Shown: positions 1 to 64,000, counted from the stretch's first letter. The stretch is 64,000 nucleotides of DNA from Candidatus Aminicenantes bacterium (GCA_963702005.1 OY969696.1:1440001-1504000); one strand, 5' to 3'. Notes: a model not told the origin generated them from the letters alone. Translations and numbers: made by a program.

Positions 1-1
1 G

Positions 2-418
2 TCCAAGATGGACGTCATGAAAACCCAGTATCTGGACCCGTTCTGGGCCGTCCTCATGGCCGCCGACGCCGAGCGGCCCATGCACTGGAAGGACGCGACC
101 CAAATCCGCTTCGGGGCCGAGTACCGCATCCGTCCGGACCTGGCGCTGAGGGCGGGCTACTATTGGGACCCGACGCCCGTCCCGGATCAGACCATGAACG
201 TCCTTCTCCCCAGCTACGACTTCAACGTCGCGACCTTCGGCTTGGGCTATGTCCTGGACGGCCTGGCCATCGACCTCGGGTTTGAGCTCTTAATGGGGGC
301 CAAGCGGACCGTCGGCTTCCTCAACTGGTACTTCGATCCCGAGTACAAATCGGCCATGCCCGGGACGTACGAGATGACGCTCCTCGTCCCGAACCTGTCC
401 ATCCGCTACGAGTTCTGA
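2..418 (+). CDS. OmpP1/FadL/TodX-family outer membrane transporter, C-terminal part (5' end outside window)
   Basis: WKDATQIRFGAEY...LALRAGYYWDPTPVP...LLP motifs and C-terminal aromatic beta-signal (IRYEF); frame is open to the window edge. Confidence 0.75.
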   Translation, partial: SKMDVMKTQYLDPFWAVLMAADAERPMHWKDATQIRFGAEYRIRPDLALRAGYYWDPTPVPDQTMNVLLPSYDFNVATFGLGYVLDGLAIDLGFELLMGAKRTVGFLNWYFDPEYKSAMPGTYEMTLLVPNLSIRYEF

Positions 419-441
419 GCGGGAGATCTCGAGGTTCGCCC

Positions 442-1308
442 ATGAGCGTCCGTAAAGCCGTCATCCCCGCAGCCGGGTTCGGGACACGCTTCCTCCCCGT
501 CACCAAGGCCCTCCCCAAGGAGATGCTCAACGTCATCGACAAGCCCCTCATCCATTACTGCGTCGAGGAGATTCTGGGCGCCGATATCCGCAAGATCGGG
601 ATCGTCACCAGCCGGGGCAAGAGCGCCCTCGAAGATTACTTCGACCGGAGTCCCGAGCTCGAGGAGTTCCTCCGGGCCAAGGGGAAGCTCGACCTGCTCG
701 AGGAGGTCCGCCGGATCGCCGGCCTGGCCGAGTTCAGCTACATCCGTCAGCCCCAGGCCCTCGGACTGGGACACGCGATCCTGATGGGCGAGACCTTCGT
801 CGGCAACGAGCCGTTCGCGGCCTTGACGCCCGACGACATCTACGATTGCCGGCCGTCCTGCGTCAAACAGCTCGTCGACTGCTTCGGCGAGCGGGGAGGG
901 ACCGTCATCGTCCTGGGCCGGATCGACGCCGAGGGGACCACCAAGTACGGCGTGATCAAGCCTCTGCCGATCTCGGACCGCGTCTTTCAGGTTCTCGACC
1001 TCGCCGAGAAACCCGGCCCGGAGCGGGCCTTCTCGGACTTGGGCGTCCTCGGCCGCTACGTCTTCACGCCCCGCATCTTCGACGCCATCAAGCGGACGCC
1101 GCCCGACGCCCGGGGCGAGATTCAGATCACGGATGCCATCCGGGTCCTCCTCGACGAGGAGCCCGTCTACGGCCTGCTGTTCGAGGGGCGCCGCTACGAC
1201 TGCGGGGATAAATGGGGTTTGCTCGAGGCGACCGTCGAGCTGGCCCTCAACCGCCCCGAATTCAAGGACGACCTGAAGGCCCTCATCGACCGTTTGAGCC
1301 GGGGCTGA
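442..1308 (+). CDS. galU: UTP--glucose-1-phosphate uridylyltransferase
   Basis: [49 protein letters not shown] motifs. Confidence 0.95.
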
Positions 1309-1345
1309 TCCGGAACGACCTGCCAGCGACCCGAAAGGACGCGCC

Positions 1346-2794
1346 ATGAAGAGCCTGTTCATTACCAAAGACATCGAGAAGGTCCAGGAGGAAGCGCGGG
1401 ACGACAGCCACGGGCTGCGGCGGGTCCTCGGACCCTGGCACCTCCTCCTCCTCGGCGTCGGGGCCATCATCGGCGCCGGGATCTTCGTCCTGACCGGCCA
1501 CGCGGCGGCCCTGTACGCCGGACCGGCCATCGTCCTCTCCTTCGTCCTGGCCGGGATCGCCTGCGGCCTGGCCGGCCTCTGCTACGCGGAATTCGCCTCG
1601 ATGATCCCGATCTCGGGGAGCGCTTACACCTATGCCTACTACACACTGGGCGAGTTCGTGGCCTGGATCATCGGCTGGGACCTCATCCTCGAATACTCAC
1701 TGGGCGCCACGGCCGTCTCGATCGGCTGGTCGGGCTACATCACCAGCCTTCTCCGGGACATTGGAATCGCTCTTCCCGTGAAGCTGACGTCGGCGCCCTA
1801 CGCTTTCAACCCGGAGTCCGGACACTGGACGGCGACGGGCGCCTGGGTCAACGTTCCGGCCGCCTTCATCGTCCTCCTGATCATGTCCCTTCTCGTCATC
1901 GGGATCCGCGAGTCGGCCCGGGTCAACGCGGTTATCGTCGTCGTCAAGGTCATGGTCATCGTCGTCTTCATTGTGGCCGGCCTCTCCTTCATTAAGCCCG
2001 CCCTCTGGAAACCGTTCATCCCGGCCAACACGGGGTCGTTCGGGTTCTTCGGCTGGAGCGGAATCCTGCGGGGCGCCGGCGTCATCTTCTTCGCCTACCT
2101 CGGTTTCGACGCCGTCTCGACGACGGCCCAGGAGGCCCGGAATCCCCAGAAAGATATGCCCTTCGGCATCCTGGGGAGCCTCGCCGTGTGCACGGTCCTC
2201 TACATCGTCGTCACGATGGTCATGACCGGGGTCGTCCCCTTCACGGAGCTCAACGTCGCGGCTCCCGTGGCGGTCGCCATCGACGCCATGAAGCTCCCCT
2301 GGCTCCAGATCCTGGTCAAGATCGGAGCCGTGGCCGGCATTACTTCGGTCATCCTCGTCCAGCTCCTGGGCCAGCCCCGGATCTTCTTCGCGATGGCCAA
2401 CGACGGGTTGCTGCCCCGTGCGGCCTCGCGGGTCCATGCCAGGTTTCGGACTCCCTACGTCACGACGATCACGACCGGCGTTGTCGTGGCCGGGCTGGCG
2501 GCGTTTCTGCCGATCGGGATCGTGGGCGAGCTCGTCAGCATCGGGACGCTGATGGCCTTCATGATCGTCTGCGGAGGGGTTCTCGTCCTAAGATACAAGA
2601 GGCCGGACCTACACCGGCCGTTCAAGACGCCCTGGGTTCCTCTGGTCCCTATCCTCGGGATCCTATCCTGTCTGTACTTGATGTTCAGCCTGCCCCGGGA
2701 CACCTGGATCAGGCTCCTTGTCTGGCTCGTCGCCGGGTTCGCGATCTATTTCGGATATGGGAGGCGAAAGAGCCGGCTGCGGCAATCCAAATAG
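1346..2794 (+). CDS. APC-family amino acid permease
   Basis: [33 protein letters not shown] motifs; many TM helices. Confidence 0.9.
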
Positions 2795-2838
2795 CCGCGG
2801 CCGGGTCCGATCGAATCCGATTCCATTCATAAGCGCCG

Positions 2839-4221
2839 ATGAAAATTCTGCTCGTCCAACCCAAGCTGGAACGAAGCTTCTTCGGCGACATCCGGCTTCC
2901 CCCGCTGGGACTGGCCTTTTTGGCCGGCGTCCTGCGGGAGGCGGGCCATGAAGTGAGGATCCTCGACGCCATCCTGACTCGCCGCCAGCTAAGCGCCATC
3001 GCTGAGGCGGCCGGGGACTTCGAGCCGGAGGTCGTGGGCGTCAGCGCCACCTCGCCCCTGGCCGGGACGGCCTGCCGGATCGCCGCGCTCGTAAAGACGA
3101 TCGTCCCCGCCGCGACCACGGTCCTGGGCGGGGTCCATCCGACCTTGTTCCCGGAAGACATGCTGCGGGAGCCTGCGGTCGACTATGTCATCCGTGGCGA
3201 GGGCGAGAGCAGCCTGGCTGCCCTGGTGGACATTCTGGCCGGGGGCGGCCGTCCCGATCGGGTGGACGGATTGGCTTTCCGACGCAACGGCGAGGTCGTG
3301 GTCAACCCGCCTGCCGCTCCGCCTCCGGACCTTGATGCCCTGCCGTTTCCCGCCTACGACCTTTTTCCCATCCGTAAGTACTATAGCCTCCAGATCGCCG
3401 AGCACCCGTTCGGATCCATGATCACCAGCCGGGGCTGTCCCTACCAATGCATATTCTGCAGCGCGCGGGCCACGATGGGAGCGCGCTACAGGGCTTATTC
3501 TCCGCGCCGGATCGTCGCCGAGATCCGTTTCCTGGTGGACCGATTCCAAGTCCGAGAAATCCTGTTCAAGGACAGCGAGTTTACGCTCGACCCGGCCCGG
3601 GTCGAGGCGTTCTGCGAGCTCCTCCTGGCGGAGGGCCTCCGGGTCCGTTGGTCCTGCAACGGCCGGATCGGCCGGGCGAGCCTGGCCCTGCTCGAAAAGA
3701 TGCGGGCGGCCGGCTGCCGGCTCATCGAATACGGCATCGAATCGGGCGATGACGAGATCCTTGAGACCCTCGACAAGCGTATCACCGTCGATCAGGTCCG
3801 GGAGACATTTGCCCTGACCCGCCGGGCCGGCTTGAAAACGATCGCTAACTTCATGATCGGGAATCCCGGCGAGACGAGGCGTTCCGTGGAAAAGACGCTC
3901 CGGCTGGCCAACGAGATTCGGCCGGATTTCTGCGATTTTTCATTTGCCACCGCCTTACCGGGGACGAGGCTTTATACCATGGCCCTTGAGAACGGCTGGC
4001 TGCTGAAAAGCTACGATCCGTCCCATATCCGGCTGGACGAGTGCGTCATGAACGCGACCCGCATGAGCCTGACCGAATTGCGCCGGATGTTCAAGAAGGC
4101 CTACCGTTCGTTCTACCTGCGTCCGGGCTATATCCTAGACCGGGCGGCGCGTCTTCATCCGTTCGAATGGAAGATGAGCGCTATCGGGATGCTCCGGGTC
4201 CTGGGCTTGCGGCAGAGGTAG
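2839..4221 (+). CDS. Cobalamin-binding radical SAM protein (class B methyltransferase-like)
   Basis: N-terminal B12 domain (PPLGLAFLA, LGGVHPT, RGEGE) and SRGCPYQCIFC CxxxCxxC motif. Confidence 0.9.
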   Translation: MKILLVQPKLERSFFGDIRLPPLGLAFLAGVLREAGHEVRILDAILTRRQLSAIAEAAGDFEPEVVGVSATSPLAGTACRIAALVKTIVPAATTVLGGVHPTLFPEDMLREPAVDYVIRGEGESSLAALVDILAGGGRPDRVDGLAFRRNGEVVVNPPAAPPPDLDALPFPAYDLFPIRKYYSLQIAEHPFGSMITSRGCPYQCIFCSARATMGARYRAYSPRRIVAEIRFLVDRFQVREILFKDSEFTLDPARVEAFCELLLAEGLRVRWSCNGRIGRASLALLEKMRAAGCRLIEYGIESGDDEILETLDKRITVDQVRETFALTRRAGLKTIANFMIGNPGETRRSVEKTLRLANEIRPDFCDFSFATALPGTRLYTMALENGWLLKSYDPSHIRLDECVMNATRMSLTELRRMFKKAYRSFYLRPGYILDRAARLHPFEWKMSAIGMLRVLGLRQR

Positions 4222-4276
4222 GAGATACTCGAGTTTTCTCCGGGACGCAGCGGACCGCGTCGCCGCTCGCCGGATC

Positions 4277-6361
4277 TCAGCGCGGCTCGCCCGCCCGCTT
4301 GGCCTCGACCGGATTCGGGCTCGACAGGACTTTCAGTCCGGTGACGCGCCCCGCCGGGTCGAGGCTGAAACCGATCTCGCTCGTCCGGCCCGTGCTCAAG
4401 TCATAGCTGGCGAAAGTCGTCTGCGATTGGGGCAGGAAGGCGATCGCCGGAGGCGCCGGCTGCGGGCGGATTCCGACCAGGCTCCCGCCGCCCCACATGA
4501 ACAGCGTATAAGCTGAGCCGCGCTCGAAGTCGTAACGGATGATCGTCGTCGCGTCCACCGGGCTCATGGTCGTCCGAGGGCCCCGCGACGCCGCCTGGAG
4601 GACGGTCCCCAGGACATGAGTGCCTTGCAGTGCGCCGAAAGCCTCCGTCCGTTGCTTCCGGACCGTGTCTTCCCGTTTTTGGATTTCTTCCAGCGGCAAG
4701 GGCAGCTGCGGGCCCAAAGCCTTGGACAGGGGTCCGTAGTCGCCCTTGGCGGCCGCGTCCACGATGGCCATAGAGCGGGCGTTCAGCTCTTGGAGGCGGG
4801 CCGTCGCGTCGGGACCGTCGCCCATGAGAAGGCTTATCGCTTCTTGTCCTTCGGAGACCAGGGCAAGGCCGTCGCCATCGACGGTCACGATCAAACGCGC
4901 GCCGGACGTCAGCCGATAGCCGCCCGCGTACTTCGCCGATACCCCCGGAGCGAGCTTGACAACCCGCGGGGGCGGCGGGACGTCGCGGCCTTTGACGATG
5001 GGGACGATCGTCCGCTCCAAGTCCATGGCCCTCATCCCGGCATCGGTCGAGGCGATGAAGACGGCCAATCCCAAGGCCGGTTCCCGATAATACACGAAGT
5101 AGTGTATGCCGTCGCCACCGACCAGCGTCAGCGGCTTGTCCTGAGGGAAGAGCCTAGCCTTGGATTCTTGGGAAAGAAGCGCATCTCCTTCCAGGGCGAG
5201 GTAAAACCGGTACATGTCGCCCAGGGTCGAGAGCGTGCCGCCGTTTCCGCGCAGGTTCCAGTGGGGTCCGTCCGGGGCGTGGGGGTAATCGAAGGTCGAT
5301 CCGCGATCTTGGCCGCCGGAGTAGCTGTGCGCGATCTGGCCCGGCTTCCACTTCGGCAGCACATATCCGGTTTGGGACATCCCGGCCGGCTTGAAAATAT
5401 GCTCGTCGACAAACGCCTCGTAGGATTGCCCCGAGATTTTTTCGATGACGGCGGCGAGCAGGCTGTAGCCCGGGTTGGAGTATTTCATTTCCGTCCCCGG
5501 CTTGGCCACAAGCTGGGACTCGAACATTCGCTTGAGGAATTCGTCTCGGGAGACGGCCTCTTCGTCGGGGCCCGAGTAGAGCTTCAGGCCGGCCGTGTGC
5601 TCGAGGAGTTGTCCGATCGTTATCCCCGCCTTATCCGGGGGCACGCCGTCGAAATACTTGCCGATCGGGTCGTCGAGCCGGAGCCGGCCCTGTTCGGCGA
5701 GCTGGAGAACGGCCGTTTTGGTGAAGTCTTTGGTGTTCGATCCGATGTCGAACGCCGTTTCCGCGCCGCAGGGAGTCGAATTTGACCGATCGGCCAGGCC
5801 GCAGCCTTTTTCGAGGAGGATCGTCCCTTTCCGGGCGATCAGGACGCCGCCGGAAAAACCGAACGCCTCGAGCCGCGTCATGAATTCAGCCAACTTCTGA
5901 CGGAGTTCGTCGTCGCCGATCGAGGACGAAAGGGCCGTCTCGGGCGCGGAGGACGGCGGCTCGGATTGTTCAATGCGGATCTGGTCGATTTTATAGGGCG
6001 GTTTCGGCGTCAATAGGAACGAAAAAGTGAACCAGCCGCCCTTGCCCGCGCTGGCCAAGACGGATATCGCCGTCTCGGTCGAATCGGCGACGGAAAAGAC
6101 GGTCAGGGCGCCCATCCGAGACCACATCTGACGGTAGTAACGGAGACGTTCATCGACCGATCGGCGCAGCAGGGCCTCCTGGCCGATAGTGTCGATGAAG
6201 AACCGGGCCATGACCTGGTCGGACCCGGAATTGAAACTCTTAATGTATTGAGCGGCTATCCGGCCGGCCGGAGTGTCGGGGATCGGGACGCCCTGGACCG
6301 CGAGACCCGACCAGGGAGCCCACGCCATAAGAATGAGTGCCGCGAACCGTTTAAGCTTCAT
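4277..6361 (-). CDS. Exported serine hydrolase, beta-lactamase/PBP (AmpC-like) family with accessory domains
   Basis: Signal peptide; FDIGSNTK (SxxK), LLEHTAG, YSNPGY (YxN). Confidence 0.85.
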   Translation of the reverse strand: MKLKRFAALILMAWAPWSGLAVQGVPIPDTPAGRIAAQYIKSFNSGSDQVMARFFIDTIGQEALLRRSVDERLRYYRQMWSRMGALTVFSVADSTETAISVLASAGKGGWFTFSFLLTPKPPYKIDQIRIEQSEPPSSAPETALSSSIGDDELRQKLAEFMTRLEAFGFSGGVLIARKGTILLEKGCGLADRSNSTPCGAETAFDIGSNTKDFTKTAVLQLAEQGRLRLDDPIGKYFDGVPPDKAGITIGQLLEHTAGLKLYSGPDEEAVSRDEFLKRMFESQLVAKPGTEMKYSNPGYSLLAAVIEKISGQSYEAFVDEHIFKPAGMSQTGYVLPKWKPGQIAHSYSGGQDRGSTFDYPHAPDGPHWNLRGNGGTLSTLGDMYRFYLALEGDALLSQESKARLFPQDKPLTLVGGDGIHYFVYYREPALGLAVFIASTDAGMRAMDLERTIVPIVKGRDVPPPPRVVKLAPGVSAKYAGGYRLTSGARLIVTVDGDGLALVSEGQEAISLLMGDGPDATARLQELNARSMAIVDAAAKGDYGPLSKALGPQLPLPLEEIQKREDTVRKQRTEAFGALQGTHVLGTVLQAASRGPRTTMSPVDATTIIRYDFERGSAYTLFMWGGGSLVGIRPQPAPPAIAFLPQSQTTFASYDLSTGRTSEIGFSLDPAGRVTGLKVLSSPNPVEAKRAGEPR

Positions 6362-6447
6362 GCCGCCTCCCGTAAGAACTTATTGTAAGCGAACGGCGGA
6401 TAAAGCGCGAGTTCTCCACGCGACGGCAATATGTCGAAAATAAAAAA

Positions 6448-6520
6448 TGGCAAGGGACGGAATCGAACCGCCGACGCAGGGATTTTCAGTCCCTCGCTCT
6501 ACCTGCTGAGCTACCTTGCC
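6448..6520 (-). tRNA. tRNA-Phe(GAA), 3' CCA not encoded
   Basis: Reverse complement folds as a cloverleaf: GGCAAGG/CCTTGCC acceptor, GCTC/GAGC D-arm, AGGGA-CTGAAAA-TCCCT anticodon arm, GGCGG-TTCGATT-CCGTC T-arm, discriminator A. Confidence 0.97.
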
Positions 6521-6542
6521 ATTCGGCCTCGCGGCGCCCATT

Positions 6543-6571
6543 ATATTAATTTTATGGGCTGGCTTTGTCAA
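6543..6571 (-). promoter_or_regulatory. Sigma70-type promoter of tRNA-Phe
   Basis: TTGACA-17 nt-TAATAT on the minus strand followed by a GC-rich discriminator (GGGCGCCGC). Confidence 0.75.
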
Positions 6572-6634
6572 GACGATAGGAAATGCTTCAGCCGGGGACT
6601 TGCTGCCGTTTTTTTGGTAGAATACCGACTGTCC

Positions 6635-7621
6635 ATGCTCAGGATCGCCGCGCTTCTTCCCCATACCGAGGTCTTCGGAGGGGTTCGCCGTTACATCGAG
6701 ATCGGGAACGAATTCGCCCGGCGCGGCCATGAGTTTACCCTGTTCACTCCCTCCGGCGAGCCTCCCGCCTGGCTCCCGTATCGGGGACGGCTCAAATCCT
6801 TCGCCGATCTCGCCCGGGAGGCGTTCGACATCGGTCTCTGCAGCGAGTACTCCATCCTGGACGGATTCGACGGGCTGCGGGCGTCCCGGAAATACTTCTA
6901 TTTCGTCCTCGAAGGCCATAAGCGGGAGCGCGAAGTCGTCCGCCGGAATTTCCTTTTTCTGGGGAATTCCGAGGGCCTTTGCCGCCGGATCGAGCGCGTC
7001 TACGGCGTCGTCTGCCGCCGCGCCCCGGGCGGCGTCAACGCCGAAATCTTTCACCCTCTCGATCCCGCCGAGAGGCCGGCCCGGCCGCCCGGCCAGTTCC
7101 GAGTCCTCTGTTACGGACGGGTCGCCAAGCGGCGGAAGGGCGTCCCGCTGGCCATCAAGGCCGTCGAGCGGCTCCGCCGCCGCCACGCCGGCCTCAGGCT
7201 CGTCTTCTTCGACAGCCTGGTCGGCGCCGACCGGCGCGATCCCCGCCCCTTGATAAGAACGTCTATCCCCCATGAGTTCCACCTCAACCTTCCCCAGAGC
7301 CGGATGGCCTGGCTGTTCGGAAGCGCCGACGCCTTCGTCTCCGCTGAAAAGCGGGCCGGCTGGGCCAACACGGCCGCCGAGGCTATGGCCTGCCGCCTCC
7401 CGGTCGTGTGCACCCCGAGCGGGACCATGGATTTCGCGCTCCCCGGGGAGACGGCCCTGGTCGTCCCCATCCGCCGCCCTTATTTCATCGCCCGCGCCCT
7501 CCGCCGCCTGATCGAGGACCCCGCCCTGGCCCGACGCCTGGCCGAGGCCGGGTTCCGGAAGATCCAGGAATTCACCTGGCCGGACCTCGTTTCCCGCCTG
7601 GAAGCCTATTTCAGGGAATAG
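6635..7621 (+). CDS. Glycosyltransferase family 4 (GT-B)
   Basis: FGGVRR N-terminus; C-terminal GWANTAAEAMACRLPVV; start placed at ATG 6635 because the longer ORF overlaps the tRNA. Confidence 0.85.
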   Translation: MLRIAALLPHTEVFGGVRRYIEIGNEFARRGHEFTLFTPSGEPPAWLPYRGRLKSFADLAREAFDIGLCSEYSILDGFDGLRASRKYFYFVLEGHKREREVVRRNFLFLGNSEGLCRRIERVYGVVCRRAPGGVNAEIFHPLDPAERPARPPGQFRVLCYGRVAKRRKGVPLAIKAVERLRRRHAGLRLVFFDSLVGADRRDPRPLIRTSIPHEFHLNLPQSRMAWLFGSADAFVSAEKRAGWANTAAEAMACRLPVVCTPSGTMDFALPGETALVVPIRRPYFIARALRRLIEDPALARRLAEAGFRKIQEFTWPDLVSRLEAYFRE

Positions 7622-7639
7622 GGGAGCCTCCGGGCTAAA

Positions 7640-7668
7640 TTGAATTAGCTCTCCGGATGTGCTAATCT
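7640..7668 (+). promoter_or_regulatory. Putative sigma70 promoter (extended -10)
   Basis: TTGAAT-17 nt-TAATCT with TG upstream of the -10. Confidence 0.5.
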
Positions 7669-7689
7669 TGTGCGTTGGAGGACGGCTTC

Positions 7690-7911
7690 ATGGAAGAGAG
7701 AGAGCTCAAGGAACGCATGCTCCGCGAGAATGAAGAGTTCAGGCGGGTCTTTGAGGAGCATCGGAATTTCGACCGGGCCCTCGAGGCGCTCCGACGGAAA
7801 TCCGCCCCGTCCGAGGAGGATCTCCTCGCCGAAAAGGAGCTCAAGAAGAAGAAGCTCGCCCTCAAGGACCGGATGTACCTCATGATGGCGGAGTACCGCG
7901 GATCCGTCTGA
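7690..7911 (+). CDS. Small coiled-coil protein, YdcH/DUF465 family
   Basis: FRRVFEEHRNFD...LKKKKLALKDRM pattern; GGAGG RBS. Confidence 0.75.
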   Translation: MEERELKERMLRENEEFRRVFEEHRNFDRALEALRRKSAPSEEDLLAEKELKKKKLALKDRMYLMMAEYRGSV

Positions 7912-7929
7912 GCCCGGAAACCGATCGGC

Positions 7930-8967
7930 ATGAAGACGAAAGCCCCTCTCCGTTGCGCTCTGGTCGGCACCGAAACGCTGCGGGGGAAGGAGCTCAAAGA
8001 CGTCCTGGATGAAAAGAAATTTCCCGTCAAGGTCATGGAATTCTACGACGCTGACGTCCGGGGGGAGTACAGCAAGTTGACCGAGTTCCGGGGGGAACCC
8101 AAGGTCATCCATCCCCTGGATCGGAGCCTCCTCGACGGGCTGGACATCGTTTTCCTGGCCGGGGATCCGAAGCTGAACCGGGAGCTAGGCCGCCTCGCCC
8201 TAGAAGGACGGTTCAAGGCCGTCGACGTCGCCGACAGCTTCAACGCGGACGCCACGGTCCCGATCGTTGTCGCCGGCGTCAACGACGACCGGGCGCGCCA
8301 GCTGAAGCCCCGGCTGGCCGCCAATCCCCATCCGGTCACGGTCATCCTCTCCCATGTCCTCGACGCTCTGCGCGGGCCGTTCGGAATCCACAAGGCGGTC
8401 GCCTTCGTCCTGGAGCCCGTTTCGGCCTTCGCGGATGCGGGGATCGCGGAGCTCGCCAACCAGAGCTTCGCCATGCTCAGCGGCGGTGGATCGGATGAAA
8501 AGAGCGTCTTTCCCGAGAAGATCGCCTTCAACCTCCTGTGCCGAACGGAGAAGGGCCTCCCGAGCGGGTTCTCGGCCGTCGAGCGCAGGATCATCTCCGA
8601 GGTCCGAAGGGTCCTCGACGACCCGGCCTTTCCCTTGTCCCTATCCCTCGTCTTGGCCCCAATCTTTCATACCTATTCCGTCATGATCTTCGTCGAGCTC
8701 GCCAAGGACGCGGGCCTCGCCGATCTCGAGAAGACCTTCAAGGATCGGCCGCTCTTCGCGCTCGAAAAGCCGGGCGCCGTCTGCTCCGTGTCCCCCGTCT
8801 CGGTCGCCGGGACGGAAGGGATTTCGATCGGGTCGCTAAAACGCGAGGAGGCTTTTCCCAGGGCCTTCTGGGTCTGGGCTGTCGCCGACAACCTGACCCG
8901 GGGTTCGGCCTTGAACGCCTTGGGCATCGCGAGCCTGCTCGCGGCGGCTTCCGAACCGGTATCATGA
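7930..8967 (+). CDS. Aspartate-semialdehyde dehydrogenase-like protein (Usg-like, catalytic residues absent)
   Basis: Asd-like segments (VFPEKIAFNL, WAVADNLTRGSALNAL), but ANPHPVT replaces ANPNCST. Confidence 0.8.
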   Translation: MKTKAPLRCALVGTETLRGKELKDVLDEKKFPVKVMEFYDADVRGEYSKLTEFRGEPKVIHPLDRSLLDGLDIVFLAGDPKLNRELGRLALEGRFKAVDVADSFNADATVPIVVAGVNDDRARQLKPRLAANPHPVTVILSHVLDALRGPFGIHKAVAFVLEPVSAFADAGIAELANQSFAMLSGGGSDEKSVFPEKIAFNLLCRTEKGLPSGFSAVERRIISEVRRVLDDPAFPLSLSLVLAPIFHTYSVMIFVELAKDAGLADLEKTFKDRPLFALEKPGAVCSVSPVSVAGTEGISIGSLKREEAFPRAFWVWAVADNLTRGSALNALGIASLLAAASEPVS

Positions 8968-10766
8968 AAGAGATCCTCCAGCTCTTCCGGCTCTCCTTCA
9001 AGGAGAAAAGGCTTCTCTTCCTCTCCTTCGCCGCCAACCTTTTTGTCGCCTTTTTCACTTACCTGTTCGTCAACCTCGTCCAGCCGATTATCGATAAACT
9101 GTTCCCGCACGTTTCGGGCCCGGTCCCGGCCAAGACCCGGCTGCTCGATGTCTTTTTCAGCCGCCTCCATGTGACGGACGCGGACCTGAAGTGGGTCCTT
9201 CCTCTCCTGATCGTCATCGTCATCTTTGGGAAGGGCCTCTTCGACTATTTTTCGGCCTTCTTCATGAAAGCGGTCGGCCATAGAGTCATCAAGAAGATTC
9301 GGGACGACCTTTATGTCCGCCTCATCTATCAATCCGCCGGCTTCTTCGACCGCATCTCGACCGGCGAGCTCATGTCGCGCCTGACCAACGACGTCGATAA
9401 GATTCAGCAGGCGGTCTCGGGCAGCCTGGGGGACTTGGTCGAGGAGCTGTTCATCCTGGTCGCTCTTCTCGTCAGTGTCTTCGTCATCGATTGGCATCTG
9501 GCCGTGACCTCCTTCGTCGTCACCCCGCTGGCCCTCATCCCGCTGGCCGCCTTCAGCCGGCAGCTCAAGAAAAAAAGCCTCCAGGGCCAAGTCAAGATGG
9601 CCCGTATCTACGAGCTTCTTCACGAGACGATCGCCGGCCACCGGATCGTCAAGGCCTTCACGACCGAGGAGTTTGAGATCAAGCGCTTCCTCCAGGCCAC
9701 CTACAGCTATTTCAAGACGAACATCAAGCTGGCCCGGATCGGGAGCATGGCCTCGCCCTTCATGGAATTCATCGGCGGGATCGCGGGCGCCTTCATCCTC
9801 ATCGTCGGGACGAAGCGGATCGGCCAGGGTGATATCAGCCCCGGCGACTTCGGAGCCTTCGTCATGGCGGTATTCTCCATGTATATGCCGATCCGCCGCC
9901 TGAGCCGGGCCAACAACCAGGTCCAGCAGGGAGTCGCCAGCTGGGGACGGATCGAAGAGTTGCTCAAGGCCGTCCCCCAGGTCCAGGATCCGCCGCTGGC
10001 CTACCCGATGCCGCCGGTCAAAGGGCGGGTCCGCTTCGAGGATGTGTCCTTCAGCTACAACCAGGACAGGCCCGTCCTTAACCACGTCGATATCACGGTC
10101 GAGCCGACCGAGACGGTCGCCCTGGTTGGCCTGAGCGGCGCCGGCAAGACGACCATCATCAACCTCCTGACCCGGTTTTACGACGCGACGGACGGCCGGA
10201 TCACGATCGACGGGATCAACATCCGCGAGGTGACCCTGGCCTCCCTGCGCTCCCGGATCGGCCTGGTCTCCCAGGATATCATTCTCTTCAACGACACGAT
10301 CCGGAACAACATCGCCTACGGAATGGCCGAGGCCTCGGCCGAGCAGATCGAAGCGGCCGCCCGAGCCGCCGAAGCCCACAACTTCATCACGGACCTGCCC
10401 AAAGGTTATGATACGGCGATCGGAGAGAGGGGAGGGCTCCTCTCGACCGGCCAGAAACAGCGGCTGGCTATTGCCCGGGCTCTTCTCAAAGACCCTGCGA
10501 TTCTCATCCTGGACGAGGCGACCTCGGCCCTCGATTCGGAGTCCGAGTCCCTGATCCAGAAGGCCTTGGCCAATATCCGGCACAGTCGAACCACGATCAT
10601 CATCGCCCACCGCCTGTCGACGGTCCGGAGCGCGGACAAGATCTTCGTCGTCGACAAGGGGACGATCGCCGAATGGGGGACCCACGAGGAGCTCTGCCGC
10701 CAGAACGGCATCTACTGGAAGCTCTACGACCTTCAGTTCCCCGAGGACGAGGAGATCCAACGATGA
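8964..10766 (+). CDS. msbA: MsbA-like ABC exporter (TMD+NBD)
   Basis: TM domain; GLSGAGKTT Walker A, LSTGQKQR signature, LILDEATSALD Walker B; ATGA overlap with upstream gene. Confidence 0.8.
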   Translation: MKEILQLFRLSFKEKRLLFLSFAANLFVAFFTYLFVNLVQPIIDKLFPHVSGPVPAKTRLLDVFFSRLHVTDADLKWVLPLLIVIVIFGKGLFDYFSAFFMKAVGHRVIKKIRDDLYVRLIYQSAGFFDRISTGELMSRLTNDVDKIQQAVSGSLGDLVEELFILVALLVSVFVIDWHLAVTSFVVTPLALIPLAAFSRQLKKKSLQGQVKMARIYELLHETIAGHRIVKAFTTEEFEIKRFLQATYSYFKTNIKLARIGSMASPFMEFIGGIAGAFILIVGTKRIGQGDISPGDFGAFVMAVFSMYMPIRRLSRANNQVQQGVASWGRIEELLKAVPQVQDPPLAYPMPPVKGRVRFEDVSFSYNQDRPVLNHVDITVEPTETVALVGLSGAGKTTIINLLTRFYDATDGRITIDGINIREVTLASLRSRIGLVSQDIILFNDTIRNNIAYGMAEASAEQIEAAARAAEAHNFITDLPKGYDTAIGERGGLLSTGQKQRLAIARALLKDPAILILDEATSALDSESESLIQKALANIRHSRTTIIIAHRLSTVRSADKIFVVDKGTIAEWGTHEELCRQNGIYWKLYDLQFPEDEEIQR

Positions 10767-11641
10767 TCCTGAGCATGACCGGTTTCGCCGAAAGAGACTT
10801 CCATTCGCCCTCCCTGCGGGCCCGCTGGAGCATCAAGAGCCTCAATCACCGCTTCTTCGAATGGACCTACAAAGGGGCGCCCATCGGGGGGGTCGAACAA
10901 CGGCTCCGCGTCCTCTGCCAGGAGCGTGTTCGGCGCGGCCGGATCGAGGTCGGTCTCGACCTGACCTCCTTGTCCAAGGCGAGCTGGGAAGTCTTTATCA
11001 ACGAGGGGCTCCTCGAAAAGGTCCTGGCTTCGATGGCCCGGATCACGCGCCGGATCGGGGCGGGGGCATCCCTGTCCCTGGAAACGTTGTTCCGGATTCC
11101 CCAACTCGTCGAGATCCGCCGCAAGGACCTCAGCGCCGAAGAAACGGCCTTCCTGGAGAGGAGCTTCCTCAGGGCGCTCGATCTCGTCCTCAAGTCCCGG
11201 GAGCGCGAAGGGCTTACGACCGGGCGTCAGCTCAGCGTCCACATCCGGACGATTGAGCGGAGCGTGCGCCGGATCGAACGGCTCGTCAAGGCCCAGCCGG
11301 CTCTCATCCAAGAGCGCATCAAGTCGCGGATCAAGGAGTTCAAGCTCGAGTCGGCCGTGTCCGAAGGGAAGATTTCCGAGGAGGCCGCCTATCTCGCCCA
11401 GCGCTACGACATGGCCGAGGAAGTCCTGCGGCTCAAGAGCCATTCCGAAGCCATCCGGCTCGCCCTGTCGTCCAAGCAGAGCGACCCGGTCGGCCGGACC
11501 CTGGACTTCCTGGCCCAAGAGCTGTACCGGGAGGCCAACACGATCAATTCCAAATCCCAGAACATCGAGATCATCCGGGAGAGCCTGGTCATCAAGGGCG
11601 AGATCGAGAGCATTCGCCAGCATGCTCAGAACATCGAATAG
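10763..11641 (+). CDS. yicC: YicC/YloC-family endoribonuclease
   Basis: MILSMTGF, KSLNHR, RRGRIE, GRTLDFLAQELYREANTINSKS, IRQHAQNIE. Confidence 0.92.
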   Translation: MILSMTGFAERDFHSPSLRARWSIKSLNHRFFEWTYKGAPIGGVEQRLRVLCQERVRRGRIEVGLDLTSLSKASWEVFINEGLLEKVLASMARITRRIGAGASLSLETLFRIPQLVEIRRKDLSAEETAFLERSFLRALDLVLKSREREGLTTGRQLSVHIRTIERSVRRIERLVKAQPALIQERIKSRIKEFKLESAVSEGKISEEAAYLAQRYDMAEEVLRLKSHSEAIRLALSSKQSDPVGRTLDFLAQELYREANTINSKSQNIEIIRESLVIKGEIESIRQHAQNIE

Positions 11642-11662
11642 ACGGGAGACAGGACGAGAGCC

Positions 11663-12274
11663 ATGATCTTTGTCGTCTGCGGGCCTTCGGGTTGCGGGAA
11701 AACGACCCTGGTCGGACGGGTTCTGGCTGAGCACCGGGACGTACGTTTCTCCGTCTCGCACACGACGCGTCCCCGGCGGAAAGGCGAACGAGAAGGCCGC
11801 GAGTATCATTTTATAGGCCGGGCCGCCTTCGAGCGAATGATCGCCGGCCGTCGTTTCGTCGAGTGGGCGGTCGTCCACGGCCATTACTATGGGACCTCCA
11901 AGGCCGAGCTCGAGGCCAAGGGGAGAAGGGGCGACCTGATCCTGGACGTCGATGTTCAGGGCGCCCGCGCCATTCGGGCTCGTTTCAAAGAGGCAACCTC
12001 CATCTTCATCCTGCCGCCTCGCTACGCCGAGCTCCGTAAGAGACTGCTCGCCCGCAGCCTGGACGATCCGGACACGATCCGGACGCGGCTCGTCAACGCC
12101 CGGCGCGAAATCCGCTGCTACCGCGAGTTCGACTACCTCGTCATCAACGATGACCTGGCCACGGCGGTCGGGGAGCTCGAAGCCGTCATTCTCGGCCAGC
12201 GCTGCCGGAGACAGGCCAGGGAAAAGGCGATCGGGCCCATCCTTCGCAGCTTCCGGGCCGGGGAGGAGAAGTGA
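11663..12274 (+). CDS. gmk: Guanylate kinase
   Basis: GPSGCGKTT, SVSHTTRPRR.GE.EG.EYHF, YYGT, DVDVQGA. Confidence 0.95.
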   Translation: MIFVVCGPSGCGKTTLVGRVLAEHRDVRFSVSHTTRPRRKGEREGREYHFIGRAAFERMIAGRRFVEWAVVHGHYYGTSKAELEAKGRRGDLILDVDVQGARAIRARFKEATSIFILPPRYAELRKRLLARSLDDPDTIRTRLVNARREIRCYREFDYLVINDDLATAVGELEAVILGQRCRRQAREKAIGPILRSFRAGEEK

Positions 12275-12276
12275 CG

Positions 12277-13479
12277 ATGGGGACCACGATCGCCCTGGGC
12301 GTATCCTCCTCGATCAGCATCTACAAGGCTTGCGAAGTCCTCCGCGGTTTTCAGAAAAACGGCCTCGATATCCGCGTTCTCATGACCCGGAACGCATCCC
12401 GGATGATCGCCCCCCTCTTGTTCAGCGCCTTGGCCCGGTCCAAGGCCATCATCGACCCCTTTGAGGAGGAGTCAGGGGGATCGATCGCCCATATCGATCT
12501 GGCCCGCGAGATCTCGCTCCTCTGCGTCGCGCCGGCCACGGCTAACGTCATCGCCAAGTTCGCCAAGGGTGTCGCCGATGATTTTCTATCGACCTTCTAC
12601 CTGGCCGTAGACAGCCCCGTCCTTATCGCCCCGGCCATGAACGAGGCCATGTTCCTCCATCCCCGGACCCAGGCCAACATCCGCGCCCTGAGAGCGGCCG
12701 GCGTCGAGTTCGTAGAGCCGGAACGGGGCTACCTGGCCTGTCGCGAAGAAGGGTGGGGGCGGCTCGCCGCGCCCGAGCGAATCGTCGAGGCGGGGATGCG
12801 GCTCGTCCGGCGGAGCCGGAGCATGGCCGGGAAGCGCGTTCTTGTCACGGCCGGTCCGACGCGCGAGTACCTGGATCCGGTCCGGTTTCTGTCGAACCGG
12901 TCCTCGGGCAAAATGGGGTACGCCCTGGCCGCCGAAGCTCTCAGCCGCGGCGCGGATGTCACTCTGGTCTCGGGGCCGACCTCCCTTCTTCCCCCCTTCC
13001 GGGCCAAACTCGTCCCGGTCGAGACGGGCGGGGAGATGGAAGCCGAAGTCACGGCCCGGGCGGCGGAAGCGGACGTCATCGTTATGGCCGCTGCGGTTTC
13101 GGATTTTCGGTTCCCGGAAACGGCCGGCCGGAAGCTCAAAAAAAAGGAGTTCGACGGCCGGGTCACCCTCGTCTCCGCCCCGGATATCCTGGAGGGCCTG
13201 GGGCGGGCCAAGCGCGGGAAGGCCGTCCTGGTCGGGTTCGCCGCCGAGACGGAACGGGTCGAGGAGAACGCCCTCGGGAAACTTCGCGAGAAGAACCTGG
13301 ATCTCATCATCGCTAATGACGTCGCGGCCGAAGGAATCGGGTTCGACGCCGAGGACAATCAAGTGGTCATCCTCGACCGGAGCGGAAGAGCGGTGCGGAC
13401 CGATCGCCTCAGCAAGCGGGAGATCAGCCGCCTTATCCTGGACGAAGTCGAGGGCGTACTTGGCCAGAAAAATCGATAA
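12277..13479 (+). CDS. coaBC: Bifunctional phosphopantothenoylcysteine decarboxylase/synthase
   Basis: APATAN, APAMN, GYLAC..EGWGRL, VTAGPTRE.LDPVRFLSNRSSGKMG, VGFAAET. Confidence 0.95.
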   Translation: MGTTIALGVSSSISIYKACEVLRGFQKNGLDIRVLMTRNASRMIAPLLFSALARSKAIIDPFEEESGGSIAHIDLAREISLLCVAPATANVIAKFAKGVADDFLSTFYLAVDSPVLIAPAMNEAMFLHPRTQANIRALRAAGVEFVEPERGYLACREEGWGRLAAPERIVEAGMRLVRRSRSMAGKRVLVTAGPTREYLDPVRFLSNRSSGKMGYALAAEALSRGADVTLVSGPTSLLPPFRAKLVPVETGGEMEAEVTARAAEADVIVMAAAVSDFRFPETAGRKLKKKEFDGRVTLVSAPDILEGLGRAKRGKAVLVGFAAETERVEENALGKLREKNLDLIIANDVAAEGIGFDAEDNQVVILDRSGRAVRTDRLSKREISRLILDEVEGVLGQKNR

Positions 13480-14131
13480 GCTCCTCCTCGGACTCGAGGA
13501 CCATCTCCGCTTCCTGGATCAGTCGGGCGCGCAGTTCGCCGCTCGCCGCCCCGAAAAGAGCCCGGATCGAGATAAGGGATTTCAGGACGTCTGTAAACAG
13601 ATTCTGGTCTGCCGGCTCTGCCCCCTGGCCCGGACGCGAACCAAGGCCGTGCCCGGGGAAGGGAACCCCCGGACCGAGCTCATGTTCGTAGGAGAAGCGC
13701 CGGGCCATGATGAAGATGTCCAGGGCCGTCCCTTTGTAGGCCGGGCTGGCCAGCTCCTGACCAAAATCATCGAGGCCATGAGCTTCCGGCGGGATGAGGT
13801 TTTCATCACCAACGTCGTCAAGTGCCGCCCCCCCGAAAACCGGACGCCCGTCCGGGAGGAAGTCGAGAAGTGCGGCCCCTACCTGACGGCCCAGATCGAA
13901 ATGATTCGTCCCAAGGCCATCGTCGCCCTGGGCAAGGTCGCAACCGATTTTTTCATCCGGAGTTCCAAAGGGATGTCCCAGCTCCGGGGCGAGTTCTGTG
14001 ATTACCGCGGCATCCCCGTCATGCCGACCTTTCATCCCTCCTATGTTCTCCGTCAGGAGAATATCAAGGACGTCAAAAAACAGGTCTGGCAGGATATGCA
14101 GATGGTCATGAAGCTCCTCGGCCGAAAATGA
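13460..14131 (+). CDS. Uracil-DNA glycosylase family 4 (Fe-S)
   Basis: CRLCPL, GEAPG..ED.QGRPFVG, NVVKCRPPENR, TFHPS; probable TTG start after GAGG. Confidence 0.9.
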   Translation: MARKIDKLLLGLEDHLRFLDQSGAQFAARRPEKSPDRDKGFQDVCKQILVCRLCPLARTRTKAVPGEGNPRTELMFVGEAPGHDEDVQGRPFVGRAGQLLTKIIEAMSFRRDEVFITNVVKCRPPENRTPVREEVEKCGPYLTAQIEMIRPKAIVALGKVATDFFIRSSKGMSQLRGEFCDYRGIPVMPTFHPSYVLRQENIKDVKKQVWQDMQMVMKLLGRK

Positions 14132-16281
14132 CGCTCTGCGCGGATGTCGTCGTCCCCCTCCCCCTCGAGCGCGCCTTCCGCTATCTTGTTCCCGAAAACG
14201 CAGGCCGGACGCTCCAGCCCGGCGTCCGGGTCCTAGTCCCTTTCGGGCGGAGGGAACTGACCGGATTCGTCGTCGGGGTGCTCGGCGCGCCTCCGCCGGG
14301 CGGCCCCGCCCTCAAGGAAATCAAGGCCGTCCTTGACGAGGAACCGATTTTTTCGAGCACCTTTCTATCCTTTACACGAGAGCTCTCACAACGCTCCTAT
14401 TCCTCTTGGGGGGAGATCCTCCAGTCGGCCGTGCCGCCTTCCCTCCTGGTCAGGACGCTGACGACCGTCGCTCTGACCCCGGCGGGCGAACAGGCCGTCC
14501 GGAAGGGCGGTCTGGGCAAAAGGGAGAAGGAACTGGCACGTTTCCTCGGGGCACGGGCCTACAGTCCCTCCTTCCTGGCTCGGAAACTCAGGCTGTCCGA
14601 TATCGGCGGGCTCGTATCCCGCATGGAAGCGAAAGGGCTGCTCCTGGTTCGTAAGAGCGTCGGAGGCCTCGAGCGACGAAGGCGCTCGCGCTTGGAGGCG
14701 TCTTCCCCGGCGGGGATTCAGCTGGAATTCGACTTCCCGTCCGGAACGCCCTCCGAGCCGGCCCTGCGACCGTTGTTCGATCGCCTCGGAAGGGGCGGCT
14801 TCGCCCCCTTCCTGATCCGCGCCCCCCGTCAGAAGAGAGTCGAGATCTATCTCGGTCTGCTCCATGAAATCATCTCTCGTTCAGGGAAAGCCCTAGTCCT
14901 CCTTCCCGAGGTTTCACTGACCCGAACCCTGGCCGAGAGGCTGGAGAAGCGATTGGGGAAAACCGTCGCCGTGCTTCACGGCGAGCTGTCCGAAGCGCGC
15001 AGGGAGCGGGAATGGCGGCGCGTCCGTGACGGCCGGGCGTCCGTTGTCTGCGGAACCCGATCGGCTCTGCTGGCGCCGATTGAGCGTCCCCGCCTGATCA
15101 TCGTCGACGAGGAACAGGAGGATTCCTACATCCAGGACCATCCCGCTTTCGACGCCCGCCGGGGAGCACGGCTAAGAGCCGAGGTCGAGGAATGCCTGCT
15201 CGTCTCCGGGGCCGATTTTCCGACGGTTGAGTGCTTCCAGGCGGCCCGGGAAGGCGGATGGCTGATTGATTTAGGTGAGGAGGCAACCCGAGTCCGGGTT
15301 GAGGTCCTGGATGCCAAGCTCGAGAAGAGCTTTATCGGCGCCCGCTTGAAACGGGCTCTCGGGGACGTTCTTTCCAGAGAAGAGCGGGCGATCGTTTTCT
15401 TCAACCGGCGCGGCTATGCGACCTCACTCATCTGCTCCCATTGTTCCCATATCCCGAAATGCCGCCGCTGTGATATCCCCCTCGTCCTCCACAAGCGGGC
15501 CAAGAGGCTCATCTGCCCTCTCTGCGGAGAAAGCGGGGCCGAGCTGGCCGCCTGCCCGCGCTGCGGCCGTTCATTCCGAACCAGGGGCGCCGGCATCGAA
15601 GCAGTTGCGGAGGAGCTCCGCCGCCTGTTCCCGGAAGCGCCCCAGGCCGTTTTCAACACCGATGTCTTATCCTCCCGGGCGGCCCAGGAGGCCGTCCTCA
15701 AGCGGTTTGTTCGAGGCGGGATTAAGATCCTTATCGGGACTGAGCTGCTGGCACACCGGCGGGATCTTCCGGCCGTGCCTTTGGTGGCCATTCTCGCGCC
15801 GGAAATGACCCTGGCCCTGCCCGATTTCAGGGCCGGCCAGAGGACTTTTCAGGCTCTCCTTCGGATGATCCGATTCTGCCCGGCGGGGGAGGGGAGCGGC
15901 GTCATTATTCAGACCGCTCTCCCCGATCACTATATCGTCCGGAGCGCCGCTGCTCAAGACTATGGGGCTTTTTTCAGGGAGGAGATTTCTTTCCGACGGC
16001 TGATGGGCTATCCGCCTTTCAGCGAGATGACCGAGGTCGTCCTCGAAGGGCGCGACCTGAGAGCCCTGGGACGGGAAGCGAGGCGGGCGGCGGAAGCCAT
16101 GAGAGCGGCCTCCCCCTCGGTTGAGGTCTTGGGACCGGCCTTGGCAGCCGTCTCCCGCGTTAAGGGGCTTTTCCGTGTCCAGGTCGTGCTCCGGGCCGAG
16201 AGCCGGGAGGCCATCGATGCGCTCCTGGCCCGGAGCCTGCCCCCGCAGGGGGGGCGAAGATCGGTCAGCGTCCTGAGCTAA
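14128..16281 (+). CDS. priA: Primosomal protein N' (PriA) with degenerate helicase motifs
   Basis: N-terminal 3'-DNA binding domain (RVLVPFG), intact Cys-rich Zn region, NRRGY, PDFRA, YPPF; Walker A not recognisable. Confidence 0.88.
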   Translation: MTLCADVVVPLPLERAFRYLVPENAGRTLQPGVRVLVPFGRRELTGFVVGVLGAPPPGGPALKEIKAVLDEEPIFSSTFLSFTRELSQRSYSSWGEILQSAVPPSLLVRTLTTVALTPAGEQAVRKGGLGKREKELARFLGARAYSPSFLARKLRLSDIGGLVSRMEAKGLLLVRKSVGGLERRRRSRLEASSPAGIQLEFDFPSGTPSEPALRPLFDRLGRGGFAPFLIRAPRQKRVEIYLGLLHEIISRSGKALVLLPEVSLTRTLAERLEKRLGKTVAVLHGELSEARREREWRRVRDGRASVVCGTRSALLAPIERPRLIIVDEEQEDSYIQDHPAFDARRGARLRAEVEECLLVSGADFPTVECFQAAREGGWLIDLGEEATRVRVEVLDAKLEKSFIGARLKRALGDVLSREERAIVFFNRRGYATSLICSHCSHIPKCRRCDIPLVLHKRAKRLICPLCGESGAELAACPRCGRSFRTRGAGIEAVAEELRRLFPEAPQAVFNTDVLSSRAAQEAVLKRFVRGGIKILIGTELLAHRRDLPAVPLVAILAPEMTLALPDFRAGQRTFQALLRMIRFCPAGEGSGVIIQTALPDHYIVRSAAAQDYGAFFREEISFRRLMGYPPFSEMTEVVLEGRDLRALGREARRAAEAMRAASPSVEVLGPALAAVSRVKGLFRVQVVLRAESREAIDALLARSLPPQGGRRSVSVLS

Positions 16282-16303
16282 GCCTCCCTGGGCTATTTCC
16301 TGC

Positions 16304-17730
16304 TTATTCTTGCTTTTTGACCCTGATGTAGACGTCCGAGTAGATCATGGGCTCCGACCCGGTCGTCTCGAGCTGGGCCCGGACGTAGATCCCGATTTCC
16401 CAGTTGAACTCGTCTTTCGTCGGACCAAGATAGGTGACGGCCGCTTCGCCGTTCTCATCCGTCGTCGCGATTTGGGAGCGCGTCCCATTGCCGAACTTGC
16501 CCGGGGCGTTGTTGAGGATGCTGAAGTAGACGCGACGCCCCTTCACCGGCATCGCGCCCAGCTTGGCGGTCGCCCGGATCTCGGACTTGGGACGCGTGCT
16601 CGTGGCGAAGAGGACGTTGGGATTGGCTACGGCGCTGAACGTCAAAGTCTGGAGGTCCTGGAGAATCTGGATGGGAGCGCTGCCTTCGATGAAGTCCTGA
16701 CCCTGGTAGCCGACCGTGCCCCAAATATAGACCGTCAGGCTCGAGGTGATCTCGCTGGCCAGGGGTCCGTAGTAGCGGGTGTGAACCCGGCCCTGGGAGT
16801 CGGTGACCTTCGTGATATAGGTCTGGTTGCCCTCGAAGTAGCCGACGTTCTGCTGGGTCCCCGTCGAGTCGGCGACCTTGAAGGTGACGCTTTTGTTGGC
16901 GATGGGCGCCCCGTTGGGCTTGGTCAGGATGGCCGTGACCGCGGAGTCCTCGCGCGCAGCCCCGGCGACGAGAACGTTGGGGTTGGTCTGTACGGTCAGA
17001 GTCCAGGACGAGACGGGCTCCTGAAGAATCTGAATGGGCGTACTCCCCTCGACGAAGGCCTGGCCTTGGTAATCGGCCGTGCCCCAGATATAGACGGTCT
17101 GGCTCTGGGTGATTTCCTCTGACAGCGGGCTGTAGTAACGGGTCGTGATCATCCCGCGCTCGTCCGTGACCTTCGTGATATAGGTCTTATTGCCCTCGAA
17201 GTAGCCGATGTTGAGCGGGGTCCCGGTGTCGTCGGAGATCTTGAAGGTGATCGATTTGTTGGGGATGGGCGAGCCGTCGGATTTGGTCAGCTGGGCCGCG
17301 ATCTGGGACCGTTCCCTCTCGGTCCCGGCGACAAGGACGTTCGGAGTGGCCGCGACGGCCAAGTACCACGCCTCGAGCGGTTCCTGCAGGATCTGGAGGG
17401 CGACGCGTTCGGTGATGAAATCGGCCGCTTCCCAAGCCGCCCGGACCCAAATATAGATGGCTCCGGTCTGGGTGATCTCCTCGGCCAGGGGGCCGCGGTA
17501 GACGACCTTGACGGTGCCGGTCCCGTCGGTGATCTTGGAGGCGACCCCCTGCTGATCCTCGAAGAAGCCGACGTTGAGCTTATTGCCGTCGGCATCGCCG
17601 ATCTCGAAATAGATCGTCTTATCCGAGAGTGGGGTTCCGTTGTACTTCTTGAGGGTCGCCGTGATGACGGTCGTTCCCCGGGAGCTTCCCGCGTAGATGA
17701 CGTTCGGGTTGGCGGATACCATCAGGAGGG
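16304..17730 (-). repeat. Intragenic tandem repeat, period ~363 nt (4 diverged copies)
   Basis: Copies 2 and 3 share near-identical DNA stretches (e.g. GTGACCTTCGTGATATAGGTC...TTGCCCTCGAAGTAGCCGA); equivalent Trp codons start at 17368 and 17005. Confidence 0.8.
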
Positions 17731-17851
17731 TTGCTACGGAGGAGGGGCCGACCGGTGAAGGGGTCTTGACCGCGTCCCGTTTGCAGGAAGAGACAGCGGC
17801 CACGGCCAACACGATCAGGCCGAGCGTGATAAGAGTCCTTTTCGTGTTCAT
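16304..17851 (-). CDS. Lipoprotein with four ~121-aa Ig-like (Big_1/invasin-type) repeats
   Basis: Lipobox VSSC; repeats of (A/T)(N/T)PNV...G.P..(N/D)K.I.F...GYFEG...TD..G....Y.GP. Confidence 0.75.
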   Translation of the reverse strand: MNTKRTLITLGLIVLAVAAVSSCKRDAVKTPSPVGPSSVATLLMVSANPNVIYAGSSRGTTVITATLKKYNGTPLSDKTIYFEIGDADGNKLNVGFFEDQQGVASKITDGTGTVKVVYRGPLAEEITQTGAIYIWVRAAWEAADFITERVALQILQEPLEAWYLAVAATPNVLVAGTERERSQIAAQLTKSDGSPIPNKSITFKISDDTGTPLNIGYFEGNKTYITKVTDERGMITTRYYSPLSEEITQSQTVYIWGTADYQGQAFVEGSTPIQILQEPVSSWTLTVQTNPNVLVAGAAREDSAVTAILTKPNGAPIANKSVTFKVADSTGTQQNVGYFEGNQTYITKVTDSQGRVHTRYYGPLASEITSSLTVYIWGTVGYQGQDFIEGSAPIQILQDLQTLTFSAVANPNVLFATSTRPKSEIRATAKLGAMPVKGRRVYFSILNNAPGKFGNGTRSQIATTDENGEAAVTYLGPTKDEFNWEIGIYVRAQLETTGSEPMIYSDVYIRVKKQE

Positions 17852-17865
17852 GGTCGTTCTCCTTA

Positions 17866-18465
17866 TTAATCGGCGTAGTCGCCGAAGTAGATGGCCAGGT
17901 ATCCGGTCGCGTGGACGTTCTTGTTCATCATGTCGTGTCCGTAGAAGTCGATCTGGGCCGTGACCTGGAGCACGCCCTCGTACCGCCCGCTGCCCAGGTT
18001 CAAGAGGGGAGGCTCGAGCTTGGCGGCTGCCCGGACCACGAGCAAAGAGAGTGATGTGGTCGAGTCGATCTTGATCAAGGTCGACAGCGAGCCCTCGAAG
18101 GAGTAGGGGACGTCGATCCCCTCGCGGTTCTTGCCGTCGCTCCTGGAATAGCGGACAACATAGCGGTCGACAAGGATGTCGTTGTACTGCGAGGTGCCGA
18201 GAGTGGGGCTGGGGGTGAGAAGTTTGGCCCCTAAAGTCACGGCGGCCGGGTCGGCCGTCACGTAGGCGTTGCCCGTCGTGTCCAATTTAACGACGTCGGA
18301 CTCAAGGTAGTTCGCGACCTTCCCATCCGCTGCAACTCCGCTGATATCCTCGACGATGAGGAGGCTGCTTGATTCGGTCTTGTTCTCGAGCGGATTGCAG
18401 GAGAGGAGGGCGAGACAGCCGAAGACCAAAACCGTTGCCTTTAATCCCATTTTCATGGTTTTCAT
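17866..18465 (-). CDS. Hypothetical beta-rich lipoprotein downstream of pilQ
   Basis: Lipobox LLSC; co-oriented and closely spaced with pilQ. Confidence 0.7.
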   Translation of the reverse strand: MKTMKMGLKATVLVFGCLALLSCNPLENKTESSSLLIVEDISGVAADGKVANYLESDVVKLDTTGNAYVTADPAAVTLGAKLLTPSPTLGTSQYNDILVDRYVVRYSRSDGKNREGIDVPYSFEGSLSTLIKIDSTTSLSLLVVRAAAKLEPPLLNLGSGRYEGVLQVTAQIDFYGHDMMNKNVHATGYLAIYFGDYAD

Positions 18466-18480
18466 GGCACGTTTCCTCTC

Positions 18481-20799
18481 TTATTTCATGATCCGGGGCG
18501 TAATGAAGATGAGCAGCTCCCGGTTCTGCTTCGTCCGGGCTAAAGACCGGAACAAGTTCCCCAGGATGGGGATCTTATTGAGGAAGGGAACGTCGTTCCG
18601 GGTCAGGGAATCCTCCAACCGGTAGATGCCGCCGATGACGGTCGTCCCTCCGTCCGGGACCATGACCGTCGTTTTGGCGCTCTGGGTCGTGATAGGCGGG
18701 ATTCCGTTGACCAGGTTGCCGAAGTCCGCCGCGTTGTTCTTGATGTCCAGGTTCATGATGATCGTGCCTTCGGCCGTGATTTGGGGGGTCGCTTTGAGCT
18801 CGAGGGCGGCGTTGACGTATCTGGTCGAGACCGTGAAGTTGGCCACGGTCTGGACCGGGATCTGCCGGCCCTGGATAATCTCGGCCTCTTGGTTGTTCTG
18901 GGCGGTAACCTTGGGGCAGGAAATGATCTTGCCGTTGCCCGTAGTCTCAAGGGCCGAAAGGGCCAGGTCGAGCCGGAAGGTATCCAGGACGTTGGCGAAG
19001 GAAACCCCGAGGGCGGTGTTGAAGGCTGGAGCCGGCAAGTTGACGGCGTAGCCTCCCAGGGGGCCGCCGATGCCCTTGGTCACGATGCCCGTAGGGATCA
19101 GGGCGCCGTCGGCCAGAACTTTGCTCGGGAACTGGAGGGAAGTCGGGTTTCCGTAGAAGGGGTCGGCAATGCCTTTGAATCCCCATTGGATGCCCAGGTT
19201 GCGGACGAAGGACGCCGTCGCCTCGACGATCCGGGCCTCGATCGAGACCTGGGGTGTGGGCGTGTCGACGACCGAGATGAGCCGCTCGATCAGGTCCAGT
19301 TTGTCCTTGACGTCCGAAATAATGAGAGTGTTCGTCCGGTCATCGGTGATGATCTCGCCGCGCCGGGATTTTTTGGTCTGGAGGAGCTTGAGGACGTCGC
19401 TGGCCTTGGAGTAGGAGAGTCTCACTGTTTTGACCTGGAGGGGGCCGGCCAGCTCTTTGCTCTCCCGGATCTGGCGCTGTTCATCCTCCTCACGGGTCAG
19501 GACGGTGACGGGCGCGATCCGGAGGACGTTGCCCTCGATCGTTTTCCCCATTTTATTGTTGCGGAGGATGATGTCGAGGGCCTGGTCCCAGGGAATGGAA
19601 TCGAGGTCGCAGGTCACGATCCCCCGGACGTCCGGGTCGAAGATGACGTTCAGGTTGGCGAATTCGCCCAGGTAAAGGACGACGTCGCGGAGGTCGGCGT
19701 CCTTAAACTTCATGCTGATGATATCCCCCGTGTATTTCTCTTCCTGGGCCATGATCGTCTGGGGCTTGAACTTATCCTCCTGGTCGGTCTGGGAAGCCGC
19801 TTTATCCACGGTTTGGGCCGGTGCCGGAGGCTGGGATTGCTGGGGGGCGGATGAAACGGGATCGGGGGAGACGGGTTTGGGCTCGGGGCGAGTCTGGGAT
19901 CGTTCGGGGATGGTCACTGCGGGGAGGACGGGCGGCTTCGAGCCGTTCGGCGTCGTCTCCAGCGCGGTCCGGGCAGCCACCGGGGCGGTCGTCATCTGGG
20001 GAGCGGCCTGATTCTTGAGAAAGGCCAGAGTCAGCTCGCGCTCGCCGTTCTGAAGGTCGAAGCGGCCGGGCTCGGAGAGATCGCAAACGAGCCTGGCGAC
20101 CAGGCGGGGATTGCCCTTCTGGAACTGGCCGACTCGAACCCTTTCCAAGCCGTTCCTGTTAACCGGGTAGATATCGCCGCTCCTGCTGTAGCTTGCGTCG
20201 AACAGATCGACGACGAGCCGGGGCGGATTGTCCAGGGCAAATATCTGGGTGGGGACGGGGCCGCTCAACCGGGCCTTAACCAGGACCCGGTCCTCGGACT
20301 CGGCGATGTCGATTCTGTCGAAAAGAACCCGGCCTTCCTTCCGTTCCCGGAGGGCCTGCTGAAGGCTGGGATCGATCCAATAGTCGCTTAGCCCTCTCTG
20401 GATTTTGACCAGTTCGAGGATGGTCGACTTGGGCCCGCTGGCGATCCGGAAGGGAACCCGCTCGCTCAAGGCGACCAGGCAGTGGACTTGGCCGTCGTCG
20501 GTCTTCTCCCACTGGATGCTCTTGATGAACGAAGCTTCCTCGGCCGGGATGGGCGGAGTCTGGAGGACTTGGACCGAACCCAGGTCGAGTACGATCGTCT
20601 GGGGGAGCTCACGGGCATAATAGGCCTTCTGGAGGGGGAGGCTCGCGTCCGTCTCGAAGACGACGCGGGCGGAGAGCTTGCCGGGCTGGACGGAGATCCT
20701 CTGGACGTTGACGCTGGCCGCGCCGGCCTGTGCGGCGAGGTCGATCAGGGCCAGAAGGCAGAAGGCGATCAGGACCTGTCGGCAAATGTTCCTTTTCAT
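18481..20799 (-). CDS. pilQ: Type IV pilus secretin PilQ with N-terminal AMIN domains
   Basis: NPPRLVVDL and RVRVGQF (AMIN), YTGDIISMKFKDADL, PWDQALD, QVSIEARIVE, VPFLNKIPILGNLF, ELLIFITPRI. Confidence 0.93.
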   Translation of the reverse strand: MKRNICRQVLIAFCLLALIDLAAQAGAASVNVQRISVQPGKLSARVVFETDASLPLQKAYYARELPQTIVLDLGSVQVLQTPPIPAEEASFIKSIQWEKTDDGQVHCLVALSERVPFRIASGPKSTILELVKIQRGLSDYWIDPSLQQALRERKEGRVLFDRIDIAESEDRVLVKARLSGPVPTQIFALDNPPRLVVDLFDASYSRSGDIYPVNRNGLERVRVGQFQKGNPRLVARLVCDLSEPGRFDLQNGERELTLAFLKNQAAPQMTTAPVAARTALETTPNGSKPPVLPAVTIPERSQTRPEPKPVSPDPVSSAPQQSQPPAPAQTVDKAASQTDQEDKFKPQTIMAQEEKYTGDIISMKFKDADLRDVVLYLGEFANLNVIFDPDVRGIVTCDLDSIPWDQALDIILRNNKMGKTIEGNVLRIAPVTVLTREEDEQRQIRESKELAGPLQVKTVRLSYSKASDVLKLLQTKKSRRGEIITDDRTNTLIISDVKDKLDLIERLISVVDTPTPQVSIEARIVEATASFVRNLGIQWGFKGIADPFYGNPTSLQFPSKVLADGALIPTGIVTKGIGGPLGGYAVNLPAPAFNTALGVSFANVLDTFRLDLALSALETTGNGKIISCPKVTAQNNQEAEIIQGRQIPVQTVANFTVSTRYVNAALELKATPQITAEGTIIMNLDIKNNAADFGNLVNGIPPITTQSAKTTVMVPDGGTTVIGGIYRLEDSLTRNDVPFLNKIPILGNLFRSLARTKQNRELLIFITPRIMK

Positions 20800-20800
20800 C

Positions 20801-21262
20801 TTAGCGCTCCTCCGCAGCGATTTCCTTGACGATATCCTTCGGTCTCATCAGCGGGATCCCTCGTTCGTTGACCTTCCGGAAGACGACCTGGGTCTCGGAG
20901 ATGGAGAGGATATAGCCGTCCGCGAATCGGGTTCCGGTGTGGACGAATAGGGGAAAGCCCTGGGGGCCGCTGAGGATGGCCGTCAGCTTGCCCCGGGCCT
21001 TGACGATCCCCTTGAGGATGAGATCATCGATGGCCAACTCGTTCATCTCCCCGGAACCCGCCTTCTCCTTGAACTCCTTGCCCGCCAGGAGGTCCTTGAA
21101 GGGATCCCTCCGGCCGGCCGGGTTGTAGAGGGAAGGCTTGGACAGATCCAGCCCCTCGAGCGTAGGCTCTTGAGAACCGGCGGCCGTGGTCTGGGCCATG
21201 ACCAGCCCCGAGGCTAAGGTCAGGAACGCCAAAACCAGCAAGCCGTGGACAATTTTTCTCAT
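20801..21262 (-). CDS. pilP: Type IV pilus assembly protein PilP-like
   Basis: YNPAGRRDPF motif, L.LKGIV; position between pilO and pilQ. Confidence 0.8.
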   Translation of the reverse strand: MRKIVHGLLVLAFLTLASGLVMAQTTAAGSQEPTLEGLDLSKPSLYNPAGRRDPFKDLLAGKEFKEKAGSGEMNELAIDDLILKGIVKARGKLTAILSGPQGFPLFVHTGTRFADGYILSISETQVVFRKVNERGIPLMRPKDIVKEIAAEER

Positions 21263-21855
21263 TTGGCACCCCCCGTCTTGACCGGCGCTTTCTTGGCCGT
21301 CTTTTTGGCCGGGGCCGGCAGCTCCTCGTGGAAGAAATAGGTCTGGGCCGTCCAGGTCGCCGATACGGTCGCCGCCTCCGTTTGCTTGGCCAGGGCCCGG
21401 ATCGTGAAGTTTTCGACGGTGAACAGGCGCGAGAAGCGGCTGAGACGGTCGAAGAATATCGCGAGGTTGTGGTAGGTCCCGGTGATCTCGATCGGGATCT
21501 GCCACTCCGAATGGAATTCCTTGATGACTTCCGGCTTGGGCGTGAACTTGATGATGTTGAGGCGGGAGTCGTAGGCCAGCTGCTGGATCTTCTTGAGGAT
21601 GTCCCCCGATTCCTTCTGGTCGGGGATGATCTGCTGGAGGTCCCTGAGGCGCTGATCGAGGTCGACCAGCTCTTTCTCGATTTTGTCGAGCTGCTGCTTC
21701 TTGACGCGAAGCTTGGAGACTTCATCCTCGATTTTGATCCGTTCCGTCTGGACCTTCTTGAGTTCGCCCGACTTGGGCTTGTAATAGAAAAGGAAGAAGA
21801 GTCCGAAGATGATGACGGCCAGGACGAGATATCCGTACCAGGGCCAATTTTTCAT
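21259..21855 (-). CDS. pilO: Type IV pilus assembly protein PilO
   Basis: N-terminal TM, coiled coil, IPIEITGTYHNLAIFFDRLSRFSRL. Confidence 0.9.
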   Translation of the reverse strand: MKNWPWYGYLVLAVIIFGLFFLFYYKPKSGELKKVQTERIKIEDEVSKLRVKKQQLDKIEKELVDLDQRLRDLQQIIPDQKESGDILKKIQQLAYDSRLNIIKFTPKPEVIKEFHSEWQIPIEITGTYHNLAIFFDRLSRFSRLFTVENFTIRALAKQTEAATVSATWTAQTYFFHEELPAPAKKTAKKAPVKTGGAK

Positions 21856-22517
21856 TTCGTACCCCCTTTGGCGGCGGGCTTCTGGACGGTCGGCGCCGCG
21901 GCCGTCCCGGCCGGGGGCGTCCCCGGCGGAGGTGCGGCCGTTTCCGGTTGAGCGGAGACGTTGGCGGTCAGCAGGAACTCCAGAAACTGGTTGTTCTGGA
22001 CCGTTTTCTGGGTTGAAGACTTGATGTCGACCTTGGCCAGGAAGGGGCTGTTCTCGAGGGCGATCATGTAATCGGCGATCAGGTTGTTGGACAGGGCCTT
22101 TCCTTTGATCGAGACGACCCCCTTGTCGTAGGATGCCTCGGTCAGCCAAACCCATTCAGGGAGGGCCTTGCTGACCTCGTCCATGATGTGGACGATGACC
22201 GCCTGCCGGGCCTGGAGCTCGGTGATGAGGTTGATCTTCTTCTCAAGGTTCGCCTTCTGGGCCTCTATCTCGGCGAGCTTGGTGATGACGTATTGGAGCT
22301 TGTTCTTCTCCTGCTTGGCCTGGCTGAGGAGGTCCGCCTCCCTGTCCAGGGCCCGTTTCTGGACGTAGAAGAGGGCGGCGATTCCGACGACGGCCAGAAG
22401 GATGATGAGATTCCCCGAGGGCGCCTTGCCCTTCTCCTTGGGAATTTCCTGGACGGGCAGGGCCGAGACATCCTTCCATTCCTTTTTTTCGGGTTTGAGA
22501 AGGTTGATTCGGATCAT
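21852..22517 (-). CDS. pilN: Type IV pilus assembly protein PilN
   Basis: MIRINLL motif, TM, LPEWVWLT. Confidence 0.9.
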   Translation of the reverse strand: MIRINLLKPEKKEWKDVSALPVQEIPKEKGKAPSGNLIILLAVVGIAALFYVQKRALDREADLLSQAKQEKNKLQYVITKLAEIEAQKANLEKKINLITELQARQAVIVHIMDEVSKALPEWVWLTEASYDKGVVSIKGKALSNNLIADYMIALENSPFLAKVDIKSSTQKTVQNNQFLEFLLTANVSAQPETAAPPPGTPPAGTAAAPTVQKPAAKGGTK

Positions 22518-22523
22518 GGTTGG

Positions 22524-23600
22524 TTATTCCGCCTTTCGGGTGGCCAGCCCCACGGCGACCCCGAACAGGGAGGCCATCTCCCTGGCCAGGACGGGATCCA
22601 ACTTTTTCTCATCGTAGGGGATGTTCCGGAAAGAGTTGAAGATCTCCGTCTTGATGCCGAAGCGCTGCTCGAAGGACGGGCTGATGTTCTTGAGGTTGGC
22701 CAGGCCTCCGCTCAAGAAGATCTGCTCGATCTTCCGTTCCCGTTTCTCGGTCGCCTCGTAGAAGGAAAAGGTCTTCTCGATCTCGTCGAGGAGATCCTTG
22801 ATGTTCATGGCCAGGACGGCGTCGAGCTGTTCGGCCTCGACGGCCTTGACGGGGAGGCCCTTGAGGAGCTTCTCGGCGTCGTCGAAGCTTATGTTGAGTT
22901 CCTTACGCATGTTCTCGGTGAAGAACAGGCCGCCCAGCGACAGGTCCCGGAACAGCTGGGGCGTTCCCCGCTCGAGGATGGCGACGTTGATGATGTTGGC
23001 CCCCAGGTTGATGAGGGCGATCGTTTTGCCGTTGAAGCTGTCGGGGTAATTAATCTCGAGGGCGTTCTGTAGGGCGAAAACGTCGACCTCGATCGCGACC
23101 AGGTTTTTGCGGGCCTGGTGGATGACGTTGCTGTAATTGGCGATCTTGTCCTTCTTGGCGGCGACCAGGAGGATGTCCAGGTTCCGCTCCCGGGCTTCTC
23201 CGGCCGGCTTGAGGATGACGTAATCGACGTTCGTCTCCTCGTAGGGATAGGGGATGTTGTGCTTGGCCTCCCAGATGATGGACTCGGCCAGCTCTTCCTT
23301 TTCCATCGCCGGAAGGGAGATCTTCTTGATGATGACGGAGTTTCCCGAGACCGAGATGACGATGTTCTTGGCCCCGATCTTGTTCTCCTCGAAGATCTGA
23401 CGGATCGTCTCGACGACGGCCGTCGAATCGATGATGGTCCCTTCGACGATGGCGTCGTGGGGGAGGAGGGCATAGCCGAGCTTGACGAGACGGTAGCTCT
23501 CATGACCCCCGCGCCGGCGGGTGATCATTTCGACCGCCTTGACCGCGTGGGAGCCGATGTCCAGCCCCACGCAGCTTTTGTCGTGTCCTAGTCCGAACAT
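22524..23600 (-). CDS. pilM: Type IV pilus assembly ATPase-like protein PilM
   Basis: VGLDIGSHAVK, VIIKKI, LSGG, AVGLA. Confidence 0.92.
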   Translation of the reverse strand: MFGLGHDKSCVGLDIGSHAVKAVEMITRRRGGHESYRLVKLGYALLPHDAIVEGTIIDSTAVVETIRQIFEENKIGAKNIVISVSGNSVIIKKISLPAMEKEELAESIIWEAKHNIPYPYEETNVDYVILKPAGEARERNLDILLVAAKKDKIANYSNVIHQARKNLVAIEVDVFALQNALEINYPDSFNGKTIALINLGANIINVAILERGTPQLFRDLSLGGLFFTENMRKELNISFDDAEKLLKGLPVKAVEAEQLDAVLAMNIKDLLDEIEKTFSFYEATEKRERKIEQIFLSGGLANLKNISPSFEQRFGIKTEIFNSFRNIPYDEKKLDPVLAREMASLFGVAVGLATRKAE

Positions 23601-23613
23601 GTTGGGCCTGCCT

Positions 23614-24120
23614 TTAGACGTATTGCCTCAAACCTTTCGGTTTTCGGGAGATGTCTGTCAAGCGCCGTTCAACGACGGAAGGGACGAGACCCTGGATACA
23701 CCCCCCCAGCAAAAAGACCTCTTTGACCAGGCTCGAGCTGAGGAAAGTGAAATGGAGGCTGGGCATCATGAACAGGGTCTCAATCGCCGGGTCCAGGGTT
23801 CGGTTCATGAGGGCCATCTGGAGCTCAAACTCGAAGTCCGAGACTGCCCGCAAGCCGCGGATGACGGTGTGGATCTTGTTCCGCCGGATAAAGTCCGCCA
23901 GCAGACCGCGGAAAGCCTTGACCTCGATGTTGTCCTGGCGGCGGAAAACCTCGCGGATCATCCGGACCCGGTCCTGGGTAGAGAACAGGGTCTTCTTTTT
24001 GGGGTTCTCGAGGACGGCCACGATGATTTTGTCGAAGATCTTAAGCCCTCTTTGAATAATATCGACGTGCGCGTTGGTCATGGGATCGAATGACCCGGGA
24101 TAGACCGCCCTTTTCTCCAT
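23614..24120 (-). CDS. coaD: Phosphopantetheine adenylyltransferase
   Basis: YPGSFDPMTNAHVDI, RGLRAVSDFEFE, SSSLVKE. Confidence 0.95.
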   Translation of the reverse strand: MEKRAVYPGSFDPMTNAHVDIIQRGLKIFDKIIVAVLENPKKKTLFSTQDRVRMIREVFRRQDNIEVKAFRGLLADFIRRNKIHTVIRGLRAVSDFEFELQMALMNRTLDPAIETLFMMPSLHFTFLSSSLVKEVFLLGGCIQGLVPSVVERRLTDISRKPKGLRQYV

Positions 24121-24414
24121 GGCCTGGCTCACTCCTGGTCCTCGCGGCCGGCGTCCCGGATCGGCTTGAACCTAACAAAAATTGTCAGTTCATCCATGGG
24201 CGTGACCTTTCTCCACCTGAAAGACGGTCGGTTCGTCAAGTCTGTCTCTCCTCCGGGCAAGCCCTTTCCAGATACCGGGATAGCCGAACGGTCTTACTAT
24301 AATCCAGGCGGGTATAGAGAGGTCAATCACCCCCCAGGGGGATTTCATGGATGAATTTGAATTTTTTTTTCTCACCTCAAAGGGTTAGGGGATATAATCT
24401 TGCTTTTCCGGTAC

Positions 24415-24449
24415 TTGACAGGGGAGAATTTAGGTTCCATTAATATAGT
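24415..24449 (+). promoter_or_regulatory. Putative sigma70 promoter of pcm in an AT-rich divergent region
   Basis: Perfect TTGACA at 24415; AT-rich -10 candidates 18-20 nt downstream (spacing not ideal). Confidence 0.4.
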
Positions 24450-24464
24450 TATCCGAGCGTAAGC

Positions 24465-25229
24465 ATGAAACGGAAAATCTTACGGCAGTGGGAATGGGGC
24501 GGTTTATGGCTACTCTTGGCCGTTGGGTTAAGTCAGGCGGCGTATAGGGGGTATTTCCTCCAGAAGACCGATGATGAGGCCTTCTACCTCCGCCTCAGGC
24601 AGAGAATGGTCAGCGAACAGCTTGCGGCCAGGGATATCGTGGATGGGCGCGTGCTGGAGGTCATGGGAAGCGTCCCCCGTCACCTTTTCGTGCCTCCGGA
24701 CCTCAGGGGACAGGCCTATGAGGACTACCCCCTGCCGATCGGCGACGGCCAGACCATTTCCCAGCCGTATATCGTCGCCCTGATGACCCAGTGGACCTCC
24801 CTTAAGGGGACGGATAGGGTCCTGGAAGTCGGGACCGGCTCGGGCTATCAGGCAGCCGTTCTTTCCCGGCTCGTGGATCGCGTTTTTTCCGTCGAGATCG
24901 GCAAGGATTTGGCGCTCCAAGCGGCCCGCAGGCTCAAAGACCTGGGCTTTCTCAACGTCGAAGTGAGGTGGGGGGACGGCTATCTGGGTTGGGAAGAGAA
25001 AGCTCCGTTCGACGCCATTCTCGTAACCTGCGCCGCCCGCCTCTTGCCTCCTTCTTTATTCAGTCAGCTCAAAGAAGGGGGGCGCCTGGTCATTCCTCTT
25101 GAAAAGCCCGGCTTCATCCAGATCTTGACTCTGGTCGAAAAATCGGGAGGACGACCCCGCCTCAAACCCATTCTCGAGGTCCGTTTTGTCCCTATGACGG
25201 GCGCTATCGATAAAATCAAGGCCCCTTAG
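24465..25229 (+). CDS. pcm: Protein-L-isoaspartate O-methyltransferase with N-terminal signal/TM
   Basis: VPRHLFVP, AYED.PLPIG.GQTISQPYIVA, VLEVGTGSGYQAA, APFDAI, VRFVPM. Confidence 0.93.
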   Translation: MKRKILRQWEWGGLWLLLAVGLSQAAYRGYFLQKTDDEAFYLRLRQRMVSEQLAARDIVDGRVLEVMGSVPRHLFVPPDLRGQAYEDYPLPIGDGQTISQPYIVALMTQWTSLKGTDRVLEVGTGSGYQAAVLSRLVDRVFSVEIGKDLALQAARRLKDLGFLNVEVRWGDGYLGWEEKAPFDAILVTCAARLLPPSLFSQLKEGGRLVIPLEKPGFIQILTLVEKSGGRPRLKPILEVRFVPMTGAIDKIKAP

Positions 25230-25247
25230 CCGGGGCGCCTCGCCAAG

Positions 25248-25276
25248 TTGCATTTCCCCCCTTGATATGCTAATGT
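25248..25276 (+). promoter_or_regulatory. Putative sigma70 promoter (extended -10)
   Basis: TTGCAT-17 nt-TAATGT with TG upstream of the -10. Confidence 0.5.
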
Positions 25277-25290
25277 CCCTATTAGGTAGG

Positions 25291-26691
25291 ATGATTAAAT
25301 TCGGAACCTCCGGATGGCGGGCCATCATGGGGGAAGAATTCACTTTCCACAACGTCCGAATCGTCGTCCAAGCCGTCGCTGATCACCTCAAGAAAACCTT
25401 CGCGGACGGCCCCGTTTCCGTCGTAGTCAACTATGACACCCGGTTTCTTTCCGAAAAATACGCCTCCGAGGCCGCCCGGATCCTGTCCTTGAACCGGATT
25501 CATGTCTATCTGGCCGACCGAGATGCCCCCTCCCAGGCTCAGTCTTTCCAGATCCTGCGCAGGAAAGCCCAGGGAGGGATCAATTTCACCGCCTCCTTCA
25601 ACCCCCCCGAGTACAACGGGCTCAAATTCAACGTCGAGACGGGCGCGCCGGCACTCCCCGAGGTGACCAACCGGATCGAAAAGGCGGTTCGGGCCCTTCA
25701 GGTTCGATACACTCCCCCGGCCGTCTATCCGCAGGAAGAGTTCATCGAGAAAATCGACCTCCAGGCCGACTACTTGGCCTTCATCCAGAAAAAGGTCGAT
25801 TTCGACCTCATCCGCGGGGCCCGTCTCAAGATCGGTGTCGACCTCCTCTACGGCACGAGCCGGGAATATTTAGACGGAATCCTGGAGGACAACGGGATCC
25901 CGATCGAGGAAATCCACGGCTACGTCGATCCTTATTTCGGCGGGGTCATTCCTTCCTGCACCGAAGAGAACCTCCGCGAGCTGAGGACGCTCCTTAAAGC
26001 CAAAAAGTGCCAGCTCGGGATCGCAACCGACGCGGACGGCGACAGATTCGGCATCCTGGATCACAAGGGGAGCCTTGTCGAACACAATATTATTATTTCC
26101 CTGCTCCTCGATTACCTGGTTCGGGTCAAGGGGCTGAGGGGCGGCTTGGCCCGGTCCGTAGCCACGACGCACCTTGTCGACCGGATCGCGCGGGCTTATA
26201 ACCTCCCTCTATTCAAGACCCCGGTCGGCTTTAAATATCTGGCCGATCTGTTCCTCCGCCAGGAGATCATCTTCGGCGGCGAAGAGAGCGCCTGCATGGC
26301 CATCAAGGGGCACCTCCCCGAAAAAGACGGCATCTTTGCGGGCCTCCTCGTCGCCGAGATGGTCGCCGCCTCCGGGAAAAGCCTTGTCGAGCTCCAGGAA
26401 GATCTCTTTGCCAGGTACGGCCGGCGCGAGGGAGGGCAGAAGAACGTCGGTCTGACCCCGGAGCGGGGGCGCAATCTCCGAAAGCTCATCAAGAACCCGC
26501 CGGCCCGCCTCGACGGTCGCCGCGTCATCGGCGTCGAAACGCTCGACGGACTCAAGCTGGACTTCGACAACGACGACTGGCTTCTTCTCCGTTCTTCAGG
26601 CACGGAACCGCTCATTCGCTGCTACGCCGAGGCGGATTCCCGCAAGGAGATGGAGAGGCTCATGAAGCGCGGGCTGGAGAAGTTGGCATGA
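25291..26691 (+). CDS. Phosphoglucomutase/phosphomannomutase-family protein
   Basis: IKFGTSGWR, TASFNP (normally TASHNP), DADGDR metal loop, GGEES, RSSGTEP. Confidence 0.9.
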   Translation: MIKFGTSGWRAIMGEEFTFHNVRIVVQAVADHLKKTFADGPVSVVVNYDTRFLSEKYASEAARILSLNRIHVYLADRDAPSQAQSFQILRRKAQGGINFTASFNPPEYNGLKFNVETGAPALPEVTNRIEKAVRALQVRYTPPAVYPQEEFIEKIDLQADYLAFIQKKVDFDLIRGARLKIGVDLLYGTSREYLDGILEDNGIPIEEIHGYVDPYFGGVIPSCTEENLRELRTLLKAKKCQLGIATDADGDRFGILDHKGSLVEHNIIISLLLDYLVRVKGLRGGLARSVATTHLVDRIARAYNLPLFKTPVGFKYLADLFLRQEIIFGGEESACMAIKGHLPEKDGIFAGLLVAEMVAASGKSLVELQEDLFARYGRREGGQKNVGLTPERGRNLRKLIKNPPARLDGRRVIGVETLDGLKLDFDNDDWLLLRSSGTEPLIRCYAEADSRKEMERLMKRGLEKLA

Positions 26692-27005
26692 ATGAGGGGC
26701 GGCGGCGGGGGCGCGTCGGCTGGCGGAAGAAGCTCGTCGTCGGCGCAGGCGTCTTTGTCTTCCTAACCCTCCTGATCACTTCGATTTTTGGGCGGAAGGG
26801 GCTTCTTGAGATGAACCGCGCTAAAAAGGACTATCAGGACAAGGTCGAGCAGGTCCGGCGGCTCGAAAGGGACAGGGAGCGTCTCGTCCGCCAAATCCGG
26901 GAGCTCGAGCGGAATCCCAAAGCGGTCGAGCCCGAGGCCAGGGAAAGAATTTGGCTGGTCAAACCCGACGAGAAAGTCATTGTCAAGAAGGCCGAGGCCC
27001 ATTAG
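26688..27005 (+). CDS. ftsB: Septum formation initiator FtsB/DivIC
   Basis: Single TM, G..GL, coiled coil, E..ARE...LVKPDE. Confidence 0.8.
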   Translation: MNEGRRRGRVGWRKKLVVGAGVFVFLTLLITSIFGRKGLLEMNRAKKDYQDKVEQVRRLERDRERLVRQIRELERNPKAVEPEARERIWLVKPDEKVIVKKAEAH

Positions 27006-27070
27006 TGGCCTTGTGCTTCCCCCTCTCTTCTTTGAAGTCGGCCCGATCGCCTTCAGCCGACGAGCTTCGT

Positions 27071-28783
27071 CTATTCGACGGCGAGGGCGGTGGGCATCAA
27101 AGCCCAGATCCGTTCGTTCTCGAGGAGACGGAAGAGAGCTAACCCTTTTTTGAGCTTGGGATCCAGGGGCAAGTTGGCGTCGGCATCGGCTCGTCCCCAG
27201 AAGACGCTCCAGAACGAACGCTTTTTAGGCCAGACGGCCAGCCTGACCTCCCGGTCGGTCGGGATTCCGGCCAACTCCTTGGCCATCCGGAGGGCGACTT
27301 GAATCCCTCCGACCTCGTCGACAAGCTTCCGCTCCTTGGCTTGACGGCCCGTCCAGACCCGGCCCCGGCCCAGGGCGTTGACCTGGTCCTTGGTCAATTG
27401 CCGGCCTTCGGCCGCCTTGGCCAGGAACCGGTCGTAGATCCAGAGGATTTGGCTCTTGAGGAGGGCGTGCTCCTGGTCGGTCAGGCTGCGGAAGGAGGTA
27501 AAGATGTCGGCTTCCTTGCCGAAGGTCAGTTTCTCGTTCGTGATGCCGAGCTTCTCATAGAGGCCGGACATGTCGAATTTCCCGCTCAGGACGCCTATCG
27601 AGCCGGTCAGAGTCTGGGGCTGGGCGACGATTTTGTGGGCGGCCATGGCGATCCAGTATCCGCCCGAGCCGGCGACATCCGACATCGAAACGACGAAGGG
27701 CTTGACCTTGCGGGTTAGGTAGACTTCGCGCCAAATGACGTCCGAGGCGACGGCCGAGCCGCCCGGGCTGTCGATCCGCATGACGACGGCCGCGATCGAA
27801 TCGTCCTCGCGGGCCGTTTTGATCCAGCGGGCGAGTGTCGCAGACCCGATGCTCTGGGAAAGGCTTTCCCCGGGCAGGATGGGGCCGACCGCGTAGATAA
27901 GGGCGATTCTTTTCCCGGGGAAGAGATTCGCGGGAGACACGGAGACGCGGCTGTAGTCCTCGAGGCTGATTCTATGCTCGCTCCGGCTTTGCTTGCCGAG
28001 CCTATCCAGCAGCTCGTCCTCGTAGAGAACCTGGTCGACCAGGCCGGCCGCGAGGGCTTGTTCGCCCTGGAAAAAGCCCTTGTCGATGAGGGCCCTGATA
28101 TCGGCCTCGGTCTTGTTCCTGGCTTGAGCGACGGCCCTGACGTACTCATCGAAGATATCCCCGTATAAGGACTCCATCATTTCCTTGTGGGCCGGCGTGA
28201 AGCCTTCTTCGGTGAACTGGTTGTAAGCCGTCTTGTATTCCTCGACATGCTCGAATTCGGCCCGGATCCCGAGCTTGGCCAGGCTCTTCTTCATGAAGGG
28301 GACATAGCCGCCGATGCCGTTGATCCCCAGCATCCCCAGGGGATGGAGGATGATTTCATCGCAGCCGGTCGCCAAATAATATTCCTTGTCGAAATCCATC
28401 CCTTCCTCGATGTAGGCGTAGGCCTTTTTACCCGACTTCCGGAAGTCGAGGACGGCGTCGCGGATCTCGCTGGTTTTGGCCCAATCGCAAACGAGGACAT
28501 TCAGCCGGAGAAGGAGACAGCCGATACGGCCGTCCGTTTTGGCCTTGCGGATGTTCGTCCACAGATCGTGGAGGGAGACGGGACGGACGCCTAAAAACAG
28601 GCTGGTGAAAAAGTCGGGGGTGGAGATTTCCACGACCTGGCCGGACAGACTGATCTCCAGATAGGAATCGCTCTTGACCGTGACGGGACGCTTGAACTCC
28701 CAGACGAAGAAGGAGACGGCGGCGGCGACGATCAGGGCCAGAAAGACGAGGAAGATAATCAGGACGTAGGTACCGCGCTTCAT
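27071..28783 (-). CDS. sppA: Signal peptide peptidase SppA, 67K type
   Basis: Two S49 domains; EYKTA, RIDSPGGS, AGSGGYWIA, TGSIGV, GRVWTG. Confidence 0.93.
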   Translation of the reverse strand: MKRGTYVLIIFLVFLALIVAAAVSFFVWEFKRPVTVKSDSYLEISLSGQVVEISTPDFFTSLFLGVRPVSLHDLWTNIRKAKTDGRIGCLLLRLNVLVCDWAKTSEIRDAVLDFRKSGKKAYAYIEEGMDFDKEYYLATGCDEIILHPLGMLGINGIGGYVPFMKKSLAKLGIRAEFEHVEEYKTAYNQFTEEGFTPAHKEMMESLYGDIFDEYVRAVAQARNKTEADIRALIDKGFFQGEQALAAGLVDQVLYEDELLDRLGKQSRSEHRISLEDYSRVSVSPANLFPGKRIALIYAVGPILPGESLSQSIGSATLARWIKTAREDDSIAAVVMRIDSPGGSAVASDVIWREVYLTRKVKPFVVSMSDVAGSGGYWIAMAAHKIVAQPQTLTGSIGVLSGKFDMSGLYEKLGITNEKLTFGKEADIFTSFRSLTDQEHALLKSQILWIYDRFLAKAAEGRQLTKDQVNALGRGRVWTGRQAKERKLVDEVGGIQVALRMAKELAGIPTDREVRLAVWPKKRSFWSVFWGRADADANLPLDPKLKKGLALFRLLENERIWALMPTALAVE

Positions 28784-28963
28784 GGGACCTCCTCTTTCAT
28801 CTACGGCCCGCTCCGGGTCGGGTTTAGCTTCCACTATAGCAAAATTCGGTCTCCCGGGAAACGGCCCGCCTCGGACCGGCGGGACTCCCTTAAACTCGCT
28901 TTCAGAAAATCCGTATTATGACTATAATCGTGGTCGCCGGTGACCGCGAACGAGGTGAAAAGG

Positions 28964-29884
28964 ATGTATGCGCTCGAAATCGAAAATGTTACCAAGCGGT
29001 TCGGCGAATTCTACGCCGTCCGTAACCTGTCCTTCCGAATCCCCCGGGGGACCATCTACGGGCTTCTCGGGCCGAACGGCGCGGGAAAGACGACGACTAT
29101 CCGGATGGTCATGAACATCATCATCCCCGACGAGGGGGGGATCAAGGTCCTGGACCGCCGGATGGATGAGGCCATGAAAGCCCGGGTCGGGTACCTTCCC
29201 GAGGACCGGGGTCTCTACCCCAAAATGAAGGTCGGGGAGATGATGCTGTTTCTGGCCGAGATCAAAGGGATGGCCGGGGACAAGGCCAAGCCGGCCATCG
29301 ACCGCTGGCTGAAGCGGCTCGAGCTCAGCGACTGGCGGGGCAAAAAAGTCGAGGCCCTTTCGAAGGGGATGCAGCAGAAGATCCAGTTCATCGTCACCGT
29401 CCTTCACGAACCGGACCTGATCATCCTCGACGAACCGTTCGCGGGCCTGGATCCGGTCAATGTCAAGCTCATCAAGGACATCATGCTCGAGTTCAAGGAC
29501 AAGGGCAAAACGATCATTTTCTCGACTCATCGCATGGAGCAGGTCGAAATGATCTGCGACAACATCTGCCTCATCAACAAGGCCCGGATGGTCCTCGAGG
29601 GGAGCCTCCAGGAGATCAAGAAGAGATACGGTAAGAACACCGTCGTCCTCGATTATGAGGGGGAGGGCGACTTCGTCAAGGGCCTGCCCGAGGTCGCCAA
29701 GGTCGACGACTACGGGCGGTCCATGGAGATCAAACTCCGGGACAGGGCCGACCCCCAAACCCTGCTGCGGAGCCTGGTCGGGCGGGTCCGGGTCAACCGC
29801 TTCGAGATCCAGGAGCCCTCCCTCAATTCCATCTTCATCGACAACGTCGGAGCCGAGCATGAGAAAGATCTTATCGGTCATTAA
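28964..29884 (+). CDS. ABC transporter ATP-binding subunit (NatA/YhaQ-like)
   Basis: GPNGAGKTT, LSKGMQQK, IILDEPFAGLDPVN. Confidence 0.9.
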   Translation: MYALEIENVTKRFGEFYAVRNLSFRIPRGTIYGLLGPNGAGKTTTIRMVMNIIIPDEGGIKVLDRRMDEAMKARVGYLPEDRGLYPKMKVGEMMLFLAEIKGMAGDKAKPAIDRWLKRLELSDWRGKKVEALSKGMQQKIQFIVTVLHEPDLIILDEPFAGLDPVNVKLIKDIMLEFKDKGKTIIFSTHRMEQVEMICDNICLINKARMVLEGSLQEIKKRYGKNTVVLDYEGEGDFVKGLPEVAKVDDYGRSMEIKLRDRADPQTLLRSLVGRVRVNRFEIQEPSLNSIFIDNVGAEHEKDLIGH

Positions 29885-31133
29885 GCGGGAATACCTCCAG
29901 ATCGTCCGGACCAAGGGGTTCATCATCGGGACCGTTCTCGGGCCGATCGCCATGGCCGCCCTGATCTTCATCCCGATGCTGATCGCGATGGCCTCCGGGG
30001 GGGAGAAGAAGACGATCGCCGTCATCGACACGACGGGCGAGATCTTTGCCGACCTCGACCAGAAGCTCGACTACAAGATGAGCGACGGGAGCCGCCGTTA
30101 CGCCTTGAGCGAAGCCGCGCCCGGCCCGGATGTCGCGGGCCAGCGCAACGGCCTCGGCCAGAAGGTGCTGGCCAAGAAGCTCTCCGCCTATATTTTCGTC
30201 CCGGCCGACATCCTGACCGGCGGCACGGCCGAATATGCCGCCCTCAACGTCTCCGACTTCGACGAGGTCAAGCGGATCAACGAGGCCCTGAACGCGGTCG
30301 TCATCGAGAAACGCCTCAAGAAGGAGGGCCTCGACCCGGCCAAAGTCGCCCAGTACACCCAGCGCGTCGGGCTCAAGACGATCAAAGTCACCGAGCGGGG
30401 CGAGCAGGAGGACGTCGGCGGAACGTTCGTCATCGCTTACGTCCTGGTCCTGATCCTGTACATGACCCTCTTCTTTTACGGCTCGATCATCATGCGGGGG
30501 GTGATCGAGGAGAAAAGCAACCGGGTCGTCGAGGTCGTCCTGAGCTCCCTCCGCCCCTTCGAGCTCATGGCCGGCAAGATCCTGGGCATCGCGGCCGTCG
30601 GGTTCACCCAATACACCATCTGGGCCCTGTTCGGATTCCTGGCCAGCCGCTACGGAGGGATGCTCGCGGCCGGAGCCGTGCCCGGCGCCTCCGGGTTCAA
30701 GATGGCGACCATCCCGCCCTATGTTTTCATCTACTTCGTCGTCTTTTTCATCCTCGGCTATTTTCTGTACAGCGTCCTGTTTGCGACCGTCGGTTCCCTG
30801 GTCAACTCCGAAAAGGAAGCCCAGCAGCTTCTGTTCCCGATCTCCATGCTCCTGGTCGTTCCGATGCTCATGATGATGATGATCCTCAAGAGCCCCAGCG
30901 GCTCGACCTCGGTCGTCCTGTCCCTGATTCCCTTCTTCGCGCCCATTCTGATGCTGATGAGGATCTGCGTCCTGCTGCCGCCCTTTTCCCAGATCGCGGC
31001 CTCGATCGGCCTCCTCGTCCTGACGATCGTCGTCCTGATCTGGATCGCCGCCAAGATCTACCGGGTCGGGATCCTCATGTACGGAAAGCGGCCCAGCCTC
31101 CGCGAAATCGCCAAGTGGATCCGGTACAAATAG
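29859..31133 (+). CDS. ABC-2 permease (NatB/YhaP-like)
   Basis: KREY...VRTKGF, VIEEKSNRVVEVVLSS, LMAGKILG, KIYRVGILMYGK. Confidence 0.9.
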   Translation: MRKILSVIKREYLQIVRTKGFIIGTVLGPIAMAALIFIPMLIAMASGGEKKTIAVIDTTGEIFADLDQKLDYKMSDGSRRYALSEAAPGPDVAGQRNGLGQKVLAKKLSAYIFVPADILTGGTAEYAALNVSDFDEVKRINEALNAVVIEKRLKKEGLDPAKVAQYTQRVGLKTIKVTERGEQEDVGGTFVIAYVLVLILYMTLFFYGSIIMRGVIEEKSNRVVEVVLSSLRPFELMAGKILGIAAVGFTQYTIWALFGFLASRYGGMLAAGAVPGASGFKMATIPPYVFIYFVVFFILGYFLYSVLFATVGSLVNSEKEAQQLLFPISMLLVVPMLMMMMILKSPSGSTSVVLSLIPFFAPILMLMRICVLLPPFSQIAASIGLLVLTIVVLIWIAAKIYRVGILMYGKRPSLREIAKWIRYK

Positions 31134-31136
31134 CCC

Positions 31137-31165
31137 TTGATTTCCCGAAATCCTTGTGACAGAAT
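31137..31165 (+). promoter_or_regulatory. Putative sigma70 promoter of the RRM gene
   Basis: TTGATT-17 nt-CAGAAT with TG extension. Confidence 0.45.
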
Positions 31166-31242
31166 GAATTGATTTTCGGCCGTCGTGCGTCGCGCCGGCG
31201 AAGGGGCCGGCCGCGGCCGGAGGGTCAAGGAGGTTTTGTCTG

Positions 31243-31533
31243 ATGTCTTTCAAGAAGCTTTATGTGGGCAACCTCAACTACAAAACAAACGACGAGAGGT
31301 TGAAGGAATTGTTCTCCCAGTTCGGAGAGGTGACCTCGGTCAACATTCTCCAGGGACGAGGATTCGGGTTCGTCGAGATGAACACCCCCGAAGCGGCCCA
31401 GGAAGCCTTGGGCAAGCTCAACGGCAGCGAGTTCGACGGACGCCGAATCATAGTCAACGAGGCCAAGCCCAGGGCCGAAAAGGGAGGCGATGGACGCATG
31501 GGCGGCGGGGACAGGCCCTTCCGCAAGTTCTGA
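31243..31533 (+). CDS. RRM (RNP-1) RNA-binding protein with Gly/Arg tail
   Basis: LYVGNL (RNP2), RGFGFVEM (RNP1), VNEAKP; AAGGAGG RBS. Confidence 0.93.
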   Translation: MSFKKLYVGNLNYKTNDERLKELFSQFGEVTSVNILQGRGFGFVEMNTPEAAQEALGKLNGSEFDGRRIIVNEAKPRAEKGGDGRMGGGDRPFRKF

Positions 31534-31584
31534 ATAGACCAAACGGTTTTTCCCTTATTCCAGCATCCCCGGCTCGGGGTGGAG

Positions 31585-31616
31585 AGCGCCTTCCCGGGGC
31601 GCTGTCTGCCTTTTTT
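31585..31616 (+). terminator. Possible intrinsic terminator after the RRM gene
   Basis: AGCGCCTT-CCC-GGGGCGCT hairpin with T6 seven nt later. Confidence 0.4.
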
Positions 31617-31623
31617 AAGGGTA

Positions 31624-31649
31624 TGAACCTTTTTTCGGGCCGGAACGTA
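31624..31649 (+). promoter_or_regulatory. ECF (sigW-like) promoter, probably autoregulatory
   Basis: TGAACC-N16 (starting TTTTTT)-CGTA, matching the B. subtilis sigW-type TGAAAC-N16-CGTA layout, upstream of the ECF operon. Confidence 0.7.
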
Positions 31650-31681
31650 GGGACTTGTGAAAGCCTAAAACGAGGTCAACG

Positions 31682-32107
31682 ATGAGAATGAATCGCACGG
31701 CTCTCACGGTCGGAGGCCCGATCCTCCTCTCGCTCGCGCTTGCCGGCTGCGTCGGGGTCCGGATCGACCGGGACGTGGCCGATCCCGACGCCGCCTTCGC
31801 CCGGGCTGAAGGCCAGATCGGGGCGCTCGAATCCAGTCATCCCGGTCGGGCCGGCCATGCCCACAGGCTGTACTTAATGGCCTACGACGGCGACGATAGA
31901 GAGCTGGTCCGAATCTCCGTGCCGCTCTGGATCGTCGACGTCTGCTTGGACTTGGCCGAGGGCTCCGACCACGCGGACAAGGTTCATCGGCTCGAGGACC
32001 GCTACGATGTCGAGTGGAAGGCCCTCGGCGACTTGGGCCGGTTCGGCCCCGGACTTCTGGTCTCGATCGAGGAGAAGGGGTCCCGGGTCCTCATCTGGCT
32101 TCAGTAG
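31682..32107 (+). CDS. Hypothetical lipoprotein (shared domain, copy 1)
   Basis: Lipobox LAGC; VRISVPLWIV...GPGLLVSIEE..RVLIWLQ. Confidence 0.7.
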   Translation: MRMNRTALTVGGPILLSLALAGCVGVRIDRDVADPDAAFARAEGQIGALESSHPGRAGHAHRLYLMAYDGDDRELVRISVPLWIVDVCLDLAEGSDHADKVHRLEDRYDVEWKALGDLGRFGPGLLVSIEEKGSRVLIWLQ

Positions 32108-32149
32108 GCGGGCGGGGATCGTCGTCCCCCGGATAGCGACGTGGAGCGA

Positions 32150-32731
32150 ATGGACGGAAAAGCGGTCGGCAACATGCCGGACATTTCTGTCCTGATAGCC
32201 CGCGTCAAGGAAGGAGATAAAAATGCGTTCCAGGACATCACCCGACGGTATCAGCAGGGGGTTTTCGTCCTGGCCTACTCCTTCTTCCGGAACAGGGAAG
32301 ACGCCTTGGACATCGTCCAGGAAACCTTCCTCCGTCTTTATGAGAAGGCCGTCCTTTTCCGTGACGGCGAGGAGTTTCAGGCCTGGTTGTTCCAGATCGC
32401 CCGAAACCTGTGCATCGACAGCTACCGCCGGAACCGGAAGCGCCGCGCGGACCGGGCGGCTGATGCCCGGCTCGAAGACCTGCCTTCAACGGCCGACGGT
32501 CCCGCCGATTGCGAACGTCGGGCCGACCTCCGGGCCCTGTTCCGATCCGTCCTGCCAAGGCTGGCCGAGAAGCAAAGGACGGTCTTCGTCATGAAACATT
32601 ACAACGATATGCCTTATCAGGAGATCGCCCGGACGCTCGGGATAGCGGTCGGGACGGTCAAGTCTCTGCATTTCAAGGCCGTCCGGAACCTGCGGAAGCA
32701 TCTTGGACCGCACATGGGGATGACGTCATGA
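32150..32731 (+). CDS. ECF sigma-70 family RNA polymerase sigma factor
   Basis: DALDIVQETF, FQAWLFQIARNLCID (region 2), YQEIARTLGIAVGTVKS (region 4); start uncertain (32141/32150/32174). Confidence 0.92.
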   Translation: MDGKAVGNMPDISVLIARVKEGDKNAFQDITRRYQQGVFVLAYSFFRNREDALDIVQETFLRLYEKAVLFRDGEEFQAWLFQIARNLCIDSYRRNRKRRADRAADARLEDLPSTADGPADCERRADLRALFRSVLPRLAEKQRTVFVMKHYNDMPYQEIARTLGIAVGTVKSLHFKAVRNLRKHLGPHMGMTS

Positions 32732-33528
32732 GCGATTGCAAAACTTATCGGGATCAGTGGGTCGCTTTTCTGAGCCGGGAGCTCGCTCCCGAGGACGAGC
32801 GGGCGATGTCCGCTCATCTCGGCTCCTGCCGGCGCTGCCGGAGCGAGGTCGATTCCCTCCGGGCTCTATTCGGCGAGGCGGAATCGTTCCGGGAGGAAAC
32901 CCGGGCCGTCCTGGCCTCCGTGGATTGGGAGACGCTCCCCTCCCGGATCGCGGCGCGGCTTCCCGAACGGCCCGCTCCTCTCGCCAAGACCGCCGCGCAG
33001 CCCCGGCTTAGGGCGCAGCTTTGGAGCCCGCGGCTCCGTCCCGCCCTGGCTGGACTCCTGGTCGGGCTCCTCCTCGGCGGCCTGGGCATGTTCTTCGCGC
33101 TGCGACGGCCCTCCGCCCGGAGGCCGGCCGCGGAGTTTTTCGCCTCGGGCGAATTCCTGGACAGGGTCGAGCTCGAGATGGCCCGCCGCCAGACCCTGGA
33201 CTACCTGGATAAAAGCCAGTACCTGTTCCTCGACGTCCTGGAGAGGTCGGGCGGGAGCGGTCCCGCCGGCCCCGACTCCCTGGCTTCCCAGGAAGCCCGG
33301 GAACTCATCTCCCGCAAGAAATACCTCAATCCTCAGCTCGATAAGTTCGGGATGGCCAAGGCCAAGGACCTCTGCGACCAGATCGAGCTCCTCGTCTTCG
33401 AACTCTCCCAACTCTCACCCCGGGTCAGCGCGGCCGAGGTCGATCGGATTCGAGCCATGGTCCGGGACCGGCAGCTTCTGATGAAGATCCGGCTCGTCAA
33501 GAAAGAGCTGGAACGCAGCGAGGTCTGA
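32728..33528 (+). CDS. Zinc-binding (zf-HC2/ZAS) transmembrane anti-sigma factor
   Basis: HLGSCRRC (HxxxCxxC), one TM helix, helical periplasmic part; ATGA overlap with the sigma gene. Confidence 0.85.
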   Translation: MSDCKTYRDQWVAFLSRELAPEDERAMSAHLGSCRRCRSEVDSLRALFGEAESFREETRAVLASVDWETLPSRIAARLPERPAPLAKTAAQPRLRAQLWSPRLRPALAGLLVGLLLGGLGMFFALRRPSARRPAAEFFASGEFLDRVELEMARRQTLDYLDKSQYLFLDVLERSGGSGPAGPDSLASQEARELISRKKYLNPQLDKFGMAKAKDLCDQIELLVFELSQLSPRVSAAEVDRIRAMVRDRQLLMKIRLVKKELERSEV

Positions 33529-33529
33529 C

Positions 33530-34375
33530 ATGAGAAAAACCGGTTGGATACTCAGCCTTTGGCTCCTGGCCGCTCCGGTCACGGGCGTGTTCGCCCAGGC
33601 CCGGCCGGACGAGACGCTCTTTCAGGACGCCAAGCTCCTCCTCTTCGACAAGCAGTGGGCGGATGCCCAGGCCAAGCTCGAAGAGCTCATCGGCAGCCAT
33701 CCGGCCAGCCCCCTCCGGGGCCAGGCCATCTTCTACCGGGCCAAGTGCCTCAACGAGCGGAAGGGGATGGAGAAGGAGGCCCTGGCCGCCTTCAAAGACT
33801 ACCTTGCCCTCAAGGAGCGCAACGACAGCCTGATCGAGGAATCGGAAAACTCGATCATTGACCTCGCCTTCGATCTCTACGGCCGGGGAGAGAAGTCCTA
33901 TCTCAAGGAGATCGAGGACCGGCTCGGCAGCAAGAACCGCTCCATCAAGTACTACGCGGCTTTCAAGCTCAGCTACGCGGCGGACAAAGCCGTCGCCGCC
34001 AAGGGCGTGCCCATCCTGAAGCTGATCGTCGAGTCCGAGCGGAACCTCGAGCTCAAGGACCGGGCTAAGATCGCCCTCCTCCGCATCTCGCCCGAAAGCC
34101 TCAGGGGTGTGTCGGACGAACCGGCAGTCATGGGGCCGCGAGTCCTCAAGATCAGGATCTACGAGAAGGGCCGGAAAGAGCCGAGCCTGTCTCTCAACAT
34201 CCCCTGGGCCTTGGCCGACCTGGCGCTGAGCTCGATTCCCGAGGAGGAGCGGGCCAAGCTCCGCAAGAAAGGCCACGACATCGACTCGATCATTCGCGAC
34301 CTGAGCAGGGACAAAGGGACCATCTTCGAGGTCGTGGCTGAGGACCAGAGCGTCATCAAGATTTGGATCGAATAA
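33530..34375 (+). CDS. Exported TPR/HEAT-like protein with C-terminal shared domain (copy 2)
   Basis: Signal peptide; BamD/TPR-like helices (LFQDAK..LF...W.DA, HPASP); LSLNIPWAL...VIKIWIE. Confidence 0.7.
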   Translation: MRKTGWILSLWLLAAPVTGVFAQARPDETLFQDAKLLLFDKQWADAQAKLEELIGSHPASPLRGQAIFYRAKCLNERKGMEKEALAAFKDYLALKERNDSLIEESENSIIDLAFDLYGRGEKSYLKEIEDRLGSKNRSIKYYAAFKLSYAADKAVAAKGVPILKLIVESERNLELKDRAKIALLRISPESLRGVSDEPAVMGPRVLKIRIYEKGRKEPSLSLNIPWALADLALSSIPEEERAKLRKKGHDIDSIIRDLSRDKGTIFEVVAEDQSVIKIWIE

Positions 34376-34393
34376 ACCATCAAGGAGGACATT

Positions 34394-34780
34394 ATGAAAA
34401 AGACAGTACTTCTCGCGGCGGCCGTCTTCGGACTGGCGCTCGTTCTTGGGACCTTCGCCCTGGCCGACAGCCGCCAGGACCTCCAGGCCATCAAGAAAGC
34501 CGTCAAGGACAACCCGAACTTCGAGCCGGGCAAGGAGGTCAAGTGGTTCAAGGTCTTGGTCACGGACACCAAGACCAATAAGGACAAGGTCAAGATCACC
34601 CTGCCTTTGGCCCTGGTCGAGGCCTTCGTCAAGTGCGCCGACAACAAGCACCTCCGGATCGACGACGGGGATTGCGACATCGATTTCGAGGCGCTGCTGG
34701 CCGAGCTCAAAAAGGTCGGCCCGATGGCCCTGATCGAGGTTTATGAGGACGACGAGACCGTCAAGGTCTGGCTCGAGTAG
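34394..34780 (+). CDS. Exported hypothetical protein (shared domain, copy 3)
   Basis: Signal peptide ending ALA; VKITLPLALV...VGPMALIEV.E..TVKVWLE; AAGGAGG RBS. Confidence 0.75.
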   Translation: MKKTVLLAAAVFGLALVLGTFALADSRQDLQAIKKAVKDNPNFEPGKEVKWFKVLVTDTKTNKDKVKITLPLALVEAFVKCADNKHLRIDDGDCDIDFEALLAELKKVGPMALIEVYEDDETVKVWLE

Positions 34781-34806
34781 GCCGCGAGGCGCAAATATCC
34801 GCTCCC

Positions 34807-34866
34807 GGGGATTGGACTGGCCCCTCCCTCAAGAAAAGGGGGGTCCAGTCCGGTCCCCTTTTTTTT
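34807..34866 (+). terminator. Rho-independent terminator of the ECF operon
   Basis: Long GC stem GGGGATTGGACTGGCCCC...GGGGTCCAGTCCGGTCCCC followed by T8. Confidence 0.85.
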
Positions 34867-35049
34867 GCCGTCCCGAATTGATAAAATAGACGGGTCTTCG
34901 CCTATGAAGGGATGTCAGCGGAAGGGGTCGGAAGCCGCTATTCCGGATTGGAGGGAGTCAGGAGCGATGAAGAAGACGACAACGCCGAGAAAAGCGATCA
35001 GGAAACGGAGGGCCGGAGTCGTCCCAGGAATTCTTTTTGGAGGCGAACG

Positions 35050-36342
35050 ATGGGATTAACGATGGTCGAGAAAATCCTGTCCAAGGCCGTCCGACGGTCC
35101 GCGGTCAGGGCCGGGGATGTGGTCGAGCCCGCCGTGAACATGGCCATGTCCCACGAAAACGCAGCCCTGGTCATCAACCAATTCCTTGAAATATACAGGG
35201 ACACAGGCCTCGAGCCCAAGGTCTGGGACCCTTCGAAAATCGCGATTATCTTCGACCATCGGATCCCGGCCGAGAGCTCCAAGACGGCGACCAACCAGAA
35301 GAAGATCCGCGCCTTTGTCGCCCAGCAAGGCATCAAGAAGTTCCATGATATCCGGGGCGATCAAGGAGGGATCTGCCACCAGATTCTCCCCGAGAACGGT
35401 TACGTCCTCCCCGGAAAAGTCGTAATCGGGACCGACAGCCACACGACGAGCCACGGGGCGTTGGGGGCGTTCGCCTTCGGGATCGGCGCGACCGAGATGG
35501 CCTCGGTCTGGACGTTGGGTACGGTCCTCAACGTCGAGGTCCCCAAGACGATCAAGGTCATGGCCATAGGCCGCTTCCCGCGCTACGTCCTCCCCAAAGA
35601 TCTTATCCTCTATCTGATCGGACAACTGACGGCCGAGGGCGCGAACTTCAAGGTGATCGAGTTCCACGGCCCGGTGATCAAGGCCATGTCCACCTCGGGC
35701 CGGTTCGTCCTCTGCAATATGTCGGTTGAAGCCGGGGCGACCTCAGGGATCGTCCCGCCCGACGCCGAAACCGTTCGCTACCTTCGCTCCGAGGCCAAGG
35801 TCAAGGGCAAGCTCGACCCCTTCGGCCCCGACCCGGACGCCGACTACGACCGGGTTCTCGAGATCGACGTTTCTTCGCTCGAGCCCATGGTCGCCTGCCC
35901 CCACGCCGTTGACAACGTCAAGCCGGTCGGCGCGGTCCGGGGTGTCAAGGTCCAGCAGGTCGTCATCGGATCCTGCACCAACGGCCGGCTCGACGACCTG
36001 GCCGTAGCCGCCCGCATCCTCAAGGGCAAGTCGGTCGCCAAGGGGACCCGCATGCTCGTGTTTCCGGCCTCCTACCGGATCTACGGCCAGGCTCTCAGGC
36101 TCGGCTACATCGCGGACTTCATCAAAGCGGGCGCGGTCGTCATGAATCCCGGCTGCGGGCCCTGCCTGGGCGTCCACCAGGGCGCGCTCGGAGACGGCGA
36201 AGTCGCCCTGGCGACCACCAACCGGAACTTCAAAGGCCGAATGGGAAACTCCAACGCCGAGGTCTATCTCTCGTCGCCGGCCGTGGCTGCGGCGAGCGCC
36301 ATCAAGGGCGCGATCACCGACCCGAGACAAGGAGGACGTTGA
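35050..36342 (+). CDS. 3-isopropylmalate dehydratase/homoaconitase family large subunit (LeuC/HacA-like)
   Basis: GLTMVEKIL, FDH, GICHQ, GTDSHT, GSCTNG, PGCGPC, TTNRNFKGRMG. Confidence 0.92.
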   Translation: MGLTMVEKILSKAVRRSAVRAGDVVEPAVNMAMSHENAALVINQFLEIYRDTGLEPKVWDPSKIAIIFDHRIPAESSKTATNQKKIRAFVAQQGIKKFHDIRGDQGGICHQILPENGYVLPGKVVIGTDSHTTSHGALGAFAFGIGATEMASVWTLGTVLNVEVPKTIKVMAIGRFPRYVLPKDLILYLIGQLTAEGANFKVIEFHGPVIKAMSTSGRFVLCNMSVEAGATSGIVPPDAETVRYLRSEAKVKGKLDPFGPDPDADYDRVLEIDVSSLEPMVACPHAVDNVKPVGAVRGVKVQQVVIGSCTNGRLDDLAVAARILKGKSVAKGTRMLVFPASYRIYGQALRLGYIADFIKAGAVVMNPGCGPCLGVHQGALGDGEVALATTNRNFKGRMGNSNAEVYLSSPAVAAASAIKGAITDPRQGGR

Positions 36343-36836
36343 TGGCCAAAGTTGTCCTGAAACTTGGCGACGATATCTCCACCGACATCATCTATCCCGG
36401 ACGCTATCTGGCGACGGTTCTCCCGAGCGAGACGCCCCAGTACGCTTTCGCCGACAACGCCGAGTTCAACGGCCGCCTCAAACGAAACGAGATACCGGCC
36501 GGGAGCGTAGTCGTCGCCGGCAAGAACTTCGGCTGCGGCTCCTCGCGCGAGCAGGCAGCCTCGACCCTCAAGGGTCATGAGCTTACGGTCGTGGCCCGCA
36601 ACTTCGCCCGGATCTTTCTCCAGAACTCGATCAACCTCGGGCTGCGGACCATCGTCTGCCCGGGGATCGAAGCCGAGGAGGGGGACGACCTGGAGATCAC
36701 TCCGGATAAGGGCATCAACCTGACGAGCGGGAAAAGCTTTCCGCTCGAGCCGCTCCCCAAGGCCCGCCAGGCCATCATCGACGCCGGCGGCCTCATTCCT
36801 TACACACGGAACAGGATCTTAGAGAAACTCAAGTGA
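36342..36836 (+). CDS. 3-isopropylmalate dehydratase/homoaconitase small subunit (LeuD/HacB-like)
   Basis: GDDISTDIIYPGRYL, GKNFGCGSSREQA, FARIF..N.IN.GL, IIDAGGL; TGATG coupling. Confidence 0.92.
   Translation: MAKVVLKLGDDISTDIIYPGRYLATVLPSETPQYAFADNAEFNGRLKRNEIPAGSVVVAGKNFGCGSSREQAASTLKGHELTVVARNFARIFLQNSINLGLRTIVCPGIEAEEGDDLEITPDKGINLTSGKSFPLEPLPKARQAIIDAGGLIPYTRNRILEKLK
36750..36805 (+). repeat. Direct repeat copy L (56 bp, 55/56 identical to 43100-43155)
   Basis: CCGCTCCCCAAGGCCCGCCAGGCCATCATCGACGCCGGCGGCCT(C/G)ATTCCTTACAC. Confidence 0.95.
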
Positions 36837-36893
36837 TGACCTATATTTTCTCATAAGTTGGCAGCCGAAAGCTCTTATTGAGATCCTTTCTTC

Positions 36894-36919
36894 AGGTCGA
36901 AGACGATCGGATTGACGCC
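36894..36919 (-). pseudogene. 26-bp remnant of the GH20 gene (matches 43753-43778, 25/26)
   Basis: AGGTCGAAGACGATCGG(A/G)TTGACGCC; encodes GVNPIVFDL on the minus strand in both places. Confidence 0.8.
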
Positions 36920-36955
36920 TGATAGCCTTCTTTTAAAATCTTTTTGCCGCAGCTA

Positions 36956-36989
36956 CGGCCTACACCCTCCTCGTCCTGGGGCTGGTCCT
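36956..36989 (+). pseudogene. 34-bp remnant of the 5' end of the DMT gene (matches 44407-44440, 31/34)
   Basis: CGGCCTACACCCTCCTCGTCCTGGGGCTGGTCCT vs CGGCCTACACCGTCCTCGCCCTGGGGTTGGTCCT (AYTLLVLGLVL vs AYTVLALGLVL). Confidence 0.8.
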
Positions 36990-37016
36990 CAGCGGGTCCT
37001 GCTCGGCCGAGGGGGG

Positions 37017-39170
37017 CTAGGCGGGGTACGGTCTCTCGGCGATGCCCCTGTAAACGGCCTGGGAGAAATTGATCGAACGCATCGGCGCCTGGGTGATTCC
37101 TTCCTCGAAGTAGTGGGCGGAGAGGCCCATGATGCGGCCGAAAATGAAGAGGGCCTTGGCCAGCCTGGGATCGAGGCCCATGTCTGCGATGATGGCGCCG
37201 ATGACGCCGTCGACATTGATGGGCAGGCTGAGGCCGCGGACTTCCTTGAGCATATCCTCGGCGATCTTGGAAAGGGCGACGCAGGTTCCGGCTGACCCGG
37301 TCTTCCCGGCGAGCCGCCACAGAACGTCGCGCCGGGGGTCCTTGGTATGGATACGGTGACCCATGCCTTCGATCCGCTTCCCCTGATGGATGTATTCGCG
37401 GATGACGGTCCGGACGGCGTCCTCGGGGCTGAGCCCTTTCTCGGCTGAGAGGCCGGCCGCGCGGCAAAAAAACACGGCCGCCTTTTCGCCGGCCCCGCCG
37501 TGGACGTCTGTGATGGCGCCCACGCCCTGGGCCACAGCGACTTCATAGGACGCCCGGACAGACGAGGCGATGAGGGTCGCCTGCGCCGAGGGGGGCGTGA
37601 CGCCATGGTCGATGGAGGCCACGATGATCGCCTCGAGCATGCGCGCCTTCTCTTTGTCCAAGGACATCGCGCCGCTGACGGCCCGGTAGACGGCGTGGGC
37701 GAAGGGAGCGTCGGGCGCCGACGCCTGGAGGGCCGAGCCGTGGGCCTGGAGCCCGGCCAGATATGCCGTGAAGCGTCCGAGGGCGAAGACGGTTTTCTCG
37801 GCTTGGGCCAGCCTCCCCTGGGGCTTGAAGCCGGCCAGCGTCTCGTCGTTGAGGATGCATTTTTGGAGAGTTTTGGACAGGTCTTCCTCGGGATTCCGGA
37901 CGACGGACGGGAAGGGCTTGAGGGCCGCCTCCATGGCCAGACGCGTGAGGGAGGCCGTCCGCGCCGAGTCCGGCCATTCCCCTTGGATGATGAGATAGGC
38001 GGCTTCGACAAGAGAGGCCCGTTCGATGAGGTCCTGGACTCGATATCCCCGCACGACGAGATTGTTGGGTTCGACTTTCGTGATCAGGGTTGTCCAGCTG
38101 GGACTGGGAGGCGGAGCTTCCCATAGGGACTTCATCTTGGCGTAGTAGCGCTCGGGCTGGAAATAGGTTTTCCCCTTGAGCTTGGACCGGGCGATGTCGA
38201 TTAGATCGTATTGGCTGTTGACGACGGGGACCCCGGCCGCCTCCAGCGCCTTTTTCTTGGACAGGAAAGTGCCCGTTTCGACGCCCGGCGTGATGATGGC
38301 CCCGGCATGGCCCATGGTTTTTCCCTCCGGGGCGTGGGCGCCCGAGATGAGGGCCACGAGGGGCTTGGGGTATCTGTTCGGATGGGCCCGGATGTCCTGG
38401 GCCAGAAGCTCCTCCTGGCACCCGCCGATTTCTCCAGCGACGATGACCAGGTCCGTCTTCTCGAACTCCATGGCTAAGGGGATGAGGTCGCGGAACGTGG
38501 AGCCGATGGCCCCGTCGCCGCCGATGCCGATCACGGCGTTCTGGGCGATGCCGATGCTGGCCATGGCGTCGGACATGTGATAGAGGATCGCTCCGCTGCG
38601 AGAGACGATGGTCACGCCTCCGGCCCCATAGCGCCCGGGCGAGATCTCCTCCGGGTAAAACACATCGGGCAGCATCCCGATCTTGATACGCTCCGGCGGA
38701 AAGATCAGCCCCGGCGTGTTCCCGCCGATGAGGACGGTCCCGTGCTTCCGGGCGGAAACGATGATGTCCCGGACGTCCTTCAAGGGGAGCCCTTCCGAGA
38801 TGAGGACGACCAAGGGAATCCCCGCTTCGATCGCTTCCAGGGCGGTCTCTTTCGCCGTCGAATAGTGACGCCAGATGCTCGCCGCGACGACGTCGGGATG
38901 CTCCGCCAGGCATTCTTTCACCGAGTCGAACACCGGGATGACCTCGTGGACGCGGGTTCCGCCCTCGCCCGGCGCGACGCCGGCCACGATGGACGTCCCG
39001 AAGTCGTGCATCAACCCGGCGTGTTTGGACCCCTGCCCGCCGAGGCCAAGAATGATCGTATCCAGCCGCCCTGTTTGAGCCACCCGCTCGGCCAGCCGCG
39101 GCCGGACCTTCCGGATGATGTGGTAGAGCATGCCGTCCGTCGCTTGGATCTTCTCGTCCATCACTTCCAC
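37017..39170 (-). CDS. Fusion: succinyl-CoA-ligase alpha-like CoA-binding subunit + citryl-CoA lyase/citrate-synthase-like domain (ATP-citrate-lyase A-like architecture)
   Basis: ISEG.P, GGNTPGLI, VSRSG, GIGGD, GEIGG, MGHAGA (phospho-His); then WTTLITKVEPNNLVVRGY, DHG..PPS, HGGA, GMGHRIH..DPR, NVDG. Confidence 0.88.
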   Translation of the reverse strand: MEVMDEKIQATDGMLYHIIRKVRPRLAERVAQTGRLDTIILGLGGQGSKHAGLMHDFGTSIVAGVAPGEGGTRVHEVIPVFDSVKECLAEHPDVVAASIWRHYSTAKETALEAIEAGIPLVVLISEGLPLKDVRDIIVSARKHGTVLIGGNTPGLIFPPERIKIGMLPDVFYPEEISPGRYGAGGVTIVSRSGAILYHMSDAMASIGIAQNAVIGIGGDGAIGSTFRDLIPLAMEFEKTDLVIVAGEIGGCQEELLAQDIRAHPNRYPKPLVALISGAHAPEGKTMGHAGAIITPGVETGTFLSKKKALEAAGVPVVNSQYDLIDIARSKLKGKTYFQPERYYAKMKSLWEAPPPSPSWTTLITKVEPNNLVVRGYRVQDLIERASLVEAAYLIIQGEWPDSARTASLTRLAMEAALKPFPSVVRNPEEDLSKTLQKCILNDETLAGFKPQGRLAQAEKTVFALGRFTAYLAGLQAHGSALQASAPDAPFAHAVYRAVSGAMSLDKEKARMLEAIIVASIDHGVTPPSAQATLIASSVRASYEVAVAQGVGAITDVHGGAGEKAAVFFCRAAGLSAEKGLSPEDAVRTVIREYIHQGKRIEGMGHRIHTKDPRRDVLWRLAGKTGSAGTCVALSKIAEDMLKEVRGLSLPINVDGVIGAIIADMGLDPRLAKALFIFGRIMGLSAHYFEEGITQAPMRSINFSQAVYRGIAERPYPA

Positions 39171-40444
39171 CCCTTACGATCGAAGGCGTAGCGGATCCCT
39201 TCCCGGATGACCTCGGCCATGATCTTCCGGTTGCCGACCGTGATGTGCATGTCCTCGAGCTCTTCGGGCGTTTCCCGCTTGGCCCGCTCCAGGAAGTCGC
39301 GGGCGCTCGGCAGGTCCGTCCCCACCATCCGGCCGATCACGGGCACGACGCGCCGCCCGCTCTTCCGCCTCTCCCTCAGGCATCCGACCAGGCCGCGAAT
39401 GAAAACATCGCACGAGGAGATGCCGCCGAACCGGGACGTGATGACGAGGTCGACGGTTTCATTGTCGAACAGGAGGTTGAACATCTCGGCGACCATGGCC
39501 ACGGTCGGGCCGCCGCCCGAGTCCATGAAGTTGACGGGCACCACGCGTCCGCCGAAAAACCTGTCGCCGACGTTAGCGACTTCATCGATGGAAAAAATCC
39601 CGTAGCCCGCCCCGCCGGGGACAAGCCCCACGTACAGCCGTTCCGGGTCCTTCCGGTGGTCCTCGGGCAGGAGGTCGACATAACGGAAGCCGGCTTCCCG
39701 CGCCCGGACTTCGTTCCGGGTTGGCTCGGAGACGTCATGCCGGACCTTCTCGAGCCCCAGGAAACGGAGGAGGCCGTTCTGGCGGTACAGGCCGTTGTCG
39801 TCGAGGACGACCTTGGCGTCCGCGGCCACGGGGCCGGCCGGCGAAATGAGGAGGGGATTGATCTCGGCCACCTTGCAGTCGTACTTCTGGAAAACCGTAT
39901 AGACCCGGGATATAACGGCCTTCAGCCGGTCGTGGTCCTCCTCGCCCAGCCCGAGGCCGGAGGCGAGGAAGGACGCCAACCGGAGGGCCGTGTCCTTGGG
40001 GAGGCTCTCGTCGTTGTCGGGGAGATCGACCCTCATGATCTTCTGTGGCGACTCCCGGGCCACCTGCTCGATGTCCACGCCTCCGGCCGGGCTGACGATG
40101 ACGGTGACATTGAAGTCGGCGGGATTCATTGTCACCCCGACATAGCACGCGCCGGCACCCTCGACCGCCTCCTCGAGCAGGATCCTGTCGACGACATAGC
40201 CGCCGATCCTCCGGCCCAGAATTTTCAGGGCCTGGGCGACCGCCTCCTGAGCGCTGCCGGCTTTTTGGATGCCGCCGGCCTTTCCCCGGCCGCCGACGAG
40301 GACGAGCGACTTGATCATCGCCGGTAGACGCAGCCCCGGCAGCTCCGGGATCTCCTCGGCCCGGCGGACCAAGCCGTAAGCCTTGGGGACGGGGATGCCT
40401 TCCTTTTCAAACAGCTGCTTGGCTTCGTTTTCGTAGAGTCGCAT
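39161..40444 (-). CDS. ATP-grasp succinyl-CoA/citryl-CoA ligase beta-like subunit
   Basis: MRLYENEAKQLF..GIPVP, GGRGKAGG, GGVDIE, EINPL, DAKV.LDDN, PVNFMDSGGG, FGGI. Confidence 0.88.
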   Translation of the reverse strand: MRLYENEAKQLFEKEGIPVPKAYGLVRRAEEIPELPGLRLPAMIKSLVLVGGRGKAGGIQKAGSAQEAVAQALKILGRRIGGYVVDRILLEEAVEGAGACYVGVTMNPADFNVTVIVSPAGGVDIEQVARESPQKIMRVDLPDNDESLPKDTALRLASFLASGLGLGEEDHDRLKAVISRVYTVFQKYDCKVAEINPLLISPAGPVAADAKVVLDDNGLYRQNGLLRFLGLEKVRHDVSEPTRNEVRAREAGFRYVDLLPEDHRKDPERLYVGLVPGGAGYGIFSIDEVANVGDRFFGGRVVPVNFMDSGGGPTVAMVAEMFNLLFDNETVDLVITSRFGGISSCDVFIRGLVGCLRERRKSGRRVVPVIGRMVGTDLPSARDFLERAKRETPEELEDMHITVGNRKIMAEVIREGIRYAFDRKGWK

Positions 40445-40489
40445 CTCAACCTCGCATTAGAACGAACCCGCCCGGGCCGGGGTCACTGT

Positions 40490-42328
40490 TTATCCGCCTT
40501 CGATTCCGGATTTCCCCCCCGAGTTTAATAATCCGCCCCTCCGGAAAATCGCCATTTGAGTTTCCGAGAACGGTTTGACGTAGAGGACTTCGCCGGTCCG
40601 ATGCCGTCTCACCTCGCCCGAGACAAAGTCGATGGTGACGTCCTCGCCGCTCTCCAGGCCCGGCGAGAGGAGGTCGCCCGTGAGGGCCGGCAGCCCGGCG
40701 TTGATCGCGTTTCGCTCGTAAATGGCGCCGAACGAGCGGGCGACAATGGCCTGGATCCCCAGACTCTTGAAGCAGTCGACGGCCTGCTGGCGCGAGGAGC
40801 CGGCGCCGAAGTTGCCGGCCGTGACCACGATGTCGCCGCGCGCGGCCTTCTTGGCGAAATCTTCCCAGCCGGCGAGGTTGTTGAAGGTGTATTGGCCCAT
40901 TTGAGCGATGTCCGTGATGGCCAGATACCTGTTGTGGAAGATCATGTCCGTGTCGATGTTGTCCTTGTCGATGACCCAGACGCGTCCTTTGATGACGGAG
41001 GGCCTGTCCACGCCGGCCGCAATCTTTCTTCCTCCTTCTTTCCGGGAAACGGTCTTGAGCCCGGCCGCTGCAAAAAGGACGGGCTTCTCGGGGATGTCCG
41101 AGGCCGCCGTAATGCGGCCGGCAACGGCGGAGGCGGCGGCCGTGGCGGGCGAGGCGAGGTAGACGTTCCCCTTCCCCTGCTTGCCAGCGAAATTCCTGTT
41201 GCCGGTGCTGACCGTGACCTCGCCGGGGCCGTTTTGGCCGATCTGTCCCTCGGCGCAGCCGGCGCAACCGGGATTGCCCACGAGGGCGCCGGCCTTGATG
41301 AACGTGTCCATCAGACCCGTTTCAAGGCATTTCTGCCAGATCGTCCGCGTGGCCGGGACGATTTTCAGGACGACTCCCGGGGCCGCCTTGCGGCCCTTGA
41401 GGATATCGGCGGCCGCGAGCATGTCCTCGTAGCGGCCGTTGGTGCATGACCCGATGAACGCGGAGTCGATCTTGGTCCCGGCGACGTCGCTCACGGGGAC
41501 GACGTCCTCGGGATGACCCGGGCGGGAGATCAGGGGGATGAGGTCCGAAACGTCGATTTCGACAGCCCTGTCGTAGGCCGCGTCGGAGTCGGCGAACGGG
41601 GCCCGGCCCTTTTTGCCGAGCGTGTTAAAATGTTCCAGCACGGCGTTGTTGGGAGGAAAGAGGAGGATGATCGCCCCCATTTCCGTAGCCAGGGAGGCGA
41701 TGGTGATCCGCTCGCTGAGCCCCAGGCCGTTGACGGCTTGACCGTAGAGCTCGGCGCTCATTCCCAGGAGGCCGGCCGCGCCGAACTCACGGAGGAGCCT
41801 CAAGCCGATATCCTTTGCTGTGGTTTCTGAGGGCGGATTCCCCTTCAGGATGACCTTTATGGATCCGGGGACCTTGAACCAGACCTGGCCGTAGGCCCAG
41901 GCGGCGGCGATGTCCTGGTCTCCCATCCCCTGGCCAAAGGCGCCGATAGCCCCCAGGATGTTGGCGTGGGAGTCGGTCGAGACGAGCGTGCCCCCCGGCA
42001 GGACCAGGCCCTCGTCGATGGCGATGTGCGTGCCGATCCCGGCATCGATATCATGGACGATGATGGACTGCTCCCGTGCGAAAACTCGGCAGAGCTGCTG
42101 GTTGGCCGCGTACTTCTGGTCCGAGCCGCCCGGGTTGCAGTCGAAGGTGAAGAATGTCCTGGAGACGTCGTGGACGCCGAGCTTGTTGTCCGTCAGGTTC
42201 TTGACGACGCTGGCGCCGCCGAAATCGCGGGCGATCCGGGCATCGATGCGCACGTCGGCGATGTCGCCGGGCTTGACCTTCCGCCCGGAATGGTCGGAGA
42301 GGATTTTCTCGATGATGGTCTGTCCCAT
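40490..42328 (-). CDS. Single-chain aconitase/IPM dehydratase family protein (large+small subunit fused)
   Basis: MGQTIIEKIL, TDSH, GSCTNG, PGCAGC, STGNRNF.GKQG; C-terminal swivel DNIDTD, NFGAGSSRQQA. Confidence 0.9.
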   Translation of the reverse strand: MGQTIIEKILSDHSGRKVKPGDIADVRIDARIARDFGGASVVKNLTDNKLGVHDVSRTFFTFDCNPGGSDQKYAANQQLCRVFAREQSIIVHDIDAGIGTHIAIDEGLVLPGGTLVSTDSHANILGAIGAFGQGMGDQDIAAAWAYGQVWFKVPGSIKVILKGNPPSETTAKDIGLRLLREFGAAGLLGMSAELYGQAVNGLGLSERITIASLATEMGAIILLFPPNNAVLEHFNTLGKKGRAPFADSDAAYDRAVEIDVSDLIPLISRPGHPEDVVPVSDVAGTKIDSAFIGSCTNGRYEDMLAAADILKGRKAAPGVVLKIVPATRTIWQKCLETGLMDTFIKAGALVGNPGCAGCAEGQIGQNGPGEVTVSTGNRNFAGKQGKGNVYLASPATAAASAVAGRITAASDIPEKPVLFAAAGLKTVSRKEGGRKIAAGVDRPSVIKGRVWVIDKDNIDTDMIFHNRYLAITDIAQMGQYTFNNLAGWEDFAKKAARGDIVVTAGNFGAGSSRQQAVDCFKSLGIQAIVARSFGAIYERNAINAGLPALTGDLLSPGLESGEDVTIDFVSGEVRRHRTGEVLYVKPFSETQMAIFRRGGLLNSGGKSGIEGG

Positions 42329-42417
42329 GCTGGACTCCGTATCGGCGTTTTTCTTCAGGGGGCCGTCATCCGGACGTCTTCTCCCCCCGCGCGGTTGGAG
42401 AGGACGAGCCCCGCTCT

Positions 42418-42996
42418 TCAACCCTCGATGATCATCCCTTTTTGTTTCATGACGAGGGGATCGAAGGTCGCAAAATCCGCCTGATGGATGAGGACGGCTT
42501 CGACAACCTGCGGCCTGCCCTCGCCCTCCTTGGCGTGGCAGACGATGATGTTGATGATATCCCCCGGCAGGCCGCATTCGGCGGCTAGGATGGCCCCGGA
42601 AACCGGGTGCCGGGCGTATTGACCCGACAGGCTCTTGCGAAAACCTCCCTTCCCATCGGGTTCGATCTCGAGAAGCTTCCCCACGTCATGAAGCAGGCCG
42701 CCGGCATAGAGGCGGTCGAAGTCGATGGCATAGGGCAGCTTGGCATAGGCCTCGGCCTGGGCCCGCCCCAAGGCCACGGCCCCCTCGGTGACGGCAATCG
42801 TGTGCTCGACGAAATTAACGCCGAGCGGGTCCGTGAGCAGGGTGAAGGGCATCCGTTTCAGCTCTTCGATGGATGTCCAACCGCCCCTCTCACAGGCGAG
42901 AACGAAGACCTTGATGATCTTAGCGTGAAGCGCCTGGTCCTTAATTCGGCCCAGCTGCTTTTCGAACAGCGACTCGACGTCTTTATGGCTGATCAT
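42418..42996 (-). CDS. HD-domain metal-dependent hydrolase
   Basis: EHT...LLHDVGK...RH...H...HQAD. Confidence 0.85.
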   Translation of the reverse strand: MISHKDVESLFEKQLGRIKDQALHAKIIKVFVLACERGGWTSIEELKRMPFTLLTDPLGVNFVEHTIAVTEGAVALGRAQAEAYAKLPYAIDFDRLYAGGLLHDVGKLLEIEPDGKGGFRKSLSGQYARHPVSGAILAAECGLPGDIINIIVCHAKEGEGRPQVVEAVLIHQADFATFDPLVMKQKGMIIEG

Positions 42997-43058
42997 GCCG
43001 GCCCTCCTCGAACGCGGCAGAGGCGCTGCGATCGAAGCGGCGCCTGGAAACAGGTTTA

Positions 43059-43087
43059 AAGATAGCATTTGGGGACGAGATTTTCAA
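43059..43087 (-). promoter_or_regulatory. Putative sigma70 promoter of the HD-aconitase-ligase-lyase operon
   Basis: TTGAAA-17 nt-TATCTT with TG extension on the minus strand. Confidence 0.55.
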
Positions 43088-43099
43088 GGGCGGGGACTC

Positions 43100-43201
43100 C
43101 CGCTCCCCAAGGCCCGCCAGGCCATCATCGACGCCGGCGGCCTGATTCCTTACACGAGAAAGCGGCTCCTGGAAAAGACGCCGGGGGCCGCGAAAGGCTG
43201 A
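43100..43201 (+). pseudogene. Orphan second copy of the leuD-like 3' end (direct repeat copy R, 43100-43155, plus alternative C-terminus)
   Basis: Encodes PLPKARQAIIDAGGLIPYTRKRLLEKTPGAAKG* vs PLPKARQAIIDAGGLIPYTRNRILEKLK* in the intact gene. Confidence 0.9.
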
Positions 43202-43205
43202 CGAA

Positions 43206-44300
43206 TCAGGCCGGCTTTTTTCTCAGGCGCTCCGATAAGGCTACCAGCGCCGGGAGCTTCGACGTCTCGCCGGCCGTCGGACTCCCCCAGATCGTGCACA
43301 GGTGGCCCAGCATCCGGTCCGTGTCGAATTTCAGGGAATAGTTGAACAGGGCTTCGGCCGCCCGGACATTCCGGAAGCTCGTCGGCAGGACTCGGAATCC
43401 CTTGTCCAGAAAAACCTTGATGGACGGGTAGGCCTTCATGGACTCGTAATGCCAGTCGCAGATGACGATGTCCTTGGGGATCCTGTCCAGGGCCCGCCAG
43501 GTCCCGTTGTAGGAGGATTCCCAGACTCCGTAGCTCATGGCCGGGCCTTCGATGAGGCGGTCTCCCCACAGGTACATTTCCTTGCCGCGCTCTTTGACGA
43601 TATGTCCGTAGAGGTCGTTGACGGCCTTGGCGAAGAGGTCGGCGGGATCCCTGCCCTTGCAGCGCGGGCAGTAATCGCTCGCGATCAGGAAGACCTCGTC
43701 CATGCCGACGTGGAGGCCGTCCGCCTCGAAGACGTCGAGAAGCTCGTCCAGGAGGTCGAAGACGATCGGGTTGACGCCGGGATGGAGAGGGCACCAGCTC
43801 CGGCAGTAGATGTCCTTGTTCCCCGCGAATTTCCCGGGTGTTTCGTCGAACTCGGGATAGCGGACCAAGAGCGGAAAGGTTTTCTCCTCCCAGGATTGGT
43901 GCCCCAGGGACTGAAACTCGGGGATAAGCCGGATTTTGTATTCGCGGCCGAGGGCGACGATTTGCTTGACGGTCTCCCGGGAAACCGGATCCGCGCCGCG
44001 CAGCTCGGGATGAGACGTGTACTCGTAGTTATAGTCCATTTCGACGAAAAGGAGGTTGATTCCGGCGCCGGCCAGGGCGGGGATCTCCTTGATGAGCTCC
44101 TCGGCGGCTTTTTGGGATTCGATGAGGACGTGAAGTCCGAAGACAAGAGGCCGGGCGGGGAGGGGGATGATCTCGGCCGGCCGCGTCGGACGGCATCCGG
44201 GCTGGATCAGCATAGCGCTCGTCACCGCCAGAACGGCGAGACCGAGCTTCCAGAGATCGGGGCCTTTTCGATCGTTGAGCGCGAACCTTGGCTGTGTCAT
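43206..44300 (-). CDS. Glycoside hydrolase family 20-like (beta-N-acetylhexosaminidase-type), probably a lipoprotein
   Basis: LIPEFQSLGH, HVGMDE catalytic pair, WGD, DWHY; hydrophobic N-terminus ending IQPGC. Confidence 0.8.
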   Translation of the reverse strand: MTQPRFALNDRKGPDLWKLGLAVLAVTSAMLIQPGCRPTRPAEIIPLPARPLVFGLHVLIESQKAAEELIKEIPALAGAGINLLFVEMDYNYEYTSHPELRGADPVSRETVKQIVALGREYKIRLIPEFQSLGHQSWEEKTFPLLVRYPEFDETPGKFAGNKDIYCRSWCPLHPGVNPIVFDLLDELLDVFEADGLHVGMDEVFLIASDYCPRCKGRDPADLFAKAVNDLYGHIVKERGKEMYLWGDRLIEGPAMSYGVWESSYNGTWRALDRIPKDIVICDWHYESMKAYPSIKVFLDKGFRVLPTSFRNVRAAEALFNYSLKFDTDRMLGHLCTIWGSPTAGETSKLPALVALSERLRKKPA

Positions 44301-44372
44301 GGCGCGGCCTCCTATTCCTCGTCCCATTCTATCACCGTCCCTCCGAAACGGGAAAGCGGATATAATACCTCT

Positions 44373-45176
44373 ATGCCCGTCACTCTGAGCCTGGCCGCGG
44401 CGGCCGCGGCCTACACCGTCCTCGCCCTGGGGTTGGTCCTGATGAAAAAGGGGATCGGCTGGATCGGGCACAAAGGCCCCAAGGACAGAGCTTTCCGGAC
44501 AAGCCTGGCCGTCTGGCTGTCCGGTTTCTTCCTCAGCAACCTTTACGTCCTCCCGGCCGCGGCGGCGCTCGGGACGCTGTCCCCCCATATTGTCGCCTCC
44601 TTCGCGGGTTGGGGGGTGGCGGTCATGGTCGTCCTGGCCGCTTTGGTACTGGGAGAACGGCTCTTCGCCTCCGACCTTGCCTTCACGGCCCTGATCGCCT
44701 CCGCCATCGTCCTGCTCAATATCTACGAGGGGGCTGACGCGGGAAACGTCCCCCGCTCCGCCCCGTTTGCAGCCGTCGCTATCCTTCCTTTTCTGGCCGT
44801 CCTTCCCGCGTTTGCGAGGTCCGCCCGCCCCAGGCTCAAAGCGCTTCTGTTCGCCGCCGTCTCCGGCGCCTTGGCCGGACTGATCGTCGTGATCATGAAG
44901 GTCCTCGTCCGCCTCCACGGCTTCCGGATCGTCCGCTATCCCGGCTCGCTCTATTTCTATCTTTATCTGCTGTTCTCGCTGGCGGCCTTTCTCGCCCTCC
45001 AGCTCGCCTTCAAGCGGGCGGGGCTGATGCGGGTCGGGCCCGTCCAGTACTCGGCCTCGATCGCCTATCCGGTCCTCGGCTCGCTCCTCGTCTTCGGGGC
45101 ACGGCTCCATCCCGTCCAGTGGGCCGCCCTGGCCATCCTCATCATCGGCGTCGCCGGGATCCTCCGCAAACGTTAA
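44373..45176 (+). CDS. DMT-superfamily (NIPA/EamA-like) membrane protein
   Basis: ~9 TM helices, LALGLVLMKK, LVLGERL, VFGARL. Confidence 0.7.
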   Translation: MPVTLSLAAAAAAYTVLALGLVLMKKGIGWIGHKGPKDRAFRTSLAVWLSGFFLSNLYVLPAAAALGTLSPHIVASFAGWGVAVMVVLAALVLGERLFASDLAFTALIASAIVLLNIYEGADAGNVPRSAPFAAVAILPFLAVLPAFARSARPRLKALLFAAVSGALAGLIVVIMKVLVRLHGFRIVRYPGSLYFYLYLLFSLAAFLALQLAFKRAGLMRVGPVQYSASIAYPVLGSLLVFGARLHPVQWAALAILIIGVAGILRKR

Positions 45177-45199
45177 AGCTATCCTTGAAGGTTGAGCGA

Positions 45200-45337
45200 G
45201 GGGTTGTGGGGTGAAGAGGCCCTACGAAGGGTCGAGCGGGCATGGTCCGATTTGTCTTCAAATCGGGAGCGAGACCCGAAGTGGGAGCGGGTTTGACTCG
45301 CTGGGGCAAACACGCGTCCTCTGAACTCCCACACCCC
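45200..45337. mobile_element. 138-bp MITE-like/structured element
   Basis: Imperfect 20-bp terminal inverted repeats (GGGGTTGTGGGGTGAAGAGG / CCTCTGAACTCCCACACCCC), flanking direct repeat GAGCGA, internal hairpins. Confidence 0.55.
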
Positions 45338-45417
45338 GAGCGAGGCCGGCAGGAAATTTATTTTTACCGGGTTTTATGGTAATCTTTTGAAACCAATTCC
45401 GGAGAGAGGAGTCGACC

Positions 45418-46533
45418 ATGGCCAAGTATAAGATCGCGATCCTGCCCGGCGACGGGGTGGGCAAGGACGTCGTCGAAGCGACGATGATCGTCCTCAAGAA
45501 GCTCCGGGTCAACGCCGAGTACATCTATGGCGATATCGGTTGGGAGTTCTGGCGCAAGGAGGGGAACGCTCTTCCCGACCGGACCATCCAGCTCCTCAAG
45601 GGGACGGACGCCTGTCTGTTCGGCGCCATCACCTCCAAACCCAAGGAGGACGCGGCCGCCGAGCTCGATCCTTCCCTCAGGAGCAAGGGCTTATCCTACT
45701 TCAGTCCGATCGTCCGACTCCGCCAGGAGTTCGACCTGTATACGAACCTCCGTCCCTGCAAGGCTTACCCGGGAAATCCCCTCAATTATAAAGACAAGAT
45801 CGACCTGGTTGTCTTCCGGGAGAACACCGAGGGCATGTACGCCGGGGTCGAGTTCTTCCCGCTCCCCCAGGGCGTCAAGGACGCCCTCTCCATCCATCCC
45901 AAGATGAAGCCGTTCAAGGACGTTCCCCTCGACCAAATCGCCGTCTCGACCCGAATCATGACCCACAAGGGCTGCGAACGTATCGTTCGGGCCGCCTTCG
46001 AGTTCGCCCGCAAGTACAAGCGGCGCTCGGTCACCGTCGTCGAGAAGCCCAATGTCCTTCGCGAAACGGGCGGTCTGATGCTCGCTGTATCCCGCGAGGT
46101 CGCCAGGGGCTATCCGGACATTCCTTTCAAAGACGCCAACATCGATGCCATGTGTATGTGGCTGGTCAAGAACCCCTACGACTACGACGTCCTGGTCGCC
46201 GAAAACCTGTTCGGCGACATCATCTCGGACCTGGCCGCCCAGCTCGTCGGCGGACTGGGCTTCGCCTCGGCCGGCAACATCGGCGACAAATACGCCGTTT
46301 TCGAGCCGACCCACGGCTCGGCCCCCAAATACGCCGGCATGAACAAGGTCAACCCGATCGCGACCTTCCTGGCCGCCAAGCTCATGCTGGACTGGCTGGG
46401 AGAAACCGGCCAGGCGGCCGCCCTCGAGGGCGCCGTCGCCGAAGTCATCAAAGACGGGAAAGCCCGAACCTACGATCTGGGCGGTAAAACGACGACCCTC
46501 GAGATGGGAGAGGCCGTCGCCGCCAGGCTCTGA
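45418..46533 (+). CDS. Isocitrate/isopropylmalate-family beta-decarboxylating dehydrogenase (homoisocitrate/isocitrate DH-like)
   Basis: LPGDGVG, YFSPIVRLRQEFDLYTNLRP, RENTEG.Y, NLFGDIISD, FEPTHGSAPKYAG, TYDLGG. Confidence 0.92.
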   Translation: MAKYKIAILPGDGVGKDVVEATMIVLKKLRVNAEYIYGDIGWEFWRKEGNALPDRTIQLLKGTDACLFGAITSKPKEDAAAELDPSLRSKGLSYFSPIVRLRQEFDLYTNLRPCKAYPGNPLNYKDKIDLVVFRENTEGMYAGVEFFPLPQGVKDALSIHPKMKPFKDVPLDQIAVSTRIMTHKGCERIVRAAFEFARKYKRRSVTVVEKPNVLRETGGLMLAVSREVARGYPDIPFKDANIDAMCMWLVKNPYDYDVLVAENLFGDIISDLAAQLVGGLGFASAGNIGDKYAVFEPTHGSAPKYAGMNKVNPIATFLAAKLMLDWLGETGQAAALEGAVAEVIKDGKARTYDLGGKTTTLEMGEAVAARL

Positions 46534-46545
46534 GCCTCGACGGAA

Positions 46546-47220
46546 ATGATTATCCTGGCCGTCGATACCACGACGCCGGCCGGTTCCGTGGCGCTCCTCC
46601 GGGACGGGACGCTTCTGGCCGAGATCAACTCCGAGTCGGGCCTGACCCACTCCGAGCGGCTTCTGGCCTCGGTCGAGGCCGTTCTCGGCTCCCAGAAAAT
46701 CGCGCTCTCCGGCGTCGACGGATTCGCCGTGGCGGCCGGGCCCGGTTCCTTCACCGGCATCCGGATCGGACTCAGCACCGTCAAGTCGTTCTGCTTCGCT
46801 TCGGGAAAGCCCGGCGTTCCCGTCTCGACGCTCGAGGCGCTGGCCCTCAAGCTCGCCGCTTCCGGCGGCCGGCTTGTGTGTCCGATGCTCGACGCTAAAA
46901 AGGGCGAGGTTTACGCGGCCTTGTACGAGTCGAAGGGCGGGCGGCTCGAGGAGTTCCTTCCCCAAGGGGCCTACCTCCCCGATGCGTTCCTGGCCCGGCT
47001 GCCCTCCCGGCGCGTCGTTCACTTCCTTGGCAACGGGGCCGTCCTCTATAAAGAAAATATCGCGGCCCGGCTTGAGGACAGGGGAGTCTTCGTCCTGCGC
47101 TCGCCCTTTATCGGATTCGAGGTCGGAAAGCTCGGAGGTGAGGCGCTCAAGGCGGGGAAGGGGCTCTCCGGCGCCGATCTGCAGCCTTTCTATTTCCGGA
47201 AATCCCAAGCGGAGGAATAA
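46546..47220 (+). CDS. tsaB: tRNA threonylcarbamoyladenosine biosynthesis protein TsaB
   Basis: ILAVDT, HSERL, GPGSFTGIRIG, DAKKGEVY, P.Y.R. Confidence 0.93.
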   Translation: MIILAVDTTTPAGSVALLRDGTLLAEINSESGLTHSERLLASVEAVLGSQKIALSGVDGFAVAAGPGSFTGIRIGLSTVKSFCFASGKPGVPVSTLEALALKLAASGGRLVCPMLDAKKGEVYAALYESKGGRLEEFLPQGAYLPDAFLARLPSRRVVHFLGNGAVLYKENIAARLEDRGVFVLRSPFIGFEVGKLGGEALKAGKGLSGADLQPFYFRKSQAEE

Positions 47221-47221
47221 G

Positions 47222-47698
47222 ATCAAGGTTGAAGCCGGAGCGCTGCCCTTCCATCTCCGTTGGATGGAGGTGAAGGACGTGGCCGCCGTTCAGGCCATCG
47301 AAAAGCTTTCCTTTGCCAATCCCTGGCACGTCGAAACCTTCCTGGGCGAGATCCAGAACCGCCCCATCTCCCACGCCCTGGTCGCCTACCACGACCTCGA
47401 TAAAAAAGTCATCGGCTATATCATCTTCTGGATCATCAAGGACGAGGCCCAGATCAACAACATGGCCATCCATCCCGACTACCGGGGACGGGGCTACGGA
47501 AAGGAAATGCTTTCTACGACCCTGGAGGAGATGAGGGCGTCGGGCATCCGGATCGTGACTCTCGAAGTCCGCGAGTCCAACCTGAAGGCGTTCAACCTTT
47601 ATAAATCGCTCGGGTTCGAGGCCGTCAGCCGGCGCAGGGACTATTATACCAATCCTCGCGAGGACGCGCTGGCCATGGCCTTGACCTTCGGCCCGTAA
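47222..47698 (+). CDS. rimI: Ribosomal protein S18 alanine N-acetyltransferase (start uncertain: ATC 47222 or ATG 47264)
   Basis: IEKLSFANPW, AIHPDYRGRGYG, TLEVRESN, LYKSLGF, RRDYY..PREDA. Confidence 0.9.
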   Translation: MKVEAGALPFHLRWMEVKDVAAVQAIEKLSFANPWHVETFLGEIQNRPISHALVAYHDLDKKVIGYIIFWIIKDEAQINNMAIHPDYRGRGYGKEMLSTTLEEMRASGIRIVTLEVRESNLKAFNLYKSLGFEAVSRRRDYYTNPREDALAMALTFGP

Positions 47699-48447
47699 TC
47701 GACCCGGACCAGACACAGCCCTTTGGCCGGGGCGGTCGGGCTGGCCAGGGTCCTGTGTTTTTCCCCGAAGAGCCGCTCGACGCCCTCGACCGCGATCCGG
47801 CCCCGGCCGACCTCGATCAGCGTTCCGACGATGGTCCGGACCATATAGCGGAGGAAGCCGTCGGCTTCGATGGTGAAGACGATCTCGTCGCCTTTCTTCC
47901 GAAGCTCGGACCGCGTCACCCGCCGGACCGGATTTAGCTCGCGGTTCGAGGAGAAGGCGCTGAAGTCGGCTTCCCGCACGAACAGGCGGGCGGCCCGGCG
48001 CATGCGGACTACGTTCAAGGGGCGAGGATGATGGTGAACGTAGCGGAGGTCGAAAGGGGTGATCCGGGGTCCGAGGACGATCCGGTATTGATAGACTTTG
48101 GACAGGGCGCTCTTCCGAGCGTGGAACTGGGGGCTTGCCTTATCCACCGCCAGAACCCGGATGGCCCCGGGGAGGAGCGCGTTCAGGGCGCGGAGAAGTG
48201 TCGCATCGTCAAGCGTCAGGGCGGCTTTGAAGCTCGCGACCTGAGCACGGGCATGGACGCCGGCGTCTGTCCGGCCCGCGCCGTGGACGGCGATCCGCCC
48301 TCCGGCCAGGCGTTCCAGGGCCTTTTCCAGTTCGCCCTGGATCGTCCGCCCGGAGGGCTGGCGCTGCCAGCCGCGGAAATCCGTTCCGTCGTAGCTGAGC
48401 GTAAGCTTGTAGTTGATGGGGGAAGCGGGTTTAGCGTTTGAAGGCAA
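47644..48447 (-). CDS. truA: tRNA pseudouridine(38-40) synthase
   Basis: YDGTDFRGWQRQ, AGRTDAGVHA, FHAR, DFSAF, FLRYMVR, TAPAKGL; probable TTG start after GGAGGAGG; 3' end overlaps rimI convergently. Confidence 0.93.
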   Translation of the reverse strand: MPSNAKPASPINYKLTLSYDGTDFRGWQRQPSGRTIQGELEKALERLAGGRIAVHGAGRTDAGVHARAQVASFKAALTLDDATLLRALNALLPGAIRVLAVDKASPQFHARKSALSKVYQYRIVLGPRITPFDLRYVHHHPRPLNVVRMRRAARLFVREADFSAFSSNRELNPVRRVTRSELRKKGDEIVFTIEADGFLRYMVRTIVGTLIEVGRGRIAVEGVERLFGEKHRTLASPTAPAKGLCLVRVDYGPKVKAMASASSRGLV

Positions 48448-48889
48448 GCTCAACCGCCTCCTCCGGAGTACGGGCCGGGATAACGCCCTTGATGTCCCAG
48501 GTTCCCAGGCCGATGACTTTTTTCCCATAGATAATGCCAAAGGCGATTTCGCTCAGGGTCCCATATTCGCCGTCGACGGCGATGAGGACGTCCGCGTTGA
48601 GGGCGACCAGAGAGTTCCTGGTATAGCCGAGTCCGGTCGCGATGGGGAGGTCTACGAAGGCATTGGCCTGGGACGGATCGGTCCCGGGGAGGATTCCCAC
48701 GGCCAGGCCGCCCGCTTCCCGCGCCCCCCGGCAGGCCGCCTCCATGACCCCGCCCAGCCCTCCGCAGACGAGAACGCCCTCCCGTCCGGCGACGAGCCGG
48801 CCCACCTCGCGGGCCGCCTCGAGCGCCGCCTTAGCGGGGCGGCTGCCCCCGATGACGCCGACGCGGGGCCGGCCGCGGATGTCGTCCAT
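48431..48889 (-). CDS. TIGR00725/LOG-like Rossmann-fold nucleotide-binding protein
   Basis: VCGGLGGVMEAACRGA, GILPG, TGLG.TRN, YGTLSEIA. Confidence 0.88.
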   Translation of the reverse strand: MDDIRGRPRVGVIGGSRPAKAALEAAREVGRLVAGREGVLVCGGLGGVMEAACRGAREAGGLAVGILPGTDPSQANAFVDLPIATGLGYTRNSLVALNADVLIAVDGEYGTLSEIAFGIIYGKKVIGLGTWDIKGVIPARTPEEAVELAFKR

Positions 48890-48934
48890 GGCTTCCTTTT
48901 ACCATACGGGCCGGGCCATTTCAATCGGAGGGGT

Positions 48935-49270
48935 TGCCCTTCGCAAGGCTCAGGACTATCGCAATACAATCCCGGCCTGATGGCCGGAGTGTTGAGCGAG
49001 GTGCCCTTCGCAAGGCTCAGGACTATCGCAATACAATCCCGGCCTGATGGCCGGAGTGTTGAGCGAGTTGCCCTTCGCAAGGCTCAGGACTACCCTTATA
49101 CAGTCCCTGTTCGAGGCTGCACTCACAATCTGTTAGCACAGCTAGTGAGTACGGGCGAAGCGCCCGGAGGCAGAAGGGGTTGCCCTTCGCAAGGCTCAGG
49201 ACTACCCTTGTACAGTCCCCGCCCGACGGCTAGAGGCAGAAGGGGTTGATGTCGGCCGGGCTTATGACTA
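48935..49270. repeat. Array of 24-nt direct repeats (4 perfect + 1 degenerate) alternating with homologous hairpins
   Basis: TGCCCTTCGCAAGGCTCAGGACTA at 48935, 49002, 49069, 49181; 15/24 copy at 49247; intervals of 43, 43, 88 and 42 nt. Confidence 0.92.
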
Positions 49271-49340
49271 CAATGGGACTTCCCAAGGGCCCCTTGGCGG
49301 CCTCGCCCGAAATACAATAAAATAGGCAGGGAGTGCGACC

Positions 49341-49553
49341 ATGGCCGATTATCTGGAGATCAAAGGATTGAGCGCGGAGGAGCGCCGCCGTCTCCTCGCC
49401 GAGATCGAAGACAGGATCGCCCGGAGGATCAAAGACGGCCTCCTGAGCGAGCGGGAGGTCAGGGAGATCGAAGAGATGCGACTCCGTCCCCTGCCCGACA
49501 TCCTGGACGTCCAGAGCGTTTACGACGGTACGCTCTTCGACCGGAAGAGCTGA
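49341..49553 (+). CDS. Small hypothetical protein
   Basis: 70-aa ORF with RBS (AGGGAG), host-like codon use, first gene of the GT cluster. Confidence 0.65.
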   Translation: MADYLEIKGLSAEERRRLLAEIEDRIARRIKDGLLSEREVREIEEMRLRPLPDILDVQSVYDGTLFDRKS

Positions 49554-49585
49554 GACGGACCAACCCGCGAGAGGAGGGAGATCCC

Positions 49586-50374
49586 ATGGATCAGACCGGA
49601 ACCGATCGCCACGATCCATCCGGAATCGTCATTGACTACGACCGCCTCGATGTCGCGGACATCATGGCCCAGATCAAGGCCAGGATCGCCGAACAGCCGG
49701 CCGCGCCGCCTCCCGAAGTTCCCGCCGAAGGTCCCGGTCCTTTGGCCGCCGAAGAGCCGCCGCTTCCCCCTCCATCCGGCCTCAAGGGGAAGCTCAAACG
49801 GATCTTCTTCAAGATCATGCGTCCGTTCGCCCCCCTTCAGAAGCTCCTGGCCTTGCCGACCCACCGGGAGCTCATGGAGACCGTCCGCAAGCTCCACCAG
49901 ACGAACCTCCGGCTTGAGCGGCTGGTGGTCCAAATGGACCTTGAGTTCCGCCGGGTCAATGCGAATGTCTCCCGGGCCGAGAATCGGATCGACGTCGCCA
50001 ACGAGAGGCTCGATATAGCCCAAAACGCGTTGGGCGAGCGGATCGGCTCGGGCTTGAGAGAGGCCAACCAGCGGATCGAGGATATCCTCCGCATGGCCAA
50101 CGAACGGATCGACGAGGTCCACGCGACGCTCAGCGACCGGGTGGACCTGATCAACCGGACGACCAACGAACGGGTCGACGACGCCTATGACGAGATCCAG
50201 AGGGCGATGGAGTTCGTCAAGCTCCTTCACAACCTGTCCCACAACCTTGTCGTCGAGCTCAGCAAGCTCAAGATCGAGGAGGAAGGCCTCAAGCTCAAGA
50301 CGCGCGTCATGGAGAAAGACTTCGAGTTCCTGGGCCGGCGCGAGAAAGCCCTGGAGAAAGAACTCGTGAAATGA
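49586..50374 (+). CDS. Coiled-coil hypothetical protein with 11-residue repeats
   Basis: DVADIMAQIKARI N-terminus, Pro-rich linker, ANERLDIAQNA/ANQRIEDILRM/ANERIDEVHAT repeats; ATGA coupling to the next GT. Confidence 0.75.
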   Translation: MDQTGTDRHDPSGIVIDYDRLDVADIMAQIKARIAEQPAAPPPEVPAEGPGPLAAEEPPLPPPSGLKGKLKRIFFKIMRPFAPLQKLLALPTHRELMETVRKLHQTNLRLERLVVQMDLEFRRVNANVSRAENRIDVANERLDIAQNALGERIGSGLREANQRIEDILRMANERIDEVHATLSDRVDLINRTTNERVDDAYDEIQRAMEFVKLLHNLSHNLVVELSKLKIEEEGLKLKTRVMEKDFEFLGRREKALEKELVK

Positions 50375-51546
50375 AGGTCTGTTTCGTCGTCCAGAGGTAC
50401 GGCCTGGAGATCAACGGCGGCGCCGAGCTCCATTGCCGCTGGGTCGCCGAGCACATGCGCAAATACTGGGACGTCGAGGTCCTGACGACCAAGGCCTACG
50501 ACTACGTGACCTGGAAAAACCACTACCGGGAGGCCGAGACGGTCATCAACGGGATTCCAGTCCGGCGCTTCCCGGTCAGCCGGCCCCGGAGCCCGGAGCG
50601 ATTCGGCCAGATCCAGAACCACATCCTCGAGAACGAGCACGGCGAGGAGGAGGAGCTGGCCTGGCTCGAGGAGGAGGGGCCGCTCGTCCCCGCCCTGATC
50701 GATGCCATCAAGGCCGAGGAGCGCCGTTTCGACTATTTCATCTTCTTCAGCTACCGCTATTACCATTCCTTCTACGGGATCAAGGCCGTCCCCGCGAAAA
50801 GCATCCTCGTCCCGACGGCCGAACACGACCCCGTCATCCACCTCCGGATCTTCAAAGACCTGTTCCGGATGCCCCGAGCCTTCGTCTACAACTCCTACGA
50901 GGAACGGGCCATGATCCAGGGCCTTTCCCGCAACGAGGATGTCCCCGGCGATGTCGTCGGGGTCGGGACCGAGGTGCCGGATTCCTACGACGGCGAGCGC
51001 TTCCGGGCCAAGTTCGGGATCGCCGGACCTTATCTCATCTACGTCGGCCGGATCGACCAGAACAAGGGCTGCCACAAGCTGTTCGAGTACTTCCTCCGCT
51101 TCAAGAAGGAGACCGGGTCGCCCGCCCGGCTCTTGCTGGTCGGGAACACGATCCTTCCCATCCCCGACCACCCCGATGTCCGCCACTTGGGATTCCTGTC
51201 CGAGCAGGACAAGTTCGACGGCATCGCCGGGGCCGACGCCCTGATGATGCCCTCCTTCTACGAGAGTCTGTCCATGGTCACCCTCGAGGCTTGGGCGATG
51301 GGGAAGCCGGTCCTGGCCAACGCCGCCTGCGAGGTTCTCCGGGGACAATGCCGCCGGAGCAACGGCGGGCTCTATTACGAAAACTACCGTGAGTTCCGGG
51401 AGGCTCTCCTTCTCATCCTCGAGGATCCGGCGCTTCGGGCGGCCATGGGCCGCAACGGCCGGGCCTATTTCAACGCCAACTACACTTGGGACGTCATCGA
51501 GAGCAAATACCTGGCCATCGTCGCCGGGCTGGAGAGGAGGCCCTGA
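50371..51546 (+). CDS. Glycosyltransferase family 4 (type A)
   Basis: VVQRYG..GGAE, PTAEHD, YVGRID.NKG, ESLSMVTLEAW. Confidence 0.9.
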   Translation: MKVCFVVQRYGLEINGGAELHCRWVAEHMRKYWDVEVLTTKAYDYVTWKNHYREAETVINGIPVRRFPVSRPRSPERFGQIQNHILENEHGEEEELAWLEEEGPLVPALIDAIKAEERRFDYFIFFSYRYYHSFYGIKAVPAKSILVPTAEHDPVIHLRIFKDLFRMPRAFVYNSYEERAMIQGLSRNEDVPGDVVGVGTEVPDSYDGERFRAKFGIAGPYLIYVGRIDQNKGCHKLFEYFLRFKKETGSPARLLLVGNTILPIPDHPDVRHLGFLSEQDKFDGIAGADALMMPSFYESLSMVTLEAWAMGKPVLANAACEVLRGQCRRSNGGLYYENYREFREALLLILEDPALRAAMGRNGRAYFNANYTWDVIESKYLAIVAGLERRP

Positions 51547-52614
51547 GTGGAGGTCCATCAGTTCTCGACATCCCTGACCTACGGTGACGCCATTTCCGAC
51601 GAGATCCTCGAAATCCGCAAGGCCCTCCGGGAGCGGGGCCTCGGCTCCGAGATCTTCGTCCGCTTCTTCGAGCCGAGAATGGCCGGTTATATCCATGACT
51701 TCCGGGAGTACCCCCGCTTCAGCGCGGCCGGGAACGTCGTCATCTTCCATTTCTCGATCGGCTCGCCCGTCTCCAAGATGTTCCTGCGCATCCCGGATAA
51801 GCGGATCCTGATCTACCACAACATCACGCCCTACGACTATTTTCTGGACAGCCACCGGATCCTGACCCGGGAGTGCTATAAGGGCCGGCTCGAACTGGAT
51901 CAGTTCAAGGACAAGATCAATCTGGCCCTGGGCGATTCCGATTTCAACCGCCGGGAGCTGGCCGAGGCCGGCTACCCTCGGACGGGTGTTCTCCCCATCC
52001 TCCTCGACTTCGCCAAGTTCGACGTCCCGGGCGATCCGGTCGTCCGCTCCATCTTCGCCGAGCCCAAAACCACCATCCTCTATGTGGGCCGGGTCATTCC
52101 CAACAAGAAATTCGAGGACGTTATCAAGACATTCTATATTTATAAGAAGGAATTCAACCGGAACGCCCGGCTCATCCTGGCCGGGGATTTCCGGGGCATG
52201 GAGCGCTACCTGGCCGCCCTCCAGGATCTCATCGATCGGCTGGCCCTGGACGACGTCCACCTGACCGGCCACGTCGACTTCGAGGAGCTCGTCGCCTACT
52301 ACAGGCTGGCCGACGTTTACCTGAGCATGAGCGAGCACGAAGGATTTGGCGTGCCCCTCCTCGAGGCCTTCCACCTCAAGATCCCGGTCGTCGCCTTCGC
52401 GGCCGGCGCCGTCGAGGAGACCATGAACGGCGGCGGAGTCCTCCTTCGTCGCAAGGACTTCCTGCGGACGGCGGCACTCATCGACCGGATCGTCCAAGAC
52501 CGCGCCCTCCGGGAGCGGATCGTGACCGGGCAGCTCAAGGCTCTCGCGAAATACAGCAGGGCGAACGTCAGCCGCATCCTGTTCGACCACATCGATGGAG
52601 TGGTCAGGGCATGA
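51547..52614 (+). CDS. Glycosyltransferase family 4 (type B)
   Basis: GDAI, YHNITP, YVGRVIPNK, SEHEGFGVPLLEA; GTG start. Confidence 0.9.
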   Translation: MEVHQFSTSLTYGDAISDEILEIRKALRERGLGSEIFVRFFEPRMAGYIHDFREYPRFSAAGNVVIFHFSIGSPVSKMFLRIPDKRILIYHNITPYDYFLDSHRILTRECYKGRLELDQFKDKINLALGDSDFNRRELAEAGYPRTGVLPILLDFAKFDVPGDPVVRSIFAEPKTTILYVGRVIPNKKFEDVIKTFYIYKKEFNRNARLILAGDFRGMERYLAALQDLIDRLALDDVHLTGHVDFEELVAYYRLADVYLSMSEHEGFGVPLLEAFHLKIPVVAFAAGAVEETMNGGGVLLRRKDFLRTAALIDRIVQDRALRERIVTGQLKALAKYSRANVSRILFDHIDGVVRA

Positions 52615-53684
52615 GGATCGACCAGCTCATTCCGGCCTTCCACCGCGGCGACGCCATCGGCGACACGGCCTTCCACCTCCGGAACGCCCTCCGCGCCCGC
52701 GGCTTCGGGTCGGACATTTATTGCCTCAATCACGATCCGGACCTGGCCGGCGAAGCCCGGCTGTTCGCAGACTTCCCGCCGCCCGGGGCCGGGGATATCG
52801 CCATCCTCCACTTCGCCCTTCCCAGCCCGCTGACCGAAGGCCTCATCCGGCAACCATGCCGGAAGTTTATTATCTACCACAACATCACCCCGCCCGAGTT
52901 TTTCGAGCCCTTCCATGCCGAGATGGCCCGGCTCTGCCGGCTCGGCCGCGAGGAACTCGTCCGGCTGGCCCCCCATGTCGAGGTCGGCCTGGCCGATTCC
53001 GAGTACAACCGGCTTGAGCTCGAGGCGCTCGGCTACCGGACGACCCGGGAGTTCCCTCTCTTCGTCGATTTCGCCAAATACGAGCGGCCGCCCAGCCGGT
53101 TCGTCCGGGATTTGTTCAGGGACGGCCGGACTAACATCCTGTTCGTGGGCCGGATCGTCCCCAATAAGCGGATCGACGACCTCATCAAGGTTGTCTTCTA
53201 CTATAAAAAATACATCTCGCCCCTGGTCCGGCTCATCGTCGTCGGCAAGACCTCTTCGCTTCCGGTTTACACCCAAGCCCTGGTCCGGATGGCCGACGAA
53301 TTCTACCTCAAGCCCGAGGAGATCACCTTCGCCGGCCACATTCCCGACGAAGAGATGTACGCTCTCTATCGGGCGTCCCACGTCTTCCTGTCCTTGAGCG
53401 AGCATGAGGGATTCTGCCTGCCGCTCGTCGAGAGCATGGTCTTCGACCTCCCCATCGTCGCCTACGCTTCGACGGCCGTCCCCTACACCCTGGACGGGGC
53501 GGGCGTCTTGATCCATGACAAGCGGGTCGACCGGACGGCCGAGCTCGTCGACATCGTCGCCCGCGACGAGAAGATCCGTAAAACGGTCGTCGCCGGGCAG
53601 CGCCGGCGCCTGGAGGCCTTCAAGGCCGAGCAAAAAAAAGCCTTTCTCTTCCGGGAGTTCGAGTCCCTGCTGAGGTCCCGCTGA
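52611..53684 (+). CDS. Glycosyltransferase family 4 (type B paralogue)
   Basis: [32 protein letters not shown]. Confidence 0.9.
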
Positions 53685-53685
53685 G

Positions 53686-54867
53686 ATGAGAATCGCCTTC
53701 GTCGTCCAGCGCTACGGGAAAGAGGTCATGGGCGGCTCCGAGCTCCACTGCCGGATGGTTGCCGAGCGGCTGGTCGCGGCCGGCCACGATTGCACCGTCT
53801 ACACGACGACGGCCAAGGACTACATCACCTGGCGTAACGAGTACGCAGCCGGGCGCTCCGTCTACAACGGGGTCGTCCTCCGCCGCTTCCCGATCGAACG
53901 GGAGAGGGAGATCGTGTCCTTCAACGCCTATTCCGACTGGATCTTCTTCAATCCGCATTCCCGGCAGGACGAACTGGACTGGCTGGACCGCCAAGGCCCG
54001 GTCTGCCCGGCCTTGGTCGATGCCCTGGAACGGGAGGAGAAGGACCACGACCTTTTTATCTTCTTCACCTACCTCTATTACAACACCTACTGGGGATTGA
54101 AACGGGTCCGGGGGGCCAAAGCGCTCGTCCCGACCGCCCACGATGAGCCGGCCCTCCACCTCGACGTCATGAAGGAAGTCTTCGAGCCCCCCCAAGCCTT
54201 CATTTTTAACACCGAAGCCGAGCGTGACATGCTCCACCGGCTCTTTCCCTTCGAAGGCAAATACCAGGATATCGTCGGCGTCGGCGTCGACGTCCCGGCC
54301 AAACTCGACGTCGCCGGTTTCCTCCAGCGGGCCGGCATCCCCGGTCCCTACATCCTGTATGCCGGCCGGATCGAACCCGGCAAGGGCTGCCGCGAGCTCA
54401 TCGATTATTTCCTGCGCTACCACCCGCGTCGGCCGAGCCTCTTCCTGATCCTGATCGGGAACCTGCTGATGGATCTCCCCTTGCATCCCCGGCTCAAGTA
54501 CCTCGGCTTCGTATCCCCCGAGGACAAGAACGCCGCCATGGCGGGGGCTGCGGCCGTCATCCATCCTTCCCACCTCGAGAGCCTGTGCATGGCGGCCCTG
54601 GAATCCATGGCCGTCCGGTCCCCGATTCTGGTCCAGGAGGGGGCCGAGCCCCTCAAGCAGCACTGCCTGAAGGGGCGGAGCGGGCTCTATTACTCGAACG
54701 ACCGGGAATTCGAGGCGGGCCTGGACCTCCTGCTCGGGGACGATCGGCTTCGGAAGGCCTTGGGGGCCAACGGCTACGCCTATGTCCAGGCCAATTATAC
54801 CTGGGCCCAGGTTATCGCCAAGTACGAGAAAGTCATCGATCGCCTGAGGAAAGGCGGTAACGTCTGA
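53686..54867 (+). CDS. Glycosyltransferase family 4 (type A paralogue)
   Basis: [35 protein letters not shown]. Confidence 0.9.
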
Positions 54868-54897
54868 TCGGGCGTCCGTAGGCGGGCCGGAGGCCGA

Positions 54898-55335
54898 TCA
54901 GATGTATTTGCCCATGATGTAGTCCTGGAGGTGTCCGATCGTGATCTTCTGATCGGAAATGATGGCCTTGACGACGTCGCCGATGGAGATCAGCCCCCTG
55001 AGATGATTGTCCTCGATGACAGGCAGGTGACGGATATGTTTTCCCGTCATAAGAGCCATGCATTCTTCGGTCGTCGTTTCCTTCCTCACGCAGAAGACTT
55101 CGGAGGTCATGACATCCCGGATAAGGGTATTCAAGGAACTTCTTTCCTTGAGCACGACCTTGCGCGCGTAATCCCTCTCCGAGAATATACCCACGACCCT
55201 TTCACCGGAAACGACGACGAGGGCTCCAATCCCCTTGACCGCCATAATCTTGAGGGCGTCAAGGACTCGCGCTTCCGGCGCAATCGTCCAGACATCGCGG
55301 CCCTTTTGATCGAGCATGTCTTTAACCGTCCACAT
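54898..55335 (-). CDS. CBS-domain pair protein
   Basis: IGALVV..GIFSERDYARK, IRHLPV, GLISIGDVVK. Confidence 0.9.
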   Translation of the reverse strand: MWTVKDMLDQKGRDVWTIAPEARVLDALKIMAVKGIGALVVVSGERVVGIFSERDYARKVVLKERSSLNTLIRDVMTSEVFCVRKETTTEECMALMTGKHIRHLPVIEDNHLRGLISIGDVVKAIISDQKITIGHLQDYIMGKYI

Positions 55336-55447
55336 CTCTTCTTGCCTCCCTTATTCAATGTAAGCGGGGAGCGGGAGAGTCGGAAGCGAACCCGCGTTAT
55401 CCCCGCGCTTGCCTTTCTTCCGGGGCTCCCGGCCTCGGGGGAAAGCA

Positions 55448-56047
55448 TTAAAATTCATCGGTGCTGACGATTCTCTGGCGGCAGCGGGCGCAGACGTACT
55501 TGATCTGGTCTTCGCGGCGCAGGCGGGCCTTGGGGCGGGAGGCGGGCGGATGATCCCACTGCTCCTGGGCAGACAGAAGGAAGTTGGGATGGGCATAGGC
55601 CTCGGCGCCCAGGCGGTCCTTTATCCAATCGAGATGATCGCGGCAGCCGATGATTTGGCCGCAGCACTCGCAAAGGATGAGATCTTTCTCGATGGTCTCA
55701 TAAACTTCGGGGGCCTTGAGATCGGAAACGGCCAGAGAATATTCGTTCGTGTTCGCGACGCCCCGGCCGGTGATGCATTTTTCTCCGCATTGCCCGCATT
55801 GGATACAGGATCCGAAGTCGATTCGCAACCGGCGTATCCTCCGGGCCGCGTCGTCGCTGACCTCGATCGCCTGGGAGGGGCAGACTTGGGCACAGGCCCC
55901 GCAGCCGACGCAGTCATCCGCGCGGAACCTGGGAAAGCCGCGGTAGGATGGGAAAGTCGCCTTTGGCCCCGCCGGATAACGGGTGGTGAACGGGGCGCTG
56001 AAGAAGGAGGTCAGCGCCTCCTTGATTTCACGGAGCTTAGGCCACAT
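55448..56047 (-). CDS. Membrane-bound hydrogenase 2x[4Fe-4S] subunit (MbhN/NuoI/HycF-like)
   Basis: PFTTRYP, RGFP, CVGCGACAQVCP, CIQCGQCGEKC plus extra CECC and CARC. Confidence 0.88.
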   Translation of the reverse strand: MWPKLREIKEALTSFFSAPFTTRYPAGPKATFPSYRGFPRFRADDCVGCGACAQVCPSQAIEVSDDAARRIRRLRIDFGSCIQCGQCGEKCITGRGVANTNEYSLAVSDLKAPEVYETIEKDLILCECCGQIIGCRDHLDWIKDRLGAEAYAHPNFLLSAQEQWDHPPASRPKARLRREDQIKYVCARCRQRIVSTDEF

Positions 56048-56396
56048 CACGGGGGGGCTCCTCGCGGAGTTCGCGGTCGGATTCGTAAGCGTCGGTGGTG
56101 CTCTCCGGGCAGAGCGGAATCCGGCTGCGGTGGGCGGCCCGGGCGATGGCATGGGCCGCGACGGGCGAAGTCAGGAAGATGAAACCGATGCCGAGCAAAG
56201 CCTTGATCCCGAAGCCGGAAAAACCCTGGAGGATGAAGACGCCGAAGAGCAGGCCGGCCGAACCGAAGGTCACGCACTTGGTGGCGGCCTGGAGCCTGTT
56301 GTAGACATCGGGGAGGCGAATGAGTCCCAGGACGCCCAGGAAATTGAACAGGATGCCGACCCCGACGAAGATCATCCCGATATCCTGCCTAATCAT
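56037..56396 (-). CDS. Mrp/Mbh subunit MnhG (MbhC-like)
   Basis: GLIRLPDVYNRLQAATK, LTSPVAAHAIARAA. Confidence 0.9.
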   Translation of the reverse strand: MIRQDIGMIFVGVGILFNFLGVLGLIRLPDVYNRLQAATKCVTFGSAGLLFGVFILQGFSGFGIKALLGIGFIFLTSPVAAHAIARAAHRSRIPLCPESTTDAYESDRELREEPPRDVA

Positions 56397-56727
56397 CGAG
56401 TCCCCTCCCTTCCAGAATCTTGGCGAAGGCCAGCGACGCCACGAAACTCAACAGAGCCCAGATGAGGGCGATGTCCATGAAAAATCCCTGGCCGTGGGCG
56501 AGGCCGTAGAGGGCCAGGACGCTGATGATCAGGATGCCCAGGATGTCCACGGCGATGACTCGGTCGGCCGGGCTTGGGCCCCGCACGACCCGGTAGAGCA
56601 CGAACAAGGCGCTGAACAGGCTGACGTTGATGAGCTTCACCAGGAGGGGAGCGCTCAGGACGAGGAAGTTGAGATAGGCCAGGGCCGCGAGGACGCCGGT
56701 CCCGACGAGCCAGCGCAATGCTCTCAT
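56389..56727 (-). CDS. Mrp/Mbh subunit MnhF (MbhB-like)
   Basis: RVVRGPSPADRVIAVD, DIALIWALLSF. Confidence 0.9.
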   Translation of the reverse strand: MRALRWLVGTGVLAALAYLNFLVLSAPLLVKLINVSLFSALFVLYRVVRGPSPADRVIAVDILGILIISVLALYGLAHGQGFFMDIALIWALLSFVASLAFAKILEGRGLDD

Positions 56728-57230
56728 TCGAAAACCTCCTTGAGGATCCGTTCGAACTTCCCGCCGATGGCCCGGGTGTTCTCCTCGAGGTCGGTCGAGC
56801 CGACCGTGATGCAGTGGATATAGAGCTCGCCCTTCCCGGGATGGATGTCGATCGTGAACGTTCCCGGAGTCAACGTGATGGAATTCGCCAGGATCGTCAG
56901 CGCCGTGTCTCGGGTCAACCCCGTCTTGATCTTGACGATCCCGGGGCGGATCGGACAGCGGGGATGGAGCACGATGGAGGCGACCTGGAGATTGGCTTTG
57001 ATCATTTCTAAGAAGAACCGGGCGATGTAGCGGACGGCGAACAGGGCCCGGCGGACGCTGCCCCGGCCGCGCGGGAATCCGGCCAGGAATCCTCCGGCGG
57101 CCCAGGAGACGATCAGGGCCGCGGCCACCCCGGCCGCTATTTCCGGCGTGCCCCCGCCGCGCGTCAGGCCCAGCCAGACGAGAAGGGACAGGATGAAAAC
57201 CAGGATCCGACTTTGCATTTTCTTGCTCAT
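56724..57230 (-). CDS. Mrp/Mbh subunit MnhE (MbhA-like)
   Basis: IKANLQVA, PGIV, LANSITLTPGT, LYIH. Confidence 0.9.
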   Translation of the reverse strand: MSKKMQSRILVFILSLLVWLGLTRGGGTPEIAAGVAAALIVSWAAGGFLAGFPRGRGSVRRALFAVRYIARFFLEMIKANLQVASIVLHPRCPIRPGIVKIKTGLTRDTALTILANSITLTPGTFTIDIHPGKGELYIHCITVGSTDLEENTRAIGGKFERILKEVFE

Positions 57231-57234
57231 GGCG

Positions 57235-58710
57235 TCACTTCCCCAGCACCGAAAGAATATACCCTCCCTTGCCCATGATGACATCGACCACGGGGTCGAG
57301 CGTCCATTCGCGGATACCCGGGACGATCATCAGGCTCGTGACCAGGCAGAGCAGGGCGAGGACGGCCATGGCCGCATTCATCCCGCCTCCGACCGGCTCG
57401 ATCAGCGCCCCGACCGGCCGCTCTCCGCGCAGCCCGTATCTTTGGACCTTCATGAAAGAGGCCAGCGTCAGCAAGCTGCCGACCACGGCCAGAAAAGCGA
57501 ACAAGGGACGGCCGGCCTGGACGGCGGCGACGATTATCAGAACCTTGCTGAAAAAGCCGTTGAAGGGTGGAATCCCGGAGATGGACAGGGAGGCGATCAT
57601 CGAAGAATGGGCGGTGATCGGGAGCCGCTTGGTGACGTTCCCCATTTTCCGGAGGTCCCGCGTTCCCAGCGCCATCTCCAGGGCGCCCGCGTTGTAGAAC
57701 AGAAGGGACTTGAACACCGCGTGGTTGAAGAGATGGAAAACGGCCCCGGCCATTCCCAGCGTCGTGTTCAGCCCCATCCCGAGCAGGATGTAGCCGATCT
57801 GACTGATGCTGTGGTAGGCGAGGAGACGCTTGATGTCCCACTGGCCGATAGCCAGCAGAACGCCGAGGATGATCGAGACCGCTCCCAGGACGAGAAAAAC
57901 CTGCAGGAAAAGCGGCGGCGCTCCCAGGACGTTGTAAAAAATACGGATCAGGGTGTAGATACCGAGGGCTTTGATCAGGACGCCGCTCAGCATGGCCGAT
58001 ATGGGCGCCGGGGCCGAGGAGTGGGCGTCGGGAAGCCAGGCATGGAAGGGCATTGCGGCGGCTTTCAAGCCGAATCCGGCCATGAACAGCCCCCCGACCC
58101 AGAGGACGAGGTAGGGGTCCTTGCCGGGAAGGGTCTGGGCGATGGTGGCCATGGTCAGGGAGGAGGTGGCGCTATAGACGACGGCGATGGCCACCAGAAT
58201 AAGCGACGAGGAGATTCCCGCCATGACGGCGTACTTGAAGGCGGCTTCGAATTCGTGGGCCTGACCGCCGTAGGCGACCAGGGCGAAGGCGGCGAACAGG
58301 GCGATCTCCATAAAGACGAAAAGATTGAAAAGGTCGCCGGTGACGATGACGCCGTTCATCCCCGCCACCAGGGTCATGAACAGGGCGTAGTATTTCCAGT
58401 CGGAGGACAGACGGCGGATGTATTTAAGAGAAAAGACCAGGGAGGTCAAGGCGATCAGGCTGACCATGACGAGCATGAACGAGCTGAGGGCGTCCTGGAC
58501 GAGGCAGATTCCGATCGGAATCTTCCAGTCGCTCATGAAGTAGACCAGGGTTTCCCCCCTATGAGCGATGAAGGCGTAGACCGAAACAACCATGAGCGCC
58601 GCCGTCGCCGTCAGCGAGATCGCGGCCGCGACCGTCTCTCTTCGGCCGGAAATGAGAACGATCAAGATGGTCCCAAAAAGAGGAATGATTATGAAATAGG
58701 GGAGGATCAT
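57235..58710 (-). CDS. Mrp/Mbh antiporter-like subunit MnhD (MbhH-like)
   Basis: GDLFNLFVFMEI, KAAAMPFHAWLPDAH..AP, KRLLAYHSISQIGY, HAVFKSLLF, GIPPFNGFFSK. Confidence 0.9.
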   Translation of the reverse strand: MILPYFIIIPLFGTILIVLISGRRETVAAAISLTATAALMVVSVYAFIAHRGETLVYFMSDWKIPIGICLVQDALSSFMLVMVSLIALTSLVFSLKYIRRLSSDWKYYALFMTLVAGMNGVIVTGDLFNLFVFMEIALFAAFALVAYGGQAHEFEAAFKYAVMAGISSSLILVAIAVVYSATSSLTMATIAQTLPGKDPYLVLWVGGLFMAGFGLKAAAMPFHAWLPDAHSSAPAPISAMLSGVLIKALGIYTLIRIFYNVLGAPPLFLQVFLVLGAVSIILGVLLAIGQWDIKRLLAYHSISQIGYILLGMGLNTTLGMAGAVFHLFNHAVFKSLLFYNAGALEMALGTRDLRKMGNVTKRLPITAHSSMIASLSISGIPPFNGFFSKVLIIVAAVQAGRPLFAFLAVVGSLLTLASFMKVQRYGLRGERPVGALIEPVGGGMNAAMAVLALLCLVTSLMIVPGIREWTLDPVVDVIMGKGGYILSVLGK

Positions 58711-59045
58711 CCGACGAGCCTCCTTGTCTTTGAGATGTCAAAAGTCTTATTTTTCTGGTAGAGCCGGAGGGCCAGGGCGACGAGAAGAGCGGTGATCCCC
58801 AGCTCGATGACGATCGAGGTCAGAACGAGCGCCTGGGGGAGAGGGTCGACCATGGCCGTTACTTCCTTACCGGGCTCCAGGATGGGATAGACGGCGTTTC
58901 GGCGGTAGCCGATCAGGACGATGAAGAGGTTGGCTGCGTAGCCCATGATGCCCGAGGCGAGGATGATTTTGATGAGATCGCGTTTGGTCAGGATCCCGTA
59001 GAGGCCGGTTAAAAACAGGGCGAAACAGAGCACGTAGAGCGTCAT
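58707..59045 (-). CDS. Mrp/Mbh subunit MnhC (MbhG-like)
   Basis: DPLPQALVLTSIVI. Confidence 0.9.
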   Translation of the reverse strand: MTLYVLCFALFLTGLYGILTKRDLIKIILASGIMGYAANLFIVLIGYRRNAVYPILEPGKEVTAMVDPLPQALVLTSIVIELGITALLVALALRLYQKNKTFDISKTRRLVG

Positions 59046-59491
59046 TCCTCGGCTCCTTTCTCCGGATCGAATTCGGCCAGGGCCAGGACGGCAAAAAACA
59101 GGGACAGGCCGACTTTGATTCCGATCAGGATGTTGAGGATGGGGATGAGCCCCGCGCTGAACAGGGAGAACAGGGTCCCTTTGGCCAGGACGTTGCGGAG
59201 GAATGCGCCGCCCGCGGCCATGCCCATGAGGCCCGCGGCCAAGAACAGTAGCAAGCTGGAATAATCCAGCCGGCGCAGAAACGGCAGCGGCAGCCACTCT
59301 ATAGTGAAGGCGCGGCCGTAGGCCAGGAGCATGCAGAGAAGCCCGAGGGCCAGGACGACGCCGCCGCCGAATCCTCCCCCCGGGCTGAGGTGTCCGTGAA
59401 AGATGATGTAAATCCCGTAGAGGAAGATCAACCAGACGATAAGGCGGGTCACGGTTTTGACGATGAGGGTCATTCCCGGCGTTCGGCTCAT
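59042..59491 (-). CDS. Mrp/Mbh subunit MnhB (MbhF-like)
   Basis: HGHLSPGGGFGGG, NILIGIKV. Confidence 0.9.
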   Translation of the reverse strand: MSRTPGMTLIVKTVTRLIVWLIFLYGIYIIFHGHLSPGGGFGGGVVLALGLLCMLLAYGRAFTIEWLPLPFLRRLDYSSLLLFLAAGLMGMAAGGAFLRNVLAKGTLFSLFSAGLIPILNILIGIKVGLSLFFAVLALAEFDPEKGAEE

Positions 59492-60035
59492 GATGTCACG
59501 CCTCCTTGTCTACTCCGAGCCCTGACGCGCAGGACGGTCAGGGTTCCCAGGATGGCCGTGAACAGGACCGTGACCTCCCCCAGAGTGTCGTAGGCCCGGT
59601 AGTCGAGGACGATGGCCGCGACCAGGTTTGCGGCGCCGACTTCGGCCGCCCCGGACTCCAGGTAATGCCGGGAGACGCTCATAAGGGGCTGGCCGAAGGG
59701 GGGAGCAGGCGGAAGACCCTGACGCTCAATACCAGGATGGCCGCCAGGCCCAGTACGGTGAAACCCAGGATCCAGCGGCCGGATTTGGAGGGCTCCAGGA
59801 CGTGAGCGTCTTTCCGGATGAAGGCTCGGACGAGGAGAATGAGGGCGAAGATCTCGAATAGGAATTGGACGATGGCCAGGTCCGGAGCCTGGAGGAAAAT
59901 AAAGGAGACCGAGACGGCCAACCCGACGACGCCGACCGCCACGATGGATGAGAGAATATCCTTGATCTCCAGGGCGACGATCGACGCCACGATCATAAAC
60001 GCCAAGAGACAAATCAGCCAGGTATCGATGGGCAT
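59488..60035 (-). pseudogene. Fused MbhD/MbhE-like subunit interrupted by a 1-nt deletion near 59698-59703 (true pseudogene or sequencing error)
   Basis: QAPDLAIVQ in one frame; NLVAAIVLDYRAYDTLGE in another; the switch falls in a C6 run; span is 3n-1. Confidence 0.75.
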
Positions 60036-60107
60036 GAATCCCTCCCCGCCGGCGGTTGTATCCGCCGAGGAATAGTCGGAGCTGTGTCCGGCATGTTCGT
60101 TCGGTCC

Positions 60108-61914
60108 TCACTGGATTAGGAGCATGAACAGAACGAGGCCAAAGACGATGAAGAGAATATACAGGGGCAACAGTCCGGACTGGACCTTCTGGAGAAGCCG
60201 GGACAGTCCGAAGGTCGCCCCGCTGCCGACGTGATAGATGTCGAAGATTTTCTTATGGGCCAGGCTGAAAACGCTCCGCAACGGACGCATCTCGACGATT
60301 TCCTTGTAGAACTCGGTCCCGGTCACGCGGAACTGCTCATCCGGGGCGTGCCCGCCCAGGTAGACTTCGTCAAAGCGGGGCTTTCTGACCAACAAGAAGA
60401 GCAATAGCCCGAGAATCAAGGGCAGGGCGAGGAGGATCAGGATGAGCTGCGGGCTGTAAAGACCAATCGCTCTGGCGGCCGCGAAGCCGCTCTCCTCGGC
60501 GGCGGGGCCGATCAGCAGCCGGAGGGGGATCTCTCGGGCAAACAGCCCGAAGCCCAGGCAGAGCAGAGCCAGGACGCCCGTTGTGAGCCACTGGTTGAAG
60601 GACGCCTCCTTGACGCTTTCCAAACGGCGGGGCCGCTTCCCCAAGAACACGGAATGGATGAACATGATCAAGGTGGCCAGGGTCAAAGCGCTTCCAAAAA
60701 TGGCCAGAATAAGACAGGCCAGCAGCCAGATTTGGTATCCGGGCGGGAGTCCGGCCGCCTTCTCCAGAAGCCCTTGATAGATCATCCATTTGGAGAAGAA
60801 GCCGTTGAAGGGCGGGATCCCGGAAATGGCCAGGGCCCCCACCAGCGCTGCGGCGAACGTCATGGGCATCGTTTTGCCCAATCCTCCCAGATCGTCGAGT
60901 TCGTTCGTCCCCGCGCGTTTTTCCACCGAGCCGAGAACGAGGAAGAGATTGGACTTGTAAAGGGTGTGGTTGATGAGGTGGAAAAGCCCTCCCAGGAAAG
61001 CCAGGGCCGAACCGCTGGCGATGCCCATGATCATGTAGCCGACCTGGCTGACGGCATCGTAGCCCAAAAGGCGGCGGCCGTTGCGCTGGACCAGGGCCAT
61101 CATGACCGCGGTGATGACCGTCAAAGCCCCCAGCGTGATGATGATCATCCGAACCAGAAGGCCGACCTCGAAAAAGACCGTCATCATCCGGACCAACAGA
61201 TAGATGCCCAGGATCTTGTCCAGGGAGGCGGGGAGGAAGGCCACCGCTTCCACCGGGGCATCCTTGGAGAAATCCGGAACCCAGGTGTGCAGGGGGAAGC
61301 CCCCGGCCTTGGCCAGGGCCGCGATCAGGAGAAAGAGGAAGGCCAGCCAGGCGTATGCTCCGTCAAGCCCGATCGGAGGATGATCCAGCGACCAGCCGGA
61401 CTTCATCCCGATCATGGCCAGGCCCAGGAGCAAAAAGGCGTCGCTCCCCCCGACGATGATGAATGTTTTTTTGGCCGTTCCCGGCGCCTCCTTCCCCCGG
61501 CCGAGCAGGGCGAACCAATAGAGCGCCAAGCCGGATAATCCCCAGAACACAAGCAGACTCATGGCGTGCCGGCTTAAAACGACGCCGCAGCAGAATGGAA
61601 ACGGTCAAAGGATAGAGGACGAGAAAAACCTTCTCGGTTCCGGCGTCCAGGCCTTTAAGGCAGAACAGGAATATAATGAGACTCAGGACGTGGATGGCGA
61701 TGAGGCAGAGAAAGCCGAGCTTGTCCAGGGCCAGCGCATTCCGGCCGAGAATCTCGAAGGCCGGTGGGGCGGCGCCCGCGATCCGAATCGTCCAGACCAG
61801 GCCCAGGACGAGCGAGAGCCCGGTCAGGAGCTTTCGGAGGACAACCGGCAGGATCCCGTTGAGCAACGCCGCGACCAGAGGGGTGATGATGATGAGGAGC
61901 AGCGGATTAGCCAT
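60108..61914 (-). pseudogene. Second antiporter-like subunit (NuoL/MbxH'-like) interrupted by a 1-nt insertion near 61596 (true pseudogene or sequencing error)
   Basis: Hydrophobic N-terminus ...VLYPLTVS continues as FCCGVVLSRH...KAGGFPLHTWVPD, HTLYKS, GIPPFNGFFSK in the adjacent frame; span is 3n+1. Confidence 0.75.
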
Positions 61915-63091
61915 GGATCTCCCTCCTCAGGCGTTCGGTCTTGCGGCGCGACAGCTCGACCAAGTTGACGGCGCGGGGCCTTTTTTTCCGGTCGACGACG
62001 TGGATGGCCCGTTCGGTGCAGCAGTAGCAGGGGTCGATTGAGGCCAGGGTGATCAGGGCGTCGGCCAGCGGAATCCCCTTGCAGGAGACGGCGCAGGTCG
62101 GGATGTTCATGTAGCTCGGAGCCCGGACCTTATGCCGGACGGGACGGTTGGAGCCGTCGGTCCGGACGTAGTGAAACACTTCGCCCCGGGGGGCTTCATA
62201 ACGGCCGATGCCCTCCCCGGCGGGGATTTCTTTGACGTCGTTGAGAATCGGCCCCGGCTCGGTCTTGAGCTTGTCAAGGCACTGGCGGACGATCTTGATG
62301 GATTCGAACGTCTCCAGGACCCGGACCACCAGCTTGTCGTAGACGTCGCCGTTGGGGAGGACGATGGCCTTGAAATCGACCCAGCCGTAGGCGTCCTTGG
62401 GTTCATCCTTGCGGACGTCGATCGCCACCCCGGACGCCCGGGCGGTGGGCCCGACGGCGCAGGCGTCGACCGCGGCCTGCCGGCTCAGAACGCCCACGCC
62501 CTTCAGGCGCGAGTGGAGGACGGGGTCGTCGGCCGCGGCTTTGGCCAGCATGGCCATTTTGCCCTCGACCCTGTCGAGGACGGCGGCCAGCCCCGGGATG
62601 ACATCGGCGGGGACGTCGCGCGAGACCCCCCCGACCCGCATGATCCCGTAGTGATTGCGGTTGCCGGAGACGACCTCGAACATGTCCAAGACGGACTCCC
62701 GGTATTTCCAGGCCCACATCCATAGGGTGTCATAGCCGATGAAATGCCCGGCCAGTCCCAGCCAGAGCAGATGGCTGTGGATGCGCTCCAGCTCCCCGAC
62801 CAGAGTCCGGATGTAGGCCGCCCGGGCGGGAACGTCCGTCCGGGCGACGTCCTCGACGGCGTGGACGAAGGCGAGCGGATGGGAGGTCGAGCAGATCCCG
62901 CAGATCCGTTCGACGAGGAAGATGGACTGCGTAAAGGTCTTGCGCTCGGAGATGAATTCATGGCCCCGGTGCATGTAGCCGATGTCCACCTCGACATCGG
63001 TCACGGTTTCGCCGTCGACGGTCAACTTGAAATATTCCGCTTCCTCCAGCAGCGGGTGGAAGGGACCGACCGGGATGACGTTCTTGGTCAC
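61907..63091 (-). CDS. Group 4 [NiFe]-hydrogenase large subunit (MbhL-like)
   Basis: GPFHP, GYMHRG.E, L1 ERICGICSTSH, EAPRGE, L2 DPCYCCTER plus C-terminal extension; GTG start. Confidence 0.9.
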   Translation of the reverse strand: MTKNVIPVGPFHPLLEEAEYFKLTVDGETVTDVEVDIGYMHRGHEFISERKTFTQSIFLVERICGICSTSHPLAFVHAVEDVARTDVPARAAYIRTLVGELERIHSHLLWLGLAGHFIGYDTLWMWAWKYRESVLDMFEVVSGNRNHYGIMRVGGVSRDVPADVIPGLAAVLDRVEGKMAMLAKAAADDPVLHSRLKGVGVLSRQAAVDACAVGPTARASGVAIDVRKDEPKDAYGWVDFKAIVLPNGDVYDKLVVRVLETFESIKIVRQCLDKLKTEPGPILNDVKEIPAGEGIGRYEAPRGEVFHYVRTDGSNRPVRHKVRAPSYMNIPTCAVSCKGIPLADALITLASIDPCYCCTERAIHVVDRKKRPRAVNLVELSRRKTERLRREIHG

Positions 63092-63519
63092 GGCTGCCTC
63101 CTCAGGCGCAAGGGCCGATCCAGGCGGCCTGGATGGCGGCGGGTCAGGAGTTTCTCCGGCCGCGGATGCCCTTCGAAGCGGATTCCCCAAAGCTCGGCCA
63201 TCTCCCGCTCGATCCACTCGGCGGCCGGGACGATGGGAGTGATCGAGGTCACTCGCGGGGCGTTCTTGTCGGTGATGATGACCCTCGGGCAGTAGTACTG
63301 GCCGGTCGCGTCATGGGAGAAATGATAGAGAACCTCCAGGCCGTGGAACATTTCCATGGCCGTCGCCGTCGAGAGCCGACAGCCCATCGTCCGGAAGAGG
63401 TAACGGGAGACCTCGGACAGCTGTTCGTCCGCCACTTCGAAATAAAGCCGTCCTTTTTTGTCGATGATCGAGCCGATCCTGTTCCTCATGGCCTCCAGGA
63501 ACTGTTTTTTATCAACCAC
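63088..63519 (-). CDS. MbhK/NuoC-like subunit
   Basis: EVLYHF, SIT...AAEWIERE.AELWGIRFEGHP. Confidence 0.88.
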   Translation of the reverse strand: MVDKKQFLEAMRNRIGSIIDKKGRLYFEVADEQLSEVSRYLFRTMGCRLSTATAMEMFHGLEVLYHFSHDATGQYYCPRVIITDKNAPRVTSITPIVPAAEWIEREMAELWGIRFEGHPRPEKLLTRRHPGRLDRPLRLRRQP

Positions 63520-63931
63520 GGAGCACTCCGATCAGCCGGACGATTCCGTCGATCATCGCCTCGGGCTTGGGCGGGCAACCCGGGATGTAGAGATCGAACG
63601 GGATGATCTCTTCCCGGCGGGGGACGATATTGTAGCTCTCCTTGAAGCAGCATCCCGAGGTCGGGCAGGTCCCGACCCCGACCACGAAGACCGGCCGAGG
63701 GGCCTGCTCATAGAGCCGGCGGATGTAGGGGGCGACTTTTTGGTTGATGACGCCCGAGACCAGAAAGACATCGGCCTGCCGGACCGAGCCGACCAGCTTG
63801 ATCCCGAAGCGCTCGACGTCGTAGCGGGGCGTCAGGAGATCCAGGATCTCGATGTCGCAGTTGTTGCAGGGCGAGGCGCTGACGTGGAAGACCCAGAGGG
63901 ATTTGGCTAAACGTTTGTTGTACCATCCCAT
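63512..63931 (-). CDS. [NiFe]-hydrogenase small subunit (MbhJ/NuoB-like)
   Basis: CNNCDIE, YDVERFG, GTC, YIPGCPP. Confidence 0.92.
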   Translation of the reverse strand: MGWYNKRLAKSLWVFHVSASPCNNCDIEILDLLTPRYDVERFGIKLVGSVRQADVFLVSGVINQKVAPYIRRLYEQAPRPVFVVGVGTCPTSGCCFKESYNIVPRREEIIPFDLYIPGCPPKPEAMIDGIVRLIGVLRG

Positions 63932-63933
63932 GT

Positions 63934-63999
63934 CTAAACTCCTAGTACGGCCAGGACGACGGCCGCCAAGGCCAGCGGGGCGGCGAGCTTCCAGAAGAA
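63934..63999 (-). CDS. C-terminus of a membrane subunit, probably MbhM/NuoH-like (5' end outside window)
   Basis: FFWKLAAPLALAAVVLAVLGV* resembles NuoH C-termini; lies directly upstream of the small subunit. Confidence 0.6.
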   Translation of the reverse strand, partial: FFWKLAAPLALAAVVLAVLGV

Positions 64000-64000
64000 G

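What the first reader, a model, noticed from the sequence alone, without database searches (positions are those of the whole stretch)
35050..46533. Candidate undescribed ATP-linked tricarboxylate pathway (SCS-type ligase + fused citryl-CoA lyase, two aconitase-family enzymes, dehydrogenase, HD hydrolase)
Seen: operon HD hydrolase > fused aconitase > ATP-grasp beta subunit > alpha::lyase fusion, next to LeuC/D-like genes and a beta-decarboxylating dehydrogenase. The beta subunit resembles succinyl-CoA ligase (PVNFMDSGGG, FGGI) rather than AclB (NYGEYSG, GGGIANFT), but has an altered acid-binding region (VPGGAGYG for VNGAGLA; SRFGG for NIFGG, adding an Arg). Known: canonical ACL is AclAB, and Aquificae use separate citryl-CoA synthetase and citryl-CoA lyase. 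Inference: an intermediate enzyme form that makes or cleaves citrate or a homologue (homocitrate, methylcitrate) through the CoA ester. It could supply 2-oxoglutarate or 2-oxoadipate with ATP gain, or run reductively to acetyl-CoA.
Basis: partly seen in the sequence, partly recalled or inferred. Interest (0 to 1): 0.7.

Follow-up and report, generated by a model that had tools for sequence, protein, structure and literature searches.

The report
Variant ATP-linked citrate cleavage/synthesis gene module
A wetland Aminicenantes bacterium carries a divergent, fused version of the enzymes that split or make citrate with ATP, and these genes belong to a widely conserved, so far uncharacterised module in uncultured anaerobes.

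Summary
On the minus strand lies an operon of an HD protein, a fused LeuC/LeuD-type hydro-lyase, a succinyl-CoA-ligase-like beta subunit, and an alpha subunit fused to a citrate-synthase-length citryl-CoA-lyase domain. It is flanked by a LeuCD-like pair and an isocitrate-dehydrogenase-like gene.

This fused form ("V2") occurs in 26 related loci and is patchy within its class (9 of 151 genomes). In other Acidobacteriota, Chloroflexota, Calditrichota, Marinimicrobia and KSB1, homologues of all six components sit in one cluster ("V1"): beta, alpha, short CCL, HD, LeuC, LeuD, IDH-like, and a second hydro-lyase or a PrpD-like gene.

V2 is not SucCD, ACL type I, or type II ACL (27-28% identity to an Endoriftia fragment). 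The lyase core matches Hydrogenobacter citryl-CoA lyase.

Best reading (about 0.55): ATP-coupled, reversible citrate to oxaloacetate plus acetyl-CoA conversion, linked through a two-enzyme aconitase step and the dehydrogenase to 2-oxoglutarate. In some V1 genomes the module is the only identifiable citrate-to-2-oxoglutarate route.

Homocitrate and methylcitrate readings are weaker. The HD protein's role is unknown. I file it as a new variant of a known kind.

The parts
35050..36342 (+). LeuC-type hydro-lyase large subunit (module's 'LeuC-like'); probable start at the ATG at 35050 within ORF 34912-36342
   Evidence: Pfam Aconitase E 1e-100. NCBIfam PRK00402 subfamily 556 bits over cut-off 385; no equivalog cut-off met. 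Relatives at 50-53% (81% in two genomes) in 15 of 15 genomes of the order. In V1 clusters it follows HD.
36339..36836 (+). LeuD-type small subunit
   Evidence: Aconitase_C. LEUD_arch subfamily 121 bits over cut-off 109. Its specificity loop differs from both the solved M. jannaschii IPMI and HACN small subunits.
37017..39161 (-). Succinyl-CoA-ligase alpha-like domain fused to a citrate-synthase-length citryl-CoA-lyase-like domain (714 aa from the ATG; GTG ORF start at 39170)
   Evidence: Pfam CoA_binding, Ligase_CoA, Citrate_synt. PDB: SucD 208.6 bits, AclA 112, CCS small 104.7; lyase part best matches CCL 6hxp. Best 120 homologues are 664-734 aa with the same domains. One 50%-identity cluster in the 1.84-billion representative library.
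39161..40444 (-). Succinyl-CoA-ligase beta-like ATP-grasp subunit with an altered acid-binding site
   Evidence: Pfam ATP-grasp_2, Ligase_CoA. SucC equivalog 225 bits, below cut-off 370. PDB: SucC 156.6 bits, CCS large 55.3, AclB 52.5. Site motifs invariant in 26 of 26. Own clade in the tree.
40490..42328 (-). Fused LeuC+LeuD-type hydro-lyase ('Acn2'); probable start at Met84 of ORF 40490-42577
   Evidence: Pfam Aconitase + Aconitase_C. PRK00402 402 bits over cut-off 385; aconitate hydratase PRK07229 306 bits, below cut-off 612. 64-83% identical in V2 loci. 49-52% to split Acn2 genes of V1 clusters. A PrpD-family gene takes its slot in 12 loci.
42418..42996 (-). HD-domain protein of unknown role, first gene of the operon (probable start at Met25 of ORF 42418-43068)
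   Evidence: Pfam HD 38.7 bits over cut-off 22. In 21 of 26 V2 loci. Directly after CCL in 60 of 75 V1 loci. Model pLDDT 94.7. Best fold match is the YhaM HD domain, E 7.9e-5; the rest are generic HD folds.
45418..46533 (+). Beta-decarboxylating dehydrogenase (Iso_dh family), probable isocitrate dehydrogenase
   Evidence: Pfam Iso_dh E 3.8e-89. No NCBIfam equivalog cut-off met. Best PDB hits are NAD-IDHs at 245 bits and Thermus homoisocitrate dehydrogenase at 231 bits. 75-80% identical in 15 of 15 order genomes. 63-81% in V1 clusters.
32509..34375 (+). Synteny markers: zf-HC2 protein (32509-33528) and TPR protein (33530-34375)
   Evidence: Homologues (33% and 43%) flank the beta gene of the V1 cluster in L097. 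Pfam. They mark the window locus as a rearranged V1 locus.
46546..47220 (+). TsaB, synteny marker after the dehydrogenase
   Evidence: TIGR03725 155 bits. A TsaB-type gene follows the V1 cluster in 11 loci.

Best explanation
The operon encodes a divergent ATP-dependent citrate-cleaving / citrate-forming system, called V2 here.

Proposed mechanism:
- The beta subunit (ATP-grasp) and the alpha domain (CoA-binding, phosphohistidine loop) interconvert citrate + ATP + CoA and citryl-CoA + ADP + Pi.
- The fused citrate-synthase-length lyase domain interconverts citryl-CoA and oxaloacetate + acetyl-CoA.
- The fused hydro-lyase (replaced by a PrpD-family protein in other lineages) and the LeuCD-like enzyme together act as a two-enzyme aconitase: citrate to cis-aconitate to isocitrate.
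- The Iso_dh-family enzyme links isocitrate and 2-oxoglutarate.

The module is therefore an ATP-coupled, near-reversible citrate branch between oxaloacetate + acetyl-CoA and 2-oxoglutarate.

What is shown: domain content, conservation, gene linkage, distribution, and distance from known families. What is inferred: the substrate, the split of the two hydro-lyase half-reactions, and the direction. The role of the HD protein is unknown.
For: 1. Catalytic apparatus.
- ATP-grasp, CoA-ligase and citrate-synthase domains are all present, and the phosphohistidine-loop stretch is in the translation.
- The lyase core aligns with Hydrogenobacter citryl-CoA lyase 6hxp (129 bits, against about 57 for citrate synthases). 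It shares the His/His/Asp and Arg-bearing stretches seen in CCL and CS. These columns are invariant or nearly so in 18 CCL-type sequences.

2. V1 homologues.
- The V1 lyase passes NCBIfam citryl-CoA-lyase subfamily cut-offs (280.5 over 212; 277 over 245).
- The V1 beta carries Pfam Citrate_bind (28 over 26.8).
- In Desulfobacterota loci the same beta-alpha-CCL sits with fumarase and fumarate-reductase-like genes.

3. Same module.
- Homologues of all V2 components cluster together across phyla.
- The window locus keeps V1 flanking markers, while the V2 cassette stands where V1's beta, alpha, CCL, HD and Acn2 are missing.

4. Genome content of 20 V1-bearing genomes.
- 5 have no citrate-synthase-family hit other than the module's CCL.
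- 4 Chloroflexota have no AcnA/AcnB-size aconitase.
- In G355 the module holds the only aconitase-family genes (2), the only Iso_dh gene (1) and the only CS-family gene, with no HMGL-like gene.

5. Dehydrogenase.
- It is the only Iso_dh hit in 9 of 15 genomes of the order at E<=1e-30.
- Its best solved relatives are NAD-isocitrate dehydrogenases.

6. PEPCK lies upstream of the operon in 7 V2 loci.
Against: - No enzyme of V1 or V2 has been assayed; everything rests on homology and context.
- The genome already has citrate synthase, an AcnB equivalog and a second ICDH-like gene, so the module is redundant for citrate to 2-oxoglutarate here.
- Citrate needs only one aconitase, yet the module always carries two hydro-lyases or PrpD plus LeuCD. 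That pattern is typical of substituted citrates such as 2-methylcitrate and homocitrate (recalled knowledge).
- The LeuD-type specificity loops match neither solved IPMI nor HACN, and no aconitase equivalog cut-off is met.
- The dehydrogenase scores almost as well against Thermus homoisocitrate dehydrogenase (231 against 245 bits), and its best NCBIfam row is a homoisocitrate dehydrogenase model, below cut-off.
- V2 beta lacks Citrate_bind and is only 24-28% identical to V1 beta.
- No clear fumarate reductase is found in this genome, so a full reductive cycle is unlikely here.
- Completeness of the 20 V1 genomes was not given.
Confidence: 0.55

Rival explanations
1. 2-Oxoacid elongation with ATP conservation. 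The lyase condenses acetyl-CoA with 2-oxoglutarate to homocitryl-CoA and the ligase releases homocitrate while making ATP. Acn2 or PrpD-like dehydrates homocitrate, LeuCD-like acts as homoaconitase, and the dehydrogenase gives 2-oxoadipate. The pathway could also run in reverse.
For: - Two separate hydro-lyases fit the homocitrate route of Thermus and fungi (recalled).
- The best NCBIfam rows are the HacA family for LeuC-like and a homoisocitrate dehydrogenase model for the dehydrogenase, both below cut-off.
- Thermus homoisocitrate dehydrogenase scores 231 bits.
- No HMGL-type homocitrate synthase is in the genome.
Against: - LysA is present and no LysX is found, so lysine comes through diaminopimelate.
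- LeuCD-like and the dehydrogenase persist in 6 of 15 order genomes that lack any ligase/lyase, which would leave them without a substrate.
- The small-subunit loop lacks the Arg of the solved homoaconitase.
- The lyase keeps the CCL/CS stretches that bind oxaloacetate.
- Orthologous V1 genes sit in TCA-type clusters.
Confidence: 0.12
2. A methylcitrate-type route. The lyase and ligase handle 2-methylcitryl-CoA (propionyl-CoA + oxaloacetate), with PrpD-like or Acn2 as the 2-methylcitrate dehydratase and LeuCD-like as the hydratase.
For: - A PrpD-family gene occupies the Acn2 slot in 12 V1 loci. This mirrors the known PrpD versus AcnD alternatives of the methylcitrate cycle (recalled).
- The lyase belongs to the family that includes 2-methylcitrate synthases.
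Against: - No methylisocitrate-lyase-type (PEP_mutase family) gene over cut-off and no PrpD in this genome.
- 2-Methylisocitrate has a tertiary alcohol and cannot be a substrate of the Iso_dh-type enzyme that is part of the cluster (chemistry, inference).
- The PrpD-like protein scores only 103 bits against the PrpD equivalog (cut-off 950).
Confidence: 0.05
3. Another hydroxy-acid (citramalate, isopropylmalate, malate or an unknown acid) is activated and cleaved. This could be a reverse-leucine-type or citramalate route for amino-acid fermentation.
For: - LeuCD-type and IPMDH-like enzymes have no LeuA or IlvC in the genome.
- The best solved relative of the small subunit is the M. jannaschii isopropylmalate/citramalate isomerase (113 bits).
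- The module is accessory and patchy.
Against: - The beta site gains an Arg and loses the Asn, suggesting a larger, more acidic substrate (inference).
- The lyase retains the oxaloacetate-binding stretches.
- The family is known only with oxaloacetate as keto acid (recalled).
- The dehydrogenase is housekeeping-like in the order.
Confidence: 0.1

Closest known systems
Citryl-CoA synthetase (CcsAB) plus citryl-CoA lyase (Ccl) of Hydrogenobacter thermophilus (PDB 6HXQ, 6HXP)
   Same: Same three modules: ATP-grasp beta, CoA-binding alpha, CS-family lyase. The lyase core is the best solved match (129 bits) and shares the catalytic stretches. The proposed two-step chemistry is the same.
   Different: - Here alpha is fused to the lyase.
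- The lyase is citrate-synthase length, with about 105 residues that Ccl lacks.
- The ligase halves score far better against SucCD than against CcsAB (208.6 vs 104.7 bits; 156.6 vs 55.3 bits).
- NCBIfam CCL cut-offs are not met (205 below 245).
ATP-citrate lyase type I (AclAB, Chlorobium limicola 6HXJ; human ACLY)
   Same: The large subunit has the order alpha then lyase, and there is a separate ATP-grasp subunit.
   Different: - Weak similarity: AclA 112 bits, AclB 52.5 bits.
- Pfam Citrate_synth_N scores 28.6, below cut-off 83, and there is no Citrate_bind hit.
- The fusion is apparently independent. Other SucD::CCL fusions of 555-725 aa also exist.
Postulated type II ACL (Magnetococcus Mmc1_3638/3639; Riftia/Tevnia symbionts)
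   Same: A non-canonical two-subunit citrate-cleaving candidate, clustered with aconitase and isocitrate dehydrogenase genes in its hosts (passages of PMC6315080; PMC6783814).
   Different: - The Endoriftia large-subunit fragment is only 27-28% identical to the alpha part and sits on a very long branch.
- No rTCA partner genes (korABCD, tfrAB) lie next to the operon here.
- Only a fragment could be compared.
Succinyl-CoA synthetase SucCD
   Same: Closest sequence relatives of both ligase halves. In unrooted trees V2 lies on the SucCD side of the V1 clade.
   Different: - Below equivalog cut-offs.
- The succinate-site stretches are replaced and invariant.
- Fused to a lyase.
- The genome has a separate canonical SucCD at 31-38% identity.
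CCS/CCL homologues reported in Acidobacteria, Deltaproteobacteria and Caldithricales, and Planctomycetes ccsB::ccl fusions
   Same: The V1 clusters found here are probably these homologues (passages of 10.1101/2022.10.25.513756; PMC5459899).
   Different: The passages I read do not mention the HD gene, the LeuCD/PrpD/Iso_dh linkage, or the CS-length fused V2 form. Their supplements were not seen.

Membership tests
Succinyl-CoA synthetase (SucCD) | Scores over the curated NCBIfam cut-offs for SucC and SucD | tested here: not met
   Beta 225 bits against cut-off 370; alpha part 221 bits against cut-offs 353 and 336.
Succinyl-CoA synthetase (SucCD) | Conserved succinate-site stretches of the beta subunit | tested here: not met
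   Both stretches differ from solved SucC chains and from the genome's own SucC. The variant form is invariant in 26 of 26.
Succinyl-CoA synthetase (SucCD) | ATP-grasp, CoA-binding and CoA-ligase domains | tested here: met
   Pfam ATP-grasp_2, CoA_binding, Ligase_CoA.
ATP-citrate lyase type I (AclAB) | Large subunit = alpha domain followed by lyase domain, with a separate ATP-grasp subunit | tested here: met
   Domain order shown; the fusion is kept in the best 120 homologues.
ATP-citrate lyase type I (AclAB) | Sequence membership (ACL ATP-grasp and citrate-binding domains) | tested here: not met
   Citrate_synth_N 28.6 bits, below cut-off 83, and no Citrate_bind hit. AclB 52.5 and AclA 112 bits, against SucCD 156.6 and 208.6.
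Type II ACL | Close similarity to the Endoriftia/Magnetococcus large subunit | tested here: not met
   27-28% identity over residues 60-297 to the Endoriftia fragment. Only a fragment was available.
Citryl-CoA lyase (PRK06224 group) | Score over the NCBIfam CCL cut-offs | tested here: not met
   V2: 205 against 245, 181.8 against 212, 140.9 against 193. V1 lyase passes: 280.5 over 212 and 277 over 245.
Citryl-CoA lyase (PRK06224 group) | Catalytic and oxaloacetate-binding stretches shared with CCL and citrate synthase | tested here: met
   Alignment to 6hxp and to two citrate synthases; invariant or near-invariant columns in alignment A1. Mapping to catalytic roles is recalled.
Citryl-CoA lyase / ACL | ATP- and CoA-dependent cleavage of citrate | not testable with these tools
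Aconitase/IPMI/HACN family (both hydro-lyases) | Subfamily membership (PRK00402) | tested here: met
   556 and 402 bits over cut-off 385.
Aconitase/IPMI/HACN family (both hydro-lyases) | Equivalog cut-off for aconitase, IPMI or homoaconitase; matching specificity loop | tested here: not met
   All equivalog rows are below cut-off. The loops differ from solved IPMI and HACN small subunits.
Isocitrate/homoisocitrate/isopropylmalate dehydrogenases | Iso_dh domain; equivalog cut-off of one substrate class | tested here: inconclusive
   Iso_dh 299.8 bits. No equivalog cut-off is met. NAD-IDH scores 245 and homoisocitrate dehydrogenase 231 bits.
HD phosphohydrolase superfamily | HD domain and fold | tested here: met
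   Pfam HD 38.7 over 22. Model pLDDT 94.7. Fold hits are HD proteins. The His of the HD pair is Ala in 7 of 22 aligned members. Substrate unknown.

The most novel reading that the evidence does not exclude
The module is an energy-conserving replacement for citrate synthase and aconitase in strict anaerobes. Acetyl-CoA + oxaloacetate would give citrate with substrate-level ATP formation. A split aconitase (Acn2 or PrpD-like dehydratase plus LeuCD-type hydratase) and a dedicated NAD-IDH would then carry citrate to 2-oxoglutarate, with an obligatory HD-domain partner of new function. In some Chloroflexota this would be the only citrate branch. The window's alpha::lyase, with a citrate-synthase-length lyase on an SCS-like alpha, would be a living intermediate between citrate synthase, citryl-CoA lyase and ACL.
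Probability: 0.3. Interest if true: 0.8.

Novelty: new variant of a known kind. Interest (0 to 1): 0.6.

Why it matters
Citrate cleavage and synthesis is the step that decides the direction and energy yield of the TCA cycle. It is also the usual genomic marker for the reductive cycle.

A third, SCS-like lineage of fused ligase-lyase would be missed or misnamed by marker-based surveys. Sources currently name it "succinyl-CoA synthetase alpha subunit" or "citrate synthase".

The conserved linkage to an HD protein, two hydro-lyases (or PrpD) and a dehydrogenase spans Aminicenantes, other Acidobacteriota, Chloroflexota, Calditrichota, Marinimicrobia and KSB1. It points to an unrecognised way for abundant sediment and wetland anaerobes to run the citrate branch, possibly with ATP gain.

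The citrate-synthase-length lyase domain bears on how citrate synthase, CCL and ACL are related. The genes are compact enough for direct biochemical tests.

Tried and rejected
- **RNA evidence:** no RNA holder is listed for the operon, only wetland and sediment DNA runs (one search was unanswered).
- **Complex prediction, V1 CCL with V1 HD:** no verdict, score 0.00 in two runs. This is not evidence either way.
- **HD protein:** no meaningful PDB sequence hit. The Atlas gave only generic HD clusters. Foldseek gave generic HD folds.
- **The search for related loci with the 18-row lyase alignment A1:** failed because no stretch was conserved enough. A 5-row alignment A2 worked.
- **Named references for the trees:** I could not obtain full-length CcsAB, AclAB or type II ACL sequences. 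The trees therefore hold only V1, V2, SucCD, unnamed representatives and one Endoriftia fragment. Distance to CCS and ACL rests on PDB bit scores.
- **Cluster look-up of ten representatives:** no organism names returned.
- **Leucine biosynthesis for LeuCD/IPMDH-like genes:** rejected, because no HMGL-like gene and no IlvC were found in a 94% complete single-contig genome.
- **Full autotrophic reductive TCA cycle in this genome:** doubtful, because the only hit to the fumarate-reductase flavoprotein C-domain is 35 bits.
- **Literature:** searches found no description of this fused form or of the HD/LeuCD/PrpD linkage. Supplements, including Supplemental Table 1 of 10.1101/2022.10.25.513756 and Figure S3 of PMC5459899, were not seen and may list related fusions.

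Full report
**What is there**

| Gene | Coordinates (strand) | Notes |
|---|---|---|
| LeuC-like | 35050-36342 (+) | converges on the operon |
| LeuD-like | 36339-36836 (+) | converges on the operon |
| Alpha::lyase | 37017-39161 (-) | 714 aa; SucD-like CoA-binding/ligase domain joined to a full citrate-synthase-family domain |
| Beta | 39161-40444 (-) | 427 aa ATP-grasp subunit |
| Fused LeuC+LeuD-type hydro-lyase ("Acn2") | 40490-42328 (-) | |
| HD-domain protein | 42418-42996 (-) | first gene of the operon |
| GH20-like ORF | 43206-45110 (-) | upstream of the operon; not part of the module |
| Iso_dh-family dehydrogenase | 45418-46533 (+) | |
| TsaB | 46546-47220 (+) | |

HMMER alignments place them opposite the succinate-site stretches of solved SucC chains. 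They are invariant in 26 of 26 family members, while the genome's own SucC keeps the SucC form.

**The genome**

The window lies in a single 4,309,361-base contig, rated 94% complete and 2% contaminated. Related contigs are mostly titled Candidatus Aminicenantes.

| Feature | Result |
|---|---|
| Canonical citrate synthase | present, 330 bits |
| SucCD | separate copy, 31-38% identical to the operon's ligase |
| AcnB equivalog, second ICDH-like gene, malate dehydrogenase | present, in one cluster |
| 2-oxoacid:ferredoxin oxidoreductase alpha-type genes | five |
| Class I fumarase | present |
| HMGL-like gene (LeuA, homocitrate, citramalate or Re-citrate synthase) | none |
| IlvC | none |
| LysA | present |
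| LysX | none |
| PrpD | none |
| PEP_mutase/methylisocitrate-lyase family | none over cut-off |
| Fumarate-reductase flavoprotein C-domain | only a 35-bit hit |

So the LeuCD-like and IPMDH-like genes are not for leucine, and lysine does not come through 2-aminoadipate.

**The fused form (V2) and its spread**

- A word-indexed search found 661 relatives. The best 120 are 68-99% identical, 664-734 aa long, and all carry the ligase and citrate-synthase domains.
- In a library of 1.84 billion 50%-identity representatives, the full-length form collapses to one cluster. Next come stand-alone lyases of 357-381 aa at 42-52% identity, and other SucD::lyase fusions of 555, 575 and 725 aa at 33-39%.
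- 26 genome loci carry V2 at 63-87% identity. Beta is found in 25, alpha::lyase in 22, HD in 21 and the hydro-lyase in 20. The gaps fall at contig ends.
- In five distant loci (L012, L013, L015, L017, L018) a LeuC/LeuD-like pair sits inside the operon. It is also seen partly in L016, L023 and L103.
- The dehydrogenase is not near the operon in any of the 26 loci.
- In a sample of 201 genomes of the phylum (three of them flagged unpublished), no genome but the window's own has a strong full-length match; the best other E-value is 1e-54, from SucD.
- In a sample of 151 genomes of the class, 9 have V2 (8 of 103 high-quality genomes). Within genera the counts are 3 of 10 and 2 of 4. V2 is therefore accessory and patchy.

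**A conserved module (V1)**

In other Acidobacteriota, homologues of every component lie in one cluster. The order is beta, alpha, a short (about 260 aa) CCL, HD, LeuC, LeuD, the dehydrogenase, then split Acn2 large and small subunits.

A scan with an alignment of V1 lyases found 284 relatives. The best 80 loci come from these groups:
- Aminicenantes, including Candidatus Aminicenans sakinawicola
- other Acidobacteriota
- Calditrichota
- Marinimicrobia
- Anaerolineae and other Chloroflexota
- KSB1
- WOR-3
- Deferribacteres
- Desulfobacterota

Neighbourhood counts:
- HD follows the lyase directly in 60 of 75 loci that have room downstream.
- Of 51 loci with at least 5 kb downstream, 30 carry HD, LeuC, the dehydrogenase and a second dehydratase.
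- 7 carry none of these (L134, L154, L160, L161, L170, L177, L182). L154, L170, L177 and L182 carry Desulfobacterota-type titles.

In 12 loci an MmgE/PrpD-family gene stands right after the dehydrogenase, in the slot that Acn2 occupies elsewhere. This suggests that Acn2 and the PrpD-like protein do the same job.

In Desulfobacterota loci the same beta-alpha-CCL has neither HD nor hydro-lyases. It sits instead with fumarase subunits, a fumarate-reductase-like flavoprotein and iron-sulfur and CCG proteins.

The window locus keeps V1's flanking markers: the zf-HC2 and TPR genes upstream and TsaB downstream. V1's own beta, alpha, CCL, HD and Acn2 are missing, and the inverted V2 cassette stands between LeuD and the dehydrogenase. 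I read this as a displacement of V1 parts by V2 parts, and hence as the same function.

Identity of V2 to V1 components:

| Component | Identity |
|---|---|
| Acn2 | 49-52% |
| HD | 33-47% |
| Lyase | 39-43% |
| Alpha | 32-40% |
| Beta | 24-28% |

**Relation to known families**

Bit scores against solved structures and family models:

| Protein | SucCD | CCS | ACL | Other |
|---|---|---|---|---|
| V2 alpha part | 208.6 | 104.7 | 112 | |
| V2 beta | 156.6 | 55.3 | 52.5 | |
| V1 beta | 233 | 120 | 83 | Pfam Citrate_bind just over cut-off |
| V2 lyase domain | | | | CCL 6hxp 129; citrate synthases about 57 |

- The V2 lyase domain is colinear with full-length citrate synthases.
- V1 lyase passes NCBIfam citryl-CoA-lyase cut-offs; V2 does not.
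- An Endoriftia contig carrying the type II ACL large subunit was reached with a pattern derived from a published primer. It is 27-28% identical to the V2 alpha part.
- In an unrooted beta tree of 35 rows, V1, V2 and SucC are each one clade (support 100/100, 100/99, 100/99). V2 lies on the SucC side of the V1 branch.
- A quick alpha tree of 40 rows agrees, with weaker support (85-86), and puts the Endoriftia fragment on a very long branch. Long branches make both placements unsure.
- Named CcsAB and AclAB sequences could not be added to either tree.

**What it most likely does**

The lyase keeps the stretches that CCL and citrate synthase use for catalysis and for binding oxaloacetate (the role assignment is recalled). 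V1 is by curated model a citryl-CoA lyase, and in Desulfobacterota it sits among TCA enzymes.

Genome content of 20 V1-bearing genomes (completeness not given):
- 5 show no citrate-synthase-family gene except the module's lyase: G341, G343, G344, G345, G355.
- 4 Chloroflexota show no AcnA/AcnB-size aconitase.
- In G355 the module holds the only two aconitase-family genes, the only Iso_dh gene and the only CS-family gene, and there is no HMGL-like gene.

In the window's order the dehydrogenase is 75-80% conserved in 15 of 15 genomes and is the only Iso_dh hit in 9 of them. Its best solved relatives are NAD-isocitrate dehydrogenases.

I therefore read the module as a citrate branch. Oxaloacetate + acetyl-CoA interconvert with citrate through citryl-CoA with ATP coupling. 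Citrate interconverts with isocitrate through two hydro-lyases, and isocitrate with 2-oxoglutarate.

The direction is open:
- **Synthesis with ATP gain** is favoured where no citrate synthase is found.
- **Cleavage** is possible in the window's genome, which has its own citrate synthase, AcnB and a second ICDH-like gene. One example would be glutamate-derived 2-oxoglutarate going to acetyl-CoA and oxaloacetate, with PEPCK next to the operon in 7 V2 loci.

**What does not fit**

- Citrate needs only one aconitase, yet the module insists on two hydro-lyases, or PrpD plus LeuCD. That is the pattern of substituted citrates.
- The small-subunit specificity loops match neither solved IPMI nor homoaconitase.
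- The dehydrogenase scores nearly as well against Thermus homoisocitrate dehydrogenase.
- Six of 15 order genomes keep LeuCD-like and the dehydrogenase with no ligase/lyase. This argues against homocitrate but leaves the LeuCD-like enzyme's role beside AcnB unexplained.

The HD protein is tightly linked but uninformative:
- Its model is confident (pLDDT 94.7).
- Only generic HD folds match.
- In 7 of 22 aligned members the His of the HD pair is Ala. Six of those seven lie in loci with the PrpD-like gene.

**Literature**

- Type II ACL is postulated, not characterised (passages of PMC6783814, PMC3522073 and PMC6315080).
- Planctomycetes ccsB::ccl fusions lying between CCS/CCL and type II ACL are described (passages of PMC5459899).
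- CCS homologues in Acidobacteria, Deltaproteobacteria and Caldithricales are reported (passages of preprint 10.1101/2022.10.25.513756).
- Searches found no account of the V2 fusion or of the HD/LeuCD/PrpD/Iso_dh linkage. Supplements were not seen.

**Verdict**

- This is a new variant of the CCS/CCL-ACL kind, embedded in a widespread and apparently undescribed gene module.
- Substrate and direction are inferred and await assays.

Noticed in passing
window 43206-45110 (-): A 634-aa ORF with a GH20 catalytic-domain hit (46 bits) lies between the HD gene and the dehydrogenase. The opposite-strand ORF 43302-45176 has only a sub-threshold EamA hit. It is not found next to the operon in related loci.
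   Followed up: partly
G000 whole genome: No HMGL-like gene and no IlvC were found in a 94% complete single-contig genome. The organism is probably auxotrophic for branched-chain amino acids, yet it keeps LeuCD-like and IPMDH-like genes.
   Followed up: partly
L113, L120, L131, L147, L153, L159, L171 (HD genes): The His of the HD pair is replaced by Ala in 7 of 22 aligned HD proteins. Six of the seven lie in loci that carry the PrpD-like gene instead of Acn2. L120 ends before that position.
   Followed up: no
L101 8741-10447 (+): A 568-aa nSTAND1 NTPase gene is inserted between LeuC and LeuD of a V1 cluster.
   Followed up: no
L001-L026, downstream and upstream of the V2 operon: In about 10 Aminicenantes loci, an L-lactate-permease-family gene, a second HD protein, DUF1015 and a histidine-kinase/receiver/HD-GYP protein lie downstream. 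PEPCK(GTP) lies upstream in 7 loci. None of these is near the operon in the window.
   Followed up: partly
L145, L154, L165, L170, L176, L182: Desulfobacterota loci join a fumarate-reductase-like flavoprotein, iron-sulfur protein, two fumarase subunits, beta-alpha-CCL, and Fer4 and CCG proteins in one cluster. This looks like a compact TCA or reductive-TCA gene set.
   Followed up: partly
window 18484-23600 (-): Type IV pilus assembly genes: secretin PilQ, PilO and PilM.
   Followed up: no
window 60111-63217 (-): An Mrp/complex-I-type membrane subunit and a 49-kDa/[NiFe]-hydrogenase-like large subunit. This suggests a membrane-bound, energy-converting hydrogenase-type complex.
   Followed up: no
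G000:C1:2464442-2465656: The LysA match (299 bits, just over cut-off 297.9) is reported with one TAA inside the matched stretch. I did not check whether the gene is broken or the match simply overruns its end.
   Followed up: no
L184 (Chloroflexota): This locus has a beta subunit nearer to V2 (37%) combined with V1-like alpha, short CCL and HD. It branches beside V2 on a long branch and may be a third variant.
   Followed up: partly
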